Virus record (IMG/VR): IMGVR_UViG_3300031992_000021
Span: 64,001 to 128,000 of that record
DNA from: a virus
Lineage: Duplodnaviria > Caudoviricetes
Strand: one strand, 5' to 3'
Length of the DNA stretch: 64,000 nt
A program made the translations under genes and the position numbers. Every line of letters begins with the position of its first letter. Position 1 is the first letter of the stretch. Below are positions 1 through 64,000 of the stretch, piece by piece. The notes under the pieces are model-generated. The model did not search any database and was not told the origin of the DNA. It saw nothing but the letters and a program-made list of their open reading frames with translations.

Positions 1-252
1 GTCGCAGAACACGAGCGTGACGCTCCCGGAAACCACAGACATCTGTCCGAGGTACAGGAACGGATCCATGTTCGACCCGTCTACAGCCACGGACATGTCC
101 ACCAGAAGGCAGTTCGGAAGCGTCCATCCGCCATCGACAACCGTGCCGGCGTAGTCGTTCGGCCTCAATCCGCAGCCCTCGTGGAACGGGTACTCGCGGA
201 GCGAGTTCTCGTTCAGCCATCCAGTGGCTATTGGATTTGAAGATGCAGACAT
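1..252 (-). CDS. Virion tail/baseplate-associated protein, N-terminal part (runs off the window)
   Basis: ATG at 252 overlaps the TAA of the upstream gene (TAATG); open frame MSASSNPIATGWLNENSLREYPFHEG... to the window edge; not in the ORF track because it is truncated. Confidence 0.7.
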   Translation of the reverse strand, partial: MSASSNPIATGWLNENSLREYPFHEGCGLRPNDYAGTVVDGGWTLPNCLLVDMSVAVDGSNMDPFLYLGQMSVVSGSVTLVFCD

Positions 253-3200
253 TACCTTACGACGCCTTCCTGGTCGACCTCGAGACTGGTCTGACCGTCA
301 ACTGTGCTGGCAGTCACCTCGTGGTATAGTCCGGTATCCTTGTCTCTCGCATAGAGGTCTGACGGAATCCTCGGAACCGCACCATAGTCGTCGAGAGACA
401 CGAGAGACCACGAAAGGTTGATAAACCCTATCCCATGCGTGTAAGGCTCCTCATCCTCGGCCTGCATGACGGCTCTCGATATGCGAACCCCGACAAGGTA
501 TCCGGGCCTCAGCTCCGGTGATATCTCCTGGACGGCGAAATCTGCCGCCGAAGGCAGGCTCTTTCCGAGCACCTTGGCTATCACGTCGTCCTTATCGACG
601 AGGCTCTTGTCGTCCGTAGTTATGAACACCGGGTCGAAGCCGTTGTACTCTATTCCTCCGTCGGCAGGATGCCCGAACGGGATGAGAACCGTGCGTTCGC
701 TGTCCGGCTTGAGAAGCGACGTCTTGAGGTTCCTGTACATCATGCCCTCGCCCGCGGAGAAGTCCGGAAGTATGTTGTAGGCGAACTTGATGCACGCGGA
801 GCGCTTCGACTGTCCTGTGAATCCAGTCTCTCCGAACACGGAAGCAGACACCATGAGCGCGTACTTTCCGTCCGGAAGGTTCGTCGGGACGCGCATCGTG
901 GCCGTGAATGCGGACGGCGATGCGATCGTGCTGCCGGAGTATCCTCTGAGCCTGATGTACGGAAACATTCCGATCTTCGCCTGCTCGGAGTTCTCGAGCG
1001 CGATGTCCGTGAACTGGTTCCTGTAGGCTCCGTTGTCGAGCGCGATGACAACCGTACCCTGTCCGTCAGGGCAGCCGGCTCTCGATATGACGCTCACGCC
1101 GGCGCCGCCGACAATCCTCTCGACGACTGGGCCGGCTATCAGCACTCCGTCACGGGTGCGCTTGGGCACGTTGAAGCCAGGCGCACCGCCGTTCTCAAGC
1201 CTGAAGTCGAACTCGGCGGCCAGCTCAAGGTCTCCGGTATTTGCGTCGCCGTCAGTTCCGTATCCGTACACCTTCAGAGGAGATCCGGCACGGACCTGGA
1301 GCGACGTCACAGGGCCTGTCGCACCCTGGAATCCGCGAACCCAGTGCATGACCTGCGTCTTGTCGTATGCGGGATCGATCTTGGCGCCCCTCCTGACAAA
1401 GCCCTCCGGCCACGGCTTCTTGCCTCTTTCGGAAGAAAACCAGTGTATGGTGTCCCTGCAGAACGAAACGGTCGGGCTGTCCTTGAGGATGGCCTTGTTG
1501 TCCATCTCTACGCCGTTCACGATGAGCGCGGCGGATTTCGGAGGAACCGGCGGCCAGTAGTTGGCGATCTTCGGATCCATTCCGATCACGTAGTCAAACA
1601 GCGACTCCGGCTCGTAGTCGGTGACGACTCCGGAAACAACCGTTCCCGATCCGACAGACACGCTTCCTTCGCTGTGCTGATGCACGAGCAGGTTGAGGCG
1701 TCCGTCTTCCCTTGCGCTTTTCCACACATAGGAAGAGATGTCTTCGACGATCGGTCCGTCGCTGAGAACCCTCCCGTTTCCGTCGTGCACGACAGACTTT
1801 ATGCCTGTCGCTCCTTTTACCGTGAAATCGCTTCCTTCGACGATTTCAGGATCGGACGTTATGATCGTTCCGTCTACCGAAACCCTTTCGGTGTCGTCGT
1901 ATCCGATGACGAGCAGCTTCGCCGAATTTCCGGAGTTGCTTTCATGTACGGCGAACGAAACGACATCGTCGTTCGGATTGTCCTTTGAAAGAGCCTCAAC
2001 GAGGAACAGGACCGAGTCTGCAAGGCATGTGCCTATTGCAACCGGGGTATTCTCTCCTGAGTACGCGGATGTGTCAGCCGTAAATTCATACGTCTTGCCG
2101 CCGAACGAGAACTCGTCTCCGTCTGAAATCGACGCTATGGAACAGATCTGAAGCACATCGGGGAACACGACCTTCACAGAGGTGCGTATGGAATCGAACC
2201 TGCCTCTGATGGATACCGTCACGCCGCTGCCGTCTCCGGCAATTCCTCTTGCCTCGTGGTCAAGCCATCCCCTGCCGGCCTCTGGAAACACGAGGTCCTC
2301 CCAGGTCCTCTGGTTTGCCGACAGATTGGAGTATGCGTTTGACGGGCCCGAAGCCGGCAGAGAGAGCCTTGCGGTGAGCCCGTTTGAAATCTTGACCTCC
2401 TCGTCAGGAGCGTGGATCTGCACCTTGAAGCTTTCCGACTCCTTGCCGTTCTCCCTCCAGCGAAGGACGACACCTGTAGGCCAGTCTGCGGAACTCTGGT
2501 CTAGGTAGAAGGAATATGAAACTTCCTTGTCTGAAGTCCATGTTCCGCCGAACCTAAGCGCCAGAGGGCCTACCTGCGCGTCTGAGAAAGTCTCGTCTAT
2601 CGGCAGATAGCCGGCTGTCGACTTTGTGCCTGCCGGGCGTGCGGTCAGCACCGCGGTCCTGTGGATGTGGGACGTGCCGATGTCGAGGAACTGAGGTGAC
2701 ACGATCGCCATTCCGTCGAATCCTCCAGAAACGACACCTCCCGATATCGTGCAGACGTAGATGAGCGGACCGTTCGGGTCTGCCGTCAGCCTTCCGGCCT
2801 CGTTTGCGGAAAGATAGTACCTTCCAGGACGGTACTTCTCTCCGGATTCCAGCATGTTCGACACCATGAACGGCGAACCGCCCGGATTGAGGTTCAGGCT
2901 TCCGTACACGATCACATTGCCGGTACTTCCGCTCTTGGACTGAAGAATCCCCACCGTAAATGCAGAATCGGCGGCCTTGAAGTCGTCGTACAGGCTCATC
3001 GTTGCCTTGGCCGCGGCAAACCTCTGGGTCTCGCTGTCGAGATAGACCACGTTGCCGACATCGGGTTCCTTGCCGGTGTCAGTCGACAGATTGACTCCGG
3101 TAAGAATGACAGACGACATCTTTCCGCTCGCCAGAAGCTCCTTCAGCCTTGCGTACAGGTACGAAGTCCTGTCGCCAAGCTGTCCTATTGGCACGTTGAG

Positions 3201-3266
3201 CGTGTCTGCGTCAAGACTGTCCCCGTTCGAGAACTTCTTAAGCTGCGACCACATCTCCTTAGACAT
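252..3266 (-). CDS. Large baseplate/tail-fibre-associated virion protein (1004 aa)
   Basis: Long ORF with GGAGG RBS, Gly/Ser/Val-rich and beta-like, directly downstream of the baseplate genes. Confidence 0.55.
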   Translation of the reverse strand: MSKEMWSQLKKFSNGDSLDADTLNVPIGQLGDRTSYLYARLKELLASGKMSSVILTGVNLSTDTGKEPDVGNVVYLDSETQRFAAAKATMSLYDDFKAADSAFTVGILQSKSGSTGNVIVYGSLNLNPGGSPFMVSNMLESGEKYRPGRYYLSANEAGRLTADPNGPLIYVCTISGGVVSGGFDGMAIVSPQFLDIGTSHIHRTAVLTARPAGTKSTAGYLPIDETFSDAQVGPLALRFGGTWTSDKEVSYSFYLDQSSADWPTGVVLRWRENGKESESFKVQIHAPDEEVKISNGLTARLSLPASGPSNAYSNLSANQRTWEDLVFPEAGRGWLDHEARGIAGDGSGVTVSIRGRFDSIRTSVKVVFPDVLQICSIASISDGDEFSFGGKTYEFTADTSAYSGENTPVAIGTCLADSVLFLVEALSKDNPNDDVVSFAVHESNSGNSAKLLVIGYDDTERVSVDGTIITSDPEIVEGSDFTVKGATGIKSVVHDGNGRVLSDGPIVEDISSYVWKSAREDGRLNLLVHQHSEGSVSVGSGTVVSGVVTDYEPESLFDYVIGMDPKIANYWPPVPPKSAALIVNGVEMDNKAILKDSPTVSFCRDTIHWFSSERGKKPWPEGFVRRGAKIDPAYDKTQVMHWVRGFQGATGPVTSLQVRAGSPLKVYGYGTDGDANTGDLELAAEFDFRLENGGAPGFNVPKRTRDGVLIAGPVVERIVGGAGVSVISRAGCPDGQGTVVIALDNGAYRNQFTDIALENSEQAKIGMFPYIRLRGYSGSTIASPSAFTATMRVPTNLPDGKYALMVSASVFGETGFTGQSKRSACIKFAYNILPDFSAGEGMMYRNLKTSLLKPDSERTVLIPFGHPADGGIEYNGFDPVFITTDDKSLVDKDDVIAKVLGKSLPSAADFAVQEISPELRPGYLVGVRISRAVMQAEDEEPYTHGIGFINLSWSLVSLDDYGAVPRIPSDLYARDKDTGLYHEVTASTVDGQTSLEVDQEGVVR

Positions 3267-3282
3267 GAATGCCTCCTTAGAC

Positions 3283-3957
3283 TTACTTGAAAACGACCGT
3301 CCAGTCGAGAGCTATCTCGAATCCGCTCGGCTTCTGGAGATATGCTCCGCCTTCCTTCAGGGAAACCCTTGAAAGAACATGGTACTTCCCTTCGTGGAAC
3401 GCAAGAAGCACGGCCTGATAGATGTAGCTTCCTCCCTCGAACGCACGCGACCTTATGAGCCCGGCGTCCTGCGAGTTCGACACGGCATGGAACGTGATCG
3501 CGTTTGAACCTGTCGACAGGATGTGGCTGTAGTCTCCGTCAGGAGAATCGGAACCGGACGAATCGGATCCCGACGAACTGGAGGATCCCGAATCTCCGGA
3601 CGGAGCGGGCGCCGGCTTTTCCGACCCGAGAGTCGGATGGAACGAGAATCCGACGACCTGTATGTCGACGTCGTCGCGGCTTGAACTTGACGAAAGCTCC
3701 TCAAGCAGCGAATCCCAGTCCTGGCTCCTCGTGATGACGGATTCCGTCGGCATTGCCGACTGGTTTCCGTATATGAAGCCGATCTTGGCCGGTATGAACG
3801 ATGGGTCTCCTCCGAACGCCGCCGCCATCGCTTCCGCAGACATGAAGCTCAGCGTGTTGTGGCGCATGTCGAACGGAATCTTCCTTCCGGTTGAAACGTC
3901 GACGAACGAGGGGTTCACGAAACCTCTCGCCAGGCACGCAATGTCATCAATCCTCAT
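3283..3957 (-). CDS. Tail-fibre attachment / tail-collar-like protein
   Basis: C-terminal pattern IYQAVLLAF...SRV..K...FEIALDWTVVF resembles tail-collar/fibre-attachment proteins; follows the wedge genes; internal Ser/Gly linker. Confidence 0.5.
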   Translation of the reverse strand: MRIDDIACLARGFVNPSFVDVSTGRKIPFDMRHNTLSFMSAEAMAAAFGGDPSFIPAKIGFIYGNQSAMPTESVITRSQDWDSLLEELSSSSSRDDVDIQVVGFSFHPTLGSEKPAPAPSGDSGSSSSSGSDSSGSDSPDGDYSHILSTGSNAITFHAVSNSQDAGLIRSRAFEGGSYIYQAVLLAFHEGKYHVLSRVSLKEGGAYLQKPSGFEIALDWTVVFK

Positions 3958-5623
3958 TCTCTTCCTCCTTGTGTCCCCGCGTCTTTGCGGGAGACGGTCT
4001 TACAAATCTCATCGAAACACGCTCACCGAACGACGCAGGCCTACCCGACAGTCCGGGAAGAGGTCCTCCGATAACGCATTCCACAGCTCTCGGCAGGGCG
4101 GCAGCCATCGAGCCAAGCTCATTCGCCTCGCCCATGTCCATCCTGTCGCCATCGACGGCGCTGTGCTCCACCAGGAAGAGCCTCATCGCCGACGGAACGG
4201 CATCAGATAGCATATCAAAAAACATGGGGTTCCGCATCATCGAAGCGTCGTCTATCTGCGACTTGTCGACTACTACGAAGATGGTGTTCGCGCCTACGAG
4301 ATGCCTCAGGAAGAACCATGCGGGGGAAACCACAGACCCCTCCGGACCTATGAGAGACTCCATCTTGACGCCCTTCTCGTCCGCAGACTTCCAGATGTCC
4401 TCCCAGAATGATTCGACGTCGGATTCGGTTCCTCCTACGTCGAAGTATAGGCGGTCTGGGCGTCCTTTTCTGCTCTTTACGACCGAATGCCCCCACATGG
4501 CGTACACCCCGTACTCCGTCTTCGCCCTCAGAAGAGCCGGCGGAAGAGACACGGACGGTATGTCCTGTTCAAGAGGGACGGAGAACGGGCTTTCATGAGG
4601 CGTATTGAGGTTCTGGTATATCCTCACCGATTCGTCAAGGAAGTCTCCGCGCTTCATGACGGATCCGATGTGCAACCCCTTTACAAGCCTCGCCTTCGGC
4701 GATATCCTGTATTCGCCATGATCCGTGATCACGGACGTGAAACCTTCCCCTGAAGTAATGTCGACAACCGTCTCGCGCTCTGTCTGTATCACAGGTACGT
4801 TCAGCATTGCAGCCACCAGGGTTCGCACGAGTTCAGGCGTAAGTCCGCATGCGACAGAGTCCCATGCCGCGTTCAATATGCGCTTGACCGCCGCCGAAGA
4901 AGGCGCATTGGCGCCAAGGGCGTACGAGATGTGGTCTGCCATGTAGTTCTTGTCGATAAGCACGTCGGAAGCCCATAGAACCGCCTCCATGTCCGCGGAC
5001 TGACGTCCGTCCTCGTCTATCATGTCCGGAACGTCGTACCGACCGAACGCCGAACCGTCTCCAAGAGGGTCGTTCGCTACGTGGAATATGATGGATCCGT
5101 TTCTGATGACGAAATCCACGTCCCTCTGCATGAACACCTTCGGGTTCACGATGTTGTCGACGATCGTCATCGCGCCACCGGCTATCTCTGCGTCTATCGG
5201 GTATGTGACGTAGTTCTTGTACGCGCCGATCCTGCCAATCTCGAGAACGGTTCCGATTCCGTATGGCTCCTCCGACGTCTGAGGTCCTATCGTACCCTCT
5301 CCTCCCACGACGAGCAGATTCTCCTGCGACTTGTTCCTCGTGGAACGTTTTACGACGATCGGATGCCATAGCTCACGGTGGAACACCGGCGCTCCCCTGC
5401 GGTCCTGAAGCTTCGCCGCCTCCAGGATGTCGAGATAGAGCTGTGCGAGGCGTATGCCACGAGCAGCCTGAAGCCCCCTGACCATTCCGTCACCCTCGTG
5501 GAGTCCGCGCCACAGGCTTCCGAGCCACGAATAGAGCGTGTTTCCTGAAGACTCGGCGAAACCGTCCGGCAGCTGCACCGACGAGTTCATCTCCTGCTCT
5601 GTCTGTCCGTAGATGTTCTCCAT
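3947..5623 (-). CDS. Putative baseplate wedge protein (gpI/gp7-like position)
   Basis: 558-aa ORF immediately after the baseplate J gene; assignment by synteny. Confidence 0.5.
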   Translation of the reverse strand: MENIYGQTEQEMNSSVQLPDGFAESSGNTLYSWLGSLWRGLHEGDGMVRGLQAARGIRLAQLYLDILEAAKLQDRRGAPVFHRELWHPIVVKRSTRNKSQENLLVVGGEGTIGPQTSEEPYGIGTVLEIGRIGAYKNYVTYPIDAEIAGGAMTIVDNIVNPKVFMQRDVDFVIRNGSIIFHVANDPLGDGSAFGRYDVPDMIDEDGRQSADMEAVLWASDVLIDKNYMADHISYALGANAPSSAAVKRILNAAWDSVACGLTPELVRTLVAAMLNVPVIQTERETVVDITSGEGFTSVITDHGEYRISPKARLVKGLHIGSVMKRGDFLDESVRIYQNLNTPHESPFSVPLEQDIPSVSLPPALLRAKTEYGVYAMWGHSVVKSRKGRPDRLYFDVGGTESDVESFWEDIWKSADEKGVKMESLIGPEGSVVSPAWFFLRHLVGANTIFVVVDKSQIDDASMMRNPMFFDMLSDAVPSAMRLFLVEHSAVDGDRMDMGEANELGSMAAALPRAVECVIGGPLPGLSGRPASFGERVSMRFVRPSPAKTRGHKEEENED

Positions 5624-5638
5624 GCCCTTCTTCCTTTC

Positions 5639-7300
5639 TCACGATACGGGCGTGAGCTTTATCTGGACGTTCCTCTCCTCGGCGCAGAACACCACGGTGT
5701 CTTTCGTGAGCATCGCAGCGCCGTCCTCTATCGAAGATATGTCGAGCGCGTCGCCGGACAGCACGTGCCTTTCGCCGGCCGCGTCGTGAAGCTCTCCGAA
5801 CAGCATGTCCTGGTTCGGCATCTCAACGGACACCGCTCCGAGGTTCTTCAGTATCTGGACCACCTCGGACCTAGTGAGGCGCCCAACGAATCCAAGGTTG
5901 TTTATGTACGTCCTTATCCTCGACTTTGCGAGCGACTCGTCCAACGGGTTCTTCGGGTCGTAGCTCGCAACTGCGTTCACAGATACGCTGCACACGATCG
6001 GGCAGCGCACGACCACGTCGGTCGATACGCTCCTCACATCGTCTCGGTCAACGAAATCCTGGACCTCCTTCGCGAGAGGCATGCAGTATGCCGTGACCTT
6101 GAACTTCCTGACGTCGGACCATCCGTCCTCAAGGTCTGCAGGGACTTCCTCAAGGAACACCCTGAACCCCTGCCATACCGTGTTGAAGGCCTCTATCGCC
6201 GCCTTCGCCGGAACGGATCCGTCGATGTCGTGCCAGGTACCAGAGATATCGGCACTCCTCTCCGCGGAGAACGCGAGCGTCGAAAGGACGTCCTCCGTGC
6301 CCTCGGAGCTGAACGGATCGGAGACGGACTTTATCCAGCACGAACCTGGAAACGCCCCCGGAGGAACCTCTATGAGATACTTTCCGTCCTGTATCTTCGT
6401 GCCGTTCATCGTGAGAGTGGACGTGAACGGATCCGTGAAGTTCCTGACGTACACGTCTATCCTTCCGCCCACACCGACTCCGAACAGGTTGTGCTTGTCC
6501 CTTCTCTGCGCCGGATTGCCGTATCCAACTGCCGAAACTGCGACGATTGGATGCTCGCCTTCGTCGAACTCTCCGCGCAGCATACCCTCGACTGCGGTCT
6601 TGCTGACGAATCCCCGGATGGACAGTCCGGACGGTATGCTCTTGATGACGTCTCCGATCGGCTCCACGTCCGAACCTCCGCAGAAGTCCTTGTAGGCCTC
6701 CGCCATGACGAACGACGGAACCCTTGACTCAGGCGTGAGCGAAGTGCCCTGGGATACGTTTCCGCCGGCTCCCACCTCAGACGCAGTGACCGGGACGAGA
6801 AAGAACCATCCGGCCGCGCCTTGATACAGAGTCGTGGTCGGCGTGACGCTAGGATTCGACACGTCGGCCAACGATGCTACCACCTGGGAATCGGCCGTGT
6901 ATGCGCGTCCGTCTGCGGTAGAGAACACCGCTCCTTCGGGCACCGAGTATGCAACCGTTCCGTCTGCGACGACGATCTTGACAAGGCCTTTGGCCGGCGT
7001 TCCTGAATGAGGCTTGATGTTGAAGTTCGACAGGATCGCGTCGACATCCTCCTGGTCTATGCTCTCGCCTGCGTCCTGCGCCTCCTTGAGTCGCTTGAGC
7101 GACGAGGATTTCCTCGCCTCGGCAATCTGCCCCGACGTTACGGCCTCTATGGCGGCCTCCGGGTTCACAAGAAGGTCGCGCAGGACGGTTCCGTCCCTCG
7201 TGTCGAGCCTTCCGTTGAACGCCTTGATGCCCGACACCACCGTCTCCGCGGCGGAGTCGAAATCTTCCTGCGATATGTCAGCAAGGGTTATCTTCTTCAT
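5639..7300 (-). CDS. Baseplate J/gp6-like wedge protein
   Basis: DTRDGTVLRDLLVNP, PAKGLV, VPVTASEVGAGGNV, GGSDVE and GGRIDVYV match the baseplate J pattern. Confidence 0.85.
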   Translation of the reverse strand: MKKITLADISQEDFDSAAETVVSGIKAFNGRLDTRDGTVLRDLLVNPEAAIEAVTSGQIAEARKSSSLKRLKEAQDAGESIDQEDVDAILSNFNIKPHSGTPAKGLVKIVVADGTVAYSVPEGAVFSTADGRAYTADSQVVASLADVSNPSVTPTTTLYQGAAGWFFLVPVTASEVGAGGNVSQGTSLTPESRVPSFVMAEAYKDFCGGSDVEPIGDVIKSIPSGLSIRGFVSKTAVEGMLRGEFDEGEHPIVAVSAVGYGNPAQRRDKHNLFGVGVGGRIDVYVRNFTDPFTSTLTMNGTKIQDGKYLIEVPPGAFPGSCWIKSVSDPFSSEGTEDVLSTLAFSAERSADISGTWHDIDGSVPAKAAIEAFNTVWQGFRVFLEEVPADLEDGWSDVRKFKVTAYCMPLAKEVQDFVDRDDVRSVSTDVVVRCPIVCSVSVNAVASYDPKNPLDESLAKSRIRTYINNLGFVGRLTRSEVVQILKNLGAVSVEMPNQDMLFGELHDAAGERHVLSGDALDISSIEDGAAMLTKDTVVFCAEERNVQIKLTPVS

Positions 7301-7794
7301 CAGTGCACTCCTACCCCTACAGGGATTATGTAGACATACGAATCGCCGGCGGCTGTCGTAAGCCTTACGGAAATCTTGACCATCGACCTCTCCCTGGAGA
7401 ACTCAAGATCGGTCACGTCTGACGCGACCAGCCTCTCGTCGTCGGGAGTGTCCTCGCCCTCGTCTGCAAGCATTATCTGCCGTCCGGCCATAAGGTTCGC
7501 CTCGGCTGCCGACGATTCGAGCGTTGCCATGCTGTACACCATTCCGGCCGCGACCCTTGGAACGATTTCAGTCCCGTGGCCCTGCCTGAACCTGGTGCTT
7601 CCGATGGCGTTTATGAACGCTATGGCGTATCGCTGCGCCATCTTCTCCACCCCTGAAACGATCATCGGCTCGTCCACGACGTTCGACACGTCGAGGTCGA
7701 CCCTTTTGTTGACAGCCGGGACTGCAAGAACCGTCTTCAGGAGAAGCAGGTCCACCGTCCTTCCGGAATAGTCTATTTTCTGCCTGCTATTCAT
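7300..7794 (-). CDS. gp25/GPW-like sheath-initiator baseplate protein
   Basis: VSGVEKMAQR...GS.RF...HGT...PDDERL...ISVRLTT, directly upstream of baseplate J. Confidence 0.7.
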   Translation of the reverse strand: MNSRQKIDYSGRTVDLLLLKTVLAVPAVNKRVDLDVSNVVDEPMIVSGVEKMAQRYAIAFINAIGSTRFRQGHGTEIVPRVAAGMVYSMATLESSAAEANLMAGRQIMLADEGEDTPDDERLVASDVTDLEFSRERSMVKISVRLTTAAGDSYVYIIPVGVGVH

Positions 7795-8164
7795 CGAACT
7801 CGTCCTTTGCTGCCTTTAGCGGAGATCTTGACGTAACGAGAGGCGTTCTTATGTCGATGAGACATGAAACATCGCACCTTCCGAAGTCATCGTTGAACTC
7901 TCTCCATCCGCCGATGCAGAAGCTGACCATCCTCCTGTATCGGATCAGCTTCTCCATGTCCTGCTTTGGCTTGTTGTACTCCTGGACCCACTTGTCGCAG
8001 TCGTCCTTCCAGTCGAACAGCTTCAGCACATCGTCCAGAGTCTTTCCGTTCCTCTGGAGGATCGACTTGTAGGGTTTGTCCTTCGCGAAGACATCGCGGA
8101 ACCCCTTTCCGACGTCGCCATGGTCCTCGATGAGGAAATCTACCGCTTCCTTTGCGCCCATCAC
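7787..8164 (-). CDS. Hypothetical protein
   Basis: 125-aa ORF overlapping both neighbours by a few bases. Confidence 0.6.
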   Translation of the reverse strand: MMGAKEAVDFLIEDHGDVGKGFRDVFAKDKPYKSILQRNGKTLDDVLKLFDWKDDCDKWVQEYNKPKQDMEKLIRYRRMVSFCIGGWREFNDDFGRCDVSCLIDIRTPLVTSRSPLKAAKDEFDE

Positions 8165-8883
8165 AGCCTCCTTGCCGCATCTGCGATGTCGCGTCCGATC
8201 GCCGCAGACCGCTGCGAAACCGCAGCCGGCGAAATCTTAAGCATGTCCGCAAGGCTTGATCCAGACGACTGGGTCTTGCCGTGCATTCCGGTCTTTCCGT
8301 CGAATATGGCCTTGTCCTTGTCGTCCAGGCCCATGTATACCGCTTCCGCGGCATACGGGACCTTGCTCGGCCTGACAAGTCCAGGCTCTGCCGCGGATCC
8401 CTCTCCCTCGTCGTCCTCTCCGAACGAGCTTCCGCTTATGGAAGCGACTGCGGACTTTCTGATTTCCCCTATCGTCTTTGCGCTCCAGCCGGTCTCGTCG
8501 ACAAGCTCCTCGTCTGTCGGCTTCCGTCCGAGATCGTCCTCCATGCGCTTTTCGATCGCGGAAAGCTCGGCAGCGTTCCTGAGCATCACCTCTGAAGCCC
8601 TGACCGGCCTGAGGCGCTTGCCATATCTCGAAAGCTGCTTCAGGTTCGTCACCACCCATGAGTTAAGTCTGGTTCCTCCCATGGGATCGAAGGACTTTAT
8701 AGCCTGCGTCACGAGGAACCTGCCTCTCGACCTGAGCAGCTCCTTCGGGCCTGAATACTGCATGATCTCCGCGTTCACGGTCGGCATGAACGCATCCACA
8801 AGCCCGGCCATGTTTTCCGGAGTGCGGTTCACAACCCATGCGTTATACGCTCTCGAATAGCTGTCGTTTCCCTTTGGGTCCAT
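8161..8883 (-). CDS. Phage-encoded sigma-70 family factor (FliA/SigB-like)
   Basis: Region 2 (AIKSFDPMGGTRLNSWV), region 3 (LGRKPTDEELVDETGWS), region 4 HTH (LADMLKISPAAVSQR); AAGGAG RBS. Confidence 0.85.
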   Translation of the reverse strand: MDPKGNDSYSRAYNAWVVNRTPENMAGLVDAFMPTVNAEIMQYSGPKELLRSRGRFLVTQAIKSFDPMGGTRLNSWVVTNLKQLSRYGKRLRPVRASEVMLRNAAELSAIEKRMEDDLGRKPTDEELVDETGWSAKTIGEIRKSAVASISGSSFGEDDEGEGSAAEPGLVRPSKVPYAAEAVYMGLDDKDKAIFDGKTGMHGKTQSSGSSLADMLKISPAAVSQRSAAIGRDIADAARRL

Positions 8884-8892
8884 GGTTTCTCC

Positions 8893-10377
8893 TTATTCGT
8901 ATGCCGCGTTCTTTGAACCGGCGGCGATGGCGACCGCGCCTCCGATCTTGAAGCTCTCCTCCGGTCTTACGTACGACATTTCGACCGTCGTCGAACACCC
9001 TCCGCTTGTCGTCATGTGATGTACGATCTGCCTTGCGTATCCGTAGTAGATGTCCTTCCCTTCCGACACGAAACGGCACGTGTTTCCGGGGAGGATGAGG
9101 TTTCCGTCCATGTCTGTGAACCACATGGCCATCTGCGCCTTTGCGTGTATCATGGACGCCGCGGTTATCTCGTACACGGCCTTGCAGTACTTTTCTATGA
9201 CAGCGTTGTAGTTGTCCGCCGCCTCCTTCTGCATGTCTACGTTTCCGAGCGATATCGCCGCGCCGTACGTTGCGTCCCTCCTGAACGCCGAGTCGAGAAC
9301 GGCCGGCGCGGACGTCTTCATTATCCTTCCGTCGGCCTTCGTGGTGTCGACCCCCGGCGGAACGTACAAAACCTCGCCTACGGGATCCTTCTGGTTGTCG
9401 TTCCCGTTCCTCAGCAGTCCGAGGTTTATGTTGTTGTTGTAGGGTCCGAGCTTACGGCACATCACGCCTGTTATGCGGAACGGATCCATTCCGGGAATCT
9501 CGGTCCAGAAGCACTCCTCGTCGTACAGGCTGATGCTTGCGGTCTTCCACGGCTGCGTCGGCTCTATTACGAGCTTGTCCTTCGTGTAGTTGTTCGATTC
9601 GTTCTGCGTGACGCTAAGAAGCAGGGTTCCGGAAGCGCCAACTATCATGTCCCATGTCGAGGAACCGCCGTTTCCAGGAAGTGCCAGCCTTCCGATCGCC
9701 TGGGCGAGACGCTGCTTTGCGTCGCCGCTGTCGCCTCCGCCTAGGAATATGCCGTTCCCTCCGGAGAACTCAAGGTACTTGTCCGGATCGAACTCCCCTA
9801 CGCCTAGCTGCTCCCTGAACTTCGGAGGATAGTCGTTCGGCGAAGGCCAGAACTCAACGTCCTCGCGGACGCACTTGTACGTGGCCTTTATGACTTCCAG
9901 GAAATTGCCGGCGTCCTTGGTGTCCTCGTTCAGCTTGATGTCAATCATGGACTTCGGAGTCTCGTAAATCGACCCGACCTTCGTGAGCTTGCAGATTGGA
10001 TGCTGGAGTATCACGGATAGGTACGGCGCCGCGGAAGCGCTTACGCTTGAAAGTCCGACCCCTGCAAGTATCCATCCCTTCAGGCTGACGCTGTCGGTGT
10101 TGCCGAGGTCGTCCTTCAGGTTGATGGAAACCTGACCGGTCTGGTTCAGACCCTCTGCCTTTACGGCAAGGTCCCGGTACAGGTCCGAGAAATCAGATAT
10201 CCTCGGCCGCTTGACATTCGGCTTGAGAGGAGTCTTGTCGCCGGCCTTTGAAGGTGCGCACTGGAGCTCTATGCTGGGAATGGCATTAACACCAAGCGTG
10301 ATCGTGAATCCGTTCACGTCAAGCCTCTGTCCTGCAACGCTCGCGTCCACCGAAGCTGTTATGACCCTCGTCTTCAT
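8893..10377 (-). CDS. Putative baseplate hub protein (gp27/gpD-like), start MKTRVITAS
   Basis: Start moved to 10377 (overlaps the upstream stop); C-terminal ILPGNT...YYGYARQIVHH....GCSTTVEMSYVR resembles hub proteins; lies downstream of the tape measure gene. Confidence 0.6.
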   Translation of the reverse strand: MKTRVITASVDASVAGQRLDVNGFTITLGVNAIPSIELQCAPSKAGDKTPLKPNVKRPRISDFSDLYRDLAVKAEGLNQTGQVSINLKDDLGNTDSVSLKGWILAGVGLSSVSASAAPYLSVILQHPICKLTKVGSIYETPKSMIDIKLNEDTKDAGNFLEVIKATYKCVREDVEFWPSPNDYPPKFREQLGVGEFDPDKYLEFSGGNGIFLGGGDSGDAKQRLAQAIGRLALPGNGGSSTWDMIVGASGTLLLSVTQNESNNYTKDKLVIEPTQPWKTASISLYDEECFWTEIPGMDPFRITGVMCRKLGPYNNNINLGLLRNGNDNQKDPVGEVLYVPPGVDTTKADGRIMKTSAPAVLDSAFRRDATYGAAISLGNVDMQKEAADNYNAVIEKYCKAVYEITAASMIHAKAQMAMWFTDMDGNLILPGNTCRFVSEGKDIYYGYARQIVHHMTTSGGCSTTVEMSYVRPEESFKIGGAVAIAAGSKNAAYE

Positions 10378-10838
10378 GATTTCTTCAGCTCCATGATGAA
10401 GTGCGCGGTGCCGTAGCAGATTCCCTTGGCGGCGTCGAGGTTCCCGATGTCGATTCCGGTGAGCCACCCCATCCTCGAGAAGTTTCCGATGGTGACTGCG
10501 GAAGGGGATGTCTTCTTGGATATCCTGCTGTTTACGTACTCCGACAGCCCGCTTTCGATCGCCGACGTGTTGTTGGATCCCTTGCAGCCCTTCTTTCCGA
10601 TGAGTATTGCGAACGTAAGCGACATGGCGCACTGCGCCTGGTTGTTGCCGAGGGCGTAGATGTACGAAACGTCGTCGAAGCACTGGCGTATGTCGGTGAT
10701 CTCTCTCGCCCCTATCGAGAAGTTGACGAGAACCCAGGTGTTGTCCACTACGTCTCCGAGAGCGGAAGCCTTGACGTCCACGGTTGCCGTAGGCCCCCAT
10801 GCCTCTATCGTTCCTGTGTTTGACGAGAATATCTTCAT
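10374..10838 (-). CDS. Tail-tube-fold baseplate protein (tube initiator-like)
   Basis: 154 aa, directly after the tape measure gene; alternating beta pattern similar to the tube protein at 18073-18507. Confidence 0.5.
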   Translation of the reverse strand: MKIFSSNTGTIEAWGPTATVDVKASALGDVVDNTWVLVNFSIGAREITDIRQCFDDVSYIYALGNNQAQCAMSLTFAILIGKKGCKGSNNTSAIESGLSEYVNSRISKKTSPSAVTIGNFSRMGWLTGIDIGNLDAAKGICYGTAHFIMELKKS

Positions 10839-10842
10839 GTTG

Positions 10843-13800
10843 TCAAAGCACCCCGCTTGCAACCGTGACCGGTATGGGTTTGTTTGCGAAAGTAGAGAAC
10901 TTCTCTACCATGTCTCCTATGGCCTTGAGTATCTCGTATGATCCCGAGTCTTTCTTGCCGGCAGACTTTGTGACGTTGACGAGATCCTCCTCGAGCTTGT
11001 CGGCGCCACCGGACTTCCTCGCCTTCTCAAGACCCTTCTCGCCCTCAAGCAGGACCTTCGATCCGCTGACGCCTCCAAGTGTAGTTTCCGACATGCTGCG
11101 TATGAGAGCCATGTCGTAACCGGAATCGGTCCTTCCCTTGAGGGCCTTCTCCCTTATGATCTTCTCTGCCGCTTCGGACTTTTTCTTGTCTCCGCTTGAA
11201 AGGTCGGACAGGACATCCTCCTTGATTCCGGCCTTTGAAAGCCTTTTCCCAAGTTCCTCGATCTGCTTCCTGGTGTGCGCGACGGCCTCTCTCGTGAAGC
11301 TTGCGCCTCCGGCCTGTATCGCATTTGGAATGCGGTTCAGCGTAGCATCGGCGCTGATGTCGTCCTGCGCAGACACGGCAGCCGTCGCATTGGCTCCGAT
11401 GTTCACCTGGCGCATGTCTACGCCGGACTTGCTTGCGGCCATGGTCACAAGCGCCTGATCCTTGCTTCCTGCCGCATACATGGCATTGAACGTATTGTCT
11501 CTCGTCCCGCCATTGTATATCTTTCCGAACATGCTGTTCACCATCGAAGAGGAGACGTTGTCCCGCTTCTCGATGTCGTCGGCAGCCTTTTCAAGCCGTT
11601 CTTTCGTGGCCTTGTCTACGCCTTTTGCCCCAGCCCGCTCCCTGAGGGATTCCACCATGGCCCTCTTCGCATCCCCGCCATTCTTTGACGAGAACCGCCT
11701 CATGGCATTTTCGGAAATCCCCGAAATGTCATCGGACGAGACTCCCGCATCCTTGAGAATGTCCTCCATTCCAGAACGCCGGAGGTCGTTCAGGTCGAGA
11801 TCCTTTCCGTCCGCTCCCTTTCCGAGACCGATCGACTTGGCGAGCTCCAGGAATCTTCCGGTTGCCTGAGCGTCAGAACCGCCGAATTTGCCTTCGGTTA
11901 TGTCCTTCATCTCCTTGACCGCATTGCTTCTGAACGCCTCGGTGGTTTCGCCTATGGCGCTTTTTGCGGCGGAGAAGAACGCGGTTTTGTTCAGGTCCTT
12001 CTTCCTGAGACTTGAGTTCTTGTCCTGAGCCTGTTCCTTCAGCTGCTGTATGCGCTGCAGGCCTCCGCCCTTCTCAAGCTTCTTCTTCTGGTCTTCGGTA
12101 AGGCTGTCAAGCGCATTTACGAACGACTTGTCGAACGATCCGAACTCGTGAAGGCCCTGAAGCATGTTCTTGGCCACGCTCTCCTCAAGGGCTTTCTGGT
12201 CTTCGTCGCTCAGATCTCCTACGTTGCCGTCGAATATCTTGGCGACCATCCTCTTTGCCGCCTCCCTGTACGTCCCGGAGAGGTTTTCGTCGTCTCCCGT
12301 GAACACGACGTCCCTGCCCTCAAGCTCCTTTGCCTTTCTCGCAAACTCGTCCATTGCGGCATTGTCGGACTGGTTGTCAAAATCCTTTCCGGATATGAGC
12401 CCCTCAAGCTCCCCGGTACTCTCGACCCTTGAGCGCTTCACATCCCTTTCGAGCGATGTCATGCGCTCCTTGGTCGAATACTCCGGACGCTGCGACTCCT
12501 CGATCCTGTCCAGCCTCTTTTTCTCGAGCTCCGCCTGCCTCTTGGTGAACTTTCCTCCAAGCACGTTCTTTTTCAGCTCTTTTGCGTCCTTGGACTTCAT
12601 CCCTGCGGAAGAGAAATCCTTCAGGACCGAACCTACATCCTCTCCGCTGTTCAGCCGGTCTATGAACTCTTCCTTCTTGCTGTCGTTCCACGCCGTCGAA
12701 GACTTTACGGCATCGATCATCCTTCCCCGTGCCGCATCCTCCTCGTCCGAAGTCATGGTCGCATCATCTATCTGTTTCTTTGCCGCATCGATAATGGCGG
12801 TGTTCTCTATCCTCTGAAGTTTCGCACCGTCTATCCCCGGCCTTCCTGCAAGGAATTTGCGAAGGTCTGACAGCCCCATGGACTCCGCGCCCTCTTTCGT
12901 CAAGCCCTGCTCTACCGCAAGTTCGGAAAGCCTGCTCTTGACGGCGGCATCGCGCTCCTTGGAGTATCCGCTTCCGCCGGTTGTTCCGGAAATGTCGGAA
13001 TCGATGTCCCTTATCGCCTTTCCGAGAAGACGCTTTGCGCCAAACGCCTCCGCCTGGGCGAGATTTCCCTCCATTCCGGCCTGGTCGTATCGCTCCACGG
13101 CGCTCCCGGCCCTTACGCGAGCTGCCGCCTGAAGGGCTGGGTCGTTCATGTATTCCGAGAACATGTTCGCCCCTATCCGCTCCTTTATCATCCCGACCAT
13201 CCTGTTTGGATCGCCCTCCCTGAAAGACTGCTCGAACTGATTCCTCTCTTCCTCGGTGAAAAGATGCTCGTTGTCCGCGAACATCGCGGCAAGCGTCGCC
13301 CCGTTCGACGTGGCGTATGCCTGTGTCCTTCCATTTGCGGCAAGAAGGGCCTGGGCTTTCTGCTGTTCCGTCGCTCCTGGATTGGTCGCAGCCCACATGT
13401 TGTAAGCCATCGTGCCGTTGTACGCCATGTTGGTCATCAGACCTGAAAAACCGGACGCCTCTCCAACATAGGAGTTGATGCCCATGCCTTCAACCATTCC
13501 GCTCTGCATCTTGGTCATGTTCGCATACGCCTCCTGTGGCGATATGCCGGCCATGGCTGACGTTATCCTTATTGCAGTGGCCATCCTCTTGGCCTTCTCG
13601 GCCACCGCGGTGGCCTGCTCGGCCGTTCCGCCGAGGAAGTTCCCTCCTGCAAGCCTGTCCATAAGTCCTATCGCGTCCTTGACGCTTCCCGTGATCTTTG
13701 AAAGCATGGATGCCGCTTCATTGAACTTCGATCCAAGCTTCTCGAGGTTGTTCTTGAACTCGCCGGCGTCTTTTTCAGGGTCAAGCGTCCTTCCTGTAGG

Positions 13801-14424
13801 GCTTGACGTGTCTATACCTCCGAACGGGTCGCTCCTTTTGTATTCCCTGTACGGAATTTCAGAGGACAGGAGTCTCTGGGCCATCATGCCCATCTCGTCC
13901 ATGTTCAGTCCATGGCTGAAGTCTATGTTGTACCCTCCATTCTCCCTTGTGCCAAGGCTGTACATTGTCCTGCCCATGCTCATGGCCCTTCTGTGCGAAG
14001 CCATTACGCTGTACGGATTGAACATCTCGGTCGGCCCAAAACCTGCGGCTTCCCCTATGCCAGAAGCACCGCCGGCTATCTGACTGAAGAACCTTTCTCC
14101 GTTCGGCACGCCAAGAACGGCCCCGAACGTATCTGGCGCCAGATGGTACATGGAGCCGAACATTGACGAAAGCCCCTGTCCAAGTCCGGAAAGAGGGTTT
14201 ACGCCAATCCTGTCCACAAACATCTCGGCAGCCCGGCTTATCGTCTCTTGACTCTGTCTTAGGGGGACGGCCTTTGTGGCGTTCGACATCTGGGCATTCA
14301 TCATCGCCGACAGTCCGTCGATTCCGGCGGCGCCCTGTCCGGCGCCTCCAAGGGCGCGGACGATGCTGCCGATGTCCGAACCGGACATCAGCATGGGAAG
14401 GAGTATGCCTAGAAGATCGTTCAT
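10843..14424 (-). CDS. Tape measure protein
   Basis: 1193 aa, Ala/Gly/Lys-rich and helical, directly downstream of a frameshifted chaperone pair. Confidence 0.85.
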   Translation of the reverse strand: MNDLLGILLPMLMSGSDIGSIVRALGGAGQGAAGIDGLSAMMNAQMSNATKAVPLRQSQETISRAAEMFVDRIGVNPLSGLGQGLSSMFGSMYHLAPDTFGAVLGVPNGERFFSQIAGGASGIGEAAGFGPTEMFNPYSVMASHRRAMSMGRTMYSLGTRENGGYNIDFSHGLNMDEMGMMAQRLLSSEIPYREYKRSDPFGGIDTSSPTGRTLDPEKDAGEFKNNLEKLGSKFNEAASMLSKITGSVKDAIGLMDRLAGGNFLGGTAEQATAVAEKAKRMATAIRITSAMAGISPQEAYANMTKMQSGMVEGMGINSYVGEASGFSGLMTNMAYNGTMAYNMWAATNPGATEQQKAQALLAANGRTQAYATSNGATLAAMFADNEHLFTEEERNQFEQSFREGDPNRMVGMIKERIGANMFSEYMNDPALQAAARVRAGSAVERYDQAGMEGNLAQAEAFGAKRLLGKAIRDIDSDISGTTGGSGYSKERDAAVKSRLSELAVEQGLTKEGAESMGLSDLRKFLAGRPGIDGAKLQRIENTAIIDAAKKQIDDATMTSDEEDAARGRMIDAVKSSTAWNDSKKEEFIDRLNSGEDVGSVLKDFSSAGMKSKDAKELKKNVLGGKFTKRQAELEKKRLDRIEESQRPEYSTKERMTSLERDVKRSRVESTGELEGLISGKDFDNQSDNAAMDEFARKAKELEGRDVVFTGDDENLSGTYREAAKRMVAKIFDGNVGDLSDEDQKALEESVAKNMLQGLHEFGSFDKSFVNALDSLTEDQKKKLEKGGGLQRIQQLKEQAQDKNSSLRKKDLNKTAFFSAAKSAIGETTEAFRSNAVKEMKDITEGKFGGSDAQATGRFLELAKSIGLGKGADGKDLDLNDLRRSGMEDILKDAGVSSDDISGISENAMRRFSSKNGGDAKRAMVESLRERAGAKGVDKATKERLEKAADDIEKRDNVSSSMVNSMFGKIYNGGTRDNTFNAMYAAGSKDQALVTMAASKSGVDMRQVNIGANATAAVSAQDDISADATLNRIPNAIQAGGASFTREAVAHTRKQIEELGKRLSKAGIKEDVLSDLSSGDKKKSEAAEKIIREKALKGRTDSGYDMALIRSMSETTLGGVSGSKVLLEGEKGLEKARKSGGADKLEEDLVNVTKSAGKKDSGSYEILKAIGDMVEKFSTFANKPIPVTVASGVL

Positions 14425-14435
14425 TTTCCGATTAT

Positions 14436-14444
14436 ATTATACCA
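14436..14444 (-). promoter_or_regulatory. Extended -10 promoter TGGTATAAT
   Basis: Exact TGnTATAAT ending 11 nt upstream of the tape measure ATG. Confidence 0.65.
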
Positions 14445-14445
14445 T

Positions 14446-14856
14446 TTAGGGGTCTGTCGGTAAACCGTCAGACGCTTCTGCCGAGTGTGCCGCGGAGGCT
14501 TTTTTCGATGCCTCTATTTCGTCAAGTTCGTCGAAATATCGGTCGTAATCAACGTCTTTTCCTGCGTCTCCGTCGAACCTTACGTACGGAAATGCAATCC
14601 TGAGCATGAATCTACGCCTTTCGTCTATCGACTCTATTGCCGAATCGACGTCTATCTTGCCGTGCGACAGTATGGAAGCCGACGACATGATGCCGCATTG
14701 CATGACGGATATGAGATCCCTCCTCTCAAGGATATCCCTTCGGCATCGCCTGTGGATCCAGGTATGCCAGAAAACAGCCTTCCGTCCGTCTTCAAGCAGC
14801 CTGCAATCGTACCCGATAGCGCCCTCGAACTCCCTCAGGGCGTATCGGGACTCCAA
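14446..14856 (-). CDS. Tail assembly chaperone, frameshift extension (gpT-like)
   Basis: -1 frame entered at the slippery site; no RBS or ATG of its own. Confidence 0.75.
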   Translation of the reverse strand: MESRYALREFEGAIGYDCRLLEDGRKAVFWHTWIHRRCRRDILERRDLISVMQCGIMSSASILSHGKIDVDSAIESIDERRRFMLRIAFPYVRFDGDAGKDVDYDRYFDELDEIEASKKASAAHSAEASDGLPTDP

Positions 14857-15500
14857 AAATTTTCATTCTCGGCCTCTTTGCACAGCGTGGAGTATATCAG
14901 GTCGAAGTCCGATATGCACTTTATCACGGCGGAGAACACGCCATATCCTAGACCATCCCAAAATGCCGACCTTTCCACCCACCCAGGCTGCTTGACGGTC
15001 TTTCCGTCGCTTTCAAGCGTCTCGAAGAGCGGCTCCTCAAGAGCCGGCATTTCAGTTCCGTTGTATCTTGCGATCTGAGCGGCGGCAAGGTATTTCCTGT
15101 ATCTGCCGGAAGTAAGCCCGGCCGGATCCTTCGCTCCGCTTTTCACAGTCCATGCCGCAAGCGCGTTCGTCTCGTCGGCCGTAAGCGAACGCACCGTAAG
15201 CTTGATCTTCCCTCCGAAAAGAGAATAGTCCTTTGTGTACCTCGTGTTTCCGACAACCGCGTCGATGAACGCAATCTTGTCCTCAGGGGACACCACTACG
15301 CTCTTTTTGCCGTTTCCGAGGTCTATTTCAGATGACGAGCTTAGATTCTCTTCAGAGAACGCACCGTCCTTCTTTTCGTTTTCGGATGACTGCGCGGCTT
15401 CAGGCTTCTCAACCTCTGCGGCATCGCTGACAGCCACGTTTGGTTCTTTGGCCTTTTCAGGCGTTTCGGGATTTCCCGAATCGTTTCCCATTATTGTCAT
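14835..15500 (-). CDS. Tail assembly chaperone (gpG-like)
   Basis: Likely start MTIMGND after a purine-rich RBS; acidic; ends just past the slippery site; upstream of the tape measure gene. Confidence 0.75.
   Translation of the reverse strand: MTIMGNDSGNPETPEKAKEPNVAVSDAAEVEKPEAAQSSENEKKDGAFSEENLSSSSEIDLGNGKKSVVVSPEDKIAFIDAVVGNTRYTKDYSLFGGKIKLTVRSLTADETNALAAWTVKSGAKDPAGLTSGRYRKYLAAAQIARYNGTEMPALEEPLFETLESDGKTVKQPGWVERSAFWDGLGYGVFSAVIKCISDFDLIYSTLCKEAENENFWSPDTP
14856..14862 (-). other. Programmed -1 ribosomal frameshift heptamer A AAT TTT
   Basis: X XXY YYZ in frame near the 3' end of the chaperone gene; the -1 frame reads FLESRYALREF... Confidence 0.8.
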
Positions 15501-15519
15501 TGCTCTTCCCTTCTTTTGT

Positions 15520-17979
15520 TTACTTTCTGACAAGATATCCGCCCTTGAGCTTCACCGGGCTTATCTGAGACTTCTCCTTCACGGTCTTGCGGCTCACGTT
15601 GAATCCGTCAGACGTGAGGTTCTTGGGCTGAAGACCGTCGAGCTGGGCGTATTCGGCCGAATCCTCGGCCTCCTTGCCGGGAAACGGCTTTCCGTTCTCC
15701 CACTCCGGCTTTTCCTCGTAGGCCTTGGAGTCGACGCCTCCGTTTTTGAGCGTCTCGTAGATCTTCATCACCTGCACCCACGCAGGCTCGTACATCCTGA
15801 AATTTCCTCCGGATCCGCCTATCGACCACGGCTTGTCCGTTCCGCATTCCTGGGAAGTCCTGAATCCGAACACCATCTTTTCAAGAGCTTCCGCGCTGAA
15901 TCCCTCCGAAGCCTGCTTTTCGTCCGCGAGGTCTTTCGTCGCCTCGACGAACATAGGCAGATATTCGGCCGCGATATTGCCGACGTCCTCCCATGTCATC
16001 GGTATCGGAGTCTTGGACCCCCTTGTTAGCGTGAGTCCGTTTGCCGCATAGATTCCTATTGACCTGGCTATCGCACTGAACGAGTTCCTGTTCACCGCCA
16101 TGGCGGCGCCTTCGGAAGCGATGTATGTGGTCTTGGTCCTCGCCCTTAACATCTTGGCGCCTATGTCCACACGCCCGTCGATGCTCTTGTCTCCGGAAAC
16201 GATCTTCGTGACTTTCCTCGACCTCACGACCACCTTCTGCCCGTCTACAACGACACCCTGGTTTTTCGTGCGAATCGTTATGCCGGCAACGCGAGCCTGC
16301 TCGCCCTTGTCCTTGCCGTCCCACGGAGACACGCCCTTGCCCCTGGATTCGATTATGACGCCTCCGGAATACTGGCTTTCGTCTCCTCCGCCAAGGATCT
16401 CCATGTTCCTGGCGGCGCTCAGACGTACATCGTGCTCCGACGCATGGATGTCTACCGAGTTCTGCGCCTTGTGGACGATGTCGTCTCCGGCTATCGTGAG
16501 AGCCGTCTTTCCGGGGAGCAGCATTACGTTTCCGGCGCACGAGATCGATACATTTCCTCCAAGCATGACGATCTCGCTGCCCCAGGCATCACGGATGATG
16601 ATGCTGCCGTCCTCTCCGATGTACGCGCCGGCACGCCTCTTGTCGTACTTTTTGAGCTTTACGGTCTCGTTGCCGTCGAACTTCTCGTCGTACTTGTCCG
16701 AAAGCGGCTTCAGGTCCTCCTCCTGCGGAACGTGGTAGTCAGGTTCCTTGAGACCAAGCCCGTCAACCCTTGCATACTGAGTCTTTAGGTCGTACGCCTG
16801 ACGGTCGAACAGTTCAAGCTGCCTGTAGCATGGGTCGGATTCGTCATGCTCGAAAGGCTTGAGCACCTCTGGATCCTCGTGATCGTGATCCTTGTCTGTA
16901 GGATAGCACTTGCGCACAGGAACCGGAATGCGGCCGGTGCGCTCTATCGCAATCATTCCGGCCGCGGACAGGCGATACTGCCCGGAAGGGTCGATCGTCT
17001 CGCGGCTAACGCCCTCCTCGTTCGGCTCGTCTCCCTGCTTGCGCACTCCAGAACCTGCAGGATCTGGACGCAGGCAGAAGTTTGAGCGCAGATGCCCGAA
17101 GAATCCTGCAAGATCCTTGATTCTCGGACGCATCGTCTGGTTATTCCCCTCTACCGGCTCTTTAGAGTCTTCTTTCCATACCCTTGCCTGTTTGGTGGCT
17201 CCTCCAAGACGTTCCTCCTGATAAAGGGCGAAGTTTCTTTCGGAAGAAAGGAAGCGTGCGTTGTGGAACTCATGCACTCCACCAAATATCGAGAACCGCT
17301 GGTACGTGTCGCATGCGAGTCTGGCGAGGTTCGATAGGGCAGACATCCTTAGCGACGCTCCGCCGCCGAGAAGCGTGGCCGAGAAAAGCCCACCCTTTAT
17401 GCCGCAGTTGTGCTGGTTTACGTGGGAGAACTCTCCAGGATACACGTCTGTCGGCCGGAAGTGAGTAGAGACATGCGTGGAATCGTCGTCCTTGTTCTCC
17501 ATCGGCGTCACAAAGCAGGGGATGTTCCTGTCCCATGTGCTCTTCTTCTCTTCGTCCCATGTGAACGAACGCCTGTGGTACTGGTCCGGATCGTTGTACT
17601 TGTCACCTCCGTTTCCGGAGAAGTTGAGATGGTACGGGATTCTGCCGATGATCACGCCCGCATTTGCGAACGCCGCCACCTCAAGAACGAGAACAAACTC
17701 TCCCTCACGAGCCGGATGCGTCTCGGAGAATCCGAACGAATACGACAGGAGTTCGTCTGCGAACACGCACGACCAGATGCTCGAATCCTCCTGCATCAGC
17801 ACGGCGGCGCTGTGCGCCTGCGGATGGTATGCGATTACAAGTCCCTGGCGGAACACGTTCTGCTTTCCATACACCGAATTGAAGAAGTTCGACACGCCAA
17901 GCGGGTCGTCGTTGCCGAAAACGGGAGCCGAACCCCTTCCAAGCTGTATCGTGGAGAATTTTGCCAGTCTGTCCTTCAT
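15520..17979 (-). CDS. Baseplate central spike (gp5/VgrG-like)
   Basis: N-terminal OB-like segment (GLVIAY...HPAREGEFVLV) and C-terminal beta-helix-like repeats (GSIIIRDAWGSEIVMLGGNVSISCAGNV...). Confidence 0.7.
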   Translation of the reverse strand: MKDRLAKFSTIQLGRGSAPVFGNDDPLGVSNFFNSVYGKQNVFRQGLVIAYHPQAHSAAVLMQEDSSIWSCVFADELLSYSFGFSETHPAREGEFVLVLEVAAFANAGVIIGRIPYHLNFSGNGGDKYNDPDQYHRRSFTWDEEKKSTWDRNIPCFVTPMENKDDDSTHVSTHFRPTDVYPGEFSHVNQHNCGIKGGLFSATLLGGGASLRMSALSNLARLACDTYQRFSIFGGVHEFHNARFLSSERNFALYQEERLGGATKQARVWKEDSKEPVEGNNQTMRPRIKDLAGFFGHLRSNFCLRPDPAGSGVRKQGDEPNEEGVSRETIDPSGQYRLSAAGMIAIERTGRIPVPVRKCYPTDKDHDHEDPEVLKPFEHDESDPCYRQLELFDRQAYDLKTQYARVDGLGLKEPDYHVPQEEDLKPLSDKYDEKFDGNETVKLKKYDKRRAGAYIGEDGSIIIRDAWGSEIVMLGGNVSISCAGNVMLLPGKTALTIAGDDIVHKAQNSVDIHASEHDVRLSAARNMEILGGGDESQYSGGVIIESRGKGVSPWDGKDKGEQARVAGITIRTKNQGVVVDGQKVVVRSRKVTKIVSGDKSIDGRVDIGAKMLRARTKTTYIASEGAAMAVNRNSFSAIARSIGIYAANGLTLTRGSKTPIPMTWEDVGNIAAEYLPMFVEATKDLADEKQASEGFSAEALEKMVFGFRTSQECGTDKPWSIGGSGGNFRMYEPAWVQVMKIYETLKNGGVDSKAYEEKPEWENGKPFPGKEAEDSAEYAQLDGLQPKNLTSDGFNVSRKTVKEKSQISPVKLKGGYLVRK

Positions 17980-17988
17980 CGGAATTGT

Positions 17989-17997
17989 ATTATATCA
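17989..17997 (-). promoter_or_regulatory. Extended -10 promoter TGATATAAT
   Basis: Exact motif ending 9 nt upstream of the ATG at 17979. Confidence 0.65.
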
Positions 17998-18009
17998 AAA
18001 TATTGACCG

Positions 18010-18044
18010 AAAATAAACGAGGGCCCCGGATGTCTCCGGGACCC
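18010..18044 (-). terminator. Intrinsic terminator after the tail tube gene
   Basis: GGGTCCCGGA-gaca-TCCGGGGCCC stem followed by TCGTTTATTTT. Confidence 0.75.
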
Positions 18045-18072
18045 CCGCTCATGCCTACAGCGCTTGTGCAGG

Positions 18073-18507
18073 TCAGGACATTTCGAGAGCCGTGAACGTG
18101 ACTTGGACGCCCTGTGCGACGTATCCACGTCCGCCCTGCGCGTCCACGGACACGTTGGAGGCGAAGCAGTTCTTTGCCGTGACCGTCTTGCCGGCCATGT
18201 CGCAAGCGTCATTGCCGTCGAACTTGATCGTCATGTCGAACGGCGTGCAGTCGTCTCCAGAGAGCTTGAACGCCTTGAAGGCGTCAACGCCCTTGGCGAG
18301 TATCGTGTTCGCCGTGAACTGGCCCTGGGGCTCGCCGAGGCTTACAACGCGCTTCTTGCTGAGCGCAGGGACGATCTCGACCTGACGGCCGAACTGCACC
18401 TGCACTCCGAGAGCGAGGAGCGTGGATCCGCCTACTGTGACGATGGCCTTTCCGGCCTTGATTACAATAGGCTTGTCGGTAGAACCGCCGAATACGGAGT
18501 TTGCCAT
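18073..18507 (-). CDS. Tail tube protein
   Basis: 144-aa beta-rich protein directly after the sheath gene. Confidence 0.8.
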   Translation of the reverse strand: MANSVFGGSTDKPIVIKAGKAIVTVGGSTLLALGVQVQFGRQVEIVPALSKKRVVSLGEPQGQFTANTILAKGVDAFKAFKLSGDDCTPFDMTIKFDGNDACDMAGKTVTAKNCFASNVSVDAQGGRGYVAQGVQVTFTALEMS

Positions 18508-18526
18508 GTTCTATTCCTCTCTTTCC

Positions 18527-20761
18527 TTAGACTGTGAGAACGATGTCGATGTTGTTGCACGGATACGGGACGCCGAGCGAGATCGCCACGTCCACGTGAT
18601 CCTTCATGAGCTCGTTCTGGCGTATGTACTTGATCTCCGTCTCATCGGTGATGAGCTGTGGACCGTATACGCTCGTGCTGCCGCCGAACTGGCTGATGAG
18701 CTGCTTTGCGAGATTCTCGAGGATTGCCACGAGCTCTGGCGTGATGTTGTACTTGCCGTAGTACGGGCGGAACACCTGCGCGAACGCATACGAGATGCTG
18801 TCCACGTTCTTCGTGATCGAGAGCTCGGCAGTGTTGAGGTTGCCATCCGGATACGCCGTGGTGATCTGGTGGCGGACGTACACGAGGTCGTTCGGAAGAT
18901 CCTGGGCGACGATGAACGTGCCGCCGGCGGCGATCGTGTCGAGCTGCGTCTTGTTGTACGTCTGGTACACAAGCGGGATGTCGTCGATGCCACGCACCGT
19001 CACGTTCGTGATGGGCTGCTGCGGCTCGGTCGCGGAGATGAGTCCGGCCACCGCGCACGCGGCGAACTCGCCGGTCATCGTCACGCCGTCGTTCTTGAAC
19101 ACCGACGGGAAGACGTTGAGCATGCGGCGGGAAGCCATCGCCTTGGAAACCGAAGCGATGACCTCTGCGGACTCCGCTGCGGTGTAGGTGTGATAGATCT
19201 CTACCTTCTCAGGAACGTAGTTGCCTGTACCGGCCGTGAGATTCGTGACGTCGATGTCCTCCGTGACCTCAACCGTGTAGTTGTTGATCACGCGCTTCAC
19301 GACGTAGGTGGCGTACTTGGCATCGCCCCAGGCGTCGTTGCGGAAGCAGAACCTGACCCTGTCGCCGGGAACGACTGTCGAGCGGAACGCCGTGTCGGTG
19401 TTGCCGTTCACGTTGTCGGTAGCCTTGACCACGCGGAACTTGTTGTAGTCCGTGAGTCCGGTCTGGATGCCGCTGTCGGACACGGGGATTGCGAGGAACT
19501 CGTCTCCCTGGGGATCCATCGCCGCGCTGAGCTTCGCGACTTCATCAGGAACCTCGGCAGACGCGGCGGCTATACGCCACATCTTCACGGTCTTCGTCGA
19601 CATCTCAAGGACGTGGCTGCGGACGAGTTCGAGAACCGCCTCGTCGCGTGTCGTCGGAGCGAACACGTAGGCGCGGTCGGTGAGGGTCGCCCTGTTGAGC
19701 ACCGCGTCGTAGCCGTCCTTGTCGTCGGACGGAACCGACATGAAGAACACCGGAGGAGCCTCGTCGCCGTCGTCCGTGGCCGAGTTGAGGGCGGCCATGT
19801 AGACGCCCATCGCGAGCGGGTTGTCGGGGTCGACCTTGCCGAGCATGTTCGCGACTTCAGAAGCCCCTGTGACGGAATGGAAGGTGTCTGCATAGGACAC
19901 GATCAGCTCGCGGAACGTGACGAACAGGTCTGCGAAAAGGACCGGACAGTATTCGGGATCGGCGAAGAAGCCGGACACGAGGACGTTGAGCGCAGTGACC
20001 TTTACGCCCTTGAACGTCTCGCCGTCGACGGTGTACTTGCCCTGTTCCCACTGATATCCGGAGCCGGCCGAAATGTTCTTCCTGGTGAACTCGACACCGT
20101 TCATCACTCCGACGAGCTTGACCTTTACGGAATCCGTGTCGGCGGTCTCGGGTATCGCGTCCTCGATCGTCACAAGCGTTCCTGCGACGCCTTCGGTTGA
20201 GGAGTCGCTGTCGATGTTCCACGCCTCGGAGCTGTACTTGACGTCGACGATCTTGGTCTTGATCGTGCTCGTCGGCGCTCCGGTTCCGCTCTCCTTGTAC
20301 GAAACGAGAAGGATGTCTCCGGCCGCAAGGTTGCGCGGAAGAGAAGCGTCACGCGTCGCGGGGCTGCCGGATATGTCGCGATCCACAAAAATCTTCCCTG
20401 CGAAGAGGAGCTTCGTGAAGCCTCCGTTCTCCGCACGGACAGATGCAGAAACGCCGGTCTCAGGCAGGGTGGCCTTCGCCGTATTAGGCGTAAGGTTGGC
20501 GAGCTCGACGACCACGTTGTCGCCATGAAGCTTCGTGTACTTTGCGTCAACCGCATCCTCGTCGATAGCCCCAGGATACTTGAAGGACTTCTCTGAGCCG
20601 TCGAAAGTGCCGACCGCAGTTCCGGACTTCTCATCGTCGTTCGAGTACCGATGGAGCTCGTAGTTCGGCCCGAATATGAATGCGGGCTGGTCGCGCTCGA
20701 TCGAAGTCGGTGCGATCGTCATGTTCTGGTCGACTGTGACCATTGGTCTCTGGTATGCCAT
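18527..20761 (-). CDS. Contractile tail sheath protein
   Basis: C-terminal sheath motifs (ACAVAGL...PQQPITN, YVRHQITT, ELSITKNVDSI, VPYPCNNIDIVL). Confidence 0.9.
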   Translation of the reverse strand: MAYQRPMVTVDQNMTIAPTSIERDQPAFIFGPNYELHRYSNDDEKSGTAVGTFDGSEKSFKYPGAIDEDAVDAKYTKLHGDNVVVELANLTPNTAKATLPETGVSASVRAENGGFTKLLFAGKIFVDRDISGSPATRDASLPRNLAAGDILLVSYKESGTGAPTSTIKTKIVDVKYSSEAWNIDSDSSTEGVAGTLVTIEDAIPETADTDSVKVKLVGVMNGVEFTRKNISAGSGYQWEQGKYTVDGETFKGVKVTALNVLVSGFFADPEYCPVLFADLFVTFRELIVSYADTFHSVTGASEVANMLGKVDPDNPLAMGVYMAALNSATDDGDEAPPVFFMSVPSDDKDGYDAVLNRATLTDRAYVFAPTTRDEAVLELVRSHVLEMSTKTVKMWRIAAASAEVPDEVAKLSAAMDPQGDEFLAIPVSDSGIQTGLTDYNKFRVVKATDNVNGNTDTAFRSTVVPGDRVRFCFRNDAWGDAKYATYVVKRVINNYTVEVTEDIDVTNLTAGTGNYVPEKVEIYHTYTAAESAEVIASVSKAMASRRMLNVFPSVFKNDGVTMTGEFAACAVAGLISATEPQQPITNVTVRGIDDIPLVYQTYNKTQLDTIAAGGTFIVAQDLPNDLVYVRHQITTAYPDGNLNTAELSITKNVDSISYAFAQVFRPYYGKYNITPELVAILENLAKQLISQFGGSTSVYGPQLITDETEIKYIRQNELMKDHVDVAISLGVPYPCNNIDIVLTV

Positions 20762-20824
20762 CTTTTTCTCCTTTTAGGCTTGTTTGTGTTTGCCCAAATC
20801 GTTTAGTGCTCCGTTCATGCTGAT

Positions 20825-20853
20825 ATGATAGCAAATAATTTTTCAACTGTCTA
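20825..20853 (-). promoter_or_regulatory. Sigma70-like promoter upstream of the sheath gene
   Basis: TAGACA-17-TATCAT with TG extension. Confidence 0.5.
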
Positions 20854-21622
20854 AAGGCGTATTGGTCGCGGCGGAAACGTCTCCAAACTCTATCTCCACC
20901 ATGCCGTTTCTTACGTCCACGCTCGACCCCGTGACATTCACGGCCGATCTCCCATCCTCTATCATGTTTACGGCCTTCAGGATCGGAGACTCGATCTTGA
21001 CCACCCACGAATCGGTGAAGTCGAACTGGACGTTGACGACTGAAACGTACTTGCCCTTGCCTACCGTCTGAGCCTGCTCCTTCTGCTGCCTCGGAACCCT
21101 TCCCGACACTATGAAATGATCGAAGCAGTACTCCTGGCAGAGCTGGTCCTGGAGCATCGAGAGGTAATTCTCCGTGTTGTCCGCCAAAGCGCATGCGGCG
21201 CCAGCCTTGTCGCTCACGTGCACTATGGACGCCATTCCCTTGGCATACCTTTCGTACGACCTCTCGCCGTCGTGGCTCAAGAACGTGCGCCCCTCCATGT
21301 CAAGGGTTGGATTGACGCCATACTGTATCTCGCCCAGGCACACGAATATGGCAGGAGTGAAGTCCGGCCTCTGATCCTCCCACCTCAGCTCCGTGTCTAT
21401 CCAGAGCTCGGTCTTCTGGGGATCCTTTTTCCAGACGACGTCCGGGCACCCGAACGAACGGCCATTCTTGCCGGAATACATCACCCTGAGTATCGTGACG
21501 AATATGGAATACAGGACCTGCGAGCTTTTCCTCAGTTCGCAGATGTGCTCGATCCCGCCAAGCCTGTGCCACGGCTGGACTTCGCTGTTCGACACCGAAT
21601 CGATCTTTGGGTCACTCGCCAT
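20843..21622 (-). CDS. Putative tail terminator/completion protein (start MASDPKID)
   Basis: Lies between head closure and sheath genes; PAIFV motif; GGAG RBS. Confidence 0.55.
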   Translation of the reverse strand: MASDPKIDSVSNSEVQPWHRLGGIEHICELRKSSQVLYSIFVTILRVMYSGKNGRSFGCPDVVWKKDPQKTELWIDTELRWEDQRPDFTPAIFVCLGEIQYGVNPTLDMEGRTFLSHDGERSYERYAKGMASIVHVSDKAGAACALADNTENYLSMLQDQLCQEYCFDHFIVSGRVPRQQKEQAQTVGKGKYVSVVNVQFDFTDSWVVKIESPILKAVNMIEDGRSAVNVTGSSVDVRNGMVEIEFGDVSAATNTPLDS

Positions 21623-22409
21623 CGTCTGCTCCAATCCTGTATACCGGGTCGCTGAGCGGCGCCTCCTCGAATCCAAGCCTCTGCAGGCACGGGACCCTCC
21701 TCACCTCGGACACTATGCTCGATATCCCGACAACGTACCTTTTGTCCTGCGCAACGTCGACGATCACGTCTCCCTTCTTGACGACCGGATTCCCGATCGC
21801 AAGAGCCTCAAGCATCTTCGATTCATGGGTTCCGTCGTTTGAGTTGTGCATGCTGTGCGAAGAATCGGTCCCGAACGATATCATCATCCTGTGAGGACCG
21901 AAATACGCAGGATACCTGCCGGTTCCGAAGCACTTCTTGCAGTGCGAATCCCTTACGTCGCCAGTGACCGGATCTATGCAGAAAGTACATTTCGGGCCGA
22001 ACGTGGACCGTATGTACAAATCGCACTCCGTCCCGGACAGGACTCTCGCCCTCAACGCCTCCCTTCGCATGATCTCCCTCGCAAGAAGATATTCCCTGCG
22101 CGGAAGATCTCCATACGGCTGCATGGGATGCGAAAAGTACGTTCCGAGTGGGGTTCTGAGCACAATCCTGAAGAACAGCGTGTTCGACTTTCCGACGAGA
22201 TGCTTCCCGCCCTCGTCGCGCCAGGCTATCACGTTCTCGAGGACTGGCGACAGGTCTTCCCATGGCCCTTCGGCCGTATGCCCCTTCTGGACGACGAAAC
22301 GCCACGGAGCCGGGTCGTCGAATCCGCCGGACATCTCCCAGCTATACAGGAATCCCCCAACATAGCTCGGGGAGATCCTGAAGGCGTAGAATGGAGATTC
22401 GGCGGACAT
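21612..22409 (-). CDS. Head closure/neck protein with zinc finger
   Basis: KCTFC...HCKKCFGTG motif, C-terminal GDVIVD...KRYVV, neck position. Confidence 0.65.
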   Translation of the reverse strand: MSAESPFYAFRISPSYVGGFLYSWEMSGGFDDPAPWRFVVQKGHTAEGPWEDLSPVLENVIAWRDEGGKHLVGKSNTLFFRIVLRTPLGTYFSHPMQPYGDLPRREYLLAREIMRREALRARVLSGTECDLYIRSTFGPKCTFCIDPVTGDVRDSHCKKCFGTGRYPAYFGPHRMMISFGTDSSHSMHNSNDGTHESKMLEALAIGNPVVKKGDVIVDVAQDKRYVVGISSIVSEVRRVPCLQRLGFEEAPLSDPVYRIGADDGE

Positions 22410-22411
22410 GA

Positions 22412-22954
22412 CTACCGCTTGACAGACTTGTATCCTGCCTGACGGATGGATTCAAGCTGCTCCGGAGTGAGCTGTATCTTTGGCTTGTTTGCCTTGCTGA
22501 ACACTTCGACAAGAGGATTTGCGGCCGCGCCGCCAAGCCCTCCTATGAGAGCCCCTGTGGCGAATCCCTTGCCGCCGCCAAAGATGCTCCCGAGAGTTCC
22601 GCCGAGAAGCGCTCCTCCGCCAGCTCCGACAAGGGCCTTTGTGCCCGCATCCTGCTTGCCATACCAATTCTTTGCCTGGTCAAGCCATGTCTTCAGCTTG
22701 CCCCAGATATCAGTGTCGGCGGCCTCTTTCGAGAGGATGAAACGCGCAAGAGCCTGTGGGTCAACGCCATGAGCCTCTGCGCACTTCCTGAATCCGCGCT
22801 CATAGGCCTCGTTCACGGACGCCTTCTTCTCTCCGCATTTCTTTCCATCGTCTGGTTTTACCACAACCGGAAGGCTGAATGCCGGCTTTTTCTTGGCAGC
22901 CATGTACGCTTTCATGGCAAGAGCCTTTATCTCGTCTTTTGTCATCTTGGACAT
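22412..22954 (-). CDS. Glycine-zipper virion (internal/ejection-like) protein
   Basis: GAGGGALLGGTLG...GALIGGLGGA glycine zipper; K-x-A motifs. Confidence 0.55.
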   Translation of the reverse strand: MSKMTKDEIKALAMKAYMAAKKKPAFSLPVVVKPDDGKKCGEKKASVNEAYERGFRKCAEAHGVDPQALARFILSKEAADTDIWGKLKTWLDQAKNWYGKQDAGTKALVGAGGGALLGGTLGSIFGGGKGFATGALIGGLGGAAANPLVEVFSKANKPKIQLTPEQLESIRQAGYKSVKR

Positions 22955-22958
22955 TGCA

Positions 22959-25703
22959 CTAATCCTTTCTTACTGCTTTTTCCTTGAGATTGAGTGTCAG
23001 CTCGCCGAGCTGCTTGAAGACGTTGCGGAGGCGGTCCTCCATCTGGACTACGTCGTCGCTGCCGTATCGCTGGTTGAAGTCCTCGTGCTTCCAGTAGAAG
23101 AGGAAGAGGATTCTTCCAAGACGGTCGATCGTGTCCATGAAGTCGGGGATGTACGAATCGACGACATTTGCCGTGTCGTACACCTTCACCAGTCCGCCGA
23201 TCGCCGCCTGGTCGAACACATGGCGCTGTCCGGCCTTTGCGGCATCCTCGGCGAGCCGGCGAGCCTCTTCGTCGATCGGAAGGGCTCCTTCTCCCATGGC
23301 TTCGTTGTGCTCGTCAGGATACTCGCCGCCGCCCATGCTGCGTTCCATCTCTCCGCCGACGTTTATCCCGCGGGTCATCCCTCCTTCGGGAGGAAGACCG
23401 GGAACGCCGGTGAACTGCCCCTGGGTCATATCGACGTAAGGCGACGAGTAGACTGGGACTCCGGAATACGGATCGATCGAAGGGAGCTGCTCCATTGGAG
23501 CCGGCATCGAGACGTTCACCAGCCCGTCCTGCGCCTTCTTCTCGACCTTTTTGAGCGAAGGAACCTGAACGAGAAGCATCACGCTCTTTGCGGAAGCCGC
23601 CTTTGCCAGAACGGAGAAAGCCCTCCGCGGACGGAACCCGAACCTCGTGACGAGATCTATCGCCGCGGACTTGTAGTTCATCGGTCCGTGTCGGCGCTTG
23701 GCGCCATCGACGATGACGCTGTAGTCAACGCCGTCGGAAGCGACCTTGATGCGCTGGATGCCGTCGCTGCGCATGGTCTCAAGGATGTCCATCGCGCTTG
23801 CGAATGTGTACTTGGACTCGATCTCGGCGCGTTCCTTCGCGAACTTGGCCTCGCGCTCGGCGCGGTCTTCCGGCTTCTCGTTCTCGACGTACGGCGCATA
23901 GCGGCGGACGACACGGATCTTGAGAGCCTTCCAGTCGTGCGGGATTATGACGCCGGCCGAGGTCTTCTTCGGGAGGCCAGAGAAGGATCCGATGCTGATG
24001 AAGTCGCTGGAGCCGCAGCACTCGCAGGGGCAGCAATCGCAGCTATGGTCGCCCTTCGAGCCATCTTCGTTGTGGAAGCGGTCGCGCAGGTTCCAGTCCA
24101 TGAAGCCATAGCTCTCGGAGAGCCCGTCCTTCGCGTCAGTCACGATCTTGGCGTCAGAGCCGTAGCCGGTTCCGAAGCGGACGTGCTCGCCGTCCTCTAT
24201 GGTGAACTTGATGAAGAACGGTCCGGCCGCGTTGCCCTTGTCGTCGATGAACAGATACGGAATCCCGTCGTCTCGCCTCGGATCGCTTGAACCTATCTCG
24301 ATGTCGGATATCGGCGTGGCCTTGTTGAAGAGCTCCTTCAGGGCATCCTTGTCTCCAACGCCTTCGCCTGCGGATTCCTCGCTGAACTCCGTCGCTACGA
24401 TTGCCCGAGGGCACGCCTCAGTGAGGATGTTGCCATCGTCTTCAAAGCAGATTAGGGTGTTCGTGTCTCTGCATGATGGCGAGAGTACCGTATTGAGCAT
24501 TACGCCCTCGCGGGAAACTCCGTCGGACATCATGAAATTGTACTTTCCGGGACCATCCGGAGGCTGGAACCGGTGCTCGAAATCGACGAGCGCCTCGTCG
24601 TCCGTAACCTTGGCAACCTCGTCCTCGCCGCGCCTATCCTCGATCGTGAAGTCGTGCTCGATGATCTGGCGGGCGTTCTCCTCCAGCGAGAGAGCCTTGT
24701 CCTCCTCGCCGATGTCGGACGCCGGCGCATCCTGTGAAGCCTTGACAAGACCCTCTGTGGAGCCGACTACAAGCACCTTCGGCTTGGCGGCAGCCACCTT
24801 GCGCATGCGGTCGACATGGATCGATGCCTCCTTGAGGTTTTCGGTCCAGAGCGCCTCTGCATCCTTGTACAGAGACAGTGCCGCGTTGGCAAAATCAACG
24901 TCGTGCATCGCCTTGAGGAAGCGCGTCATGCACTCGGGTCCGCCGACCTTCTCCATGAAGTCCTTGAAGTACTTCGACTCTGCCGCCTTCTCGACCTCGC
25001 CCTTGCAGACAGCGCCGGCGAACATCTCGCGAAACGTGGCGTCCTCGGTCATGAGCCTTGCCGTAGCCTCCTTGACATGCTCCCAGGCCTCCTTCGGAGA
25101 CCACGGGACGTTCTCGGCCATCTTTCCGAGAGCTGCCTGCGGGCGCTGAACGAACGTGAGGTCGGGGTTGCGCATCGTGTCGCGAACCTCGCTGCTCGCC
25201 GGAGATCCGATGCGGATCGAATGCTTGTTGACGATGAAGTCGATCCACTTTTCCGTCAGCGGTACGAACTGGTTCGTCTTCTTGTTGAGAATGAGGTCGA
25301 CTCCGCGCACCTGGTTGTTAAGGAAGAACGCCGGGATGTAGTAGAAGTCGTCGTCGACCTTGTATCCGAAGATCCCGACGGCCTTGGAACCGTCTTCGTT
25401 TCTGTCGACCACCTCGAAACCGAGCATGTACGGCACGAGCGCCGGCGCCCGGTCGTTCACGAACTGGTATGCGAGCGAGCCAAAATCATCCTCGAACTGG
25501 CGCTGGTTTGCGGATTCAGGGGCCTGCATCTCGTCGGGGTTGCCGACTACAGGTGACTGACCGACGTCAGGCGGAATGCCTCCGGGGCCTCCTGCCGGCA
25601 TTCCGGCCTGGGCTTCCTTGAACAGAATTGTATCACGCCCGACATGCGGGCGTATCTTTAGCGAATCGAAAGTCGGACGTGACATGGGTTCTCCTTTGGT
25701 CAT
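22959..25703 (-). CDS. Large head-module protein, function unknown (alternative start 25685)
   Basis: 914-aa ORF with about ten K-x-A motifs; AAAGGAG RBS before the second Met. Confidence 0.6.
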   Translation of the reverse strand: MTKGEPMSRPTFDSLKIRPHVGRDTILFKEAQAGMPAGGPGGIPPDVGQSPVVGNPDEMQAPESANQRQFEDDFGSLAYQFVNDRAPALVPYMLGFEVVDRNEDGSKAVGIFGYKVDDDFYYIPAFFLNNQVRGVDLILNKKTNQFVPLTEKWIDFIVNKHSIRIGSPASSEVRDTMRNPDLTFVQRPQAALGKMAENVPWSPKEAWEHVKEATARLMTEDATFREMFAGAVCKGEVEKAAESKYFKDFMEKVGGPECMTRFLKAMHDVDFANAALSLYKDAEALWTENLKEASIHVDRMRKVAAAKPKVLVVGSTEGLVKASQDAPASDIGEEDKALSLEENARQIIEHDFTIEDRRGEDEVAKVTDDEALVDFEHRFQPPDGPGKYNFMMSDGVSREGVMLNTVLSPSCRDTNTLICFEDDGNILTEACPRAIVATEFSEESAGEGVGDKDALKELFNKATPISDIEIGSSDPRRDDGIPYLFIDDKGNAAGPFFIKFTIEDGEHVRFGTGYGSDAKIVTDAKDGLSESYGFMDWNLRDRFHNEDGSKGDHSCDCCPCECCGSSDFISIGSFSGLPKKTSAGVIIPHDWKALKIRVVRRYAPYVENEKPEDRAEREAKFAKERAEIESKYTFASAMDILETMRSDGIQRIKVASDGVDYSVIVDGAKRRHGPMNYKSAAIDLVTRFGFRPRRAFSVLAKAASAKSVMLLVQVPSLKKVEKKAQDGLVNVSMPAPMEQLPSIDPYSGVPVYSSPYVDMTQGQFTGVPGLPPEGGMTRGINVGGEMERSMGGGEYPDEHNEAMGEGALPIDEEARRLAEDAAKAGQRHVFDQAAIGGLVKVYDTANVVDSYIPDFMDTIDRLGRILFLFYWKHEDFNQRYGSDDVVQMEDRLRNVFKQLGELTLNLKEKAVRKD

Positions 25704-25710
25704 TACAATG

Positions 25711-25719
25711 ATTATATCA
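25711..25719 (-). promoter_or_regulatory. Extended -10 promoter TGATATAAT
   Basis: Exact motif ending 7 nt upstream of the ATG at 25703. Confidence 0.65.
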
Positions 25720-25729
25720 TATTTTACCG

Positions 25730-26266
25730 TTATCGCTCCGCCGTCTTTGACGTAACGGAAACCTTTCCTGCGGTATCAACCGTAATTACAAAAATTCCGG
25801 CTCTAACGTTCCCTAGATGACTGCTAATGTCTGAGTTGGACATTGGCTCGAACGAATACGAATCCGAATCCGAAGAGTCCTTTCGTCTGGCTTCCAGGGA
25901 TACTGAAACATCGGGATTGGATCCATCCCATGTAGGGAACGTTTTAGCATCCTCGTCGCTTCCATGCCATCCGAACGTAGGAGAGTTCACACTAATCTCG
26001 ATACGAGCATTGGCACTGCCGCTTTTGTTGCATTTATCGCCATCAGACGGCACGTTTATTCCGAAAACGTATGTATCAGACCCGTCTTTGTGCTTGCTGG
26101 ATATCCGCGAACAGTTTTTCGTCGATGTTATCGACGGGCTTATACGGCTGCTATGATCTACGCTATACTGTTCGCATGTTATTTTGATTATAGAAGGATA
26201 CGACACTCTTACGACCAGCGGATGGCATTGAACACCGCCCGAAAGATATGTTTCAGGGCATGACAT
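25730..26266 (-). CDS. Hypothetical protein, AT-richer than flanks (possible moron)
   Basis: 178-aa ORF with AGGAG RBS and many A/T-ending codons. Confidence 0.55.
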   Translation of the reverse strand: MSCPETYLSGGVQCHPLVVRVSYPSIIKITCEQYSVDHSSRISPSITSTKNCSRISSKHKDGSDTYVFGINVPSDGDKCNKSGSANARIEISVNSPTFGWHGSDEDAKTFPTWDGSNPDVSVSLEARRKDSSDSDSYSFEPMSNSDISSHLGNVRAGIFVITVDTAGKVSVTSKTAER

Positions 26267-26329
26267 TGTGCGACTCCTACACCGTACCGCATACGGTACG
26301 GATGATCGAGAACTTTACGGCTGACTTCG

Positions 26330-26794
26330 TCACGCAAACCCCCATCCAAGTCCGACGTTGAGCTCGCGCTTCTTCTTGCGTATGGCCTGAAGGTACTCGT
26401 CCCTGAGGCGCATTGCCGCCTGGTCGTACTCCCTCGCCTTGTCCTGGTCGTTCACGGACGTTCCGCCGGCGTTGATCGCAAGGCTGTTGCGCCTGTACCT
26501 GTGGGCCGCCATCGAGAGAAGGTTTGAAGCAACCCCCATGAGAAGGATTGATCGGTACGGAAACTCGTCGTAGTCCATGCGGTAGATGTCAGGAGGCTCG
26601 TCGTTCCACCTGTCCACCGTTATGTTCATCGCCGTGCGTATTTCCTCTGGCGAGAACTCGAAATCGTCGAGAAGGATGTTCGCCGCGGGATCTTTGTCTC
26701 GAAGGAAGATGCGGACCTCCATGTCCGTCATCGGGCAGTCGTTCCCTACCGGAGAAATTGGTTTTCCTTCCCTGTCTTCTATGGTTGACGCCAT
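26330..26794 (-). CDS. Putative head-tail adaptor (neck) protein, start MASTIED
   Basis: VRIFLRD...EFSPEEI...W...P...GGTSVNDQDK pattern of adaptor proteins; downstream of the capsid gene. Confidence 0.6.
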   Translation of the reverse strand: MASTIEDREGKPISPVGNDCPMTDMEVRIFLRDKDPAANILLDDFEFSPEEIRTAMNITVDRWNDEPPDIYRMDYDEFPYRSILLMGVASNLLSMAAHRYRRNSLAINAGGTSVNDQDKAREYDQAAMRLRDEYLQAIRKKKRELNVGLGWGFA

Positions 26795-26795
26795 A

Positions 26796-27170
26796 TCATT
26801 TAACCCCTTTGTATTCCGAAGTATTGGCATCCCAAAGCCTGTTGTCAGGAATCCCAACAAGAGCCTTTACCCTCTCCCAGAGAAGCGAACCTGCGTTTGA
26901 GAAGTAGTTTCGGTCAGGACGGCCGTTTCTGCCGGCATCCCCTCCAATGACAAACGCTCCCGTGGCAAGTGCTGCAGGTATGACCCAGCTTTTGTTCCTG
27001 TTCCACCAGGTGTCGTTCTGGTCGTCGAAATCCATGCGACCGACAGCAGCCTCCTTGCACACGTTCGCGACGAACTCGTCTGCGTCCTTGGCGCCCATTC
27101 CGCATCCGTCCAGTGCGCTGTACGCGCCTGCCGAGAACATCGTCGCGATGATGTCGTCTCCAAGTTTCAT
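26796..27170 (-). CDS. Small virion protein with hydrophobic segment
   Basis: VCKEAA followed by WWNRNKSWVIPAALATGAFVIGG. Confidence 0.55.
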   Translation of the reverse strand: MKLGDDIIATMFSAGAYSALDGCGMGAKDADEFVANVCKEAAVGRMDFDDQNDTWWNRNKSWVIPAALATGAFVIGGDAGRNGRPDRNYFSNAGSLLWERVKALVGIPDNRLWDANTSEYKGVK

Positions 27171-27199
27171 CTGAATCTCCGTTGTGCTTGAGTCGCTTA

Positions 27200-27242
27200 A
27201 AATGATTCAGGCGGGGTCGGGACAACAGCCCGGCCCCGCCTG
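27200..27242 (-). terminator. Terminator-like hairpin after the major capsid gene
   Basis: CAGGCGGGGCCGGG-ctgttgt-CCCGACCCCGCCTG followed by AATCATTTT. Confidence 0.65.
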
Positions 27243-27266
27243 GACTAGCCATTCAGGCCTGTCTTA

Positions 27267-28274
27267 TCAAGCGCCAGCGGGGCTGGAGCTCGACTCGAAG
27301 GGTTCCTGCTTGGCCGCCTCGCCGAAGCGGGCGAGGGCCATGCCGGCAATGTTGCCGAAGGAGAAGCCGCCCAGCCAGTAGCTGAACCACTTGATGAAGA
27401 ACGCCTCCTTGTTGAGATACATCGTCCAGTCGGTCAACGTGTAGTTGTGGCCGAGGAACGACGGCTCCGCGAAGAAGTAGACATACCCCTCCGGGACAAG
27501 GTGGTTCTTGATCGTGGAGATCGCCTTGATCCCCATGATGGTCGTGCTGGTGAGACCGTTCTTCCAGTGCTCCTCAGCGAGATCGCCACCGATCTGGATG
27601 CGGTCGAGCTTGAGGATGTCACGCAGCGTGTTCTCGTGCGCGAGCAGGAGATAGTTGCGTGCGACGAACTTGCCGTACTTGTTGCCGCGGGGGAGCATCT
27701 TCGTGGCCTCGGTGAAGGTCACGCGGTCGAGACCCTCCTCGAAGTCCATGAACTGCACCTTGCCCGTGACGGGGTGCGGCGTGTTCGGGCCCTTGCCGGT
27801 CGTGTTCATGACGATCGAGTTGACCGTCTCGATGAACTTGCGGTCGTGCGTGGCCATGCCGTCCTTGATGCTGTTGTCGGTCAGCACCTTGCGGATCGGA
27901 TAGTCGTACGTGCGCAGCTGGTCGATGTCCTTCGTGAACATCGGCGTGACGATGCGGGCCATCGGGGTGATGTACCGCGAACCGGTGATGATCTCGCCCT
28001 CAGGCACCGTCTCGAACGGCACGTACTTCGCGCCGGGGGAATCGGGCTCGAGGTCGTCGATGACGATGAGATCCTCGGTCATGGTCTTCGCGAGACGCTC
28101 GTTGCCGATCTGCTCCGGAGGGAGGATCTTGTTGGCGAACGAGCCCTCACGGATCTGCGTGCGGGTCACGTCGGAGGCGGTCTGCGCGACCTTCTCCAGG
28201 TTGGCCTTGCTGCCGTCCGCGATCATGTCGCGGAGCTGCGCGTCAATCATCTGCTCTTTGGCTTCCTTGAACAT
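27267..28274 (-). CDS. Major capsid protein (HK97-fold expected)
   Basis: 335 aa; strong RBS, strongly biased codons and a downstream terminator; order protease-scaffold-decoration-MCP; IREGSFANKILP and VPEGYVYFFAEPSFLG motifs. Confidence 0.8.
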   Translation of the reverse strand: MFKEAKEQMIDAQLRDMIADGSKANLEKVAQTASDVTRTQIREGSFANKILPPEQIGNERLAKTMTEDLIVIDDLEPDSPGAKYVPFETVPEGEIITGSRYITPMARIVTPMFTKDIDQLRTYDYPIRKVLTDNSIKDGMATHDRKFIETVNSIVMNTTGKGPNTPHPVTGKVQFMDFEEGLDRVTFTEATKMLPRGNKYGKFVARNYLLLAHENTLRDILKLDRIQIGGDLAEEHWKNGLTSTTIMGIKAISTIKNHLVPEGYVYFFAEPSFLGHNYTLTDWTMYLNKEAFFIKWFSYWLGGFSFGNIAGMALARFGEAAKQEPFESSSSPAGA

Positions 28275-28295
28275 ATTCGTGTCTCCTTTCTTTCC

Positions 28296-28829
28296 TTACT
28301 TGGTCCTGAAGCGGAGGACGAACTTGTTCGCGCCGGTGCGGATCGCAAGGCGCTGGTCGGTGCCATTCGCAGGAACCGCGATCGCGTTGTTGATCCAACG
28401 CTCGGCGGGAGCCACCGTGACGTAGCCGACGACGGTCGCGCTGGAGCCGGGGTCGGTAGCCTGGAGCTTGCCGTTGACCACGTAGAGCGCAGCGCCGACG
28501 GCGTACGTGTCGTCGGTCTTGAACTCCGTGGTCTCGAACTCGCCCTCCTGGTCGAGGGAGAGAGCGTTGATGCGAGGAACGCCGCCCTTCGGATCGAACG
28601 CCGAGCCGGCGAAACCGGCAGTCGGATCCGTGTAATCCTGGAGTGCGACGTAGAGGAGCTTGTCGGAGCCGCTTGCAACGTCCCAGACACCCTCCGCCGA
28701 ATCACTGTCCGCCTCAAGGGCGACAATGGTGCCTCGTGCGATCGCCGTGACGCCGGCTTTCACCGGAAGCGTCTTGTCGACCTGACCGAGGCTGGGGTAA
28801 TGACCCTTAACGGGGCTGAACCATCCCAT
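28296..28829 (-). CDS. Capsid decoration/cement protein
   Basis: Immediately upstream of the MCP; YAVGAALYVVNGKL...VVGYV pattern typical of head decoration proteins. Confidence 0.7.
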   Translation of the reverse strand: MGWFSPVKGHYPSLGQVDKTLPVKAGVTAIARGTIVALEADSDSAEGVWDVASGSDKLLYVALQDYTDPTAGFAGSAFDPKGGVPRINALSLDQEGEFETTEFKTDDTYAVGAALYVVNGKLQATDPGSSATVVGYVTVAPAERWINNAIAVPANGTDQRLAIRTGANKFVLRFRTK

Positions 28830-28882
28830 TTTCTTTTACCTTTCGTTTTGGCTTTGGTCTTGTTTTTGGGCTGACCCGTGCA

Positions 28883-29323
28883 TCAGTCCACGTATCCATT
28901 TGATCCTTGGCGCCCGCCAAAGACCAATCGAGACCACGGATCATCGACGCTTCGGGAGGAGAAGGATTCGGAAGCTCCGCCGAGTGTGGGCGCGGAGAAA
29001 TTCTCCGCCATCTTCTCGACGAGGTCCCAAACCCCGCTTGGGTCCTCCGCGACCTTGTTGACGAACTCGTCAACCTTGTCGTTTTCGATCGCGCCGCATC
29101 CGGCCAAAACCTTAGCGGCGTGCGCGGCCTTTTTGTTGAAGCACTCACGGGCCTCAACGAAATTGTCAAGTTTCTTCTTCGTCTCGCCTATCTCGACCTC
29201 GGCGGCAGCAAGCTTTTCCGTGGTGCGCTTCGCGAGATCGCATAGGTCGAGTATGCGGGCCTCCTTCTGAAGCTTTGCAACCTCAGAAGGAAGTCCTGCG
29301 TCAACTGTCGTGTTTGCGCTCAT
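28883..29323 (-). CDS. Head assembly protein (start MSANTTVD)
   Basis: GAGGT RBS; coiled-coil-like, several K-x-A motifs. Confidence 0.6.
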   Translation of the reverse strand: MSANTTVDAGLPSEVAKLQKEARILDLCDLAKRTTEKLAAAEVEIGETKKKLDNFVEARECFNKKAAHAAKVLAGCGAIENDKVDEFVNKVAEDPSGVWDLVEKMAENFSAPTLGGASESFSSRSVDDPWSRLVFGGRQGSNGYVD

Positions 29324-29339
29324 CGGAACACACCTCGCT

Positions 29340-30932
29340 TCACTTGGCCTGATTCTGACGCTCAACGACGTACTTGGCGAGAACCGACGGATCGACGCCC
29401 AGCTCTTCGGCTTTCTTCTTGAAGCCTGCGATGTACGCCTCGTCGCCAGTCGCAGAAGCGGCCTTTTCAGCCTCCTTCGCCTTGAGGATGGAAGCAACCT
29501 TTGCGAGTATCTTCGCACCGGGCTTGCCGGACTCAGACTCGGCCTTGGCGGCAGCAGCCTTCTCCTGACGCTTTGCGTTGATTGCGGCGGCGACCTTGGC
29601 AAGCGTATTGGCGCGAACCTGTGCGGCGGCAGCCTTCATCGCGGACTCCGCGTCAGCTGCTCCCTGGGCCTCATCCTTGGCGGCCTGGACGGCTGCCTCG
29701 GCATCAGCGGCTCCCTGAGCCTCTGCGGAAGCGCCTTCACCAGAACCGGCAGCGGCGCCATCACCGGCACCACCCTCGATCGCGGCGGCGATCTCCTGAG
29801 CCTGCTCCTGCGTGATCTCTCCGTTTTCGATTCCCTGCGCAATGATGGCGGCAGCGTCATCCTCGGAAGGAGCGCCGGCTTCTTCGCCTGTGATTTCCTC
29901 GACGAGCGCCTTTGCGGTGTCGACGTCAATATCGCCAGAACTGACGAGGTCGACGAGGGCCGTGGCAAGCTCCTCTTCGGTCACATCCTCAGGGATTGCC
30001 GCTTCCCCAGCGCCTTCGGCCGCAGCGGCACCTTCTCCGGCGCCTGCGTCAGCACCGGCATTGGCACCAGCATCGGCACCAGCTGCCGCGCCGGCATCTG
30101 CGCCAGCTGCAGCACCGGCATCGGCACCCTCTGCGGCGGCGGCTTCGGCCGGAATGCCGGCATCAGCCATTGCGTTTTCTGCCGCAAGAGCAGCAGCGGC
30201 AGGATCGAGACCCTGCTCCTGAGCAGCCTTGATGCAGGCGGCCTTGATGATGTTGCGGGCCGCGGCGAACTTCTTCGCCTCCTCGGCCTTCTTCTCGGAA
30301 GCCTGCTTCATGACCTTTTCGGCGGCTTCACGGCCAAGCATGAACGTGGCCTGAGCTGCCGCAATCTTTGAAATCGTCTCGTCGTCGAGCTTGATGGCCT
30401 TCGCGCCCTCGACGCCAGCCTGCTTCTGAGCCTCGTCAGGCTTTGCGGCCTCTGCCGGCTTGGCTGCCTGAGCTGCCTGGGCAGCGGCCTGCTTCTGCTC
30501 CGCAGGCTTTGCCGCTTCCGCAGGCTTTGCCGGCTTGGCTGCCGCCTGCTTCTGCGAACCAATGTCGGCGAGAAGGTCCTTGACCAGGCTCGTGAGATGA
30601 TCGTTGGCAACCTTGGCCGTAAGGGCGTCATCGGTCACGAGAGGTTTCTTCTCCGGATTGGCGAGCGCCTGATCCATCTCAAGCTTACCCTCGTTGAGGG
30701 GCTTTGCATCGCCACCTGCGACGGCTCCGGATGTGGACGTGGCTCCAGCGGGCTGACCCTGGGTCACTTCCTCGTTCGGCTTCTTGGCTTCTTCCGGGAC
30801 CTTGGCGTCATGCTCGGAACCGGGAAGCGAATCAACACCGACAAGCGCCGCAGGATTGGCCGCGAGCGTTTCGTTCGCGATCTTCTCCATCGCCTTGAAC
30901 CTGTCGATGAACTGTTTCATCACAACTCCCAT
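29340..30932 (-). CDS. Scaffolding/core protein
   Basis: 530 aa, Ala/Glu/Lys low complexity (AAKPAE and GADAGAAA repeats), between protease and MCP. Confidence 0.7.
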   Translation of the reverse strand: MGVVMKQFIDRFKAMEKIANETLAANPAALVGVDSLPGSEHDAKVPEEAKKPNEEVTQGQPAGATSTSGAVAGGDAKPLNEGKLEMDQALANPEKKPLVTDDALTAKVANDHLTSLVKDLLADIGSQKQAAAKPAKPAEAAKPAEQKQAAAQAAQAAKPAEAAKPDEAQKQAGVEGAKAIKLDDETISKIAAAQATFMLGREAAEKVMKQASEKKAEEAKKFAAARNIIKAACIKAAQEQGLDPAAAALAAENAMADAGIPAEAAAAEGADAGAAAGADAGAAAGADAGANAGADAGAGEGAAAAEGAGEAAIPEDVTEEELATALVDLVSSGDIDVDTAKALVEEITGEEAGAPSEDDAAAIIAQGIENGEITQEQAQEIAAAIEGGAGDGAAAGSGEGASAEAQGAADAEAAVQAAKDEAQGAADAESAMKAAAAQVRANTLAKVAAAINAKRQEKAAAAKAESESGKPGAKILAKVASILKAKEAEKAASATGDEAYIAGFKKKAEELGVDPSVLAKYVVERQNQAK

Positions 30933-31038
30933 TTTGACTCCTTTGTTTGTTAGTCGATTTTTCCGTTTTTCTTGCCTGCGCCTTCGGTCGCCGGCTTGTA
31001 CATCGCGTACTTTTCGGCTAACTTGGCTGACACAGGTA

Positions 31039-31067
31039 ATAATACAATATTCTTCATTTCATGTCAA
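31039..31067 (-). promoter_or_regulatory. Sigma70-type promoter for the scaffold-capsid operon
   Basis: TTGACA-17-TATTAT with TG immediately upstream of the -10. Confidence 0.75.
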
Positions 31068-31074
31068 AGCCCCG

Positions 31075-31614
31075 TCAGTGCAGCTGAGCTTTGATCTGCT
31101 CAAGGCTCTTCGTGTGCTCGTTCGCCTTGTTGCGGTTCGAGCTGGCCATTCCATGAAGCGCGGCAGAAAGCCCAAGGCTTCCAAGTCCGAGAATCCCGCC
31201 CTTCAACGCAAGTCTTTTTCCCTGGAGCTTAGGGGCGACTTTGGGACGAGGAACGATCGCAGAGAAACGAGGTTCGGTAGCGGTCAAGGCACCAGTAGGC
31301 TCCATCTTCACAAGACTACGAGTTGGAAGTCCTGCGTACGGCTTTCCCGGAGCGTAGACATGTTTCACGCCGGCAGGAGCGATTGACGGCCCCTTGTCGA
31401 GCATCTGCTTGACGCCTTTCAGCGTCATGGCGCCGCCTGCTGCTCCTCCTCCGACACCGACCATCTTGCCCCAGCCGGACAGGCTGTCGGCAGATTCGGC
31501 ACGGCTCTTGGCGTAGTCGCCATGAGCCTTGGCCTGTCCTTCTAGGAAGGCCTTCTGCTCCTCGCTGGACTGGGCAATCTTTTCGAGCGCCCTGATCCTG
31601 TCTTCGTTTGTCAT
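31075..31614 (-). CDS. Gly-rich internal head protein (paralog 2)
   Basis: Begins MTNEDRIRALEKIA; two Gly-rich hydrophobic segments. Confidence 0.65.
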   Translation of the reverse strand: MTNEDRIRALEKIAQSSEEQKAFLEGQAKAHGDYAKSRAESADSLSGWGKMVGVGGGAAGGAMTLKGVKQMLDKGPSIAPAGVKHVYAPGKPYAGLPTRSLVKMEPTGALTATEPRFSAIVPRPKVAPKLQGKRLALKGGILGLGSLGLSAALHGMASSNRNKANEHTKSLEQIKAQLH

Positions 31615-31616
31615 TC

Positions 31617-32066
31617 TTACCTCAACTTTCCTTTTATTCCGTTGAAATAGTTCACCCAGTTCTCGGTGGCCTTTGCCTTTTCTCCGACCTGGGCCGCCTC
31701 GGCGCTTGTGGCATGATGCTTGTCATACATCTTCTTGCCTCCGTACATAAGTCCTGCGCCAACAAGTCCTGCAATCCCGGCCTTGCCGGCTATCCTCATC
31801 CTGCCAACCCCGGCAGGAGGCCGCGCAAGACCGACCAGGCCCTTCGCGGCATATCCACCACCGGCCGCGCCAAGGCCCATGCCTGCGATGCCGATTGTCT
31901 TCTGCTGGTTTGCCTTGTCCTGCAAGGCCTTCTGCTGGCCACGCAAAGCCTGGCTATGAGCGGCAACCACGTCCGACGCCTCGTCGTTCGTGATTCGCTC
32001 AGACCCGGCCCATCCGTTGTAGCCTGCAATCTTCTCGAGTGACCTGATCCTGTCTTCGTTTGTCAT
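31617..32066 (-). CDS. Gly-rich internal head protein (paralog 1)
   Basis: Begins MTNEDRIRSLEKIA; glycine zippers. Confidence 0.65.
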   Translation of the reverse strand: MTNEDRIRSLEKIAGYNGWAGSERITNDEASDVVAAHSQALRGQQKALQDKANQQKTIGIAGMGLGAAGGGYAAKGLVGLARPPAGVGRMRIAGKAGIAGLVGAGLMYGGKKMYDKHHATSAEAAQVGEKAKATENWVNYFNGIKGKLR

Positions 32067-32078
32067 TGCAATCTCCTT

Positions 32079-34625
32079 TTACTGCCTTTTCACCAAATCC
32101 TGAGCCGCGGAAACGAACACCACGTCGTCCTCGTTCAGAAAGCCACCAGACTTTCCGTCCATGACCGCGCACAGTGCGGCGATCTTGTACATGGCATACT
32201 TTTTGGCAAGCTTGTTCGCAACGGCCTGATCGACCGTTTCCGCAGTCTTCTCCGAGTTCGAGAACGAAGGTTCGCTTCCTGAAGCCACAACCTCCAGGAT
32301 CCTGGTAACGGCATCGACGGTTCCGAATCCCATCGCCGCGGCAGACTTGGACATCGACTCCATCAGACCGAACGGAACAGGCCTCGACAGCATCCCTGCC
32401 GCCGCATCGAACCTCGAGCAGTTGCAGAACTCGGCGCACGAAGAAGCGTCTACCGCTTCTCTGATTACCGCGGAAGCCGCTTTTTCGACCGCAGGAAGGT
32501 ACTTTTCGACGACATTGAAGTCTGGCCCGAAGGCATACTTGAAGAACGACGGGGCGTCCATCACGATGCCGGCGTCCCCAAGGGCGGCAAACGCGCACGA
32601 CGGATCCAGTTCCCGCAGAGACATGAGCACGGAGTCGTCAAGACGTGCGCCGGCGAGCTTCCTGAGCTCGAACGTGTAGCAATCCCTGCCGGCAGGCTTC
32701 GTCTCGCCAGACAGCCAGGATTCGCACTTTGAGTAGGCATCGGCGAGCTTCCTCATGATGTCGAACTTGCGCTTGGCGGAATCGGACTCGATGGCTATGT
32801 CGTCCGGAAGAGTGTACCCCTCTATCTCCGCCTGCTTGACGGAGCTGTTTATCGTGAGATCGTCAGGCATTGCCGAGGCGACCTTGAGGTTCCAGGCTAT
32901 GCGGTCGGCAGGACGACCGACGAAGGAGATGTCAAACCACCTTGGCTGGTCGTTGAACGTGCCGATCTGCGTTCCGTCCTCGGCTATCTTGCCGAGATTC
33001 CACTTGATGTGCTCGCACTCGCTCTTGTCTCCGGGCTTTTCGCGTATGGCGTTGCAAACGGAGCAACGGTCGTTAGGAACCGTGCAGTTGTGGACAGCAA
33101 GTCCAAACACCGTGTATGATTCATCATCATCTACACTGATGTTGTAGACCTTTGTGCTTTTTTTCACAGTCTTTACTTCAGACACCGGAACAAAAAGGTA
33201 TCCTCCGGACTTGAACGTACGCATCTTTGAAAGTCCGCATACGGATATCTCCTTTGCCTTGCTGATGTCAGAAAACAGATCGGAGTTTTCGTTGCTGACA
33301 GAAACAACGTACTCTACAGGGTCTTTCGACCTTATGGAACCACGCTTCTCGCCATGCTTTATGACGGAACACGACGATGGAACACCAACAGAAGCAAGTA
33401 ACACCTGTAAATCGTTGGCAAGCGTCTTGGAGCTTATGCTCCAGTGCATACCACTATTGTCCTGCCATCCGTCTCCGTTGAACCAAGCGGCTGCAAAATT
33501 GAACTTTTCCTCTATGCTTCCAGTCCTCACTGACATAGGAATGCGCTTGTTCTCGCATCTCTTACCGCAAGATTTCTCTATGTCATTGCGTATGGAAGTT
33601 CCGTAACACCTCAACACGACGCATTTATCAGGGGAAAGTCGATGAGGCTTCTTGGAAACTGAAGTCCAGTTGGCCAGCTTTTCGATCTCGTCCACGAAGC
33701 AATCGTTCACATTGCACGTAATCTGGGTGCATCCTGCGGAAAGACTTCCTTCAGCCATGTAGTATCCGTACAATCTGGCAGTCTGGATTCCTATTCCACC
33801 GCATGAATTTTCCCACATCGGTACGCACATGTAGTGCTTGTCGGTGAGATCCCCAGCTGGAATCCACTTGAGATACTTGTGAAGTTCTTCACGATGGCGC
33901 CGGCGCCACTTCTTTCCGGGATGGTCTACACGGTCTTTTCTGTATGCACGCGGAATGTCGTCGAAAGACGCGGCAAAAACCGAATGGTTCGGAGTGATTT
34001 CGAGCGTACGATTACCCCATGAGATGAACGAGACCTCGCGATACTCGTCTACATCACGAGACATTGTAGCATTCACACGCTTCCACTTTCCAAGATGCGT
34101 AAGAACCGTATCTCCAACCTTTATTTCCTCGATAGGACGATATCCGTCTATAGAAAGAATTGGAGTGCCGGCACGTACGCAAGCCATGCTGAACGGCACC
34201 TCGCCGGTCTTCTCGAGTCGTTCGAGATGGTCGTGGGCCTTCTCGTTGTCCGCCCAGATGTACAGTTCGATGCGGTGCATCTGCGGATTGTAGGCGGCCG
34301 CCTTGATCTGCCCGATGGCCTTTTTCGGATCCTTGTTCCGGTGATGCTGAAACACGTGCCCGTGCTTTACGAAGGTGTCGTAGTACTTCTGGCAGGCCTC
34401 TTTCGAGAAGAGGTCTCCGTTGCGGTTCATGGGATAAGCCTCGGAGTCTCCGAGGGCAACGAGGTGGATGCCGGTCATGCCCTTGGGTGGCTTCAGGGCG
34501 TCGTAGTCCATCTTGAAGATGGTAGACGCCTGCTTTCCGAGTTCGGAAGCAGACTTGACGATCTCGCCGCCAACTCCTACCGTGGAGCTGATGTCAGAGG
34601 AATATGTGACCTTGATCATCGACAT
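32079..34625 (-). CDS. Prohead maturation protease (HK97/assemblin-like) with intein
   Basis: NRNGDLF, VFQHH (His), PFSMAC (Ser) and FDISFVGRPAD motifs; intein at residues 149-513. Confidence 0.85.
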   Translation of the reverse strand: MSMIKVTYSSDISSTVGVGGEIVKSASELGKQASTIFKMDYDALKPPKGMTGIHLVALGDSEAYPMNRNGDLFSKEACQKYYDTFVKHGHVFQHHRNKDPKKAIGQIKAAAYNPQMHRIELYIWADNEKAHDHLERLEKTGEVPFSMACVRAGTPILSIDGYRPIEEIKVGDTVLTHLGKWKRVNATMSRDVDEYREVSFISWGNRTLEITPNHSVFAASFDDIPRAYRKDRVDHPGKKWRRRHREELHKYLKWIPAGDLTDKHYMCVPMWENSCGGIGIQTARLYGYYMAEGSLSAGCTQITCNVNDCFVDEIEKLANWTSVSKKPHRLSPDKCVVLRCYGTSIRNDIEKSCGKRCENKRIPMSVRTGSIEEKFNFAAAWFNGDGWQDNSGMHWSISSKTLANDLQVLLASVGVPSSCSVIKHGEKRGSIRSKDPVEYVVSVSNENSDLFSDISKAKEISVCGLSKMRTFKSGGYLFVPVSEVKTVKKSTKVYNISVDDDESYTVFGLAVHNCTVPNDRCSVCNAIREKPGDKSECEHIKWNLGKIAEDGTQIGTFNDQPRWFDISFVGRPADRIAWNLKVASAMPDDLTINSSVKQAEIEGYTLPDDIAIESDSAKRKFDIMRKLADAYSKCESWLSGETKPAGRDCYTFELRKLAGARLDDSVLMSLRELDPSCAFAALGDAGIVMDAPSFFKYAFGPDFNVVEKYLPAVEKAASAVIREAVDASSCAEFCNCSRFDAAAGMLSRPVPFGLMESMSKSAAAMGFGTVDAVTRILEVVASGSEPSFSNSEKTAETVDQAVANKLAKKYAMYKIAALCAVMDGKSGGFLNEDDVVFVSAAQDLVKRQ
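33087..34181 (-). mobile_element. Intein with LAGLIDADG homing endonuclease (365 aa)
   Basis: Starts CVRAGTPI; block B ITPNHSVF; LYGYYMAEGS and FAAAWFNGDG endonuclease motifs; ends VYNISV...AVHN followed by +1 Cys; AT-richer than the host gene. Confidence 0.92.
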
Positions 34626-34628
34626 GGC

Positions 34629-35564
34629 TTATTCTCCACGAAGACGAGCGGCCTCCGCCCTGTTCTTCTCGGCAGCATTGCCAAGACCGTATCCGAGCGC
34701 CGCGAGTGCGGCGGCTCCGGTAAGACCGCCTATGGTCTTCCCCTTGGCCCACGCCTTTGACCTCCTTGCCACCTCCTGCAGCTTGCCGTACTCGTCCAGC
34801 GAAGCCTTCAGCTTCGCACCGTTCACGGCGCTCGCATGAGGGGTCTGCATGTTTTTTGCGAAACTGCCGAGATTCCTCATCTCTGCCATGTCGGCAGCAG
34901 CTCCGGCGGCATCTGAGACCGGCCTTGCGTTGAATCTGCCGATAATCTTTCCCATCCGGTGCTCTGCCATCCTTGCCGCAGCGGCACCCGCTCCTCCAGA
35001 AGTGGCGCCTTCAATGCCCCTTATCTCCGCTTCGACCTTTGGCAGCTTCCTCTGTGCGGCGGATATCCGATACCAGTCCTTTGCGCTTCTTGCGCCAAGA
35101 TAACCAGATCCAAGTCCTCCAAGATAAGATCCCCAGGAACCAGCTTCCTGGACCCCTGCGGTGTCTGCCTTGTCCTGACCGGCAGCGTCTGCATCGTAGA
35201 ACCTTACCGGACCTGCTGCCGTCTGCGCAGACTTCCCGAGACCCTTGCCGAGATTGTATCCGGCGTATGCGCCTGCGGCGCCGGCACCTATAGGGGCAAG
35301 AACGCGGATAAGTTTCATCCATGGAGATTCCTTGCGCTTCTCCTCCTCGCTCTTTTCGAGAATGGAAGAAACGATGGCATGAGCCAGAAGGCCGCCGCCG
35401 CCGGCGAACGCCCAGTTGGACCAGTCTTTCGACAGGTCTCCTCCGGACGTACTGTTCGGAAGCTTCATTCCAGACTTGTAGTCCACAAGTTCAGCTCCGG
35501 ACGGAAGTTCGCTGACGACTTCCCCGGTCGCGCTGTTTACGTACCTTTTCGCTGCTTTTTCCAT
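34629..35564 (-). CDS. Gly/Ala-rich internal/ejection-like virion protein (start MEKAAKR)
   Basis: Several Gly-rich hydrophobic helices and K-x-A motifs. Confidence 0.6.
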   Translation of the reverse strand: MEKAAKRYVNSATGEVVSELPSGAELVDYKSGMKLPNSTSGGDLSKDWSNWAFAGGGGLLAHAIVSSILEKSEEEKRKESPWMKLIRVLAPIGAGAAGAYAGYNLGKGLGKSAQTAAGPVRFYDADAAGQDKADTAGVQEAGSWGSYLGGLGSGYLGARSAKDWYRISAAQRKLPKVEAEIRGIEGATSGGAGAAAARMAEHRMGKIIGRFNARPVSDAAGAAADMAEMRNLGSFAKNMQTPHASAVNGAKLKASLDEYGKLQEVARRSKAWAKGKTIGGLTGAAALAALGYGLGNAAEKNRAEAARLRGE

Positions 35565-35575
35565 TGAAGATCCTT

Positions 35576-35947
35576 TCATATCTCAATTACCTCCTCAGTA
35601 GGAAGCGTTGCGCCTTTCGTGCGAAGTTCGGTCACTACCGTCTGAAGCCTCTGGATGACCTTCTCCTTCCACGCTATTCCGACTGCGACGGCCTCTTCGT
35701 AGGAGCCATAGTCCCTGGAGTCGAATCCCCTGCTGTACGGGAATCCGTGCAGCACGCGAATGAACTCGCTGCCGAAGGTCTTGGACTTTGTCTCGGATTC
35801 GTGGACATACTGGATTTCTCCGCCAACGTCGACCTCGGGCTCGCCAAACCTCTCCATGAGTTCGATGTCGCCCTGGCTCCAGTCCTCCGTTGAGACAAGA
35901 ATGCGGTATACCGCATTGTCCATATCCCTGAAAATACGTATCTTCAT
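35576..35947 (-). CDS. Hypothetical head-module protein
   Basis: 123-aa ORF closely packed with its neighbours. Confidence 0.6.
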   Translation of the reverse strand: MKIRIFRDMDNAVYRILVSTEDWSQGDIELMERFGEPEVDVGGEIQYVHESETKSKTFGSEFIRVLHGFPYSRGFDSRDYGSYEEAVAVGIAWKEKVIQRLQTVVTELRTKGATLPTEEVIEI

Positions 35948-35949
35948 GT

Positions 35950-37419
35950 TCAGACCCTATTGGAATCCTTTATGGAACTGTCGAGGCTTGTCAGGCGCTC
36001 GATGTTTGACATCGCGACGCCCCTGTCGACATCGGAAATCACCTTTGCGTCGGCAGGAGAGATTGCGATCGAGTTCACTGCGCTGCGCAGGAACGACCTT
36101 ACCTGTGCCTTGTCGAGAGACACGCGAGGAGAAGTCATCACCATCGCCTTGTACGTCTCCGCAACCTGGTTGGGGTCTGCATCCCTGATTATGGGATCGT
36201 TCGATAGAAGATCGGCAAGGATCATCGATCTCCTGACGTTGAGCAACACCTGGCGCTCGTTGGCTATTCCTTCGTTCCCGCCAAGCGCTCCGACGGCATC
36301 TGAGACCGAAGGTATCGGCATTGTGAGAACGGTGTTGGGAGCAGCCCCCTTTTCAATGTCCCCCGCAAGCTTCATTACCTCTTCCTCAGAGACACCTGTG
36401 TCCCTTATGAGGCTCGCAAGCTTCAGACAGAGGTTGGCATCAGGTATGGACTCTCCTGCGTCGGACTCCACTCTCTTCTCTGCACGCTTCTCCTTAGGAA
36501 TGCCATGAAACATGTCGGCAAGGCCGACATCGTTCTCCTTCCCCTTGAGTCCTACAGCCTCAAGCATCTCGTTTCTCGCTTCTGCGGCCTTGGAAAGGTA
36601 GAAGTCGCGCTTCTTCTCGTATTCCGCAACCATCGCGATGTTGCTCTCGATGGTCTCTGCGACCTTGAGCAGGTCGTCAACCAGCCCTGAGTCGAACACG
36701 TGCATCTTGGCGAACCTTCCGCCATCGGAATCTGCCACCTTGGTGCTGTACTCGGCGATGTTCTTCAAGGCGTTCTCGCTTGAGCAGGCGGCCTTGAACA
36801 TGTCGGCCATGTCGTCGCTTGCAAAAGGAGCCTCGATTGCCTTGGCGACCTTTATCGAGTCGCGCTCAACCTCAAGCCTCAGGTTCCTCACAACGTCATC
36901 TGCGGCGTCTGCGGCAGACTTGAGCTGTCCGATCTTCTCGTCGATGATCTTGTACAGGCTGCGCTGGGATACGTTAAGCTCATCGGGAATGCGCTCATTC
37001 TCTGCAGAAGCCGCCTTCATCATGGATGCGGCGCCGGATGCACGGGCTTCGATCGTCGGATTCGTCCTTGACGGGTTGGACCCGTAGAACGAGTAGTCGG
37101 CATCCGATTCCGCCGACGCCTTCTTCTGGGTTTGCTTCGAGCACCCGTCAACGAGAATCTTAGCAACAGCCTCCTTGCTGGCCAGCTCGCACGAACCTGT
37201 AGGATCGCTGGCGTCCTTCTCCTTGTTGAGAGCCGCAAGAGTATTGAACATCTCGACGAGACGTTCCGCCTGCTTTTCGTTGAAATCCCATGCTTCCGCG
37301 GCGCACGCCACGGCCATGTTTGCGCCCATGCCGCCGTTGTAGTCTGCGGCGGCAGTCTTGAGCGCTTTCATAAGCTTTTCTTTTATCATGGATCTTTTCT
37401 CCAACTCGTACGAATCCAC
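35950..37419 (-). CDS. Helical head-module protein rich in K-x-A motifs
   Basis: 489 aa, GTG start behind an extended -10; more than ten K-x-A motifs. Confidence 0.6.
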   Translation of the reverse strand: MDSYELEKRSMIKEKLMKALKTAAADYNGGMGANMAVACAAEAWDFNEKQAERLVEMFNTLAALNKEKDASDPTGSCELASKEAVAKILVDGCSKQTQKKASAESDADYSFYGSNPSRTNPTIEARASGAASMMKAASAENERIPDELNVSQRSLYKIIDEKIGQLKSAADAADDVVRNLRLEVERDSIKVAKAIEAPFASDDMADMFKAACSSENALKNIAEYSTKVADSDGGRFAKMHVFDSGLVDDLLKVAETIESNIAMVAEYEKKRDFYLSKAAEARNEMLEAVGLKGKENDVGLADMFHGIPKEKRAEKRVESDAGESIPDANLCLKLASLIRDTGVSEEEVMKLAGDIEKGAAPNTVLTMPIPSVSDAVGALGGNEGIANERQVLLNVRRSMILADLLSNDPIIRDADPNQVAETYKAMVMTSPRVSLDKAQVRSFLRSAVNSIAISPADAKVISDVDRGVAMSNIERLTSLDSSIKDSNRV

Positions 37420-37430
37420 TGTTTGCAGTA

Positions 37431-37439
37431 ATTATACCA
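37431..37439 (-). promoter_or_regulatory. Extended -10 promoter TGGTATAAT
   Basis: Exact motif ending 11 nt upstream of the GTG at 37419. Confidence 0.65.
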
Positions 37440-37455
37440 AATAGCTCACGCGATG

Positions 37456-38532
37456 TCAGTTGGCGGGGCCGTAAACCGAACTTACGGTGTTGGTCGGAGA
37501 TGCGTACTGCTCCCAAGAGGGAATTTCAGGACTGCTCCCCTTCCTCGCGGCCTCAAGCTCCTGTCTCGATTTCCACCAGTCCTTTGCGGCGTCGACAGCC
37601 TGCGGGCCTCCATACATGTGCCATCCGAGGGCATAGGACGGAACCTTGGAAGCCGCCCCTACCGTCCTTGGCGCCATCTTGCCGATCCTTGTGGCATTCG
37701 CCATCCTGCCTAAAGCTCCAACGCCTTTGGACAGGGCACCAATGCTCTTCACTCCGCCGGCGAGATTGAGTGCCATCTCCGAATATCCGGCGATGGTGTC
37801 CCCTGTCTGGAGATCGGCAATGCGCGGGTCGTTTGCCAGCGCCTCTCCGCGGCTCTGGAGATCCTCCATCCTCTTTACGAGCTCAGGATACCTTGGATCG
37901 CTCTCGGATATGTTACCGTCACCTACGTCCCTCTGAAAAGCCTTAAGGTCTGAATTGAACCTTTCGTGCTCATCAGCGAAGTCCTTTCCGTATGTTCTGG
38001 CCAGATATCCTGGACGTTCCGAATCTACGCGGCTCGTCGCGTAGTCCCTCCACGACCCAAGCGGGGTGAACCTATCCTGGAATTTGCGTACATTGTTCCC
38101 GGCATTCTCGGAAAACATGTCTACGACGCCAGGAACGAACTCGTTTGCCACATTTGAAAGGCTCTGTTCAAGCCTCGCATCGGCGTACGGAGCTTCCCTC
38201 CATCCGACCTTTGCGCCGGTCGAAATCCCCTTTCCTATGGACTTCAACGAATCCTTGAAACGTCCCCAATCGGTGAATGCCTTCCAGCCATGGTTCCTGT
38301 CAGCCTCGTTTGCGCCTGCGAAAGCACCTCCCAAAGCGCCAGGAACCGTCATGGCCGCTCTGGTGACATACTCATCAACCTCTGGAAACCCCCTGCTTGC
38401 AGAGTTGATGAACGCCTTGGCTCCCCTTGCGATGTTGTCCGCACCTTTTCGGTATACCTCAGGCTTGTATACAGGGGGCACGATGAGCTGCGCCTGCTTT
38501 ACAAGACGGTCTATCTCAGAAAGTACGCCCAT
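37456..38532 (-). CDS. Internal virion protein candidate
   Basis: N-terminal LVKQAQ and Gly-rich segments; abuts the RNAP gene. Confidence 0.55.
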   Translation of the reverse strand: MGVLSEIDRLVKQAQLIVPPVYKPEVYRKGADNIARGAKAFINSASRGFPEVDEYVTRAAMTVPGALGGAFAGANEADRNHGWKAFTDWGRFKDSLKSIGKGISTGAKVGWREAPYADARLEQSLSNVANEFVPGVVDMFSENAGNNVRKFQDRFTPLGSWRDYATSRVDSERPGYLARTYGKDFADEHERFNSDLKAFQRDVGDGNISESDPRYPELVKRMEDLQSRGEALANDPRIADLQTGDTIAGYSEMALNLAGGVKSIGALSKGVGALGRMANATRIGKMAPRTVGAASKVPSYALGWHMYGGPQAVDAAKDWWKSRQELEAARKGSSPEIPSWEQYASPTNTVSSVYGPAN

Positions 38533-41500
38533 TCAAGCCTCCTTTATCTCGATTGGATCGTTAGGACCGATCTCTCCGTTGCGGTATGCCGCCACGGCCT
38601 CTGCCTTGCTGTTGAAGTACCTCGTAGGCTTCCTGGTCCTGCCCCTTGTAAGAGCCCACAACCCTGAAATCTGCTCCTTCTCTGGCTTGTAGCGCATCGA
38701 CTTGAGATCGGTAAGGCTGAACAGGTTCTTGGACGGAAGCATCTTCTCCATGGCCTGGTTCGCGGCCTTCATGCTCGCCGGCACGTGGATGTTGACGGTA
38801 TCTCCGTCGTGGTCCATGTTGAATCCGCTGTCGATGAGCGGACAGACGTGGATCGAACGCCCCTTGACGATATGAGGCTTGAACGCCATGATATTGAACT
38901 TGTGCCACGTAGGCGCACGGTCCATGATAACCGGCCTTTCCTCCATTGCGTCGTCAAGGATGTGCCTTGCCGTGGCGTTCTTCTCCTCGATCATCTTCTT
39001 CGCTGTAAGAGGGGAATACCCTCTCTGGATGAGCTTGCGCTCAACGTGCGGCTTGTACATTTCCCAGGCCATTTCCTCAGGGATGCCGATCTGGTCCATG
39101 TCGAGGTTCTTGTCCGGGATGGTGACGGAACGACCGACGTTGTCCTGCGTCTTGGATATCACCTTGGACTGGTACATGCCGAACTTTGGTATCGTGCCGA
39201 TGACCTGGCGTATGGCCCCTTTCAGGTTCTTCGCCTGGCCTTCTGCCGTGATCGGATCACCAAGTCCGTAGGCCGCCTTTACGGCGCCGTACACCGCAAG
39301 GCGCTCGTCGGCGAGCGCAGATGCCGGAAGCTCCTTGGCAAGTGCCTCGTAGTTGCTCTTCATCTCGATGAGATCCTTGTAGAGCTCGTTCATGTCTGGA
39401 ACGAGCGCCACATCTCCCATTTTGGCGACGGGGCGGAACATGGGAGGAAGGACCGGGACCCTTGTGATCATCCAGTCTTCAGGCTTCTTCCCCATCTCCT
39501 TCGCGGCCTTCAGGTATCCGAGCACCTTTATGGCGTTGTCCCGCTGCGATCCCCTGCGGTTCTTTATCTCTGCCCTGGCGCGTTCGATGGAGTCGTCGAT
39601 GTCTATCTTGGAGAGAGCATCCTTGATGGCGTCTCCGCCGGTCTTGCCGTTGAGTTCCTCGCGCCCGGAGAGAACCGCCTCCATCTTCTTGGCCGTAAGA
39701 CCGAGTACTCGGCGTACAGGCTCCTCCATCATCGGGTTTGGAACCGCCTCCGGAAGCACGATCATGCTCCAGCGGTTGCCTCCCATGCCGCCGGTCTTTC
39801 CGAGATCGAACATTCCTCCCTTCACAGGCTGGAAATCGGAGTCGACCATCTGCGAGTTCTCAAGGACGCGCCCCTGTGCGAGCTCGTCGATATCCGCATC
39901 GGTCTGAGGCATTATCGACGTGACGTCGCCCTTCTCGACGACGTTCACGCCGCCGGCCTTTAGCGTATTGAGGAACTTCTTGTAGATGAACGGCACTCCA
40001 GGCTCTTCGACCGGCAACCCAAGACGGTAGCGGCGCCAGAACTCGTCGTTCATCTGGCCGCGGGTCGTCATCGAGTCCTTGATCACCTCTGTTGCTCCGT
40101 GCGACAGGAGGGCGAGGTTGTCGAATCCGGATATGCGCTTCGCTCCGTCTACGCCTCCCTTGGCCGGCTGCTCGTCCTGCGTATAGGCTCCGTCAACGCC
40201 GCGGGCGGAGTATTTCTTCTCGGCGAGGTGATGAAAAGCCTTTACGTACGAATATCCATCGCCTACATTGCGGATTGTACGTCCTGTCTGAGGATCGAAA
40301 ACATCTGCAGTCTCCTTAACGCCGGCGTCGGCCATCTGCTTCTCTGTCCACGCAAGCCATCCCTCAGGAGGAGGAAGCTGCGGTAGACGGATCTGCTTTC
40401 CGGTCTTCTTGGCGACCTTGGCGAGATTCATGAGCATCACCTGCCCAGGAGCGACACGGGAAAGGAACCCCATCGGGTTCATGAGCATGTCGTAAGGCTC
40501 GTTTGTGGTGGCGTCCCGCGGCATCTTGTCCATGGGAAGTATTCCGCCGACAACACCCTTGAGCCCCTGTTCCGGCGACAGCTTGTCACCAACCTTCACA
40601 GGCGGCTCGCTCTTCACGATGACCTTTACTCCATGTGCGCCGGCCACGACGTCGGTGACTACTCCAGGCCAGTCGTGCTCCCATTTCTGGGACTTGTCGG
40701 TAAGCGCATTCTTGAGAACGCTCGACAGCTTCCCGAGCTGGGCATCTTCGGCCGAGAGCATCTTAGGCCCGATCGCCAGAATCATGGGATCGTCTCGATG
40801 GAGGACCGTCCCAACCTTCACGACGCCATTTTCGTCTATAGTGTCGGACTGGGCCTTCGTGTAGGCTTTCGGGAACGCGGCAAGATACTTGTTCCGTGCC
40901 ACCTGAACGCCCTCTTTCGTGTCCTGCTCGAACCCGTAGAGCCTCGAAGTGGCGAGCTTCTTGGCCGCATCTTCGGATATCACGATTGCGTCTTCGTAGG
41001 AGGAAACGCCTGCAGGAGCGGGAAGGACCGCAACCTTTAGGTTACGCCCCATGTTCATCGCGCCGGTCTTGGCGTCGGTGAAGTTCGAGTTTGCGAGAAT
41101 CCCGCCCTCCTGAACCTCGTCTCCTTTCTTGACCTGCGAAAAGTACGTTATGCCGGTCATCCGGTTGAACGGAAGCCCTTGTACAAGACTGGACGTATGA
41201 GTCTGTCCGTCCTTGCCGCGAATGACGATCTCCTTGTCGTTGGCCTTGATGACAGTGCCGGCGAACGGAGCCGTAAGACATCCCACCTTGCGCCCGTAGA
41301 ACTCGCTGAAAGTAGCCTTTCCGTCGTCCATGAGGCTGTCCACCAGCGGTACTTCGCCCTCCTTCTGCGGAAGGTACTGCTCCCAGAACTTGGACATGTA
41401 GAACTGGCGCCCTGCCTGAACCGTTGAAGGCATCGGAGTCATGTTGATGCCGGCGGAAACAGTATTTCCGAATCCGGGAACCATGTAGTCGACCTCGTCA

Positions 41501-43890
41501 CGATCAACCATGGTGGGAATACCCTTGCGCATGGCGTACAGACGAGGAGCCTTCGGATCCTGTCCGGGGAAAGCGACCGTGTGCGATGCCGCGTCGTCAA
41601 GGGCCACGTATCTGGTCTTGCCGGTCCGAAGATCCATCATCTTGTTGTAGAGCCTGTTGTCGCTGCCCTTCATGGTGCCGAGCGCCGCCCGGACGTCGAT
41701 GCCGATCCCGAAAGATTCAGGGCCGCTGATGAAGTCGACAAACCCAAGATAGTCTCCCTGAACGTTGCGTGCCTCCGGAGTAACAAGATCCGGAGAAGAT
41801 ATGCCGCCCTCGCCCAAACGCGTGATGCGCGACTGCTGGGTGAGGATTGACAGGGGGTTAGCCTCCTCGCCCGGCATGGCGAGGCCGGAACCCGAAAGGA
41901 AAGTGTCGAGATACGGAGCAAGAGCGTTGCGCCCGATTCTGGCAAGGTTCTTGTCCCGCTTTGCCCTGAACAGCATGGACTTGGTGAGCCTGCCGGCGTC
42001 CTTGTCGATGCGCTCGCGCATCATGTCCTCGATGCCGTAGAACTTGCTGAAGCGAGGGTTGTCGCGTTCGTCAGGATCTTCGGCGCCGCGGTTGATGTTG
42101 AGGAGCTTCTGGGCCGCCCTGAGGATCACCTGTCCGGTAACGCCATTTACATTCTCAAGTCCGAGCGTGCGTACGACAACATCCGGATCGAGTCCGCTTC
42201 CTGAAAGCGCCTCGCTCACGAACTTTGCCTTGTCCGCAGGAGAAAGGCTCATGTCGGCCTTGCGTCCGGCATACCTGGCGTAGACCTTGTCGAGGGCACG
42301 CGGATCCATCTTTCCGACGTTTACGGAAGTCACCTCGTTGCCCCAAGACTTCCTGATGTCCTCGTCAGACACGCCGATCGCCCTGAGCACGGGATATAGA
42401 GGCACATGGCCCTGCCCGACGCTCATGTTGAGGGCGCCGGTCTCGCGGTCGAGACCTATCCTGAATCCAAGACCGTTCGCGACGTTGAACTGGGATTCGA
42501 GTTCGCCGTTCTGCTTGCGGCGAACGTACACGCCAGGGGAGAGGCGTGCCTGAGAAATGACCGTATACTCGTTGCCGTTGTTGATGATCGTCCCGCGGTC
42601 GGTATAGTACGGAACCCTTATGATCCCGTCGCGTCGCTCGTCGAGAACCTTACCAGTCTTCTTGTCTGTAAGGCGCCATGTGCCGGCTATGGAACACCCA
42701 AGCCTGCGGTTGTTGAGAAGGGCCTGCTTCTGCTGCTCGAGCGTGTAGGACGTAGGCCCCTCGTACTTCACGTCGCGAAGTTCGAGCCTTACGTCGTCGT
42801 CCTCGACCGGGAAACGGTTCTTGACCGCCTCCAGGACGTTGTCCATGATGGCAGTGCGGGTAGCCGGAGCATCGATGAACGAGCGGAGCTTGACGCCGGC
42901 CGGAACTCCTTCCATGGGATCGTCCTGCTTGGCCTCTGCCGTCTTCTCCTGTTTCTTTGCGAAAAACTTTCTGACCTTCTCGCGCTGCTCTTCCTCAAGC
43001 TTGACAAGGAGCTTTTCCGCATCCTCTTCGGAATCAGCCAGAGGCAACGGCCAGTCTCCATGCCCGCCGTACATTGCCAGTCCAAGCGTCCTGTTCTTTT
43101 CTCCGTCATGCCCTGTATGATCAAGCCAGCAACACCAGTAGTCACGGCCATTATCGCGCTTGCCACCGTAGTACCATCCAACTATCTTCCCTATCTTCGG
43201 TCCTCTCACGCAAGGTTCGACGACCCACTTCCCCTTAGGGAACTTCTTCTTCATCTCCTCTGGGACAGGATGGTCGGCATCATCCTCCGGAGCAGCTTCC
43301 GCAGCCTTGACCTTTATGGTATCGACTATCGGCTTTACGGACGCGTACTCGTGAAAAGGCTTGGTCTTGCGGGTGGAAGAATCGATCCACTTGCGGAACT
43401 CGGCCTTCGTGACCGGCGTGATCCAGCCAAGTCCGCCCCAACCCTTCTGGTAGCAGGCAAGGTACGTCTTCTTGGCGTCCTCGATGCTGTCGAATCCGTA
43501 CATGACCTTGTGCTCGTCGAACTTCTTGGTCTTGGGATCGATCTGGTCGATGACGAACACGGCTCCCTTCTCAGGATGGTCGGAAAGGTAGATGTCGACA
43601 GGATCCCCGTCGACGCTCTCCGTGCCGCGGATGTCGCCGTAGTCGCAGGCGAGCATGTTGCGCCACTTCGTTCCGTCAGGAGACGTCCCGGAACGGTACG
43701 AGCCCTTCGGATTCTCGATGGAAATGCGGAAGCCGTCAAGGTTGAGATGTACCTTGCGGTAGTTTCCGACGCGCTTCTGCCCGTCGGTAGGATCCTTTGC
43801 GGCATCCGGAGCGCCTGCGTTCACAGCCCTCTGCGCAGGCGAAGACGCCCGCTTGCCGAACATCTGCTGTATGGTTTCGGTAAGGGTCAT
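38533..43890 (-). CDS. Fused multisubunit-type RNA polymerase (beta + N-terminal half of beta') with N-terminal InPase-like domain
   Basis: beta motifs (NGNEYTVISQARLSPGV, NPLS..TQQSRITRLGEGGI, YEDAIVISE, GDKLSPEQGLKGVV, NPMGFLSR, QPAKGG); beta' motifs (VPVLPPMFRP, GRSV, DRAPTWHK, FNMDHDGD at 38800-38820); N-terminal ISIENPKGS..DYG..DGDPVD..DEHKVMYGF. Confidence 0.92.
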   Translation of the reverse strand: MTLTETIQQMFGKRASSPAQRAVNAGAPDAAKDPTDGQKRVGNYRKVHLNLDGFRISIENPKGSYRSGTSPDGTKWRNMLACDYGDIRGTESVDGDPVDIYLSDHPEKGAVFVIDQIDPKTKKFDEHKVMYGFDSIEDAKKTYLACYQKGWGGLGWITPVTKAEFRKWIDSSTRKTKPFHEYASVKPIVDTIKVKAAEAAPEDDADHPVPEEMKKKFPKGKWVVEPCVRGPKIGKIVGWYYGGKRDNGRDYWCCWLDHTGHDGEKNRTLGLAMYGGHGDWPLPLADSEEDAEKLLVKLEEEQREKVRKFFAKKQEKTAEAKQDDPMEGVPAGVKLRSFIDAPATRTAIMDNVLEAVKNRFPVEDDDVRLELRDVKYEGPTSYTLEQQKQALLNNRRLGCSIAGTWRLTDKKTGKVLDERRDGIIRVPYYTDRGTIINNGNEYTVISQARLSPGVYVRRKQNGELESQFNVANGLGFRIGLDRETGALNMSVGQGHVPLYPVLRAIGVSDEDIRKSWGNEVTSVNVGKMDPRALDKVYARYAGRKADMSLSPADKAKFVSEALSGSGLDPDVVVRTLGLENVNGVTGQVILRAAQKLLNINRGAEDPDERDNPRFSKFYGIEDMMRERIDKDAGRLTKSMLFRAKRDKNLARIGRNALAPYLDTFLSGSGLAMPGEEANPLSILTQQSRITRLGEGGISSPDLVTPEARNVQGDYLGFVDFISGPESFGIGIDVRAALGTMKGSDNRLYNKMMDLRTGKTRYVALDDAASHTVAFPGQDPKAPRLYAMRKGIPTMVDRDEVDYMVPGFGNTVSAGINMTPMPSTVQAGRQFYMSKFWEQYLPQKEGEVPLVDSLMDDGKATFSEFYGRKVGCLTAPFAGTVIKANDKEIVIRGKDGQTHTSSLVQGLPFNRMTGITYFSQVKKGDEVQEGGILANSNFTDAKTGAMNMGRNLKVAVLPAPAGVSSYEDAIVISEDAAKKLATSRLYGFEQDTKEGVQVARNKYLAAFPKAYTKAQSDTIDENGVVKVGTVLHRDDPMILAIGPKMLSAEDAQLGKLSSVLKNALTDKSQKWEHDWPGVVTDVVAGAHGVKVIVKSEPPVKVGDKLSPEQGLKGVVGGILPMDKMPRDATTNEPYDMLMNPMGFLSRVAPGQVMLMNLAKVAKKTGKQIRLPQLPPPEGWLAWTEKQMADAGVKETADVFDPQTGRTIRNVGDGYSYVKAFHHLAEKKYSARGVDGAYTQDEQPAKGGVDGAKRISGFDNLALLSHGATEVIKDSMTTRGQMNDEFWRRYRLGLPVEEPGVPFIYKKFLNTLKAGGVNVVEKGDVTSIMPQTDADIDELAQGRVLENSQMVDSDFQPVKGGMFDLGKTGGMGGNRWSMIVLPEAVPNPMMEEPVRRVLGLTAKKMEAVLSGREELNGKTGGDAIKDALSKIDIDDSIERARAEIKNRRGSQRDNAIKVLGYLKAAKEMGKKPEDWMITRVPVLPPMFRPVAKMGDVALVPDMNELYKDLIEMKSNYEALAKELPASALADERLAVYGAVKAAYGLGDPITAEGQAKNLKGAIRQVIGTIPKFGMYQSKVISKTQDNVGRSVTIPDKNLDMDQIGIPEEMAWEMYKPHVERKLIQRGYSPLTAKKMIEEKNATARHILDDAMEERPVIMDRAPTWHKFNIMAFKPHIVKGRSIHVCPLIDSGFNMDHDGDTVNIHVPASMKAANQAMEKMLPSKNLFSLTDLKSMRYKPEKEQISGLWALTRGRTRKPTRYFNSKAEAVAAYRNGEIGPNDPIEIKEA

Positions 43891-43901
43891 CGCGTTGCCT
43901 T

Positions 43902-45443
43902 TCAGGCCTTTGCCGGCTGATCTGTCTGTGCGGCAGGGAACATTTTCCTGATCCTGTCCTCAACCATGCCCTGCCCAAAGCTTGTATTCTTGGCAAGTGA
44001 AGACAGAATGTTGAACAGCCACCCGTCCTTCTTGAAGGTGCGTCCTATGTAGTCGTCAATCATCTGATTGCCATAGCTCTTGAACGCATCGTCATCGCGG
44101 AACTTCCCGATCATCATGTCCTGGAACCTTCCGCTAGACATGAGCTTGTCCTTGAAAGCCGGGGAATTATAGGAGTTCGACGGAGTCTTCCACCACGTCT
44201 TGAACTTGTCCCACGCCCCCATGCCTTTAGATGCGGTAGACTTGATAGCTCCGATCGCGGAGTTCACGGCGTCATCGTCTCCAGATACGTAAGCCTTTGT
44301 AAGGTTCAGGAGATTTCCGCTGTTCTCCGGCATTCCGAGCGCATCGACGGCGCCATTGACGATATCATCCTGCGACGCGCCATTGAACCCCAGAAATGCG
44401 TCCTTCTCGATTCCGGAACGGTCTATGCGCTCCGCCCCGACGATCATCGCCCTCTTAACCAAGATTGCTGACAGGGCCGTTTCGGCCGATATTGCGATCT
44501 CCTTGTCCTCCGAGGTCTTGTACAGTATCAGAGGCTCGTCCGGATAGCTGTCCGACTGAAGGGACTTCTTCTTGGCATCGGCCTTGCGCTTCTCCATGAT
44601 CTTGTTCACTATCACAGCCGAAAGCGCGGCCGGAAGCATGAATGCCCCGCCAAGCGTCGTGAGCGCGGTGTATGCCATGTTGTCGCCTGCGGCCTGAGCC
44701 GACTTCTCTCCGCCCTCAAGGAGCTTTACGTACTCCTCGCGTGCATTCTCGACATCTTCGTTGGAACGCGACTTCCTGACGTTGTTCACAGCCTCCACGA
44801 GCTTTGCCGCCAGATACACGCTCGCAAGACCTCCGGCCGTAAATGCGAGCGGCCTTACGACGCCAGCGCTGAACATCGCCTTCCCCGTCCTGTCCGGATG
44901 GGTTATCATGTCAAGGAAGCCCTCGGCGGACTTCTCCTCATGAGCTACGGCTACAGGGTCTGTAGGACTTGCGAACCTGCCGTTCACATCCCTCAAGACC
45001 GCACCTTCTCCATCCTTCTTGTCGGACTTCCCGCATTCCTTCGTTGCTTTGTCCTCTGCTTTCTTGACAGAGGCCGCCTTTCCGAAGAAATCAACCTTCC
45101 TTCCGTTCACGATGGACTTCTTTTTGGCCTCGATGTCTTCTGCCGACATTTCCGCGGAGGGAGTGACTGCGCCTGGCTTGGACGAAGCCGCAAACGTCTT
45201 GGCGAAGTCATCCGGAGTGGGAAGCCCGCTCATGAACGACTCTTTCTTGACCGGAACGATTATGACGTTCCTCGCCTTTCCGAGATCGGTCAGGTCCTTC
45301 TTGTCTTTCTTCGCCTTGAGCCTGCTCATTACGACCCCTGCGCCGGCGGCAAGAGTGCCTGCGCCAAGTGCCGCCTTGAGATACTTCATGAAGATTGCCT
45401 TGTCCGCATCGGACATCGCCTTTTTTTCTACTGGATTGCTCAT
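43902..45443 (-). CDS. Internal/ejection-like virion protein (start MSNPVEKKA)
   Basis: GGAGG RBS; hydrophobic Gly/Ala helices separated by EKxA motifs. Confidence 0.6.
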   Translation of the reverse strand: MSNPVEKKAMSDADKAIFMKYLKAALGAGTLAAGAGVVMSRLKAKKDKKDLTDLGKARNVIIVPVKKESFMSGLPTPDDFAKTFAASSKPGAVTPSAEMSAEDIEAKKKSIVNGRKVDFFGKAASVKKAEDKATKECGKSDKKDGEGAVLRDVNGRFASPTDPVAVAHEEKSAEGFLDMITHPDRTGKAMFSAGVVRPLAFTAGGLASVYLAAKLVEAVNNVRKSRSNEDVENAREEYVKLLEGGEKSAQAAGDNMAYTALTTLGGAFMLPAALSAVIVNKIMEKRKADAKKKSLQSDSYPDEPLILYKTSEDKEIAISAETALSAILVKRAMIVGAERIDRSGIEKDAFLGFNGASQDDIVNGAVDALGMPENSGNLLNLTKAYVSGDDDAVNSAIGAIKSTASKGMGAWDKFKTWWKTPSNSYNSPAFKDKLMSSGRFQDMMIGKFRDDDAFKSYGNQMIDDYIGRTFKKDGWLFNILSSLAKNTSFGQGMVEDRIRKMFPAAQTDQPAKA

Positions 45444-45460
45444 TCTACACGCCTCCATTG

Positions 45461-45850
45461 TTATTTTTCCGAGTCTTCGGACGATGCCGCTCCAAACTCG
45501 ACGTATTCGACGTACTTCATCCAGTACGAAGTCCCGTCCTTTCTCTGGACAAGATCCTTGTGGTGGTCCACTATGACCTCCATCCTGGATGCCTTTTCAA
45601 GAAGTTCAGTCCAAAGCTTCTCGTACTCCTTGACCTGCTTTGCATTCGACAAGTCGAATATGCGGACGCACACCTTCTTGATCTTGACTGATTCCGTCGG
45701 CTTTCCGCCGGTTGCGTTGTCGATCAGCTTCTGGTATGCCGCCTTCTCGGCGCTGCTGCTGAAAAGGCTTTCAGGCGTAATCATGCTACGCCCGGAACCA
45801 GACATCGGGATTCCGCCAGGAACGGCTATCGAGGAAAAGCCTGACATCAC
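45461..45850 (-). CDS. Hypothetical head-module protein
   Basis: 129 aa, contains AEKAAY; overlaps the upstream stop. Confidence 0.55.
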   Translation of the reverse strand: MMSGFSSIAVPGGIPMSGSGRSMITPESLFSSSAEKAAYQKLIDNATGGKPTESVKIKKVCVRIFDLSNAKQVKEYEKLWTELLEKASRMEVIVDHHKDLVQRKDGTSYWMKYVEYVEFGAASSEDSEK

Positions 45851-46353
45851 TCGCCCCTTTCGTCAAGTGCCGCAACGAGCGCGTCGTACTTCTGCCTGTA
45901 CTCCTCCGGAGTCATCTTCTTGTAAGACCGTTTAAGCTCGTCTCGCATTGACCTGACCCTGTCCATCCACTTGGCGTCCTCGAGCTCGCGCTTCCTGTTC
46001 TTGAACATGGCCTCGATCTTCCTGTTCATCTTAGTCTTCGGATCTTCCTGCTGAAGACTGTCCTTCAAGGTGTTGTACACTCCGCCGGCAAGGGCTCCCG
46101 TTCCCGCTCCTGCGGCAACCAGGTTCATGATGCCCTTGGGGACTGCCGCAGCGGCCCCGAAGAGACCCGATGCACCGGCAGCGGTAAGCCTTCCTGCCGT
46201 CTTGAGTCCAGCCAGGAACTTTGCCACGCTGAACGCATCCTTCTCCATTTCAGGAATGATTTCATTGGCCTTTTTCTCAGTCATTAGGCCCGTAAGCATC
46301 GATGCGAAGAATATGTCGTCCGCATGCTCTTTTCCCAAGATTTTCTCTACCAT
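45847..46353 (-). CDS. Gly/Ala-rich virion protein
   Basis: EKKA and EKDA followed by a Gly-rich hydrophobic region. Confidence 0.55.
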   Translation of the reverse strand: MVEKILGKEHADDIFFASMLTGLMTEKKANEIIPEMEKDAFSVAKFLAGLKTAGRLTAAGASGLFGAAAAVPKGIMNLVAAGAGTGALAGGVYNTLKDSLQQEDPKTKMNRKIEAMFKNRKRELEDAKWMDRVRSMRDELKRSYKKMTPEEYRQKYDALVAALDERGE

Positions 46354-46363
46354 AGATCCTCCA

Positions 46364-46717
46364 TTACCACTTGCTGATGGCCGAAACGGCCCCGAAGCCT
46401 GTTCCGAGACCTTTTAGAAAGGGTTTGTTAGTGAACGCGCTCGTTATGGCCCTTCCGAGAACGCCTCCGCCAAGCATCCTTAGCGCATTGCCGGCAGGAG
46501 ACGTGTTCACAAGCCCGGAATTGATGATCCTTCCGAACGCATCGCGCCTCTCGTCCGGAGTTCCGATTCCTCTGGCCTGTGCCACGCCGATTGCGGCGAG
46601 CACGTCGGAAACGGTAGGAGGCGGATTGCTGTAACCGACCGTGGGGTTCCACGGGGTTGGAGCAATACCGTACGCGATCTTCTCGAGAGCACGTCTCTTG
46701 TTTAGACTGACAGACAT
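46364..46717 (-). CDS. Gly-rich virion protein (start MSVSLNKRRALEKIA)
   Basis: Shares LEKIA with the 31075/31617 pair; glycine zipper. Confidence 0.55.
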   Translation of the reverse strand: MSVSLNKRRALEKIAYGIAPTPWNPTVGYSNPPPTVSDVLAAIGVAQARGIGTPDERRDAFGRIINSGLVNTSPAGNALRMLGGGVLGRAITSAFTNKPFLKGLGTGFGAVSAISKW

Positions 46718-46724
46718 GCCAATA

Positions 46725-46733
46725 ATTATATCA
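46725..46733 (-). promoter_or_regulatory. Extended -10 promoter TGATATAAT
   Basis: Exact motif ending 7 nt upstream of the ATG at 46717. Confidence 0.65.
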
Positions 46734-46787
46734 GTTTTATCCCATGTCATCAATGACTGGGATGGTAAGCGATTGCGATGATCGGAA

Positions 46788-46973
46788 TCATGTCTTCTTC
46801 ATCCGGCCTCTAAGCATTCCGGCGTCAATATAATGCCAGCATCCGTACTTCTGCCACGCACTAGGCTTGAATATGCTCCAATTGCGGCACCCGCAGTATA
46901 GTCCGCCGAGCCTCCTGTGGACACATCCTCGACATGTCGATCGTCCAAGAATGTCCTTTATCAGGTCAAACAC
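46788..46973 (-). CDS. Small Cys-rich protein
   Basis: CxxCxH...C.C...C; overlaps the upstream gene. Confidence 0.45.
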   Translation of the reverse strand: MFDLIKDILGRSTCRGCVHRRLGGLYCGCRNWSIFKPSAWQKYGCWHYIDAGMLRGRMKKT

Positions 46974-47343
46974 CGTCTACGTCCTCTCGCTTCACCTCTA
47001 TGCGGGTTATGTCACACCCCCACTCGATCGCCCGCCTGTTGATGAGGTTCACGACGTCGGATAGATCAACGTCAACCCCGAACCTAGTGGTGCTGCACTT
47101 GTCCTCGCCGTCATTGTCGAAGTGGATGCTCCATGAGTACCTCTTCCCGTCGTTTACTCCGGCCAGCGTCTTTCCGATCTTCTCCCTGAGGAGCCTGTCA
47201 ACCATCTTGTCGGCCTGCTTCTTGATGTACTTGTCGTTCCTCTTGTTGGCAATCACGAAACCTGACACGAACGCCATGGCAGAGAATACCACAGTTGCGG
47301 CTATCGCCACCAAAAGTATGATTATAACAGTAAACCAGGTCAT
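46966..47343 (-). CDS. Membrane-anchored hypothetical protein
   Basis: N-terminal transmembrane helix, GAGGAG RBS. Confidence 0.6.
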   Translation of the reverse strand: MTWFTVIIILLVAIAATVVFSAMAFVSGFVIANKRNDKYIKKQADKMVDRLLREKIGKTLAGVNDGKRYSWSIHFDNDGEDKCSTTRFGVDVDLSDVVNLINRRAIEWGCDITRIEVKREDVDGV

Positions 47344-47435
47344 TTTAACTCCTCATCATTACCATTAGCATACGTCCGGATGGATACATACCAACACAGA
47401 CGTATGCGATATTGTGCATGACTGAATCTGCCTCA

Positions 47436-47987
47436 CTACCGTGAGAACCCGCGGGAAGATCTTGCGGCCCTGAGAACCGATATGTAAACCTCCCTGTCAA
47501 CATAGCAGTCCTCGCAGCAGTCCTCGCACTCGGGCAGAGTTGACTTCAGCCCCTCGGCAAATCCTCCCGAAAGAGCCAGGACCAGCTCCCTGTACTTCCT
47601 GACGTCGGGGTATCTGGCCTCTACGATAGAGTATCCGGTGGCCGCCAGGCCGACGATGCCGGCAACTGCAGACGCCCTCTTCTCGTCAAGCTTCCCCTCG
47701 GCGACAAGCCTGTTGCATACCTCCTTTGCCGCGGCAGTCCAAGCCTGCGCAACGGTCTGGCCTTCCGAAGGCTCGGCCTTTGCCATTGCGTCCGCGACCA
47801 GCGACATCGCCGCCAGGGTGTCATCGTCAAGGTCGGCAAGTCCGCATGCGTAGCCGGTGGCCATTCCGGCCGCCTGTCCTACCGCCCTCAGGGTGTCAGC
47901 ATCGGGAAGTGAATGGTCGCCTCCGGTCTTGCACCCAGCGAACACGAGCGCACACGCGCACATCGCAAGAAACGTGATTCTCTTCAT
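47436..47987 (-). CDS. Lipoprotein (start MKRITFL)
   Basis: Signal peptide with lipobox FAGC; AAGGAG RBS; C-terminal CEDCCEDC. Confidence 0.7.
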   Translation of the reverse strand: MKRITFLAMCACALVFAGCKTGGDHSLPDADTLRAVGQAAGMATGYACGLADLDDDTLAAMSLVADAMAKAEPSEGQTVAQAWTAAAKEVCNRLVAEGKLDEKRASAVAGIVGLAATGYSIVEARYPDVRKYRELVLALSGGFAEGLKSTLPECEDCCEDCYVDREVYISVLRAARSSRGFSR

Positions 47988-48024
47988 TGTGTCTCCTTGT
48001 TTAGGTTGTTTACGATACCCTACT

Positions 48025-48033
48025 ATTATATCA
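48025..48033 (-). promoter_or_regulatory. Extended -10 promoter TGATATAAT
   Basis: Exact motif upstream of the lipoprotein gene. Confidence 0.6.
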
Positions 48034-48052
48034 AATGTACATGCCCGGCCTT

Positions 48053-48982
48053 TCAAACCATGCCCATTCCACCGGTCTCGCGCATGAACGCGTAGATCTT
48101 CATTTTCTGACCATGCTCGTAGGCGAGGTGGACGCGCTCGTACTCCTCCTTGTCCTCGAAGTCGTAGCTCTTCGGACGGTCCTTCGGCTCAAGCCCAGCC
48201 ACAGTAAGGCAGTTGTCTATCAGACCGCAGAACACGCCATCGTAGACATCCATGTCGCCGCCTGGGTACTCATGGCCGAAGCGGTAGTCCATGCGGAGCG
48301 TCAGGGCCTGAAGTACGAGCAGGTCGACGTCCTCCTCCCCCTTTACAGACTTGGTTATGGATTCCGCGGCATTCTCCATCAGTTTGTCGACGTCCGGGTT
48401 CTCGGATATGAACTTCTTGGCCTCTTCCTGATCGGTAATCCTCATGACCGCTTTCATGAGCTTGCGGAAAACCGGACCCTTGTCGCGCAGCGAAATGCTG
48501 AGAATGTCGTTGTAGGCACGCTCCCAGTCCTTCTCCTGCTCCTTGTCGGCATGGTTGGCGAACAGCCAGTACCCTATGGCGAAGCGGTAGAACTGGCGGG
48601 CAATCCACCTTGCAGAAGGGTTGTATACAACATTCTCGTCGTAAGGCGGAAAATCCTCCGGACGAACCAGCGGCATCTCCGCCGGCTGCTCCTTGAGGGC
48701 ATCCCTGGCCTTGCACATGGCCTTGAACACGTCCCACTCCTCCAGCGACACGTGGCAGTCGCCTATCGGATCGCAGTCCCTGCAGCAGCACCCCATGCAC
48801 CATTGCACTTCGTGGCGCGTCTTGCCCTTCTTGCACTTGGCACTGGATTCCAACATCTCTCCTCTGGGGTTCTTCTCCGGTAATATGCCGTTGAAAACAC
48901 CATGGCGAAGCTTGTCGTAGAGCTCCGCCAGAACGTCCTGCAGCTTGTCGCGCTGCAACATAACTCTCTCTATGTCTTCCAT
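48053..48982 (-). CDS. Hypothetical protein with Cys cluster (start MEDIERV)
   Basis: GAGGAG RBS; TAATG overlap with the upstream gene; CMGCCCRDC. Confidence 0.55.
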   Translation of the reverse strand: MEDIERVMLQRDKLQDVLAELYDKLRHGVFNGILPEKNPRGEMLESSAKCKKGKTRHEVQWCMGCCCRDCDPIGDCHVSLEEWDVFKAMCKARDALKEQPAEMPLVRPEDFPPYDENVVYNPSARWIARQFYRFAIGYWLFANHADKEQEKDWERAYNDILSISLRDKGPVFRKLMKAVMRITDQEEAKKFISENPDVDKLMENAAESITKSVKGEEDVDLLVLQALTLRMDYRFGHEYPGGDMDVYDGVFCGLIDNCLTVAGLEPKDRPKSYDFEDKEEYERVHLAYEHGQKMKIYAFMRETGGMGMV

Positions 48983-49230
48983 TACAGCTCCTCTCCTGTC
49001 ACGTCCTTGAACTTTCCTTCTAAGTCGGCGAGTTGCATCAGGCACACGCCCTTGGCCACCTCCTCCGGATCAACTTCCTTTCCATCTTTGGAAAATATCG
49101 TTATTCCACCGATTCCGATAAGCCCGTTCTCCTCCTTCTCGATCTTGAGGATCTTTTCGAGCTTCTCAACCCATGTGCCATCTCCGTCTACGATAGCCCT
49201 GAATCTGTCTGCGAACTTGGACTTCATCAT
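48982..49230 (-). CDS. Hypothetical protein (start MMKSKFAD)
   Basis: Overlaps both neighbours. Confidence 0.5.
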   Translation of the reverse strand: MMKSKFADRFRAIVDGDGTWVEKLEKILKIEKEENGLIGIGGITIFSKDGKEVDPEEVAKGVCLMQLADLEGKFKDVTGEEL

Positions 49231-49454
49231 CTCTTCAACTCCCCGCAAATGACAATCAACAGGCCAATAACCTGGAGCGGCCAGAGAATCGAGAGTATGG
49301 CAAGACCCCACACCGGAAGAACACCATACCTCTCCGGATGCTTATTGTAGTGTTTTCGCTGCTTCAGGTCTTCGTTGGCGTTGTATGCGAACCTGAAAAC
49401 ACATATGGCAATACAGACGTACACAATCGCTGATATGCAAAGAACGAAATTCAT
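49227..49454 (-). CDS. Small two-TM membrane protein
   Basis: Two hydrophobic segments, LWP motif; AGGAG RBS. Confidence 0.55.
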   Translation of the reverse strand: MNFVLCISAIVYVCIAICVFRFAYNANEDLKQRKHYNKHPERYGVLPVWGLAILSILWPLQVIGLLIVICGELKR

Positions 49455-49472
49455 TTTTAGATGTCTCCTATT

Positions 49473-50141
49473 TCATATCTCCGGGAAGTCTGAGAGGTAC
49501 TGCTTGTCACGGATCCAGTCCGGATACTCAAGGCTTTTCTTGACCTGTATGAAGTAGCTCCTGTCGGTTGAGTAGCTTCTGCTGCAGAGCTGGTTGAAAT
49601 AGTCGGCATGGAACTCGGTGTCGTGCTTCCTAAATTCGCCGAGCCACGCCTCATATCCATCCCTGAGCAGGATGACGGCATGGGCGCCCCACAGGTTCCC
49701 ATTTATCCTTCCGAAGCCATCCTTGACGTCGCATAGGGAGTGGTTGTTCTTGCCATTGTCGTATTCCCTAATGAAGTGCAGATTTCCGAGCGTGATGAGA
49801 TGAGCGTCATCAGGTATCCCATTCTCTGAAAACAGGGCATCGAGCTTTTCATGGCATTGATTCATGGGATAGGCGTCGGACTCGAATATCGTGACGCTCG
49901 GCCAATTCATCGCAAAAGCCATGTTCACGATGGAAAAGTGTGACAGTGCGCATGCGACCATGGGGACACGTTCCGTACTGCACTGCATCAGACCTCTTGG
50001 GAAAAGTCCAAAATACTTGCGAGGTAGGTCACTGAATCCGGCGGACCGCATGCGAGAACAGAATCTGCCATACTCGAAATCGTCTTTTACGATGACAAAC
50101 GAGTTCTCCATCATGTTTTCTATCGTGAATTTCATAGTCAA
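49473..50141 (-). CDS. Glycosyltransferase family 25-like protein
   Basis: ACALSH...VTIFESDA and WGAHAVIL resemble GT25 motifs (GCxLSH, IxEDD, GAHAY). Confidence 0.55.
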   Translation of the reverse strand: MTMKFTIENMMENSFVIVKDDFEYGRFCSRMRSAGFSDLPRKYFGLFPRGLMQCSTERVPMVACALSHFSIVNMAFAMNWPSVTIFESDAYPMNQCHEKLDALFSENGIPDDAHLITLGNLHFIREYDNGKNNHSLCDVKDGFGRINGNLWGAHAVILLRDGYEAWLGEFRKHDTEFHADYFNQLCSRSYSTDRSYFIQVKKSLEYPDWIRDKQYLSDFPEI

Positions 50142-50142
50142 C

Positions 50143-50814
50143 CTACTTCGTAGTGCACCTCGGGTTCGAGTAGTCGCTGTCGTAGATCACCTCGAAGTCT
50201 TCGCTGTCGAAGAACGACTGGGCAAGGTACTTCTTGCTCTTGATCTTGATCATCCCGTTCCAGAGGGATGCAGTCTCAAGAGGAATGTCGAGATCCGGGT
50301 AGCACTTGCGGACAAGCTCATGGCAGTAGACCGGCTCCGAATGCTTTGCCGACGTCTCCTCCACCTCGAAATCGTAGTCGTACTTGTTTCCGAGATACGC
50401 ATGGGCTATCGACGAGGCCTTCCTCGTAAGAGCGTCCATGTCCCTTCCGTCCTTCTCCACGGGACGCAGGATGGCGAACCCGTCGCACCTCAGGAAGTCG
50501 AGAATGTCGATCTTCTGGACTCCTCCGCTCATGGCGTGGATGATGATTCCGCATCCGATGTATATCCCGGAATGCGAAAACCTTCCAGGAATGAAGTAGC
50601 CGTCAAGGTAGTTGCGGTATCGCCTCACGAACACGTCGCCTCTCTTGGCGAAACTCATGGCCTTCCTTATGCTTGAGGCCTTGACGTCATACCCATGTGG
50701 GTCGTATACGATGAACATCGGCCAACGATACACCTTGATCTTGCCAAAAACGTTAAGGAAGGCTATCCTTAGGCTCTTGACAAGTCCAAAAAAGATATTT
50801 GACAAAACGTTCAT
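50143..50814 (-). CDS. Permuted papain-like NlpC/P60 (YiiX/YaeF) amidase
   Basis: GDVFV..PGRFSHSGIYIG..IIHA..YDYDF..VYCHELV (His before Cys). Confidence 0.8.
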   Translation of the reverse strand: MNVLSNIFFGLVKSLRIAFLNVFGKIKVYRWPMFIVYDPHGYDVKASSIRKAMSFAKRGDVFVRRYRNYLDGYFIPGRFSHSGIYIGCGIIIHAMSGGVQKIDILDFLRCDGFAILRPVEKDGRDMDALTRKASSIAHAYLGNKYDYDFEVEETSAKHSEPVYCHELVRKCYPDLDIPLETASLWNGMIKIKSKKYLAQSFFDSEDFEVIYDSDYSNPRCTTK

Positions 50815-50821
50815 GCATAAA

Positions 50822-50830
50822 ATTATACCA
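50822..50830 (-). promoter_or_regulatory. Extended -10 promoter TGGTATAAT
   Basis: Exact motif ending 7 nt upstream of the ATG at 50814. Confidence 0.65.
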
Positions 50831-50866
50831 AATTGGGTGCCATGGAAGAAGACTTCTGGTGAAAAA

Positions 50867-50941
50867 TGGATGAGGAGGTGTGAGTCGAACACACATGGGG
50901 CGATTCAAAGCCGCCCGTACTTTCCGTTGTACTACTCCTCA
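50867..50941 (-). tRNA. tRNA-Gln(TTG)
   Basis: Cloverleaf, loop CTTTGAA, encoded CCA. Confidence 0.85.
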
Positions 50942-50945
50942 ATGA

Positions 50946-51019
50946 TGGTCGGAGATGAGTGAGTCGAACACTCGCCTTCTGGGCCCAAGCCAGGCGTGCT
51001 GCCGTTATACCAATCTCCG
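50946..51019 (-). tRNA. tRNA-Pro(TGG)
   Basis: CGGAGAT acceptor, loop CTTGGGC, CCA. Confidence 0.85.
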
Positions 51020-51020
51020 A

Positions 51021-51096
51021 TGGAGCTGAGTAATGGAGTCGAACCATCAACCTGCTGCTTACAAGGCAGCCGCACTGCCTATTGTGCTAACTCAGC
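51021..51096 (-). tRNA. tRNA-Thr(TGT)
   Basis: Loop CTTGTAA, CCA. Confidence 0.9.
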
Positions 51097-51097
51097 A

Positions 51098-51173
51098 TGG
51101 TACTCCGAGAGGGGATCGAACCCTCAACCCGCAGATTAAGAATCTGCTGCTCTACCAGTTGAGCTACCGGAGC
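51098..51173 (-). tRNA. tRNA-Lys(CTT)
   Basis: Loop TTCTTAA, CCA. Confidence 0.9.
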
Positions 51174-51180
51174 ACTTAAA

Positions 51181-51256
<76 letters not shown>

Positions 51257-51258
51257 AA

Positions 51259-51337
51259 TGGTTGCGGAGGCAGGGATTCGGACCCGCGTGGACCTGCTTA
51301 TGAGACAGGCGCTGGAACCACTCCAGTCCACTCCGCA
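51259..51337 (-). tRNA. tRNA-Met(CAT)
   Basis: Loop CTCATAA, CCGCAACCA end; initiator versus elongator unclear. Confidence 0.8.
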
Positions 51338-51362
51338 ATGACTTGACTAAGTATACCATAAA

Positions 51363-51437
51363 TGGCTGGGGAAGTGTGAATCGAACACACATACTCCGGG
51401 TCAGAGCCGGATGCACTTGCCGTTGTGCTATTCCCCA
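51363..51437 (-). tRNA. tRNA-Gln(CTG)
   Basis: U1-A72, G73, loop CTCTGAC. Confidence 0.9.
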
Positions 51438-51438
51438 A

Positions 51439-51513
51439 TGGAGCATCCAGCGGGAATCGAACCCGCATCATCTGCTTGGAAGGCAGAGACCCTGGCCATT
51501 GGATGATGGATGC
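51439..51513 (-). tRNA. tRNA-Gly(TCC)
   Basis: Loop CTTCCAA, U73. Confidence 0.9.
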
Positions 51514-51526
51514 ACAAATGCTAAAA

Positions 51527-51603
51527 TGGTTGTCGCGGCAGGACTCGGACCTGCGTATGCCGGTGTATCAGACCGGTGCGTTAACCAACTTCGCCACGCG
51601 ACA
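51527..51603 (-). tRNA. tRNA-Ile(GAT)
   Basis: Loop CTGATAC, CCA. Confidence 0.85.
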
Positions 51604-51609
51604 ATTGAA

Positions 51610-51686
51610 TGGAGATCGAGGTGGGAATCGAACCCACATTTTCGGTTTTGCAGACCGCCGCCCATTCCAATATTGACAACTCGACC
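51610..51686 (-). tRNA. tRNA-Cys(GCA)
   Basis: Loop CTGCAAA, U73. Confidence 0.85.
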
Positions 51687-51698
51687 TATAATTACAGA

Positions 51699-51780
51699 TG
51701 GTGCGCGATGAGGGACTTGAACCCCCACGCCGAAGCGTCTGGACCTAAACCAGATGTGTCTGCCGTTTCACCAATCGCGC
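51699..51780 (-). tRNA. tRNA-Leu(TAG)
   Basis: Loop TTTAGGT, variable arm. Confidence 0.9.
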
Positions 51781-51787
51781 ATTTCAA

Positions 51788-51861
51788 TGGCAGGAGTTCC
51801 TTGAGTCGAACAAGGCTCATCGCTTTTGGAGAGCGAGGCACGGCCGATATACCAAACTCCT
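51788..51861 (-). tRNA. tRNA-Trp(CCA)
   Basis: AGG start, loop CTCCAAA, G73. Confidence 0.85.
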
Positions 51862-51862
51862 A

Positions 51863-51940
51863 TGGTGGGCGATACAGGAGTCGAACCTGTAGAGACCTGC
51901 TGTCTGAGAGCAGTATGACTGCCAGTTGCATCAATCGCCC
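51863..51940 (-). tRNA. tRNA-Leu(CAG), short variable region
   Basis: Loop CTCAGAC, 6-nt variable region. Confidence 0.8.
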
Positions 51941-51946
51941 GTCAAA

Positions 51947-52029
51947 TGGTCGCCACAGAGGGACTCGAACCCCCATGCACAAGGCCGGCGGGTTTGAGCC
52001 GCCTACGTCTGCCGTTCCGTCATGTGGCG
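51947..52029 (-). tRNA. tRNA-Leu(CAA)
   Basis: Loop CTCAAAC, variable arm. Confidence 0.85.
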
Positions 52030-52030
52030 T

Positions 52031-52114
52031 TGGTGCCGAGTGAGGGACTCCAACCCCCAAGCGCTAGGCGTCGAGGCTTAAACTCGATGTGTATGGCAGT
52101 TTCACCAACTCGGC
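52031..52114 (-). tRNA. tRNA-Leu(TAA)
   Basis: Loop TTTAAGC, variable arm. Confidence 0.85.
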
Positions 52115-52118
52115 AAAA

Positions 52119-52193
52119 TGGCGGGGTATAGCGGAGTCGAACCGCTCCAAGGAGATCGACAATCTCCCGTACTAACCGATATACGAATACCCC
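52119..52193 (-). tRNA. tRNA-Asp(GTC)
   Basis: Loop TTGTCGA, G73. Confidence 0.85.
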
Positions 52194-52201
52194 AATGAAT
52201 A

Positions 52202-52296
52202 TGGCGGAGAAGCCGCGACTCGAACGCGGACGTGACCTTGCGACCACTACTGGCTGTTTAGCAAACAGCTGCCTTGCCAATTAGGCTTACTTCTCC
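52202..52296 (-). tRNA. tRNA-Ser(GCT)
   Basis: Loop TTGCTAA, long variable arm, G73. Confidence 0.9.
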
Positions 52297-52297
52297 A

Positions 52298-52390
52298 TGG
52301 CGGCAGGAGGGGATCTCGAAACCCCACAGGGCTCATCACCCTTACTCGCGGTGTTCAGGGCCGCTACCTTGCCTTTAGGTTTATCCTGCC
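52298..52390 (-). tRNA. tRNA-Ser(TGA), atypical C33
   Basis: Loop CCTGAAC, long variable arm, G73. Confidence 0.75.
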
Positions 52391-52394
52391 AGAA

Positions 52395-52488
52395 TGGCGG
52401 AGGTGGAGGATCACGATACCCCACACGGCCTTGCGACCGCTACTGGACGGCTTCCGACCGTCTGCCTTGCCTTTAGGCTTACACCTCC
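52395..52488 (-). tRNA. tRNA-Ser(GGA), atypical C33 and T-arm
   Basis: Loop TCGGAAG, long variable arm, T-loop ATCGTGA. Confidence 0.75.
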
Positions 52489-52492
52489 AAAA

Positions 52493-52586
52493 TGGCGGAG
52501 AGGGGGAGTCTTGAAATCCCACGGGGCCTTGCGACCCGTACTGGATGCTTTCGAGGCATCTTCCTTGCCTTTAGGATTACCTCTCC
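52493..52586 (-). tRNA. tRNA-Ser(CGA)
   Basis: Loop CTCGAAA, long variable arm. Confidence 0.85.
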
Positions 52587-52590
52587 AAAA

Positions 52591-52674
52591 TGGTGGGACT
52601 GAGAGGACTCGAACCTCCACGCCGAAGCACTACCACCTCAAGGTAGCGTGTACTGCCAATTTCACCACAGTCCC
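52591..52674 (-). tRNA. tRNA-Leu(GAG)
   Basis: Loop TTGAGGT, variable arm. Confidence 0.9.
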
Positions 52675-52687
52675 GTTAAATCGAATA

Positions 52688-52764
52688 TGGCAGCTCCTGG
52701 GGGACTCGAACCCCGCATTTCCTGGCTGAGAACCAGGCGTACTGACCGATTATACGAAGGAGCC
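52688..52764 (-). tRNA. tRNA-Glu(CTC)
   Basis: Loop TTCTCAG, G73. Confidence 0.85.
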
Positions 52765-52767
52765 ACT

Positions 52768-52845
52768 TGGTAGCGGCAGCGGGGATCGAACCCGCAGATT
52801 CCTCCTTGAAAGGGAGGTGGCTCTAACCGGTTTGCCTATGCCGCC
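52768..52845 (-). tRNA. tRNA-Glu(TTC)
   Basis: Loop CTTTCAA, CCA. Confidence 0.85.
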
Positions 52846-52853
52846 ACTTAAAA

Positions 52854-52939
52854 TGGTCGTGCGTCAGGGTATCGAACCCCGCCTCCCCTAGGGGCCCAGA
52901 TTTACAGTCTGGTGGCCGTCCTTAGACCTATACCGCACG
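52854..52939 (-). tRNA. tRNA-Tyr(GTA)
   Basis: Loop CTGTAAA, variable arm, C1-G72. Confidence 0.85.
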
Positions 52940-52940
52940 T

Positions 52941-53015
52941 TGGCTCTAGGGGCCGGAGTCGAACCGGCAACCACCGCATTAACAGTGCGGCGCACTACCA
53001 TTGTGCTACCCTAGA
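52941..53015 (-). tRNA. tRNA-Asn(GTT)
   Basis: U1-A72, loop CTGTTAA, G73. Confidence 0.9.
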
Positions 53016-53033
53016 ATCGAAATCTTCTTCCAG

Positions 53034-53045
53034 TTGTCAAAGAGC
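53034..53045 (-). promoter_or_regulatory. boxA-like antitermination element GCTCTTTGACAA
   Basis: Resembles rRNA-operon boxA (GCTCTTTAACA); 18 nt upstream of the first tRNA. Confidence 0.6.
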
Positions 53046-53069
53046 GAAGTGGTTCTTTTGCATGTGCCA

Positions 53070-53112
53070 CAAAAACATTCAGGCGACCCTGCTTTTTCTC
53101 GCGGGGCCGCCT
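53070..53112 (-). terminator. Terminator hairpin in the tRNA-array leader (candidate attenuator)
   Basis: AGGCGGCCC...GGGTCGCCT stem followed by GAATGTTTTTG. Confidence 0.6.
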
Positions 53113-53142
53113 TCCTTCTCTTCCTGTCAGATCGATTATGCT

Positions 53143-53283
53143 TCAGCAATCCAAGCCTGACACCGGCAGCCCCGCTTTCTGGCTAATATCTTCACAATAG
53201 CCAGATCCAAGCCACTCGTTTGAGAGCGACTTGGCTTGCAACAGATTCTGCTGCTTTGCGACTATGGATGTGCTAACGAACAT
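53143..53283 (-). CDS. Putative 46-aa leader peptide MFVSTSIVAKQQNLLQAKSLSNEWLGSGYCEDISQKAGLPVSGLDC
   Basis: ATG about 18 nt after the predicted TSS with a weak GTGAG RBS; below the ORF-track size cutoff; lies between promoter and terminator. Confidence 0.5.
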   Translation of the reverse strand: MFVSTSIVAKQQNLLQAKSLSNEWLGSGYCEDISQKAGLPVSGLDC

Positions 53284-53306
53284 TTCTTATCTCACTGACA
53301 CCGCAT

Positions 53307-53336
53307 AGTATATCAAAAACCGGATGTGCGTGTCAA
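53307..53336 (-). promoter_or_regulatory. Sigma70-type promoter of the tRNA array
   Basis: TTGACA-18-TATACT with TGn extension. Confidence 0.8.
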
Positions 53337-53361
53337 TGGCCATGATCGGAGTATAGTCCTT

Positions 53362-53592
53362 TCAGAAGAATACAAGGTAAAAAGGCCACAGAAGGATGAA
53401 CTTGAGCTTCTCCCTAAAGCCCATCGGAGGCAGCGAAACGCCGTGAACCCGAGCCCTTCTCCTGCACTCGATGTCATGCGCTTCGCAGACGATCCACATA
53501 AGGGAAGCGCCTGCGAGGTATATGAACATGAGGAATATGGCAATGTTTTTCACGGAAAATATTATATCAGATTGGAAGGCAAAATCACACAT
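53362..53592 (-). CDS. Small membrane protein (start MCDFAFQ)
   Basis: Two hydrophobic segments, LWP motif. Confidence 0.45.
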   Translation of the reverse strand: MCDFAFQSDIIFSVKNIAIFLMFIYLAGASLMWIVCEAHDIECRRRARVHGVSLPPMGFREKLKFILLWPFYLVFF

Positions 53593-53593
53593 G

Positions 53594-53845
53594 TCACTCC
53601 AGTTTGATGTATTTATACGGTATTTTCCCCCATACGCAGATCTCGTCAAGCTCTGGCTGCCAAGTTGTTATCCTGACGTCCTGGTAATCCCTTCTAAATG
53701 CGTCTATGTCCACCGATACGAGCGCAAGATCCCTCCACCAGCTGTACCTTCCCTCGCTAAGGCACACGAAGTTGTACCTTGGAACAAGCCCATTCTCCAT
53801 TATCGACGCAAGGTTCTCTCGAGGAGTCCTATGGTATAGAGTCAC
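53594..53845 (-). CDS. Small ADP-ribosyltransferase-fold protein (KptA/Tpt1 C-domain or DUF952-like)
   Basis: LYHRT..ENLASIMENGLVP...VCLS...E matches LYHGT...I...GL.P...V.LS. Confidence 0.55.
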   Translation of the reverse strand: MTLYHRTPRENLASIMENGLVPRYNFVCLSEGRYSWWRDLALVSVDIDAFRRDYQDVRITTWQPELDEICVWGKIPYKYIKLE

Positions 53846-55600
53846 TTAGACCTCCTTTGGATCGAGCCTGTCGTCGATCGGCGCCTCGTCGTTGGTAAGG
53901 CCTCCGCCGAACGCGCTCTCGGGAATCATGTCGTCCACGGACAGACCGAGAAGCTTCATGGCCACCATGCTCGCAAAGCAGAGCGCATGGCAGAAGTCGT
54001 CCGGATGCGACGCGTTCCTCAGATACAGCCTGTGCGTCATGCCGCCGACCTCGGTCGTTGTCTCGTAGGGCGACAGCAGGTCGTCGGTGTAGATGTCGAA
54101 CCCGTCCTTCGGGAAGAAGATCCTTCCGTTCCTGATAGCTAAAAAAAGGGTGTCCAACGCCATGACCTTGTCGATGGTCCAGCACTGCACGACGTTCGTC
54201 CTGCCTCTGGACTGGTTCTTTCCGAAGAGCTTCAGCTGCCTAGTGTACTGCATCTGTACGATCGGGAGCCCGAACCGCTTTGCCAGTATCTGGTTCTTGT
54301 CGAGACCCATGCCGGCGTCGGCAGCAACGGCGACGACGTTGTAGAACCGGCATATCTTGGCGATGTCGGTCATCTGCTCGTCCGGATCGTACCCGCGGTA
54401 TCTCCTGGCCCACAGCGTGTCTATGCGGCCGTTCGGACGTATTCCTATGACAGTTATGACCGTGAACGAGCTAAGTTCTGCCCCACCCCAGTCGATGCCG
54501 GCAACGATGAAGCTGTAGCGTCCGGGATTGGTCTTGACCTCCTCCTGAAGGCGCTTGGTAGACGGAAGCACGCTCTGCTGCTTGATGTGGTGCCTCGTGA
54601 GCAGCCTCTGACCGACTGAGTAGGATATTCCGAGGTTTTCCTGGATGAACGTGGCGAGAGTCCCTGTCGTGAGCTTCCTGAGGAGCTTCTGCCAGTTGTT
54701 CATGTCGTCCACGATCGCAGGACAGACAACCTGGGGGATGTGGTATCCCCTGAAGCTGTACATCCTGTCCTCGTAGCCTCCTACCCACTGCCCGTTCCTG
54801 ACGTTTATGCGCTTTCCGCAGTGAAGGCAGTGGAGACCGTCGGCGCCGATCATCTTGAGGACGCCTCCGTCGAGGTTCGGTATGGCCCACGTTCCGCACC
54901 CCTCGCACTTCATGACCCACTCGCACATTGAGCTCTTCTGCCACAGGGTCTCGATGTAGTTTTCGGTAACTTTGGCCGTTCCGGTGAACCTGCGGCATCC
55001 GTACTTGGACGATGTGAGCGATTCGGAGATGATGGGGACCGTCTCGTCCGTCTGGTCCTGGATCTCGTCGAAGTCGATCATGTCCGCCATGATACCGCGG
55101 GCGCGGTCGGCCGAAGTCTTGGCGTAGGTGAGCTGTATGCCGGCGCCGTTTGCGAACGTCTGGTGCCCAGTGGCACTTATGATCTTCGCATCGGACAGGA
55201 CGCCGGCCATGCTCTTGGACTGGAGCTTCTGCGCCAAGGGGCAAGACCGAATGGCCTCAGTCAGGTAAAGGTCGCTGTAGCGGCGCGTCTGTTCCTGCAG
55301 CGGAGCTACGTACAGCAGCTGGAACTGCGGGATGCAGAGCGGTATGAACACCTCGCTCCTCGACAGGGTCATCGACTTGCCAAGCTGACGGCCAGACATT
55401 ATGATGAGGTCGGGATAGAGCTTCTTCTCGAAAAGTACGTCGAACTGCGGCCTGTCCTTCAGGCTGAAAGGCTCACCCTTCACCCTGAACAGGTGCGGCA
55501 GGAGCGCGGCGTTGTTCGTGGCGTTTATCTGGGCCGCTATCTCGCTGTTCTTGACGAGCGACGGAACCTTCTTGATGATCTCTCGGTCTATCGACGCCAT
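53846..55600 (-). CDS. terL: Terminase large subunit
   Basis: Walker A SGRQLGKS, Walker B IDFDEIQD, FTGT motif, CxxC/CxxC zinc site, nuclease GIDWG and DDFCHA. Confidence 0.92.
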   Translation of the reverse strand: MASIDREIIKKVPSLVKNSEIAAQINATNNAALLPHLFRVKGEPFSLKDRPQFDVLFEKKLYPDLIIMSGRQLGKSMTLSRSEVFIPLCIPQFQLLYVAPLQEQTRRYSDLYLTEAIRSCPLAQKLQSKSMAGVLSDAKIISATGHQTFANGAGIQLTYAKTSADRARGIMADMIDFDEIQDQTDETVPIISESLTSSKYGCRRFTGTAKVTENYIETLWQKSSMCEWVMKCEGCGTWAIPNLDGGVLKMIGADGLHCLHCGKRINVRNGQWVGGYEDRMYSFRGYHIPQVVCPAIVDDMNNWQKLLRKLTTGTLATFIQENLGISYSVGQRLLTRHHIKQQSVLPSTKRLQEEVKTNPGRYSFIVAGIDWGGAELSSFTVITVIGIRPNGRIDTLWARRYRGYDPDEQMTDIAKICRFYNVVAVAADAGMGLDKNQILAKRFGLPIVQMQYTRQLKLFGKNQSRGRTNVVQCWTIDKVMALDTLFLAIRNGRIFFPKDGFDIYTDDLLSPYETTTEVGGMTHRLYLRNASHPDDFCHALCFASMVAMKLLGLSVDDMIPESAFGGGLTNDEAPIDDRLDPKEV

Positions 55601-55602
55601 GG

Positions 55603-56817
55603 CTACCTCTCAATCGCATCCGCTATCTGAGCGTCGATGATCTCGGTCGCCACCTGCTTTCCGGCGTCCTGTATGTGCGTCTTGTCGATTGCCTGCTGGC
55701 TCTCGATGCGTGACTGGATATCGTTGTCGGTGATCATGCCTGCCCCGCCGACCACGAGTTCGCGCATCTTCGGAGCGGCCACTCCGAGGAGCGCCAGGAA
55801 CGCCTCCGCCATCTCTCCGCCCTCTCCGCCGTCCTTGCGGTCGTCGGAGATGTACTTCATGTGAGCGGAGTAGGCGGCGAGAACCCTTGCCACGTCCTCG
55901 TGGGCTATGGTGCCTGTGAACAGATCGGAAAGGAGCCTGGAGATCGAGGACTTCCACGAAATCTCCATCATGTGCATGAGGCTCGTGTCCTTCAGTCCAT
56001 GAGCCGTCCTCTCCCATCTCCACAGGTAGATAAGGGCCTCGTACCCCATCGTGGCGCCAACCGCCTTCCACACGTCGCTGTCCTTCGCGATAGGACGCCC
56101 GTCCTGTACGCAGAATCCGTCGCGGTCGATTTCCTCCCACTTCCTGAGAAAAGCCTTGAGCGGACCCCACGGCATCGCCATCTTCATCCTGAGCTGAGTA
56201 GACGGATGCGGCTCGAAGTTATCGTCCCGGCAGTTGAAGTACAGCCTCTCGTACGCCTCTATCGCCGGCTGCGAACTGGGCAAGCCGATGAGGTCCATGG
56301 TTATCACGTCAATGCCGATCTCCGTCAGCAGAAGCGCCTCAATGCGCTTTTTCATCGCCGACTCGCTGTCGACCTCCTCATACCATCTCTGGGCAAGCTT
56401 CAATGGGACTTTTTCGTCCGTGGTCGGCACTCCGTCCGCATTGTCGTTCATGAACATCAGCTTCTTCATTATCCATTCGTCAAGAGCAAACGCCCTGTAT
56501 TCTGGATGGGTGTCGAACGGGTGAAGCGGAGTGTGTATCTTTTCTGTTACAGTAACAGTCTTTTTATGAGAGTTTTTCTTCTTCTTTGCCGGTTTCTTGG
56601 ATTTAGACGACTTTGAGCCCTTCTCGTTAACAGATACCTCACGCGTTACAGTACGCGTTACTGTAACGCATCCGGTCTTCGCCAGGTATGAAAGACCGTC
56701 CTTGTTCCACCTTCCGTTTGCGAATAGATATTGGGCCAAAATCGACCTCCACGCAGGATTGTACTGGCAGGGGTCGTCAACTGGCGTTACGATATCTCCG
56801 TATTCGAGAAGGTCCAC
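55603..56817 (-). CDS. Hypothetical protein upstream of terL (possible small terminase)
   Basis: 404 aa, adjacent to terL; function from position only. Confidence 0.5.
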   Translation of the reverse strand: MDLLEYGDIVTPVDDPCQYNPAWRSILAQYLFANGRWNKDGLSYLAKTGCVTVTRTVTREVSVNEKGSKSSKSKKPAKKKKNSHKKTVTVTEKIHTPLHPFDTHPEYRAFALDEWIMKKLMFMNDNADGVPTTDEKVPLKLAQRWYEEVDSESAMKKRIEALLLTEIGIDVITMDLIGLPSSQPAIEAYERLYFNCRDDNFEPHPSTQLRMKMAMPWGPLKAFLRKWEEIDRDGFCVQDGRPIAKDSDVWKAVGATMGYEALIYLWRWERTAHGLKDTSLMHMMEISWKSSISRLLSDLFTGTIAHEDVARVLAAYSAHMKYISDDRKDGGEGGEMAEAFLALLGVAAPKMRELVVGGAGMITDNDIQSRIESQQAIDKTHIQDAGKQVATEIIDAQIADAIER

Positions 56818-56825
56818 GATCCGTC

Positions 56826-57155
56826 CTAAGATATTTCGGGGCTCCCGTACATTTCAAACATCTGAGGCCAATCTTCGTCACCCCTGCAGGAGAAACCCCA
56901 CTGGTCGGGTTTCATCCTTATCAGCAGTGCGACCACCTCTCCGTTCGAGTCCCTCCACTGAATGGCGCCTACTCCGTTGGACCTGAAAAGTACGTCTTTC
57001 CTGTCAAAACCCATCACCGTCACAAGGTTGGACGGATCCGGAGCGGCCTCGTGAACATCCGCCCCTTTGTCGGGCACGGCATTAGGGACGGACACAGAAA
57101 CGCCAGTCCCGTCCTTGCGGACTCTCACATCCCTCTCTACCGGCATCAAGCTCAC
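56826..57155 (-). CDS. Hypothetical protein
   Basis: 109 aa, GTGA overlap with the metacaspase gene. Confidence 0.5.
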   Translation of the reverse strand: MSLMPVERDVRVRKDGTGVSVSVPNAVPDKGADVHEAAPDPSNLVTVMGFDRKDVLFRSNGVGAIQWRDSNGEVVALLIRMKPDQWGFSCRGDEDWPQMFEMYGSPEIS

Positions 57156-58084
57156 CTGAACGCCTCCATGCCAGGAGTGAAGCCTCCACCGATGTATGTC
57201 TGGACAGGGTTCTGCGAAGGCTCCATCGCCTTTACCGCGTCATGCGCACTAGTCCAGAGATCACCATAGGAAATCCCTTTCTTGAAACCATTCAGGACGC
57301 AGATGGTGAGAAAACCTCCGCGACTGCCTCCGTAAGAATACTCGATCTCCTTGCACCCGCTCCAGCATAGCAGACGAGGGTTCTGCCCCCTCTCCCCGGA
57401 AAGGGCTCGGGCGACAATGTGCCTGTCCGGCCGGAACGTGAAGCCGGACGAACGCACCAGGTCTTCGGCCTCAACGAGAAGTCCCATGTTGTTGAATCCG
57501 AGGGCCTTTGCTCTTTCCTTAACGTCAACAACGACTTCCACATTCGGATTTACCGGCTTTCTGACAGTCCTGAACATTGTGGCCGAATGGCAGGCGTCGA
57601 AATACAGGAACACGCGCCCCTTGCACTTGCTTACGATACCCCATATCTCGTCGTCCAGCATGTGGGAGTCGTACAGGCACAGATACTCGTCCATCCTGTC
57701 GGCGCCGTCGGGCTCCTTGCCGCCGAGGTATTCCTGGCCGCCGTGTCCCGAATAGAAGAACAGAAACAGCCCGTCCTCACCGGTGCCATCGATGCCCTCC
57801 TTGAGCTTCGACACGACAGCGGCCTTCGTGGCCTGCTCGGATATGAGGGTATCTCCCTTGTACCCGAAGATCTGACTCATGAGAGCCGACAGATGCTTCG
57901 CGTCGATCTCGCATCCGGGACACTCCCCGAAACGCTGAGACTTCTCCATTCCTACGCAGAGGTAGGACACCTTCGACCCTCCGCCAGACGCGTCAGCCGG
58001 CCCGGTCGGCTGAGTGGTCTGCGTGACGTTCCCGGAGTTGAAGCACCCCGAAAGAACCGATGCTGCCAATATCAACGACTTCAT
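57152..58084 (-). CDS. Caspase-like (C14, metacaspase/orthocaspase) protease, predicted lipoprotein
   Basis: FFYSGHG and FDACHS catalytic dyad, EPDGADRMDEYLC; lipobox LSGC; AAAGGAG RBS. Confidence 0.88.
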   Translation of the reverse strand: MKSLILAASVLSGCFNSGNVTQTTQPTGPADASGGGSKVSYLCVGMEKSQRFGECPGCEIDAKHLSALMSQIFGYKGDTLISEQATKAAVVSKLKEGIDGTGEDGLFLFFYSGHGGQEYLGGKEPDGADRMDEYLCLYDSHMLDDEIWGIVSKCKGRVFLYFDACHSATMFRTVRKPVNPNVEVVVDVKERAKALGFNNMGLLVEAEDLVRSSGFTFRPDRHIVARALSGERGQNPRLLCWSGCKEIEYSYGGSRGGFLTICVLNGFKKGISYGDLWTSAHDAVKAMEPSQNPVQTYIGGGFTPGMEAFR

Positions 58085-58117
58085 TGTGATTCTCCTTTGT
58101 TTTGGATTTCCAAGCTG

Positions 58118-58384
58118 TCACTTGTGAGAGAACCTTCTCGGACCTCCCCACGTCGTAAGGTTACGAAGCTCCCACCGATTGCATCCGCCATCGGCGAAAA
58201 GGAGCTTCTCGCGCTCCTCGTATGAACACCTGTGTTCACAAGTTGTGCAGGACTTCCGCGGAGAGAACTTCTCGCACGCAAGGCCTTTTATCTCCGACAG
58301 AACGACCTTACCGTCGTCTGTTTTCGTCAAGCACAGCGATTTCCCGTCTCTGCGCCTGTAGCGTGTACACCATTGGCACGTCAT
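58118..58384 (-). CDS. Small Cys-rich protein (two CxxC..C..C units)
   Basis: CQWC..C..C and CTTC..C..C. Confidence 0.55.
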   Translation of the reverse strand: MTCQWCTRYRRRDGKSLCLTKTDDGKVVLSEIKGLACEKFSPRKSCTTCEHRCSYEEREKLLFADGGCNRWELRNLTTWGGPRRFSHK

Positions 58385-58425
58385 TTCAGCATTTTTCTCC
58401 TTGCCCTTAATGAGCTACAGGAAGA

Positions 58426-58454
58426 ATAATACAATATCTTGAACTTGCAGTCAA
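58426..58454 (-). promoter_or_regulatory. Sigma70-type promoter
   Basis: TTGACT-17-TATTAT; shares ATATTGTATTAT with the promoter at 31039. Confidence 0.7.
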
Positions 58455-58493
58455 GCACGCACGCCCCCGAAGACGTGCCAAGCCATGCGGAAA

Positions 58494-58811
58494 TCATGAC
58501 TTCGGTCTCTTCTTCCAAGAGGTCTTTCCGGGCTTCCAGAGCCTGCATATCTTGCCGTCCCTCTGGCAGTCAAGAGAACACTTCCCCTTTCTCGAAGGAG
58601 TGTTTCCGTCCGCAAAATACTCGCCCCTCTCCCAGTACCGGCAGTTGGAACACCGCTTCTTCATCCTGAAGTCGGGACAGATCTGCTTGTTGTAGGGACG
58701 CTCCTCCCCCGGCTTTCTCCTGTAGAACTTTACGTCGCTGTGGCCCGGATGTACGCACCGGCCGTACGGGCACCCTCCATACTGGAGATTCTCGCATCTA
58801 TGGCAATCCAT
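58494..58811 (-). CDS. Small Cys-rich protein (two CxxC units)
   Basis: CHRC..C..C..C and CSNC..C..C..C. Confidence 0.55.
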   Translation of the reverse strand: MDCHRCENLQYGGCPYGRCVHPGHSDVKFYRRKPGEERPYNKQICPDFRMKKRCSNCRYWERGEYFADGNTPSRKGKCSLDCQRDGKICRLWKPGKTSWKKRPKS

Positions 58812-58824
58812 ATCGAGCCCCCCC

Positions 58825-59082
58825 TTAGAATGTGCCCTTTATTCCGACAAACACGACTGGACGCGGTCTCTTCCCTCCAGTGTCAATCATCTTGACGGTA
58901 GCCCATGGACGCACCGTAAGCCCGACGTCCGCGCTTTTTCGCGGCGGACCGAAAGCCTCAAGCTCCTCTTTCGACAATGGCTTGTTCCGGCTCCATACGA
59001 TCATCTTGTCCAAGACCGACAAATCATCCCCTGAATCCTCCTGGGGCTGACTCTTCCTAAGCATGACATCATCTGCTTCCAC
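58825..59082 (-). CDS. Hypothetical protein
   Basis: AAGGAG RBS, GTG start. Confidence 0.5.
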   Translation of the reverse strand: MEADDVMLRKSQPQEDSGDDLSVLDKMIVWSRNKPLSKEELEAFGPPRKSADVGLTVRPWATVKMIDTGGKRPRPVVFVGIKGTF

Positions 59083-59094
59083 GAAAATCTCCTT

Positions 59095-60537
59095 TCACCA
59101 TTCGTTGTCAGAACCCCATTCGTCAGATTCGCCGTCGAACCTGTCCGCGCCGGCGAAACCATTGGGGTTGTACGAGAACGAAGATCCAGGCTCAGCTCCG
59201 TCATCTTCAATCTCGTCTTCGTCGTCTTCGTCGTCTACTCCCACAGACTCCCTCTCGAGGTCAAAGCGGTTTGCGTCGTCAACGCATTCCGCCCCTTCCG
59301 GACTGTATCGGTCAAGGGCGCTTGTGAACATGAGAGCCTCGACAGGGGTGAGAAGCCCGGCCTTGAGGTCTGCGCATATCTCCTCCGAAGATTCATACGG
59401 GACTATCTTCCCGTCTTCGATGTCGTCAAGTATCTGCTCGACCGTATTGTATTCGCGAGCCTTCCTTACGACATCAGACTTAGCCTTCTTAGTCTTGCGC
59501 CTCTTCGGACTCTGCTTGCCACCGCCTGAATGGTCATTTGTTTCAGTAACGGTTACTGTAACATTATCGCTATCTTGCGTACGCTCGGAAACGGCGACCT
59601 CTTTACCGTCTTTTTTGCAGATAGCAGTCTTTGACTCGCAACCCTCCAAAATGGGGGTATTGGAAATACCCTTGTCTGTGGACTGGCCCGAATCGGAACC
59701 ATCAATATCTTGGTTTACGGAAGCGTTGTTCTCCTGTCCAGGCCATACCAACGGGAGTTCAGGCTGCATCTCTCTCAGCCTTTTCTCCTCTTCTTCCTTC
59801 TTGCGCTTCTTCTCCTGCTCTGCCTTTGACATCCTTCTGGGAGACGGGTCAGGTATGCAGCCGGCGAGCTTTTCTGCCCTGTCTATGCACTGGTCCATTC
59901 CCTTTACGAACCAAGGTAGGAGCGGAGACTTCTCCTTGTGCAGGCAGTCACGTGCCTTTATGACGAGAAGGCGTATCTTGAACGCCCTCATGTCTCCGGT
60001 GTCTATGGCGTGCTCGAACTTCTCCCTTGCGTAGTTGGCCACGTAGTTTCCGAACAGACAGCGTATGATGGACTCCGCCATGTCTGCCACAGACTGCTCT
60101 GCCGCCGTGACTGGCTGTCTCTGGTACGGTATCTTCGCGCTGTTCGGAAGCCCGTGCTCCTCCCTGAACAGGCACTGGCGAACCCTGTCCCTCCGTATGC
60201 AGGCTCTCATCGCCGAGAACCATCTGGAGCACGCGTCGGAACATACGTCAAGGATTCGCCTGGCCGATTCTGCAAGCGCTTCGTCCGCCGCAGGATCTCC
60301 CTCGCATGTCACTGCGTGCTCTATCTTGAGCTCAGGGACGGCCGACATGGGCATCACCTGCATCCTCGTCTTCAAGATATCGATATCCGGACCGCCGTCA
60401 GGCTTTACGAACGATATCTGTGAGAACGACGCCCCAGAACCGAAATCCATGCCTATCTGGACTTCGGATACGGAGGGTTCGAGAGGAACAAGGCTAGACG
60501 GCCTTACTCCAGATATGATGACTGGAGCGGCCGGCAT
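59095..60537 (-). CDS. Hypothetical protein with acidic C-terminus
   Basis: 480-aa ORF, closely packed with its neighbours. Confidence 0.55.
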   Translation of the reverse strand: MPAAPVIISGVRPSSLVPLEPSVSEVQIGMDFGSGASFSQISFVKPDGGPDIDILKTRMQVMPMSAVPELKIEHAVTCEGDPAADEALAESARRILDVCSDACSRWFSAMRACIRRDRVRQCLFREEHGLPNSAKIPYQRQPVTAAEQSVADMAESIIRCLFGNYVANYAREKFEHAIDTGDMRAFKIRLLVIKARDCLHKEKSPLLPWFVKGMDQCIDRAEKLAGCIPDPSPRRMSKAEQEKKRKKEEEEKRLREMQPELPLVWPGQENNASVNQDIDGSDSGQSTDKGISNTPILEGCESKTAICKKDGKEVAVSERTQDSDNVTVTVTETNDHSGGGKQSPKRRKTKKAKSDVVRKAREYNTVEQILDDIEDGKIVPYESSEEICADLKAGLLTPVEALMFTSALDRYSPEGAECVDDANRFDLERESVGVDDEDDEDEIEDDGAEPGSSFSYNPNGFAGADRFDGESDEWGSDNEW

Positions 60538-60538
60538 C

Positions 60539-61633
60539 TCACTCGGCCCCTCCAGCCATTTCTCCTGCAGGTCCGGATTCGATTCCGGCCGCAGTGTCTA
60601 TCATGTCGGATTCAAGATCACGGATGAATCCCACGAACGACAGCCCGAACATGGGCAGGTCGAACCTCGTTCCGAGGAACGTTACCGGATCCTTCACATA
60701 GGCCTTCCCGTCCATGACGTACGACAGGAGGAGCTGAGCCCCAGGCTTAGGGGTTATCTTGGCGGAACCGATCTTGGACACCACAGTGATGCAGGGAGGC
60801 GCGTGGAACACGGTTATGGCGTCGAACGTCATCTGGGTGCCGCCAACGTCGAAAACAACCGGCAACTTCTGCGAAAGAAGATCCTTGAACTCGTCTTCAT
60901 CCACTCCGTCCGGAATCTCCTTTGGCGTGGATGCCGTGACGATCTCCGACACGCGCCCCTGAAGGTCCGACAATGTACGTTCGATCGCGTCGAACGACAC
61001 CCCGAGCCTCTTGAACAGATCCTCCTTGAACTCCTCAAGGGTTTCCGCTGCGACGTTTTTAGCGGGCTTGGCAGGCTTCGAGGGCTTGGCGGCATCCTGC
61101 TCCCCTCCGGCCGGTTCAGCCTGTTCGGAGCCTCCCCAGACCTTTCCGAGGACGGCCTTGTCCACGATGACGGTCTTGTCGCCGCTTTCGACCTTGGAGC
61201 CTTCAGGAGACCAGTTCCCCTCGTGATCCACCCGTCCGTTCTTCATGTCCTGGACCCTGCGTGCCGCCTCGGCCTCGCGGATGGCCTGCTCCTCGCCCTT
61301 GCTCTCGGCCTTTTTCGACGGGCTCCTGCGCACAGGCTGGACTTCAACGGATTCCTCGTCGTCGTCATCGACGAAATCGTCCTGACCGGACATCATCTCG
61401 GCCTTGCGCATCTCGAAGAGCTTCATGGCGTCCGCCGCGTCCACCGTCGTGGAGTCGCCGGTACGGTATCTCCGGCGTCCGACGTCCATGTCCTTCCTCT
61501 CCTGCGCGTCAGGAAGAGGCTTCCTGCCCTTGGCGCGGCGCTTGCGGTTCCTCTCTTCGAGCTCCGTCTGCTCCTTGCCGAGGCGTTCAGCCTCCGCCAT
61601 CATCTTCTCCATGCTGTTGTCGCTGCTTGTCAT
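60539..61633 (-). CDS. Hypothetical protein
   Basis: 364 aa; charged N-terminus and beta-rich C-terminus. Confidence 0.6.
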   Translation of the reverse strand: MTSSDNSMEKMMAEAERLGKEQTELEERNRKRRAKGRKPLPDAQERKDMDVGRRRYRTGDSTTVDAADAMKLFEMRKAEMMSGQDDFVDDDDEESVEVQPVRRSPSKKAESKGEEQAIREAEAARRVQDMKNGRVDHEGNWSPEGSKVESGDKTVIVDKAVLGKVWGGSEQAEPAGGEQDAAKPSKPAKPAKNVAAETLEEFKEDLFKRLGVSFDAIERTLSDLQGRVSEIVTASTPKEIPDGVDEDEFKDLLSQKLPVVFDVGGTQMTFDAITVFHAPPCITVVSKIGSAKITPKPGAQLLLSYVMDGKAYVKDPVTFLGTRFDLPMFGLSFVGFIRDLESDMIDTAAGIESGPAGEMAGGAE

Positions 61634-61656
61634 TTTACGCTCTTCCTCTTTTGCGA

Positions 61657-61741
61657 TGGTGGATGCGCCGGGGCTCGAACCCGGAACTGCCCTTCGGCAT
61701 GTAGCCTAGGGGCGCTACTATCCATATTGAGCTACGCATCC
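61657..61741 (-). ncRNA. tRNA-like RNA with non-canonical 8-nt anticodon loop
   Basis: GGATGCG/CGCATCC-A-CCA acceptor, canonical T arm, GTAGC/GCTAC stem with loop GCCCCTAG. Confidence 0.7.
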
Positions 61742-61755
61742 TGTTTCTACGTCTA

Positions 61756-61832
61756 TGGTGGACCCTGAGGGACTTGAACCCACGACCAGGCGATTATGAG
61801 TCGCCCGCTCTAACCGGCTGAGCTAAGGGTCC
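61756..61832 (-). tRNA. tRNA-Ile2(CAT)
   Basis: GGACCCTTAGCTCAG...GGCGACTCATAATCGCC closely resembles bacterial lysidine tRNA-Ile2. Confidence 0.85.
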
Positions 61833-61840
61833 TGGAAGAA

Positions 61841-62650
61841 TCACTTCTTCTTGCCCTTGGCGACAGCCTTCTTCTTGGGGCCGATCTGGGCGAGGTCGCC
61901 GGCCACCTCGGCCGCCTTCCTGTCCATCGCGCTTCCCTTTTCGGGCGCCTGGGGAACGGGCTCCTGAGCGTCTGCGCTCTTGGTGCCGTCGCCTTCAAGC
62001 CCGTGGGCCATGCTCACGGACACGGGCTCTGCGCCGATCTCGCCTGCATCACCACCGGCCGGCTCCGGATCCGCGGCTCCGTCCTTCTTGGCGTGGGCGC
62101 CGATCGGGTCGAGGATCTCCTCGGAGCTGGGCTTCTCCTTGTTCTCGCCGGCGGCGATTCTGGCGTTCTCCTCCATGAGCTTCTCGAATCCGCTCTTAAG
62201 CTTGGAGGCGTCCACCTTCTCGCCCTCGTTTTCGAGAGTAGCGGGTCCGACCGGTTTCCTGTCAGGATCGGTCTCGCCGTTGATCTCGGCCTCCCTGCGT
62301 GCCGCGTCGGCATTGGCCTTGCCCCTCTCGTCCATCTCGCGCTGCTGGGCCTCGCGGATGGCCTCGGAGTTGCGCTTCTCGCCGGTGGGATCCTCCCTGA
62401 CTTCCTTCGGAAGCGACGCGGGGTCGAATCCGCCGCCCTTGGCGTCAAGATCCATCAGCTTGGCGATGAGCTCGGCCTCCCTGGCGTTGAGCCTGATGCC
62501 GAGACTGCTACCGCACACCTTGACCACCTCCTCCAGCGCATCCTGAAGCCGGCGGCGCTTGAGACCTCCGTCAGGAGACACCTGGCCGGGAGCCAGGGAT
62601 CCAGAAAACGATGTGAACACTGTGCGCGTTGTTAGGTTTACGAATTGCAT
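61841..62650 (-). CDS. Hypothetical protein
   Basis: 269 aa, AAGGA RBS, biased codons. Confidence 0.6.
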   Translation of the reverse strand: MQFVNLTTRTVFTSFSGSLAPGQVSPDGGLKRRRLQDALEEVVKVCGSSLGIRLNAREAELIAKLMDLDAKGGGFDPASLPKEVREDPTGEKRNSEAIREAQQREMDERGKANADAARREAEINGETDPDRKPVGPATLENEGEKVDASKLKSGFEKLMEENARIAAGENKEKPSSEEILDPIGAHAKKDGAADPEPAGGDAGEIGAEPVSVSMAHGLEGDGTKSADAQEPVPQAPEKGSAMDRKAAEVAGDLAQIGPKKKAVAKGKKK

Positions 62651-62677
62651 TTTACTGTTCCTTTTTGTTGTTTTTGT

Positions 62678-63529
62678 TTACTTGCCATTGAAACCGGACG
62701 CCTCCAGGCTGTCCGCCAGCTGCTGCTGGGTCATCCTCGCCCCAAGGCGGGAACGACCTTCGTCCTTCATGGCCCTCATCGCATTGAGAGCGTGCATGAA
62801 GAAACCGTGAACCGTCTCCGGCATGAACACATCGTCGATTCCGGAGGCCTTTATCGACTGCATCCTCAGCGCCCTCCTGTCGGAAAGCGAAAGCAGCGGA
62901 CACGAGCCGACGTCGAAAAGGAGCGAAACCAAGGTATATGAAACCTCCGTCCGCTCCCTCTTGTTCATGCAGAACATGAACCTGCGCCTCATCGACTGGA
63001 CCGGCCACGACGAGAACCCATGCACGGAGAAGCACTCGTCGGTGGCCTTGTCGAGAATCGGCATGACCAGAGACTCCTCAAGCTCGCTTGCCGGGGTGTT
63101 GAGGAACCTCACGGCCGCGATTTCGTCGAGAAGATGCCTCATGGCCTGCCTTACGTCACGCTCCACGGACGGACTTGCGGCGTCGACGCACATGGAAGAG
63201 AGATCCCGCACAAGCTCGGCGGCCTTCTTGGCCCCCTCGGTGTCAAGCATCTCCCTGTCCCCGGCGTCTATGGCCCTTCCCACCGCCCTTGCGGCGAAAA
63301 CCGTCTGGGAATGCGGTATGCACCCCCTGTCGTAAAGCACGGCTATGGCGGACACGGAAGGAATCCACGTGAGCGGATCCTTGTGCGCCGCCACGCGCTC
63401 CTCGATCGGCCGGCTGCACTTGGCCCATGTCACGACGAAAGAGGACGAGTCCGGGTCGAACACGACCTGTGAGGCGTGTCTCTCGAATCTCGCCCTCTTG
63501 GCGGAACGGCTGGGCTTGGGCTTCACCAT
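62678..63529 (-). CDS. Hypothetical protein
   Basis: 283-aa ORF overlapping the upstream gene. Confidence 0.55.
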   Translation of the reverse strand: MVKPKPSRSAKRARFERHASQVVFDPDSSSFVVTWAKCSRPIEERVAAHKDPLTWIPSVSAIAVLYDRGCIPHSQTVFAARAVGRAIDAGDREMLDTEGAKKAAELVRDLSSMCVDAASPSVERDVRQAMRHLLDEIAAVRFLNTPASELEESLVMPILDKATDECFSVHGFSSWPVQSMRRRFMFCMNKRERTEVSYTLVSLLFDVGSCPLLSLSDRRALRMQSIKASGIDDVFMPETVHGFFMHALNAMRAMKDEGRSRLGARMTQQQLADSLEASGFNGK

Positions 63530-63984
63530 GTGAACGCGTACCCGATCCTGACGGGAACAAGCCTTACAGGCAAAACCCTTACCGGAACCTCGGACTCCTT
63601 GTCCTCCGACCTCGGAACCGACTTCTCTTTGCCGCAGCAGGAGCCGCCTCCGCAGGTGTTCCCGACCGAGCTGATAATAGACTGCAGCACGCCGAGGCCG
63701 TAGTTGTCCGCGCAGTACGACACAAACCCGAACAGCACCTTCCTGACCACGCCCTTTAGAAGCTCGTAGAGCCTCAGCTTCAGCGAATCGCCCCTCGGAA
63801 CGGACGACAGGTCGATGCCGTTCTGTTCTGCGATGAACTTCACCACGTCAAGGGGGTTCTTGCCTTCCTTGTCGCACTTTTCGATGAATCCGTCGATGTC
63901 CTCGTCCTTGATCTGCATCTCATCGGACAGACACACCCCCTCACCCTTTGGCGCATCCATGCCGGCGACAGCGCTCTTGGCCAC
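63523..63984 (-). CDS. Hypothetical protein
   Basis: GGAG RBS, GTG start, 153 aa. Confidence 0.55.
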   Translation of the reverse strand: MAKSAVAGMDAPKGEGVCLSDEMQIKDEDIDGFIEKCDKEGKNPLDVVKFIAEQNGIDLSSVPRGDSLKLRLYELLKGVVRKVLFGFVSYCADNYGLGVLQSIISSVGNTCGGGSCCGKEKSVPRSEDKESEVPVRVLPVRLVPVRIGYAFTW

Positions 63985-64000
63985 ACTCTCTCCCCATGCA

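What the first reader, a model, noticed from the sequence alone, without database searches (positions are those of the whole stretch)
38533..43890. Single-chain beta-beta' RNA polymerase fused to an InPase-like domain inside the head module
Seen: one 1785-aa ORF contains an N-terminal domain (about aa 35-180) with the InPase signature of phage/plasmid polyvalent proteins (IENPKGS, DYG, DGDPVD, DEHKV), a short unknown domain, a compact beta subunit, and then without a break the N-half of beta'. The junction reads PGVPFIYKKFLNTLKAGGVNV...IMPQTDADI, near 39.9 kb. The beta' zinc ribbon is missing and the catalytic motif is NMDHDGD instead of NADFDGD. The protein stops shortly after the catalytic barrel, so bridge helix and trigger loop must be encoded outside the window. 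The motifs look closer to bacterial RpoB/RpoC than to phiKZ-type subunits. Inference: a virion-packaged RNAP, since it sits among internal head genes. The pyrophosphatase could remove PPi to drive transcription. K-x-A sites at the domain borders (FGKRA, KVKAA, QEKTA) suggest a polyprotein cut during head maturation.
Basis: partly seen in the sequence, partly recalled or inferred. Interest (0 to 1): 0.8.

Follow-up and report, generated by a model that had tools for sequence, protein, structure and literature searches.

The report
Phage RNA polymerase carrying pyrophosphatase cargo
An uncultured ~163-kb phage makes the main chain of its own bacterial-type RNA polymerase as one 1785-residue protein that also carries a pyrophosphatase-like enzyme and a swappable small domain, separated by short motifs that look like cut sites of the head-maturation protease, so the enzyme probably rides into the host inside the virus particle.

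Summary
Window 38533-43890 (-) is one 1785-aa ORF. It contains an N-terminal leader, an InPase domain (PF18823, E 2.6e-50), a small SH3-like domain, all of RpoB, and the N-half of RpoC. The Zn ribbon is absent and the catalytic motif reads NMDHDGD.

It is not an assembly artefact. More than 90 independent metagenomic protein clusters share the architecture. The missing beta' C-half (629 aa, Rpb1_5) and a full sigma70-family factor lie elsewhere in the same genome. No alpha, omega or second RNAP set was found.

The core is the Salmonella phage Arash Gp206/Gp216 type, whose subunits were the most abundant proteins in virion mass spectrometry. This scan has met that two-chain, sigma-paired family before on other DNA.

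Two things are specific here. First, the InPase sits at the N-terminus and is followed by a hypervariable cassette of 40-720 aa, which holds LysM plus lysozyme in some relatives. Second, every module border carries an (E/V/G)-K-x-A motif. That motif is about 9-fold enriched in the genome. It lies within the first 50 residues of 8-11 of 13 neighbouring head-block proteins (p about 1e-8 to 1e-10).

Virion packaging, proteolytic release and the substrate of the InPase are inferred, not shown. Verdict: a new variant of a known kind (virion RNAP / polyvalent protein).

The parts
38533..43890 (-). Whole gene: 1785-aa leader-InPase-SH3-like-beta-beta'N fusion protein (P0001)
   Evidence: One open frame. 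Pfam domains. Full-length homologues in more than 90 clusters.
43786..43890 (-). N-terminal leader, aa 1-35: a short helix followed by a disordered stretch. Candidate head-targeting or propeptide segment.
   Evidence: 63-100% identical across the InPase-bearing relatives in the set. AF2 gives helix 3-12, then pLDDT below 50 for aa 10-45. A similar leader followed by EKxAQ opens the InPase-less relatives and the neighbouring head-block proteins.
43846..43857 (-). Motif site 1: G12-K13-R14-A15
   Evidence: K13 and A15 are invariant in 26 aligned relatives. The site lies in a disordered segment.
43384..43782 (-). InPase domain (family I pyrophosphatase-like), aa 37-169
   Evidence: PF18823 E 2.6e-50. 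E59, D94, D96, D99, D125, E126 and K128 are invariant. Matches the C-terminal domain of the Pa193 portal, 9B41_L residues 637-762, E 2e-27. The top Foldseek hits of the model are family I PPases, but weakly (E 7.8e-3).
43300..43311 (-). Motif site 2: V194-K195-A196-A197 (within IKVKAAE)
   Evidence: Recurs as IKVKAAE or VNEKAA directly after the InPase in relatives. Disordered at aa 190-203.
42955..43278 (-). Middle domain, aa 205-312: a small SH3/Tudor-like beta-barrel plus a long helix. It occupies the hypervariable cassette slot.
   Evidence: AF2 pLDDT about 78-88. Best structural matches reach only Z 4.3-4.9 (EF-P domain I, UvrD/PcrA Tudor, CarD RID), which is below the noise level. In relatives this slot ranges from about 40 to 720 aa and sometimes holds LysM plus Phage_lysozyme2.
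42937..42948 (-). Motif site 3: E315-K316-T317-A318, immediately before the RNAP core
   Evidence: K316 and A318 are invariant. InPase-less relatives and Arash Gp206 start within about 25 residues of this point. Disordered at aa 313-324.
39925..42918 (-). Beta (RpoB) module, aa ~325-1322
   Evidence: Rpb2_6 E 2e-32. Aligns to bacterial beta 470-1179, E 6e-48. Contains GDK (1101) and GLKG (1109) in the DPBB, and NPLS...RLGEGG at 678-696.
38536..39924 (-). Beta' N-half, aa 1323-1785: clamp helices and the catalytic double-psi barrel, without a Zn ribbon
   Evidence: Aligns to bacterial beta' residues ~166-540, E 1e-52. No Cys in aa 872-1682.
38800..38820 (-). Catalytic motif NMDHDGD (aa 1691-1697). 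All three Asp are retained.
   Evidence: Read directly from the sequence. The D, D, G and D positions are near-invariant in the close-relative alignment and invariant in the 23 distant ones.
32079..34625 (-). Probable prohead (S78-like) protease, 848 aa, interrupted by an intein at about aa 150-513. Candidate enzyme for the K-x-A sites.
   Evidence: Hint and LAGLIDADG domains. The exteins match Arash gp222 and D69_0270, which hit phrog_18299 'head maturation protease' at E 2e-6 and 7e-7. An intein-less homologue is L016:20959-22419; its nearest named Atlas clusters are Peptidase_S78, score 0.90. This is a lead, not proof.
43902..45458 (-). Upstream neighbour, 518 aa, unknown function. It has EKKA at residues 11-14 and two internal EKSA[EQ] sites.
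   Evidence: Its 607-aa homologue in L016 has one EKTAQ site, at residue 261, despite 36% identity.
37456..38532 (-). Downstream neighbour, 358 aa. Its start codon abuts the RNAP stop codon. The N-terminus carries a leader with VKQAQ at residue 11.
53846..55600 (-). Large terminase, marking the packaging end of the same minus-strand late gene block
   Evidence: phrog_675 E 3e-65; GpA_ATPase and Terminase_6C.

Best explanation
Shown:
- The gene encodes the large chain of a two-chain, bacterial-type phage RNA polymerase. All of beta is fused to the N-half of beta', up to just past the catalytic barrel.
- The other half of beta' (629 aa, with the bridge-helix/trigger-loop domain) and a full-length sigma70-family factor are encoded elsewhere in the same 163-kb genome.
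- The genome has no alpha, no omega and no second polymerase set.
- In this sub-clade the chain carries an N-terminal add-on: a ~35-residue leader, an InPase (family I pyrophosphatase-like) domain with its acidic active-site residues intact, and a cassette slot. Here the slot holds a small SH3-like barrel.

Inferred:
- The protein is made late together with the head proteins. It shares their N-terminal leader-plus-(E/V/G)-K-x-A signature, is loaded into the prohead, and is cut at the three K-x-A linkers by the S78-like prohead protease. The cuts would release the leader, the InPase and the cassette domain from the polymerase.
- On infection the contents are ejected with the DNA. The polymerase, with beta'C and the phage sigma, starts early transcription independently of the host enzyme.
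- The InPase acts as a co-delivered effector. It either clears PPi or, about equally likely, hydrolyses a nucleotide-type signal.
For: Architecture and its generality:
- Pfam domains and direct alignments.
- More than 90 clusters have the same InPase-RNAP layout.
- At least 150 clusters (50% identity level) span the beta/beta' junction in one stretch, all at E below 1e-189.

Partners in the genome:
- beta'C at G000:C1:49160-51049, E 6e-73 to Arash Gp216, with Rpb1_5.
- Sigma70 regions 1.2, 2, 3 and 4 at G000:C1:27636-29237.
- The sigma-binding clamp-helix region is retained.
- No alpha or omega and only one RNAP set.

Packaging:
- Arash Gp206 gave the most spectra and Gp216 the fifth most in virion MS; sigma Gp10 was also detected (PMC10585845).
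- The gene lies in the minus-strand block between the terminase and homologues of MS-verified Arash structural proteins.
- InPase domains are typical of virion-packaged polyvalent proteins and of portal C-termini (PMC5512222; 9B41).
- Some relatives carry LysM plus a phage lysozyme in the cassette.

Processing:
- EK.A[QE] occurs 14 times against 1.6 +/- 1.2 in shuffles, and 10 of the 14 lie in the head block.
- EK.A falls within the first 50 aa in 8 of 13 block ORFs against 3 of 171 elsewhere, p 7e-9. For [EVG]K.A the counts are 11 of 13 against 8 of 171, p 4e-11.
- The motif recurs at module borders in most sampled relatives, including the InPase-less ones.
- It also brackets the SET, DUF5661 and 2H-SAK cargo in a 41%-identical family member.
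- All three sites fall in AF2-disordered linkers.
- A protease candidate lies 4 kb downstream.
Against: - No experimental data exist for this phage or its close clade. Packaging rests on a 30%-identical homologue, and that virion preparation yielded 116 proteins, so carry-over is possible.
- Site 1 (GKRA) and site 2 (VKAA) fit only the relaxed motif.
- Motif sites in some neighbours are not conserved in L016: the 478-aa homologue has none.
- 20 of the 120 relatives that carry the core landmark have no [EV]K.A[QEA] hit before the core.
- Two of the 13 block proteins are paralogues, which inflates the statistic.
- A conserved linker could instead serve as a recombination joint for cassette exchange.
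- beta'C and sigma lack the leader motif, so they would have to be packaged by piggy-backing.
- The protease assignment rests on weak hits (E about 1e-6; Atlas 0.90).
- The InPase part of the model has low confidence.
Confidence: 0.55

Rival explanations
1. Carrier-of-effectors reading. The InPase has nothing to do with transcription chemistry. It is an injected counter-defence or host-takeover enzyme that hydrolyses a nucleotide-type signal or alarmone, and the polymerase is simply the vehicle that takes it into the head and then into the cell. This shares the packaging and cleavage steps of the best explanation and differs only in the InPase substrate.
For: - Distant members of the same RNAP family carry 2H phosphoesterases (2_5_RNA_ligase2 E 3e-10; Acb1 E 2e-4; 2H-SAK E 5e-5), a SET domain and DUF5661 in equivalent slots.
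- The cassette next to the InPase is swapped freely among near-identical polymerases, as expected of arms-race cargo.
- Iyer et al. 2017 proposed nucleotide-derived substrates for polyvalent InPases.
- The same domain sits on portals of phages that have no RNAP of their own.
Against: - The family I PPase signature D-G-D-P-V-D-I and the acidic residues are those of genuine PPi hydrolases.
- No substrate can be inferred from sequence alone.
- The InPase itself, unlike the cassette, is 70-100% conserved across the InPase-bearing relatives, which suits a housekeeping role.
Confidence: 0.3
2. Non-virion reading. The protein is not packaged. It is the phage's only RNAP, made and used in the cytoplasm for middle and late genes, while host RNAP (possibly with the phage sigma) reads the early genes. 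The InPase works in cis, uncleaved, and the K-x-A stretches are only flexible linkers or recombination joints.
For: - There is only one RNAP set in the genome, unlike phiKZ-type phages, which have a separate virion enzyme.
- beta'C and sigma are encoded far away and lack the leader motif.
- The Arash authors themselves note that abundant infection-stage enzymes may contaminate virion preparations.
Against: - The gene sits in the late structural block and shares the N-terminal leader/motif with its neighbours at p about 1e-8 to 1e-10.
- Gp206 was the single most abundant virion protein in Arash, above the major capsid protein.
- Relatives fuse a LysM-lysozyme to the same chain, which makes little sense for a cytoplasmic polymerase.
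- InPase occurs elsewhere on portals and on packaged polyvalent proteins.
Confidence: 0.15
3. Structural-anchor reading. The InPase-like domain is catalytically irrelevant here and serves as a head-interior docking or DNA-contact module that recruits the polymerase into the prohead, as its position on portal C-termini might suggest.
For: - The same domain ends the portal of Pa193-like phages, facing the capsid interior, and is unresolved in cryo-EM.
- It is constant in the clade while the neighbouring cassette varies.
Against: - All metal-binding acidic residues are invariant.
- InPase-less sister clades have the same leader and motif and presumably package without it.
Confidence: 0.1
4. Artefact reading. 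The fusion is a chimeric assembly or a mis-called frame that joins separate genes.
For: None was found.
Against: - The frame is continuous, with the N-terminus, junctions and C-terminus conserved in more than 90 independently assembled clusters from four sources.
- The same gene context is seen in L016.
- Arash and the Vibrio phage isolates have the same beta-beta'N fusion in finished genomes.
Confidence: 0.01

Closest known systems
Salmonella phage Arash Gp206 + Gp216 (+ sigma Gp10/Gp196), and the homologues in Vibrio phages D69/D148/D181
   Same: - The same re-partitioned bacterial-type RNAP: beta fused to beta'N in one ~1500-aa chain, with a separate ~600-aa beta'C and phage sigma factor(s).
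- aa 352-1782 of the query align end to end with Gp206 at 30% identity.
- beta'C matches Gp216 at E 6e-73.
- Both Arash chains are abundant in the virion proteome.
   Different: - Arash and the Vibrio phages have no N-terminal add-on. The core starts about 25 residues before the alignment.
- In Arash the gene follows the portal. Here the portal homologue lies 60 kb away, at G000 42200-44008.
- The Arash paper annotates Gp206 simply as the beta subunit and does not describe the fusion.
Polyvalent proteins of phages and conjugative elements, including the N4 virion RNAP gp50 (Iyer et al. 2017, PMC5512222)
   Same: - Several unrelated enzymatic modules on one virion-packaged polypeptide.
- An InPase domain of the same Pfam family.
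- Variable architectures between close relatives.
- A polymerase fused to lysozyme or effector domains for early action after injection.
   Different: - The polymerase module here is a two-barrel, multisubunit-type beta/beta' enzyme that needs a second chain. It is not the T7-like single-subunit N4 enzyme.
- The 2017 survey reports only N4-like RNAP modules in polyvalent proteins.
- No MPTase domain is present here. The borders carry a K-x-A motif shared with head proteins instead.
phiKZ/AR9-type virion multisubunit RNAPs (Chimalliviridae and relatives)
   Same: - A phage-encoded two-barrel RNAP without alpha or omega.
- beta' is split after the catalytic barrel.
- The enzyme is packaged for early transcription.
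   Different: - Those enzymes have beta and beta' each cut into 2-3 polypeptides, no sigma70 homologue, and two paralogous sets.
- Here beta and beta'N are fused, a full sigma70 is encoded, and there is only one set.
- Sequence similarity is marginal (E 2e-4, against 1e-40 to bacterial beta').
Portal-InPase fusions (Pseudomonas phage Pa193 gp19, PDB 9B41; BcepF1.124)
   Same: The same InPase domain (E 2e-27 to residues 637-762 of 9B41_L), attached to a head-interior virion protein.
   Different: There it is the C-terminal appendage of the portal and is unresolved in the map. Here it is the N-terminal module of a polymerase, flanked by candidate cleavage motifs.
Natural rpoB-rpoC fusions of Helicobacter/Wolbachia and the split rpoC1/rpoC2 of cyanobacteria (own knowledge)
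   Same: Head-to-tail beta-beta' fusion and a split of beta' downstream of the active site are both tolerated by bacterial RNAP.
   Different: - The split here is at about E. coli residue 540. The cyanobacterial gamma subunit continues about 75 residues further (8h3v_E).
- Fusion and split occur together here, in a virus, with the Zn ribbon lost.

Membership tests
InPase (Pfam PF18823; polyvalent-protein type of family I inorganic pyrophosphatase) | Profile match above the curated cut-off over the whole domain | tested here: met
   170.2 bits against 26.8, E 2.6e-50, profile positions 2-134 of 135.
InPase (Pfam PF18823; polyvalent-protein type of family I inorganic pyrophosphatase) | Conserved acidic metal-binding residues (D-x-D-x-x-D signature and partners) | tested here: met
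   D94-G-D-P-V-D99 aligns with E. coli PPase residues 65-70. E59, D94, D96, D99, D125, E126 and K128 are invariant in 26 relatives.
InPase (Pfam PF18823; polyvalent-protein type of family I inorganic pyrophosphatase) | OB-fold PPase structure | tested here: inconclusive
   The AF2 model has low confidence in this part. The top Foldseek hits are family I PPases, but only at E 7.8e-3 and TM 0.19-0.33.
InPase (Pfam PF18823; polyvalent-protein type of family I inorganic pyrophosphatase) | Pyrophosphatase (or other phosphoanhydride hydrolase) activity | not testable with these tools
   Needs an enzyme assay. No member of PF18823 was found to have been assayed in the papers read.
Bacterial-type multisubunit RNAP, beta subunit | Rpb2 domain 6 / beta double-psi barrel with the two active-site lysines | tested here: met
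   PF00562 E 2e-32. GDK at 1101-1103 and GLKG at 1109-1112. Aligns to bacterial beta 470-1179.
Bacterial-type multisubunit RNAP, beta' subunit | Catalytic barrel with the Asp triad (NADFDGD) | tested here: met
   PF00623 E 2e-21. NMDHDGD at 1691-1697 keeps all three Asp.
Bacterial-type multisubunit RNAP, beta' subunit | N-terminal Cys4 zinc ribbon | tested here: not met
   No cysteine between aa 872 and 1682. A GKTGGMGGN loop stands in place of the ribbon.
Bacterial-type multisubunit RNAP, beta' subunit | Bridge helix and trigger loop on the same chain | tested here: not met
   The chain ends at about E. coli residue 540. Rpb1 domain 5 is on a separate 629-aa protein at G000:C1:49160-51049.
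Bacterial-type multisubunit RNAP holoenzyme | Alpha dimer and omega subunits | tested here: not met
   PF01000, PF01193 and PF01192 have no match at E <= 1 in the 92%-complete genome, while the controls were positive.
Arash-type two-chain, sigma-paired phage RNAP | beta-beta'N fusion chain, a separate beta'C chain, and a phage sigma70 homologue in one genome | tested here: met
   The fused junction is shared by at least 150 clusters at the 50% identity level.
Arash-type two-chain, sigma-paired phage RNAP | Presence in virions | not testable with these tools
   Known only for Arash, by MS. Inferred here from gene context and the leader motif.
Polyvalent proteins (Iyer et al. 2017) | Two or more unrelated effector/enzymatic domains on one polypeptide encoded among virion genes, with variable architecture among relatives | tested here: met
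   InPase, SH3-like domain and RNAP here. InPase + LysM + lysozyme + RNAP in P0044. Cassette of 40-720 aa.
Polyvalent proteins (Iyer et al. 2017) | Transfer into the host with the DNA | not testable with these tools
   Requires infection experiments.
phiKZ-type virion RNAP | beta and beta' each split into several polypeptides, no sigma homologue, and paralogous vRNAP and nvRNAP sets | tested here: not met
   The chain is fused, a sigma70 is present and there is a single set. Similarity to Chimalliviridae beta' is only E 2e-4.
Prohead-protease substrates (head proteins processed at a shared motif) | A short shared motif, enriched in head proteins and located in exposed linkers or N-terminal propeptides | tested here: met
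   14 observed against 1.6 expected. 8-11 of 13 block proteins against 3-8 of 171 elsewhere. The sites lie in disordered linkers.
Prohead-protease substrates (head proteins processed at a shared motif) | Actual cleavage at the motif | not testable with these tools
   Needs N-terminal sequencing or semi-specific MS of virion proteins.

The most novel reading that the evidence does not exclude
This polymerase family may work as a modular delivery polyprotein. A sigma-dependent, bacterial-type RNAP would be loaded into the head through a head-protein leader. It would carry exchangeable effector cassettes (InPase, lysozyme, SET, 2H/Acb1-like phosphoesterases) punctuated by prohead-protease K-x-A sites. 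One maturation step would then produce both a ready-to-fire virion transcription machine and a set of free anti-host enzymes, all injected with the DNA. That would be a third, independent solution to virion-borne transcription, beside N4 and phiKZ. It would also be the first in which a two-barrel RNAP is a polyvalent protein.
Probability: 0.35. Interest if true: 0.8.

Novelty: new variant of a known kind. Interest (0 to 1): 0.62.

Why it matters
Current reviews describe phage multisubunit RNAPs as sigma-less, phiKZ-type enzymes, and they read phage sigma factors as hijackers of the host polymerase. This gene belongs to a very large, essentially undescribed phage lineage that pairs a re-cut bacterial-type core with its own sigma70.

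It also shows the core being used as a chassis for injected enzymes. If the K-x-A sites are protease sites, the specificity of a new prohead protease can be read from the sequence, and the boundaries of every cargo module can be predicted across hundreds of phages. The InPase-RNAP link additionally gives a direct way to test what polyvalent InPase domains do; no assay of one was found in the papers read.

In practical terms, a compact two-chain plus sigma RNAP with no alpha or omega is an attractive minimal system for studying assembly and transcription initiation. From the substitutions at the H526 and S531 positions it is probably rifampicin-insensitive (own inference from the sequence).

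Tried and rejected
- Assembly artefact: rejected on more than 90 independent clusters and on isolate genomes.
- The beta'-C half among the downstream window ORFs: the 848-aa ORF has no similarity to Arash Gp216. It turned out to be a protease-like gene containing an intein.
- The 518-aa upstream ORF as portal: it has no similarity to the Arash portal. The portal homologue is at G000 42200-44008.
- PHROGs and Pfam on ten neighbours: almost all came back blank.
- InPase in distant family members: a local HMM search over 148 representatives found none. That HMM was built from close relatives only, so divergent copies could have been missed.
- Function of the middle domain: the VIA-align best Z is 4.9, below the noise level, and the Atlas gave no usable hit. 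The resemblance to RNAP-binding Tudor domains (UvrD/PcrA, CarD) is a lead only.
- Literature: three searches for a description of a fused beta-beta'N, sigma-paired phage RNAP found nothing beyond the Arash paper. The paper on portal proteins and the stringent response (PMC13483052) is unrelated to InPase.


Full report
**1. The observation**

Window 38533-43890 on the minus strand is one uninterrupted ORF of 1785 codons. Pfam finds three domains:
- InPase (PF18823) at aa 37-169, 170 bits against a cut-off of 26.8, E 2.6e-50.
- RNA_pol_Rpb2_6 at aa 926-1245, E 2e-32.
- RNA_pol_Rpb1_2 at aa 1635-1715, E 2e-21.

The C-terminus of beta (FIYKKF...GGVNVVEKGD, aa 1301-1322) continues without a break into beta'-like sequence at about nt 39.92 kb. 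There is no cysteine between aa 872 and 1682, so the beta' Cys4 zinc ribbon is absent and a short Gly-rich loop replaces it. The catalytic motif reads NMDHDGD (aa 1691-1697) and keeps all three Asp. The chain ends 88 residues later, aligned to about E. coli beta' residue 540.

**2. Not an artefact, and a large family**

A whole-length search returned more than 90 protein clusters at 73-96% identity from ENA, Logan, JGI and NCBI assemblies. Their precomputed Pfam content is the same: InPase + Rpb2_6 + Rpb1_2. One relative, L016, was re-read and lies in the same gene context.

A profile-free scan of 1.8 billion cluster representatives used aa 900-1785. It listed at least 150 clusters (50% identity level) at E below 1e-189, with alignments that cross the beta/beta' junction. 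The beta-beta'N fusion is therefore the rule in a very large phage lineage.

The closest isolates are Salmonella phage Arash (Gp206, 1525 aa) and Vibrio phages D69/D148/D181. These align end to end with aa 352-1782 at 30-31% identity.

**3. The rest of the enzyme**

The window is G000:C1:64001-128000 of a 162,950-bp virus record estimated to be 92% complete.
- The missing beta' half is a 629-aa ORF at G000:C1:49160-51049. It matches Arash Gp216 at E 6e-73 and carries Rpb1 domain 5.
- The genome also encodes a 533-aa sigma70-family protein with regions 1.2, 2, 3 and 4, at G000:C1:27636-29237.
- The sigma-binding clamp-helix region of beta' is retained.
- No alpha or omega homologue was found, and there is no second RNAP set.

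Similarity is much stronger to bacterial subunits than to Chimalliviridae (phiKZ-like) subunits:
- PDB beta' E 1e-52 and beta E 6e-48.
- About 32-33% identity to bacterial beta' over 96% of the beta'N query.
- Only E 2e-4 over 44% of the query for Chimalliviridae subunits.

Reviews up to 2026 describe phage multisubunit RNAPs as lacking sigma, and they treat phage sigma factors as partners of the host core. This layout falls outside the published picture. The Arash paper lists the proteins but does not analyse them. Earlier agents of this scan reported the same two-chain, sigma-paired family on several other genomes. I re-derived each point here independently.

**4. What is special in this gene: the N-terminal add-on**

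I mapped segments of P0001 onto 121 relatives.
- The leader (aa 1-35) and the InPase (aa 36-185) are 70-100% conserved in the near clade, and the core is 77-97% conserved.
- The stretch between InPase and core is hypervariable in length (about 40 to 720 aa) and in content. In several relatives it holds LysM plus Phage_lysozyme2.
- Sister clades at 61-69% core identity, and 148 more distant representatives, have no InPase and at most about 160 extra N-terminal residues.

The InPase fusion is thus a recent, clade-specific acquisition on an old chassis.

Distant members carry other cargo inside beta. One has a 492-aa insert with SET, DUF5661 and 2H-SAK domains. Another has a 2H/Acb1-like phosphoesterase.

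The InPase keeps the family I signature D-G-D-P-V-D-I, aligned to E. coli PPase residues 65-70, together with invariant acidic partners. Its only solved-structure relative by sequence is the C-terminal appendage of the Pa193 portal (9B41_L residues 637-762, E 2e-27), which is disordered in the map.

An AF2 model of aa 1-351 has mean pLDDT 60 and gives:
- a short N-terminal helix;
- a poorly resolved InPase, whose best Foldseek hits are family I PPases at E 7.8e-3;
- a confident small beta-barrel plus long helix at aa 205-312;
- disordered linkers at aa 10-45, 190-203 and 313-351.

The barrel is SH3/Tudor-like. The best Z is 4.9, below the noise level, so no function follows from it.

**5. The K-x-A motif**

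Their Lys and Ala are invariant or nearly so in 26 relatives, and they sit in the three disordered linkers.

Comparative evidence:
- Sister clades without InPase (61-69% core identity), except one clade with very short N-termini, begin with a ~20-residue leader followed by E-K-x-A-Q just before the core.
- In many relatives with longer cassettes the motif recurs at module borders, up to four times. 20 of the 120 relatives that carry the core landmark have no hit before the core.
- In the 41%-identical P0174, the SET, DUF5661 and 2H-SAK modules inside beta are each bracketed by [EV]-K-x-A.

Statistics in this genome:
- EK.A[QE] occurs 14 times against 1.6 +/- 1.2 in per-protein shuffles. Ten of the 14 lie in the gene block around the polymerase.
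- Within the first 50 residues, EK.A is present in 8 of the 13 minus-strand ORFs at window 29.0-46.8 kb, against 3 of 171 elsewhere (Fisher p 7e-9).
- The relaxed [EVG]K.A is present in 11 of 13 against 8 of 171 (p 4e-11).

Homologues of proteins found in Arash virions lie in or next to the same gene region. About 4 kb downstream lies an 848-aa gene whose exteins match Arash gp222 and D69_0270. Those two hit the PHROG 'head maturation protease' at E about 1e-6. An intein-less homologue has Peptidase_S78 clusters as its nearest named Atlas neighbours, at score 0.90.

The simplest reading is that (E/V/G)-K-x-A is the recognition motif of the prohead protease, and that the polymerase is processed with the head proteins.

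Caveats:
- Two block proteins are paralogues.
- Some neighbour sites are not conserved in L016.
- Sites 1 and 2 fit only the relaxed motif.
- A conserved linker could also act as a recombination joint.

**6. Mechanism proposed**

Shown: the architecture, the partners, and the membership in the family.

Inferred, in order:
1. Late synthesis within the structural block.
2. Head incorporation through the shared leader. This is supported by the Arash virion MS, where Gp206 gave the most spectra, Gp216 the fifth most, and sigma Gp10 was also detected.
3. Cleavage at the three linkers, releasing the leader, InPase and cassette domain from an RNAP chain that would then start near aa 319.
4. Ejection with the DNA, followed by sigma-dependent early transcription that does not need the host core.
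5. InPase acting either on PPi or on a nucleotide-type signal. Both ideas are in Iyer et al. 2017. The phosphoesterase and SET cargo in distant relatives tilts me slightly toward an effector role.

beta'C and sigma lack the leader and would have to enter as part of an assembled complex.

**7. Comparison and verdict**

The core is a member of the Arash-type two-chain RNAP family. The add-on makes the protein a polyvalent protein in the sense of Iyer et al., who found only N4-type (T7-like) RNAP modules in such proteins. It is not a phiKZ-type enzyme: it is fused rather than fragmented, has a sigma, has a single set, and shows only marginal similarity.

I rate it a new variant of a known kind.

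Interest is moderate to high. The lineage is large and essentially undescribed in print. The motif gives testable cleavage predictions. The InPase-RNAP link offers a handle on an unassayed domain family.

Noticed in passing
window 32079-34625 (-): The probable prohead protease gene is interrupted by an intein of about 364 residues (Hint + LAGLIDADG, aa ~150-513). The homologue in L016 (20959-22419) lacks it. Many RNAP homologues in the family also carry inteins (PF14528, PF03161, PF14890).
   Followed up: partly
window 50867-53015 (-): A dense array of 20 tRNA genes by ARAGORN (including 5 Leu, 2 Gln and 2 Glu) lies between the terminase region and the head block.
   Followed up: partly
G000:C1:27636-29237 (-), outside the window (L007:9536-11137): A full-length sigma70-family factor of 533 aa with regions 1.2, 2, 3 and 4 and a ~280-aa N-terminal region that matches nothing. 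It is probably the initiation factor of the phage RNAP.
   Followed up: partly
G000:C1:18162-27158 (-), outside the window (L007:62-9058): A 2998-aa ORF with no Pfam match at E <= 0.01, directly downstream of the sigma gene.
   Followed up: no
P0174 aa 269-760 and P0199 aa 767-948 (metagenomic relatives, 41-42% identity): Distant members of the RNAP family carry effector-type domains inserted inside beta: SET + DUF5661 + 2H-SAK in one, and a 2',5'-RNA-ligase/Acb1-like 2H phosphoesterase in the other. In P0174 each module is bracketed by [EV]-K-x-A.
   Followed up: partly
window 31075-31614 (-) and 31617-32066 (-): Two adjacent paralogous small proteins (179 and 149 aa) share the N-terminus MTNEDRIR(A/S)LEKIA. 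It is the clearest copy of the leader-plus-motif signature. They may be scaffold-like or internal head proteins.
   Followed up: no
L008:17006-19165 (G000 54306-56465) and L008:114-1895: A 719-aa protein with a Stealth CR2-like region, and a 593-aa protein with YadA head repeats, lie in the fibre region upstream of the window.
   Followed up: no
window aa 678-696 of P0001 (nt ~41.8 kb): In the beta region equivalent to rifampicin cluster I, the E. coli H526 and S531 positions read Q and T. This hand alignment rests on my own knowledge and suggests natural rifampicin insensitivity.
   Followed up: no

Follow-up and report, generated by a model that had tools for sequence, protein, structure and literature searches.

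A conserved leader with a short open reading frame, competing RNA helices and a boxA element upstream of a phage tRNA array

The tRNA array and its leader

The window analysed here, a stretch of 64,000 nucleotides, comes from an IMG/VR virus record of 162,950 bp with a completeness of about 92%, of which it covers bases 64001-128000; all phage genes run along the minus strand. The window contains an array of 25 tRNA genes, preceded by the large terminase gene and an 83-aa ORF and followed, on its 3' side, by a C92 amidase gene. Directly in front of the array lies a leader, predicted to contribute about 285 nt of transcript before the first tRNA. Its features, together with the genes on either side, are listed here in the order of transcription, all coordinates being those of the window.

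53846-55600: large terminase gene, upstream of the tRNA leader
53307-53336, minus strand: sigma-70-type promoter, predicted transcription start near 53301
53336-53331, minus strand: -35 box TTGACA, separated by an 18-nt spacer from the -10 box
53315-53307, minus strand: extended -10 box TGaTATACT (TATACT at 53312-53307)
53260-53300, minus strand: segment 1 (transcript nt 3-43), comprising the 5' UTR with a weak Shine-Dalgarno-like GAGA, the AUG and codons 1-8
53283 (ATG) to 53143 (TGA), minus strand: leader ORF, 46 codons plus TGA
53253-53237, 53233-53206 and 53204-53177, minus strand: hairpins H1, H2 and H3 inside the ORF, present in MFE and consensus folds
53165-53175, minus strand: r2, GCGGGGCTGCC, 5' strand of the putative antiterminator, codons 37-40
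53124-53161, minus strand: H5, hairpin enclosed by r2:r3, spanning the stop codon of the ORF and able to pair with segment 1 instead
53101-53111, minus strand: r3, GGCGGCCCCGC, common to the putative antiterminator (with r2) and to the terminator-like hairpin (with r4)
53082-53092, minus strand: r4, GCAGGGTCGCC, which pairs with r3
53067-53081, minus strand: tail after r4, TGAATGTTTTTGTGG
53049-53070, minus strand: small hairpin GUGG...CCAC, 2 nt upstream of boxA, in a boxB-like position
53034-53045, minus strand: boxA, GCTCTTTGACAA
53029-53045, minus strand: rrn-type boxA 17-mer, GCTCTTTGACAACTGGA, on the sense strand, 13 nt upstream of tRNA-Asn
50867-53015, minus strand: array of 25 tRNA genes, from Asn-GTT to Gln-TTG, with CCA encoded

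A preliminary description of the locus had placed here a TTGACA-18-TATACT promoter, a 46-codon ORF, a terminator hairpin and a boxA-like element, followed by 25 tRNAs. Promoter and ORF were both found exactly where described. The promoter scores 11/12 against the consensus, has a TG before the -10 box and is the best sigma-70-like site in a 6-kb scan; the ATG of the ORF lies 18 nt after the predicted transcription start. The Shine-Dalgarno-like site of the ORF is weak, being GAGA here and AGGA in the related leader L155, whereas GGAG-type sites are common at other genes of the phage. The stop codon is located 31 nt upstream of the terminator-like hairpin.

All 25 tRNAs, with the anticodons originally assigned to them, were recovered by ARAGORN at a relaxed threshold, and 20 of them at default settings. 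The default search misses Tyr-GTA, Ser-CGA, Ser-GGA, Ser-TGA and a tRNA with a CAT anticodon (52854-52939, 52298-52586, 51259-51337); since these five are also among the 7 of 25 without an Rfam listing, they are to be regarded as atypical. The CAT-anticodon tRNA could be of the Ile2 (lysidine) type; codon 7 of the leader ORF is ATA. A tRNA-Arg(CCT) gene is found elsewhere in the phage genome, outside the array. Rfam cmscan of 50000-54000, with E up to 1, detected no T-box riboswitch or other cis-regulator, its output consisting of the tRNAs and of weak opposite-strand chance matches over tRNA genes (Plastid-ycf2, far below threshold).

The phage encodes a polymerase of its own, a 1785-aa protein (38533-43890) in which an inorganic pyrophosphatase domain is fused to domains of RNA polymerase beta (Rpb2_6) and beta' (Rpb1_2), and yet the tRNA array is fronted by a host-type promoter with a host-type boxA. 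On the plus strand, a promoter-like sequence, TTGACA-16-AATTAT (50799-50826), faces the 3' end of the array.

Homologous leaders and the open frame

Seventeen homologous leaders, 66-98% identical, were identified in gut and other metagenomes, the related contigs, here denoted by L numbers, coming from pig gut, other gut and similar metagenomes. Leaders L021-L026 were found by a peptide word search, and L155 and L156 by profile search. L030 was reached through a DNA 16-mer, in a metagenome scan in which, among the matches listed, it was the only genuine one, the others being due to chance. Routes blind to the ORF led to L148-L154, through a spurious ORF over tRNA-Asn/Tyr, and to L147, through a tRNA-Asn 38-mer. 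As 8 of the 17 homologs came from searches with the peptide, with a consequent bias towards intact ORFs, the ORF-blind set is the only one that can be counted fully. No homologous leader was found in GenBank phages, which returned only tRNA-Asn look-alikes; the IMG/VR relatives of the terminase, at 53-74% aa identity, provided no comparison, since the terminase gene has no tRNAs nearby in any of them; in one, G005, the tRNAs are dispersed.

The -35 and -10 boxes are retained in every homolog. Homology sets in near 53344, about 8 nt before the -35 box, different genes being inserted further upstream; the leaders of L021 and L022 share 91-94% identity with that of the window, and their flanking genes 79-88%. 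The interval that separates the terminase/83-aa ORF from the -35 box (53337-53593) is an insertion hot spot across relatives: the extra genes vary (cupin, 186-aa, 113-aa and other ORFs, in L022, L023, L025, L026, L148, L149 and L153), and always stop just short of the promoter of the tRNA array. The complete arrays behind homologous leaders contain 5, 13, 14, 14, 22 and 25 tRNAs. The array thus behaves like an accordion, the same leader being followed by 5 to 25 tRNAs (L021, L148, L150, L153, L154, L026); in L026, a deletion of boxA and of the first tRNAs fuses the leader to tRNA-Leu(TAG).

In 17 of the 18 leaders an ORF of 41-46 codons starts from the homologous ATG. In L153 a CAG to TAG change at codon 35 lies 3 nt before r2. 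The ORF of L154 survives a 9-nt in-frame deletion, and a 1-nt insertion within r2 leads to a new stop nearby; L147 keeps a 45-codon frame, with the frame of r2 unchanged, though its 5' two thirds can barely be aligned. The reading frame of r2 is the same in all leaders except L154, and the ORF stop falls within -6 to +19 nt of r2 in all of them. Within 15 close leaders the ORF is free of indels, indels of 1 nt being seen elsewhere, in spacer, 5' UTR and hairpin loop. The chance of an intact start and frame when as many substitutions as observed are scattered at random, indels being left uncounted, is 0.135 for L154, 0.078 for L155 and 0.06 for L147.

At the level of the peptide, dN/dS ranges from 0.7 to 0.95 in seven comparisons, close to neutrality, and is 0.23 for the last 23 codons of window and L155. 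Substitutions are distributed over the three codon positions in a ratio of about 9:8:12, and where residues are conserved they fall on helix strands H2, H3 and r2. Relatives of the L147 peptide were sought, and none was found. A frame that is kept while the peptide drifts is what is predicted, at the sequence level, for a regulatory leader ORF. The preliminary description had looked to related tRNA arrays for a conserved upstream ORF with compensatory covariation, and would have taken homologs lacking ORF or pairing as evidence against its proposal. The ORF is cut short in L153 only, and the helices described below are kept, at about 90-95% of their pairs, with some compensatory changes.

Competing pairings and the boxA element

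The leader as a whole (286 nt) folds with z = -6.0 relative to shuffled sequences (0/200). The three hairpins inside the ORF, H1-H3, have 82-96% of cells paired in 15 sequences, the changes being mostly one-sided G-U/G-C replacements.

Downstream of them, strands can be combined in different ways. In a constrained fold, segment 1 pairs over 29 bp with 53156-53124, that is with the H5 region, and 90.5% of the cells of this segment 1:mid-leader pairing are paired in 15 sequences. Strand r2 pairs in turn with r3, over 11 bp including one G-U, at about -25 kcal/mol. This antiterminator pairing, between codons 37-40 and the 5' arm of the hairpin, had been proposed from the start, and proved to exceed chance expectation: a complement to r3 like r2 occurs in 0/2000 dinucleotide shuffles of the upstream 190 nt, and in 0.12% of 190-nt windows of the genome. 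In the homologs, positions 7-8 of r2 vary between CT, TC and CC, facing GG of r3 each time, and one compensatory change, from G-C to U-A, is found in L156. Hairpin H5 features double-sided changes in 6/13 pairs; r2:r3 and H5, taken together, are 94% paired in 15 distinct sequences.

The third pairing, r3:r4, has an energy of about -19 to -24 kcal/mol and z = -3.0. The hairpin at 53112-53070 had been described as a terminator. Its stem is indeed present, with 10/11 pairs, but the U-run is displaced, the T5 run beginning 6 nt past the stem, so that this is not a textbook terminator, and a simple consensus terminator scan does not call the site. About 95% (94.7%) of r3:r4 is paired in 15 sequences, with one compensation, G-C to A-U, in L147; the helix is weak in L156 (-7.5) and L147 (-11.5), and the U-run tail is kept in most homologs and broken in L154 and L026.

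Helices 1:2, 2:3 and 3:4 are mutually exclusive, and each is about 90-95% paired over 15-16 sequences. Changes on both sides of a pair number 5 in 1:2 (1.3 +/- 0.8 in shuffled alignments), 7 in 2:3 including H5 (1.1 +/- 0.9 when shuffled, 1-4 in slid controls) and 1 in 3:4, figures which come from few divergent sequences and have to be read considering that related sequences can beat shuffles even without structure.

The balance between these structures was sketched with an equilibrium model and an assumed ribosome footprint, from which actual folding kinetics may differ. The states are close in energy: at the point where the hairpin is complete, and with no ribosome, the terminator ensemble has an advantage of about 6 kcal/mol. 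A ribosome footprint on codons 1-10 makes terminator and antiterminator ensembles equal; with the ribosome on codons 13-31 the terminator is favoured by 4.5-8.7 kcal/mol, and on codons 34-43 the antiterminator becomes impossible. As equilibrium favours the terminator for ribosomes on codons 13-31, the polarity of a switch would depend on kinetics.

Alternative pairings of CCAAGTC with two copies of GGCTTGG, also pointed out initially, do exist in the window. The second copy, however, reads GGAATGG in most homologs and sits in an internal loop of H5, and this alternative pairing was rejected.

The element noted as boxA-like turned out to be a 17-mer identical to genuine boxA sites of rrn leaders. 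It matches 10/11 positions of GYTCTTTAANA, the gamma-proteobacterial consensus (PMC5725501). The 17-mer is found just past promoters in many bacterial contigs, often several contigs per genome. In L223 an identical copy precedes the 16S 5' end by about 110 nt, and in one bacterial contig the 17-mer follows a spacer tRNA; at nine bacterial loci there is no rRNA within the retrieved stretch, yet the context was read as that of rrn leaders. The same 17-mer is also the boxA of Pseudomonas ribH. In the Pseudomonas oryzihabitans group (L168, L193, L210, L215, L229) it comes after an FMN riboswitch and immediately precedes an ATG, in agreement with the ribH boxA context previously reported (PMC5725501).

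Among the phage leaders, boxA is invariant in 13 and nearly so in L147, and the GUGG...CCAC hairpin combines an invariant stem with a variable loop (window, L154, L155, L147). In L147 an insert of about 170 nt, rich in hairpins and with a T-run at its end (L147:8470-8635), lies between boxA and tRNA-Asn. A first boxA pattern searched in viral contigs gave unrelated matches, save one other phage contig with promoter and boxA, L019 (IMGVR_UViG_3300007735_001031). Here, near 1432-1448 on the minus strand, the boxA 17-mer recurs about 35 nt after TTGACG-17-TATAGT; a tRNA-Arg lies about 700 nt downstream of boxA, and the leader ORF is absent. The use of boxA by phage RNA genes may thus be wider than the tRNA-leader homologs described here.

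How the leader may act

Judged from its sequence and conservation, the leader is a real cis-regulatory unit, composed of promoter, short ORF, antiterminator/terminator, boxA and tRNAs. The conserved unit, the open frame with a drifting peptide and the maintenance of competing helices are together what a ribosome-dependent attenuator predicts. Such an attenuator, of the trp type, sensing translation in general and followed by Nus-type antitermination, is the most likely mechanism, and we attribute to it about even chances of being correct.

Host RNA polymerase would read the phage tRNA operon from the sigma-70-type promoter, and the act of translating the ORF, rather than the peptide itself, would be what counts. 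With no ribosome, r3:r4 would form and transcription would end near 53070; the same would happen when a ribosome, running to the end of the ORF, covers or blocks r2. A ribosome delayed early in the ORF would keep segment 1 off the mid-leader; with segment 1 held off, H5 and r2:r3 could form, and the polymerase would read through. Past the stop, it would transcribe boxA and be made termination-resistant by host machinery of the NusB/NusE type, in which state it would cover the 2.1-kb untranslated tRNA array. A regulated stop ahead of boxA makes sense because a polymerase past boxA should ignore terminators. The leader would in this way report general decoding speed or translation capacity, which could drop on tRNA depletion, starvation or translation-targeting defence, and the amount of tRNA made is probably tied to the translational performance of the infected cell. 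A full feedback loop may be envisaged, in which slower decoding (by host tRNA cleavage or depletion, starvation or defence) favours the antiterminator, and a boxA-modified polymerase transcribes the whole backup tRNA set; it would give phages a way, so far undescribed, to adjust tRNA supply to need, and we put it forward as a tentative proposal, on the doubtful side. The displaced U-run, the weak r3:r4 of L156 and L147, the weak Shine-Dalgarno site and the early stop of L153 count against the attenuator. In Firmicutes tight coupling of transcription and translation is not the rule, which would also count against it if the host is one of them.

The main rival is an untranslated structured leader, in which helices and boxA act purely as RNA and the ORF is carried along by constraint on that RNA. 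Such a leader might be a platform for folding, processing or antitermination, as in rrn leaders, or might switch in response to polymerase speed, NTPs, Nus factors or some other ligand. In its favour are the near-neutral peptide, with substitutions spread about 9:8:12 over codon positions and its conserved stretches falling on strands of H2, H3 and r2, the weak Shine-Dalgarno site and the nonsense variant L153, as well as the strong fold z-score and a boxA borrowed from rrn logic. Against it, the frame is open from the same ATG in L154 and L147, both divergent and found through ORF-blind routes (joint chance roughly 0.01, indels uncounted), 1-nt indels occur in spacer, 5' UTR and hairpin loop but not in the ORF of the 15 close leaders, and the stop codon always lies at -6 to +19 nt from r2; we consider it unlikely, though far from negligible. 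The opposite possibility, a small protein with a function of its own accompanied by incidental RNA features, seems scarcely credible. Gene callers do predict the ORF in many contigs, and the dN/dS of 0.23 between window and L155 over the last 23 codons is in its favour, but the seven other comparisons (0.7-0.95), the radical replacements (L/S/P, G/W, C/Y), the C-terminus frameshifted in L154 and truncated in L153, and the failure to find any family or distant homologs beyond the leader all speak against selection on the product.

According to the preliminary description, the ORF would be a codon-sampling pan-tRNA sensor; in such a model its nearly non-redundant codons would have been selected to mirror the anticodons of the array. 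The counts on which this was based are exact: 31 of the first 33 codons and 37 of 46 overall are distinct, and cognate codons are present for 19 of 25 anticodons. Among windows of the phage genes, the background originally suggested, 0/40,561 reach 31/33, but this null was judged inappropriate and replaced by local non-coding sequence, where 0.5% of windows reach 31 distinct codons, and by composition-matched shuffles, which give P of about 0.002 for 31/33, a cut-off at 33 codons picked after the data were seen, and 0.009 for 37/46. Diversity is high in L147 too (37/45, P=0.025), but with respect to their own composition it is at or below chance in L154 (26/41, P=0.99), L155 (P=0.85), L026 (P=0.83), L156 (P=0.70), L150 (P=0.31) and L021 (P=0.13). 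The window represents the family maximum, resting partly on one unique synonymous codon, GCA at codon 9, which is GCC in 7/7 close relatives first aligned, where the counts are lower. Cognate enrichment is mild (hypergeometric P = 0.037, relatives being similar; P of about 0.02-0.15 overall); as no array anticodon starts with A, T-ending codons are missing from the 25 exact cognates, and leaving out T-ending codons weakens the enrichment to P of about 0.06, by our own estimate. The reported absence of Arg and His holds true for leader and array in the window, but Arg and/or His codons are found in related leaders (L021, L150, L148, L154, L156, L147), in relatives whose arrays lack matching tRNAs. 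As one leader fronts arrays of 5, 13, 14, 22 or 25 tRNAs, 2-14 kinds of leader amino acids have no array tRNA. Nor would a stall anywhere in codons 1-33 produce read-through, as had been envisaged: the equilibrium model allows it for about the first 10 codons only, and not for codons 13-31. A run of regulatory codons is absent, and codon diversity and content are neither conserved nor track the content of the array. A leader reporting a designed codon panel is thus not supported by these sequences, and we regard it as very improbable.

Phage tRNA genes are usually regarded either as a constant addition serving codon usage or as decoys for anticodon nucleases. If the ribosome-dependent attenuator is true, a translation-sensing leader combined with host rRNA antitermination would make phage tRNA supply regulated and demand-driven. 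Leader-peptide attenuation, familiar from amino-acid and resistance operons, would then apply to genes of the translation machinery as well. The leader is small and modular, begins exactly at the promoter and travels with arrays of very different size.

In the literature searched, no account of attenuation or of a boxA in front of phage tRNA arrays came to light. Among known systems, the leader recalls in the first place the leader-peptide attenuators of amino-acid operons, such as trpL, hisL, pheL and the ilv leaders (PMC1183508, PMC3082878), with which it shares a promoter-proximal short ORF, exclusive 1:2, 2:3 and 3:4 pairings, a stop codon beside segment 2 and an unconstrained peptide sequence. 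Unlike them, it has no regulatory codon run, an ORF 2-3 times longer and a displaced U-run, is followed by boxA, is carried by a phage and would regulate tRNAs, not enzymes. A second term of comparison is antitermination in rrn leaders, where boxB-boxA-boxC act with NusB/NusE/NusA/NusG/SuhB (PMC10250234, PMC5725501), and at lambda nut sites. As in rrn leaders, a sense-strand boxA, with a small hairpin just upstream, stands before long untranslated structured RNA genes; unlike in rrn leaders, the phage boxA is not close to the promoter, lying about 255 nt from the start, and comes only after an ORF and a terminator-like hairpin.

The toiL-topAI leader contains an antibiotic-sensing leader ORF, toiL, which works through Rho. 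Attenuators in the leaders of resistance genes, such as mef/mel, also sense translation stress (PMC4335068). In the phage leader, as in these systems, slowing of the ribosome at non-specific positions of the ORF would be the signal that governs premature termination; the toiL and mef/mel systems, unlike the phage leader, control protein-coding genes. We know of no system of this type acting on tRNA genes or coupled to boxA. In the E. coli pyrBI attenuator a 44-codon leader ORF continues across the terminator, and coupling between transcription and translation is governed by UTP-dependent pausing. The ORF of the phage leader is of similar length, and the position of the ribosome relative to the terminator, as proposed here, would likewise decide on read-through; unlike in pyrBI, the phage ORF stops 31 nt upstream of the hairpin.
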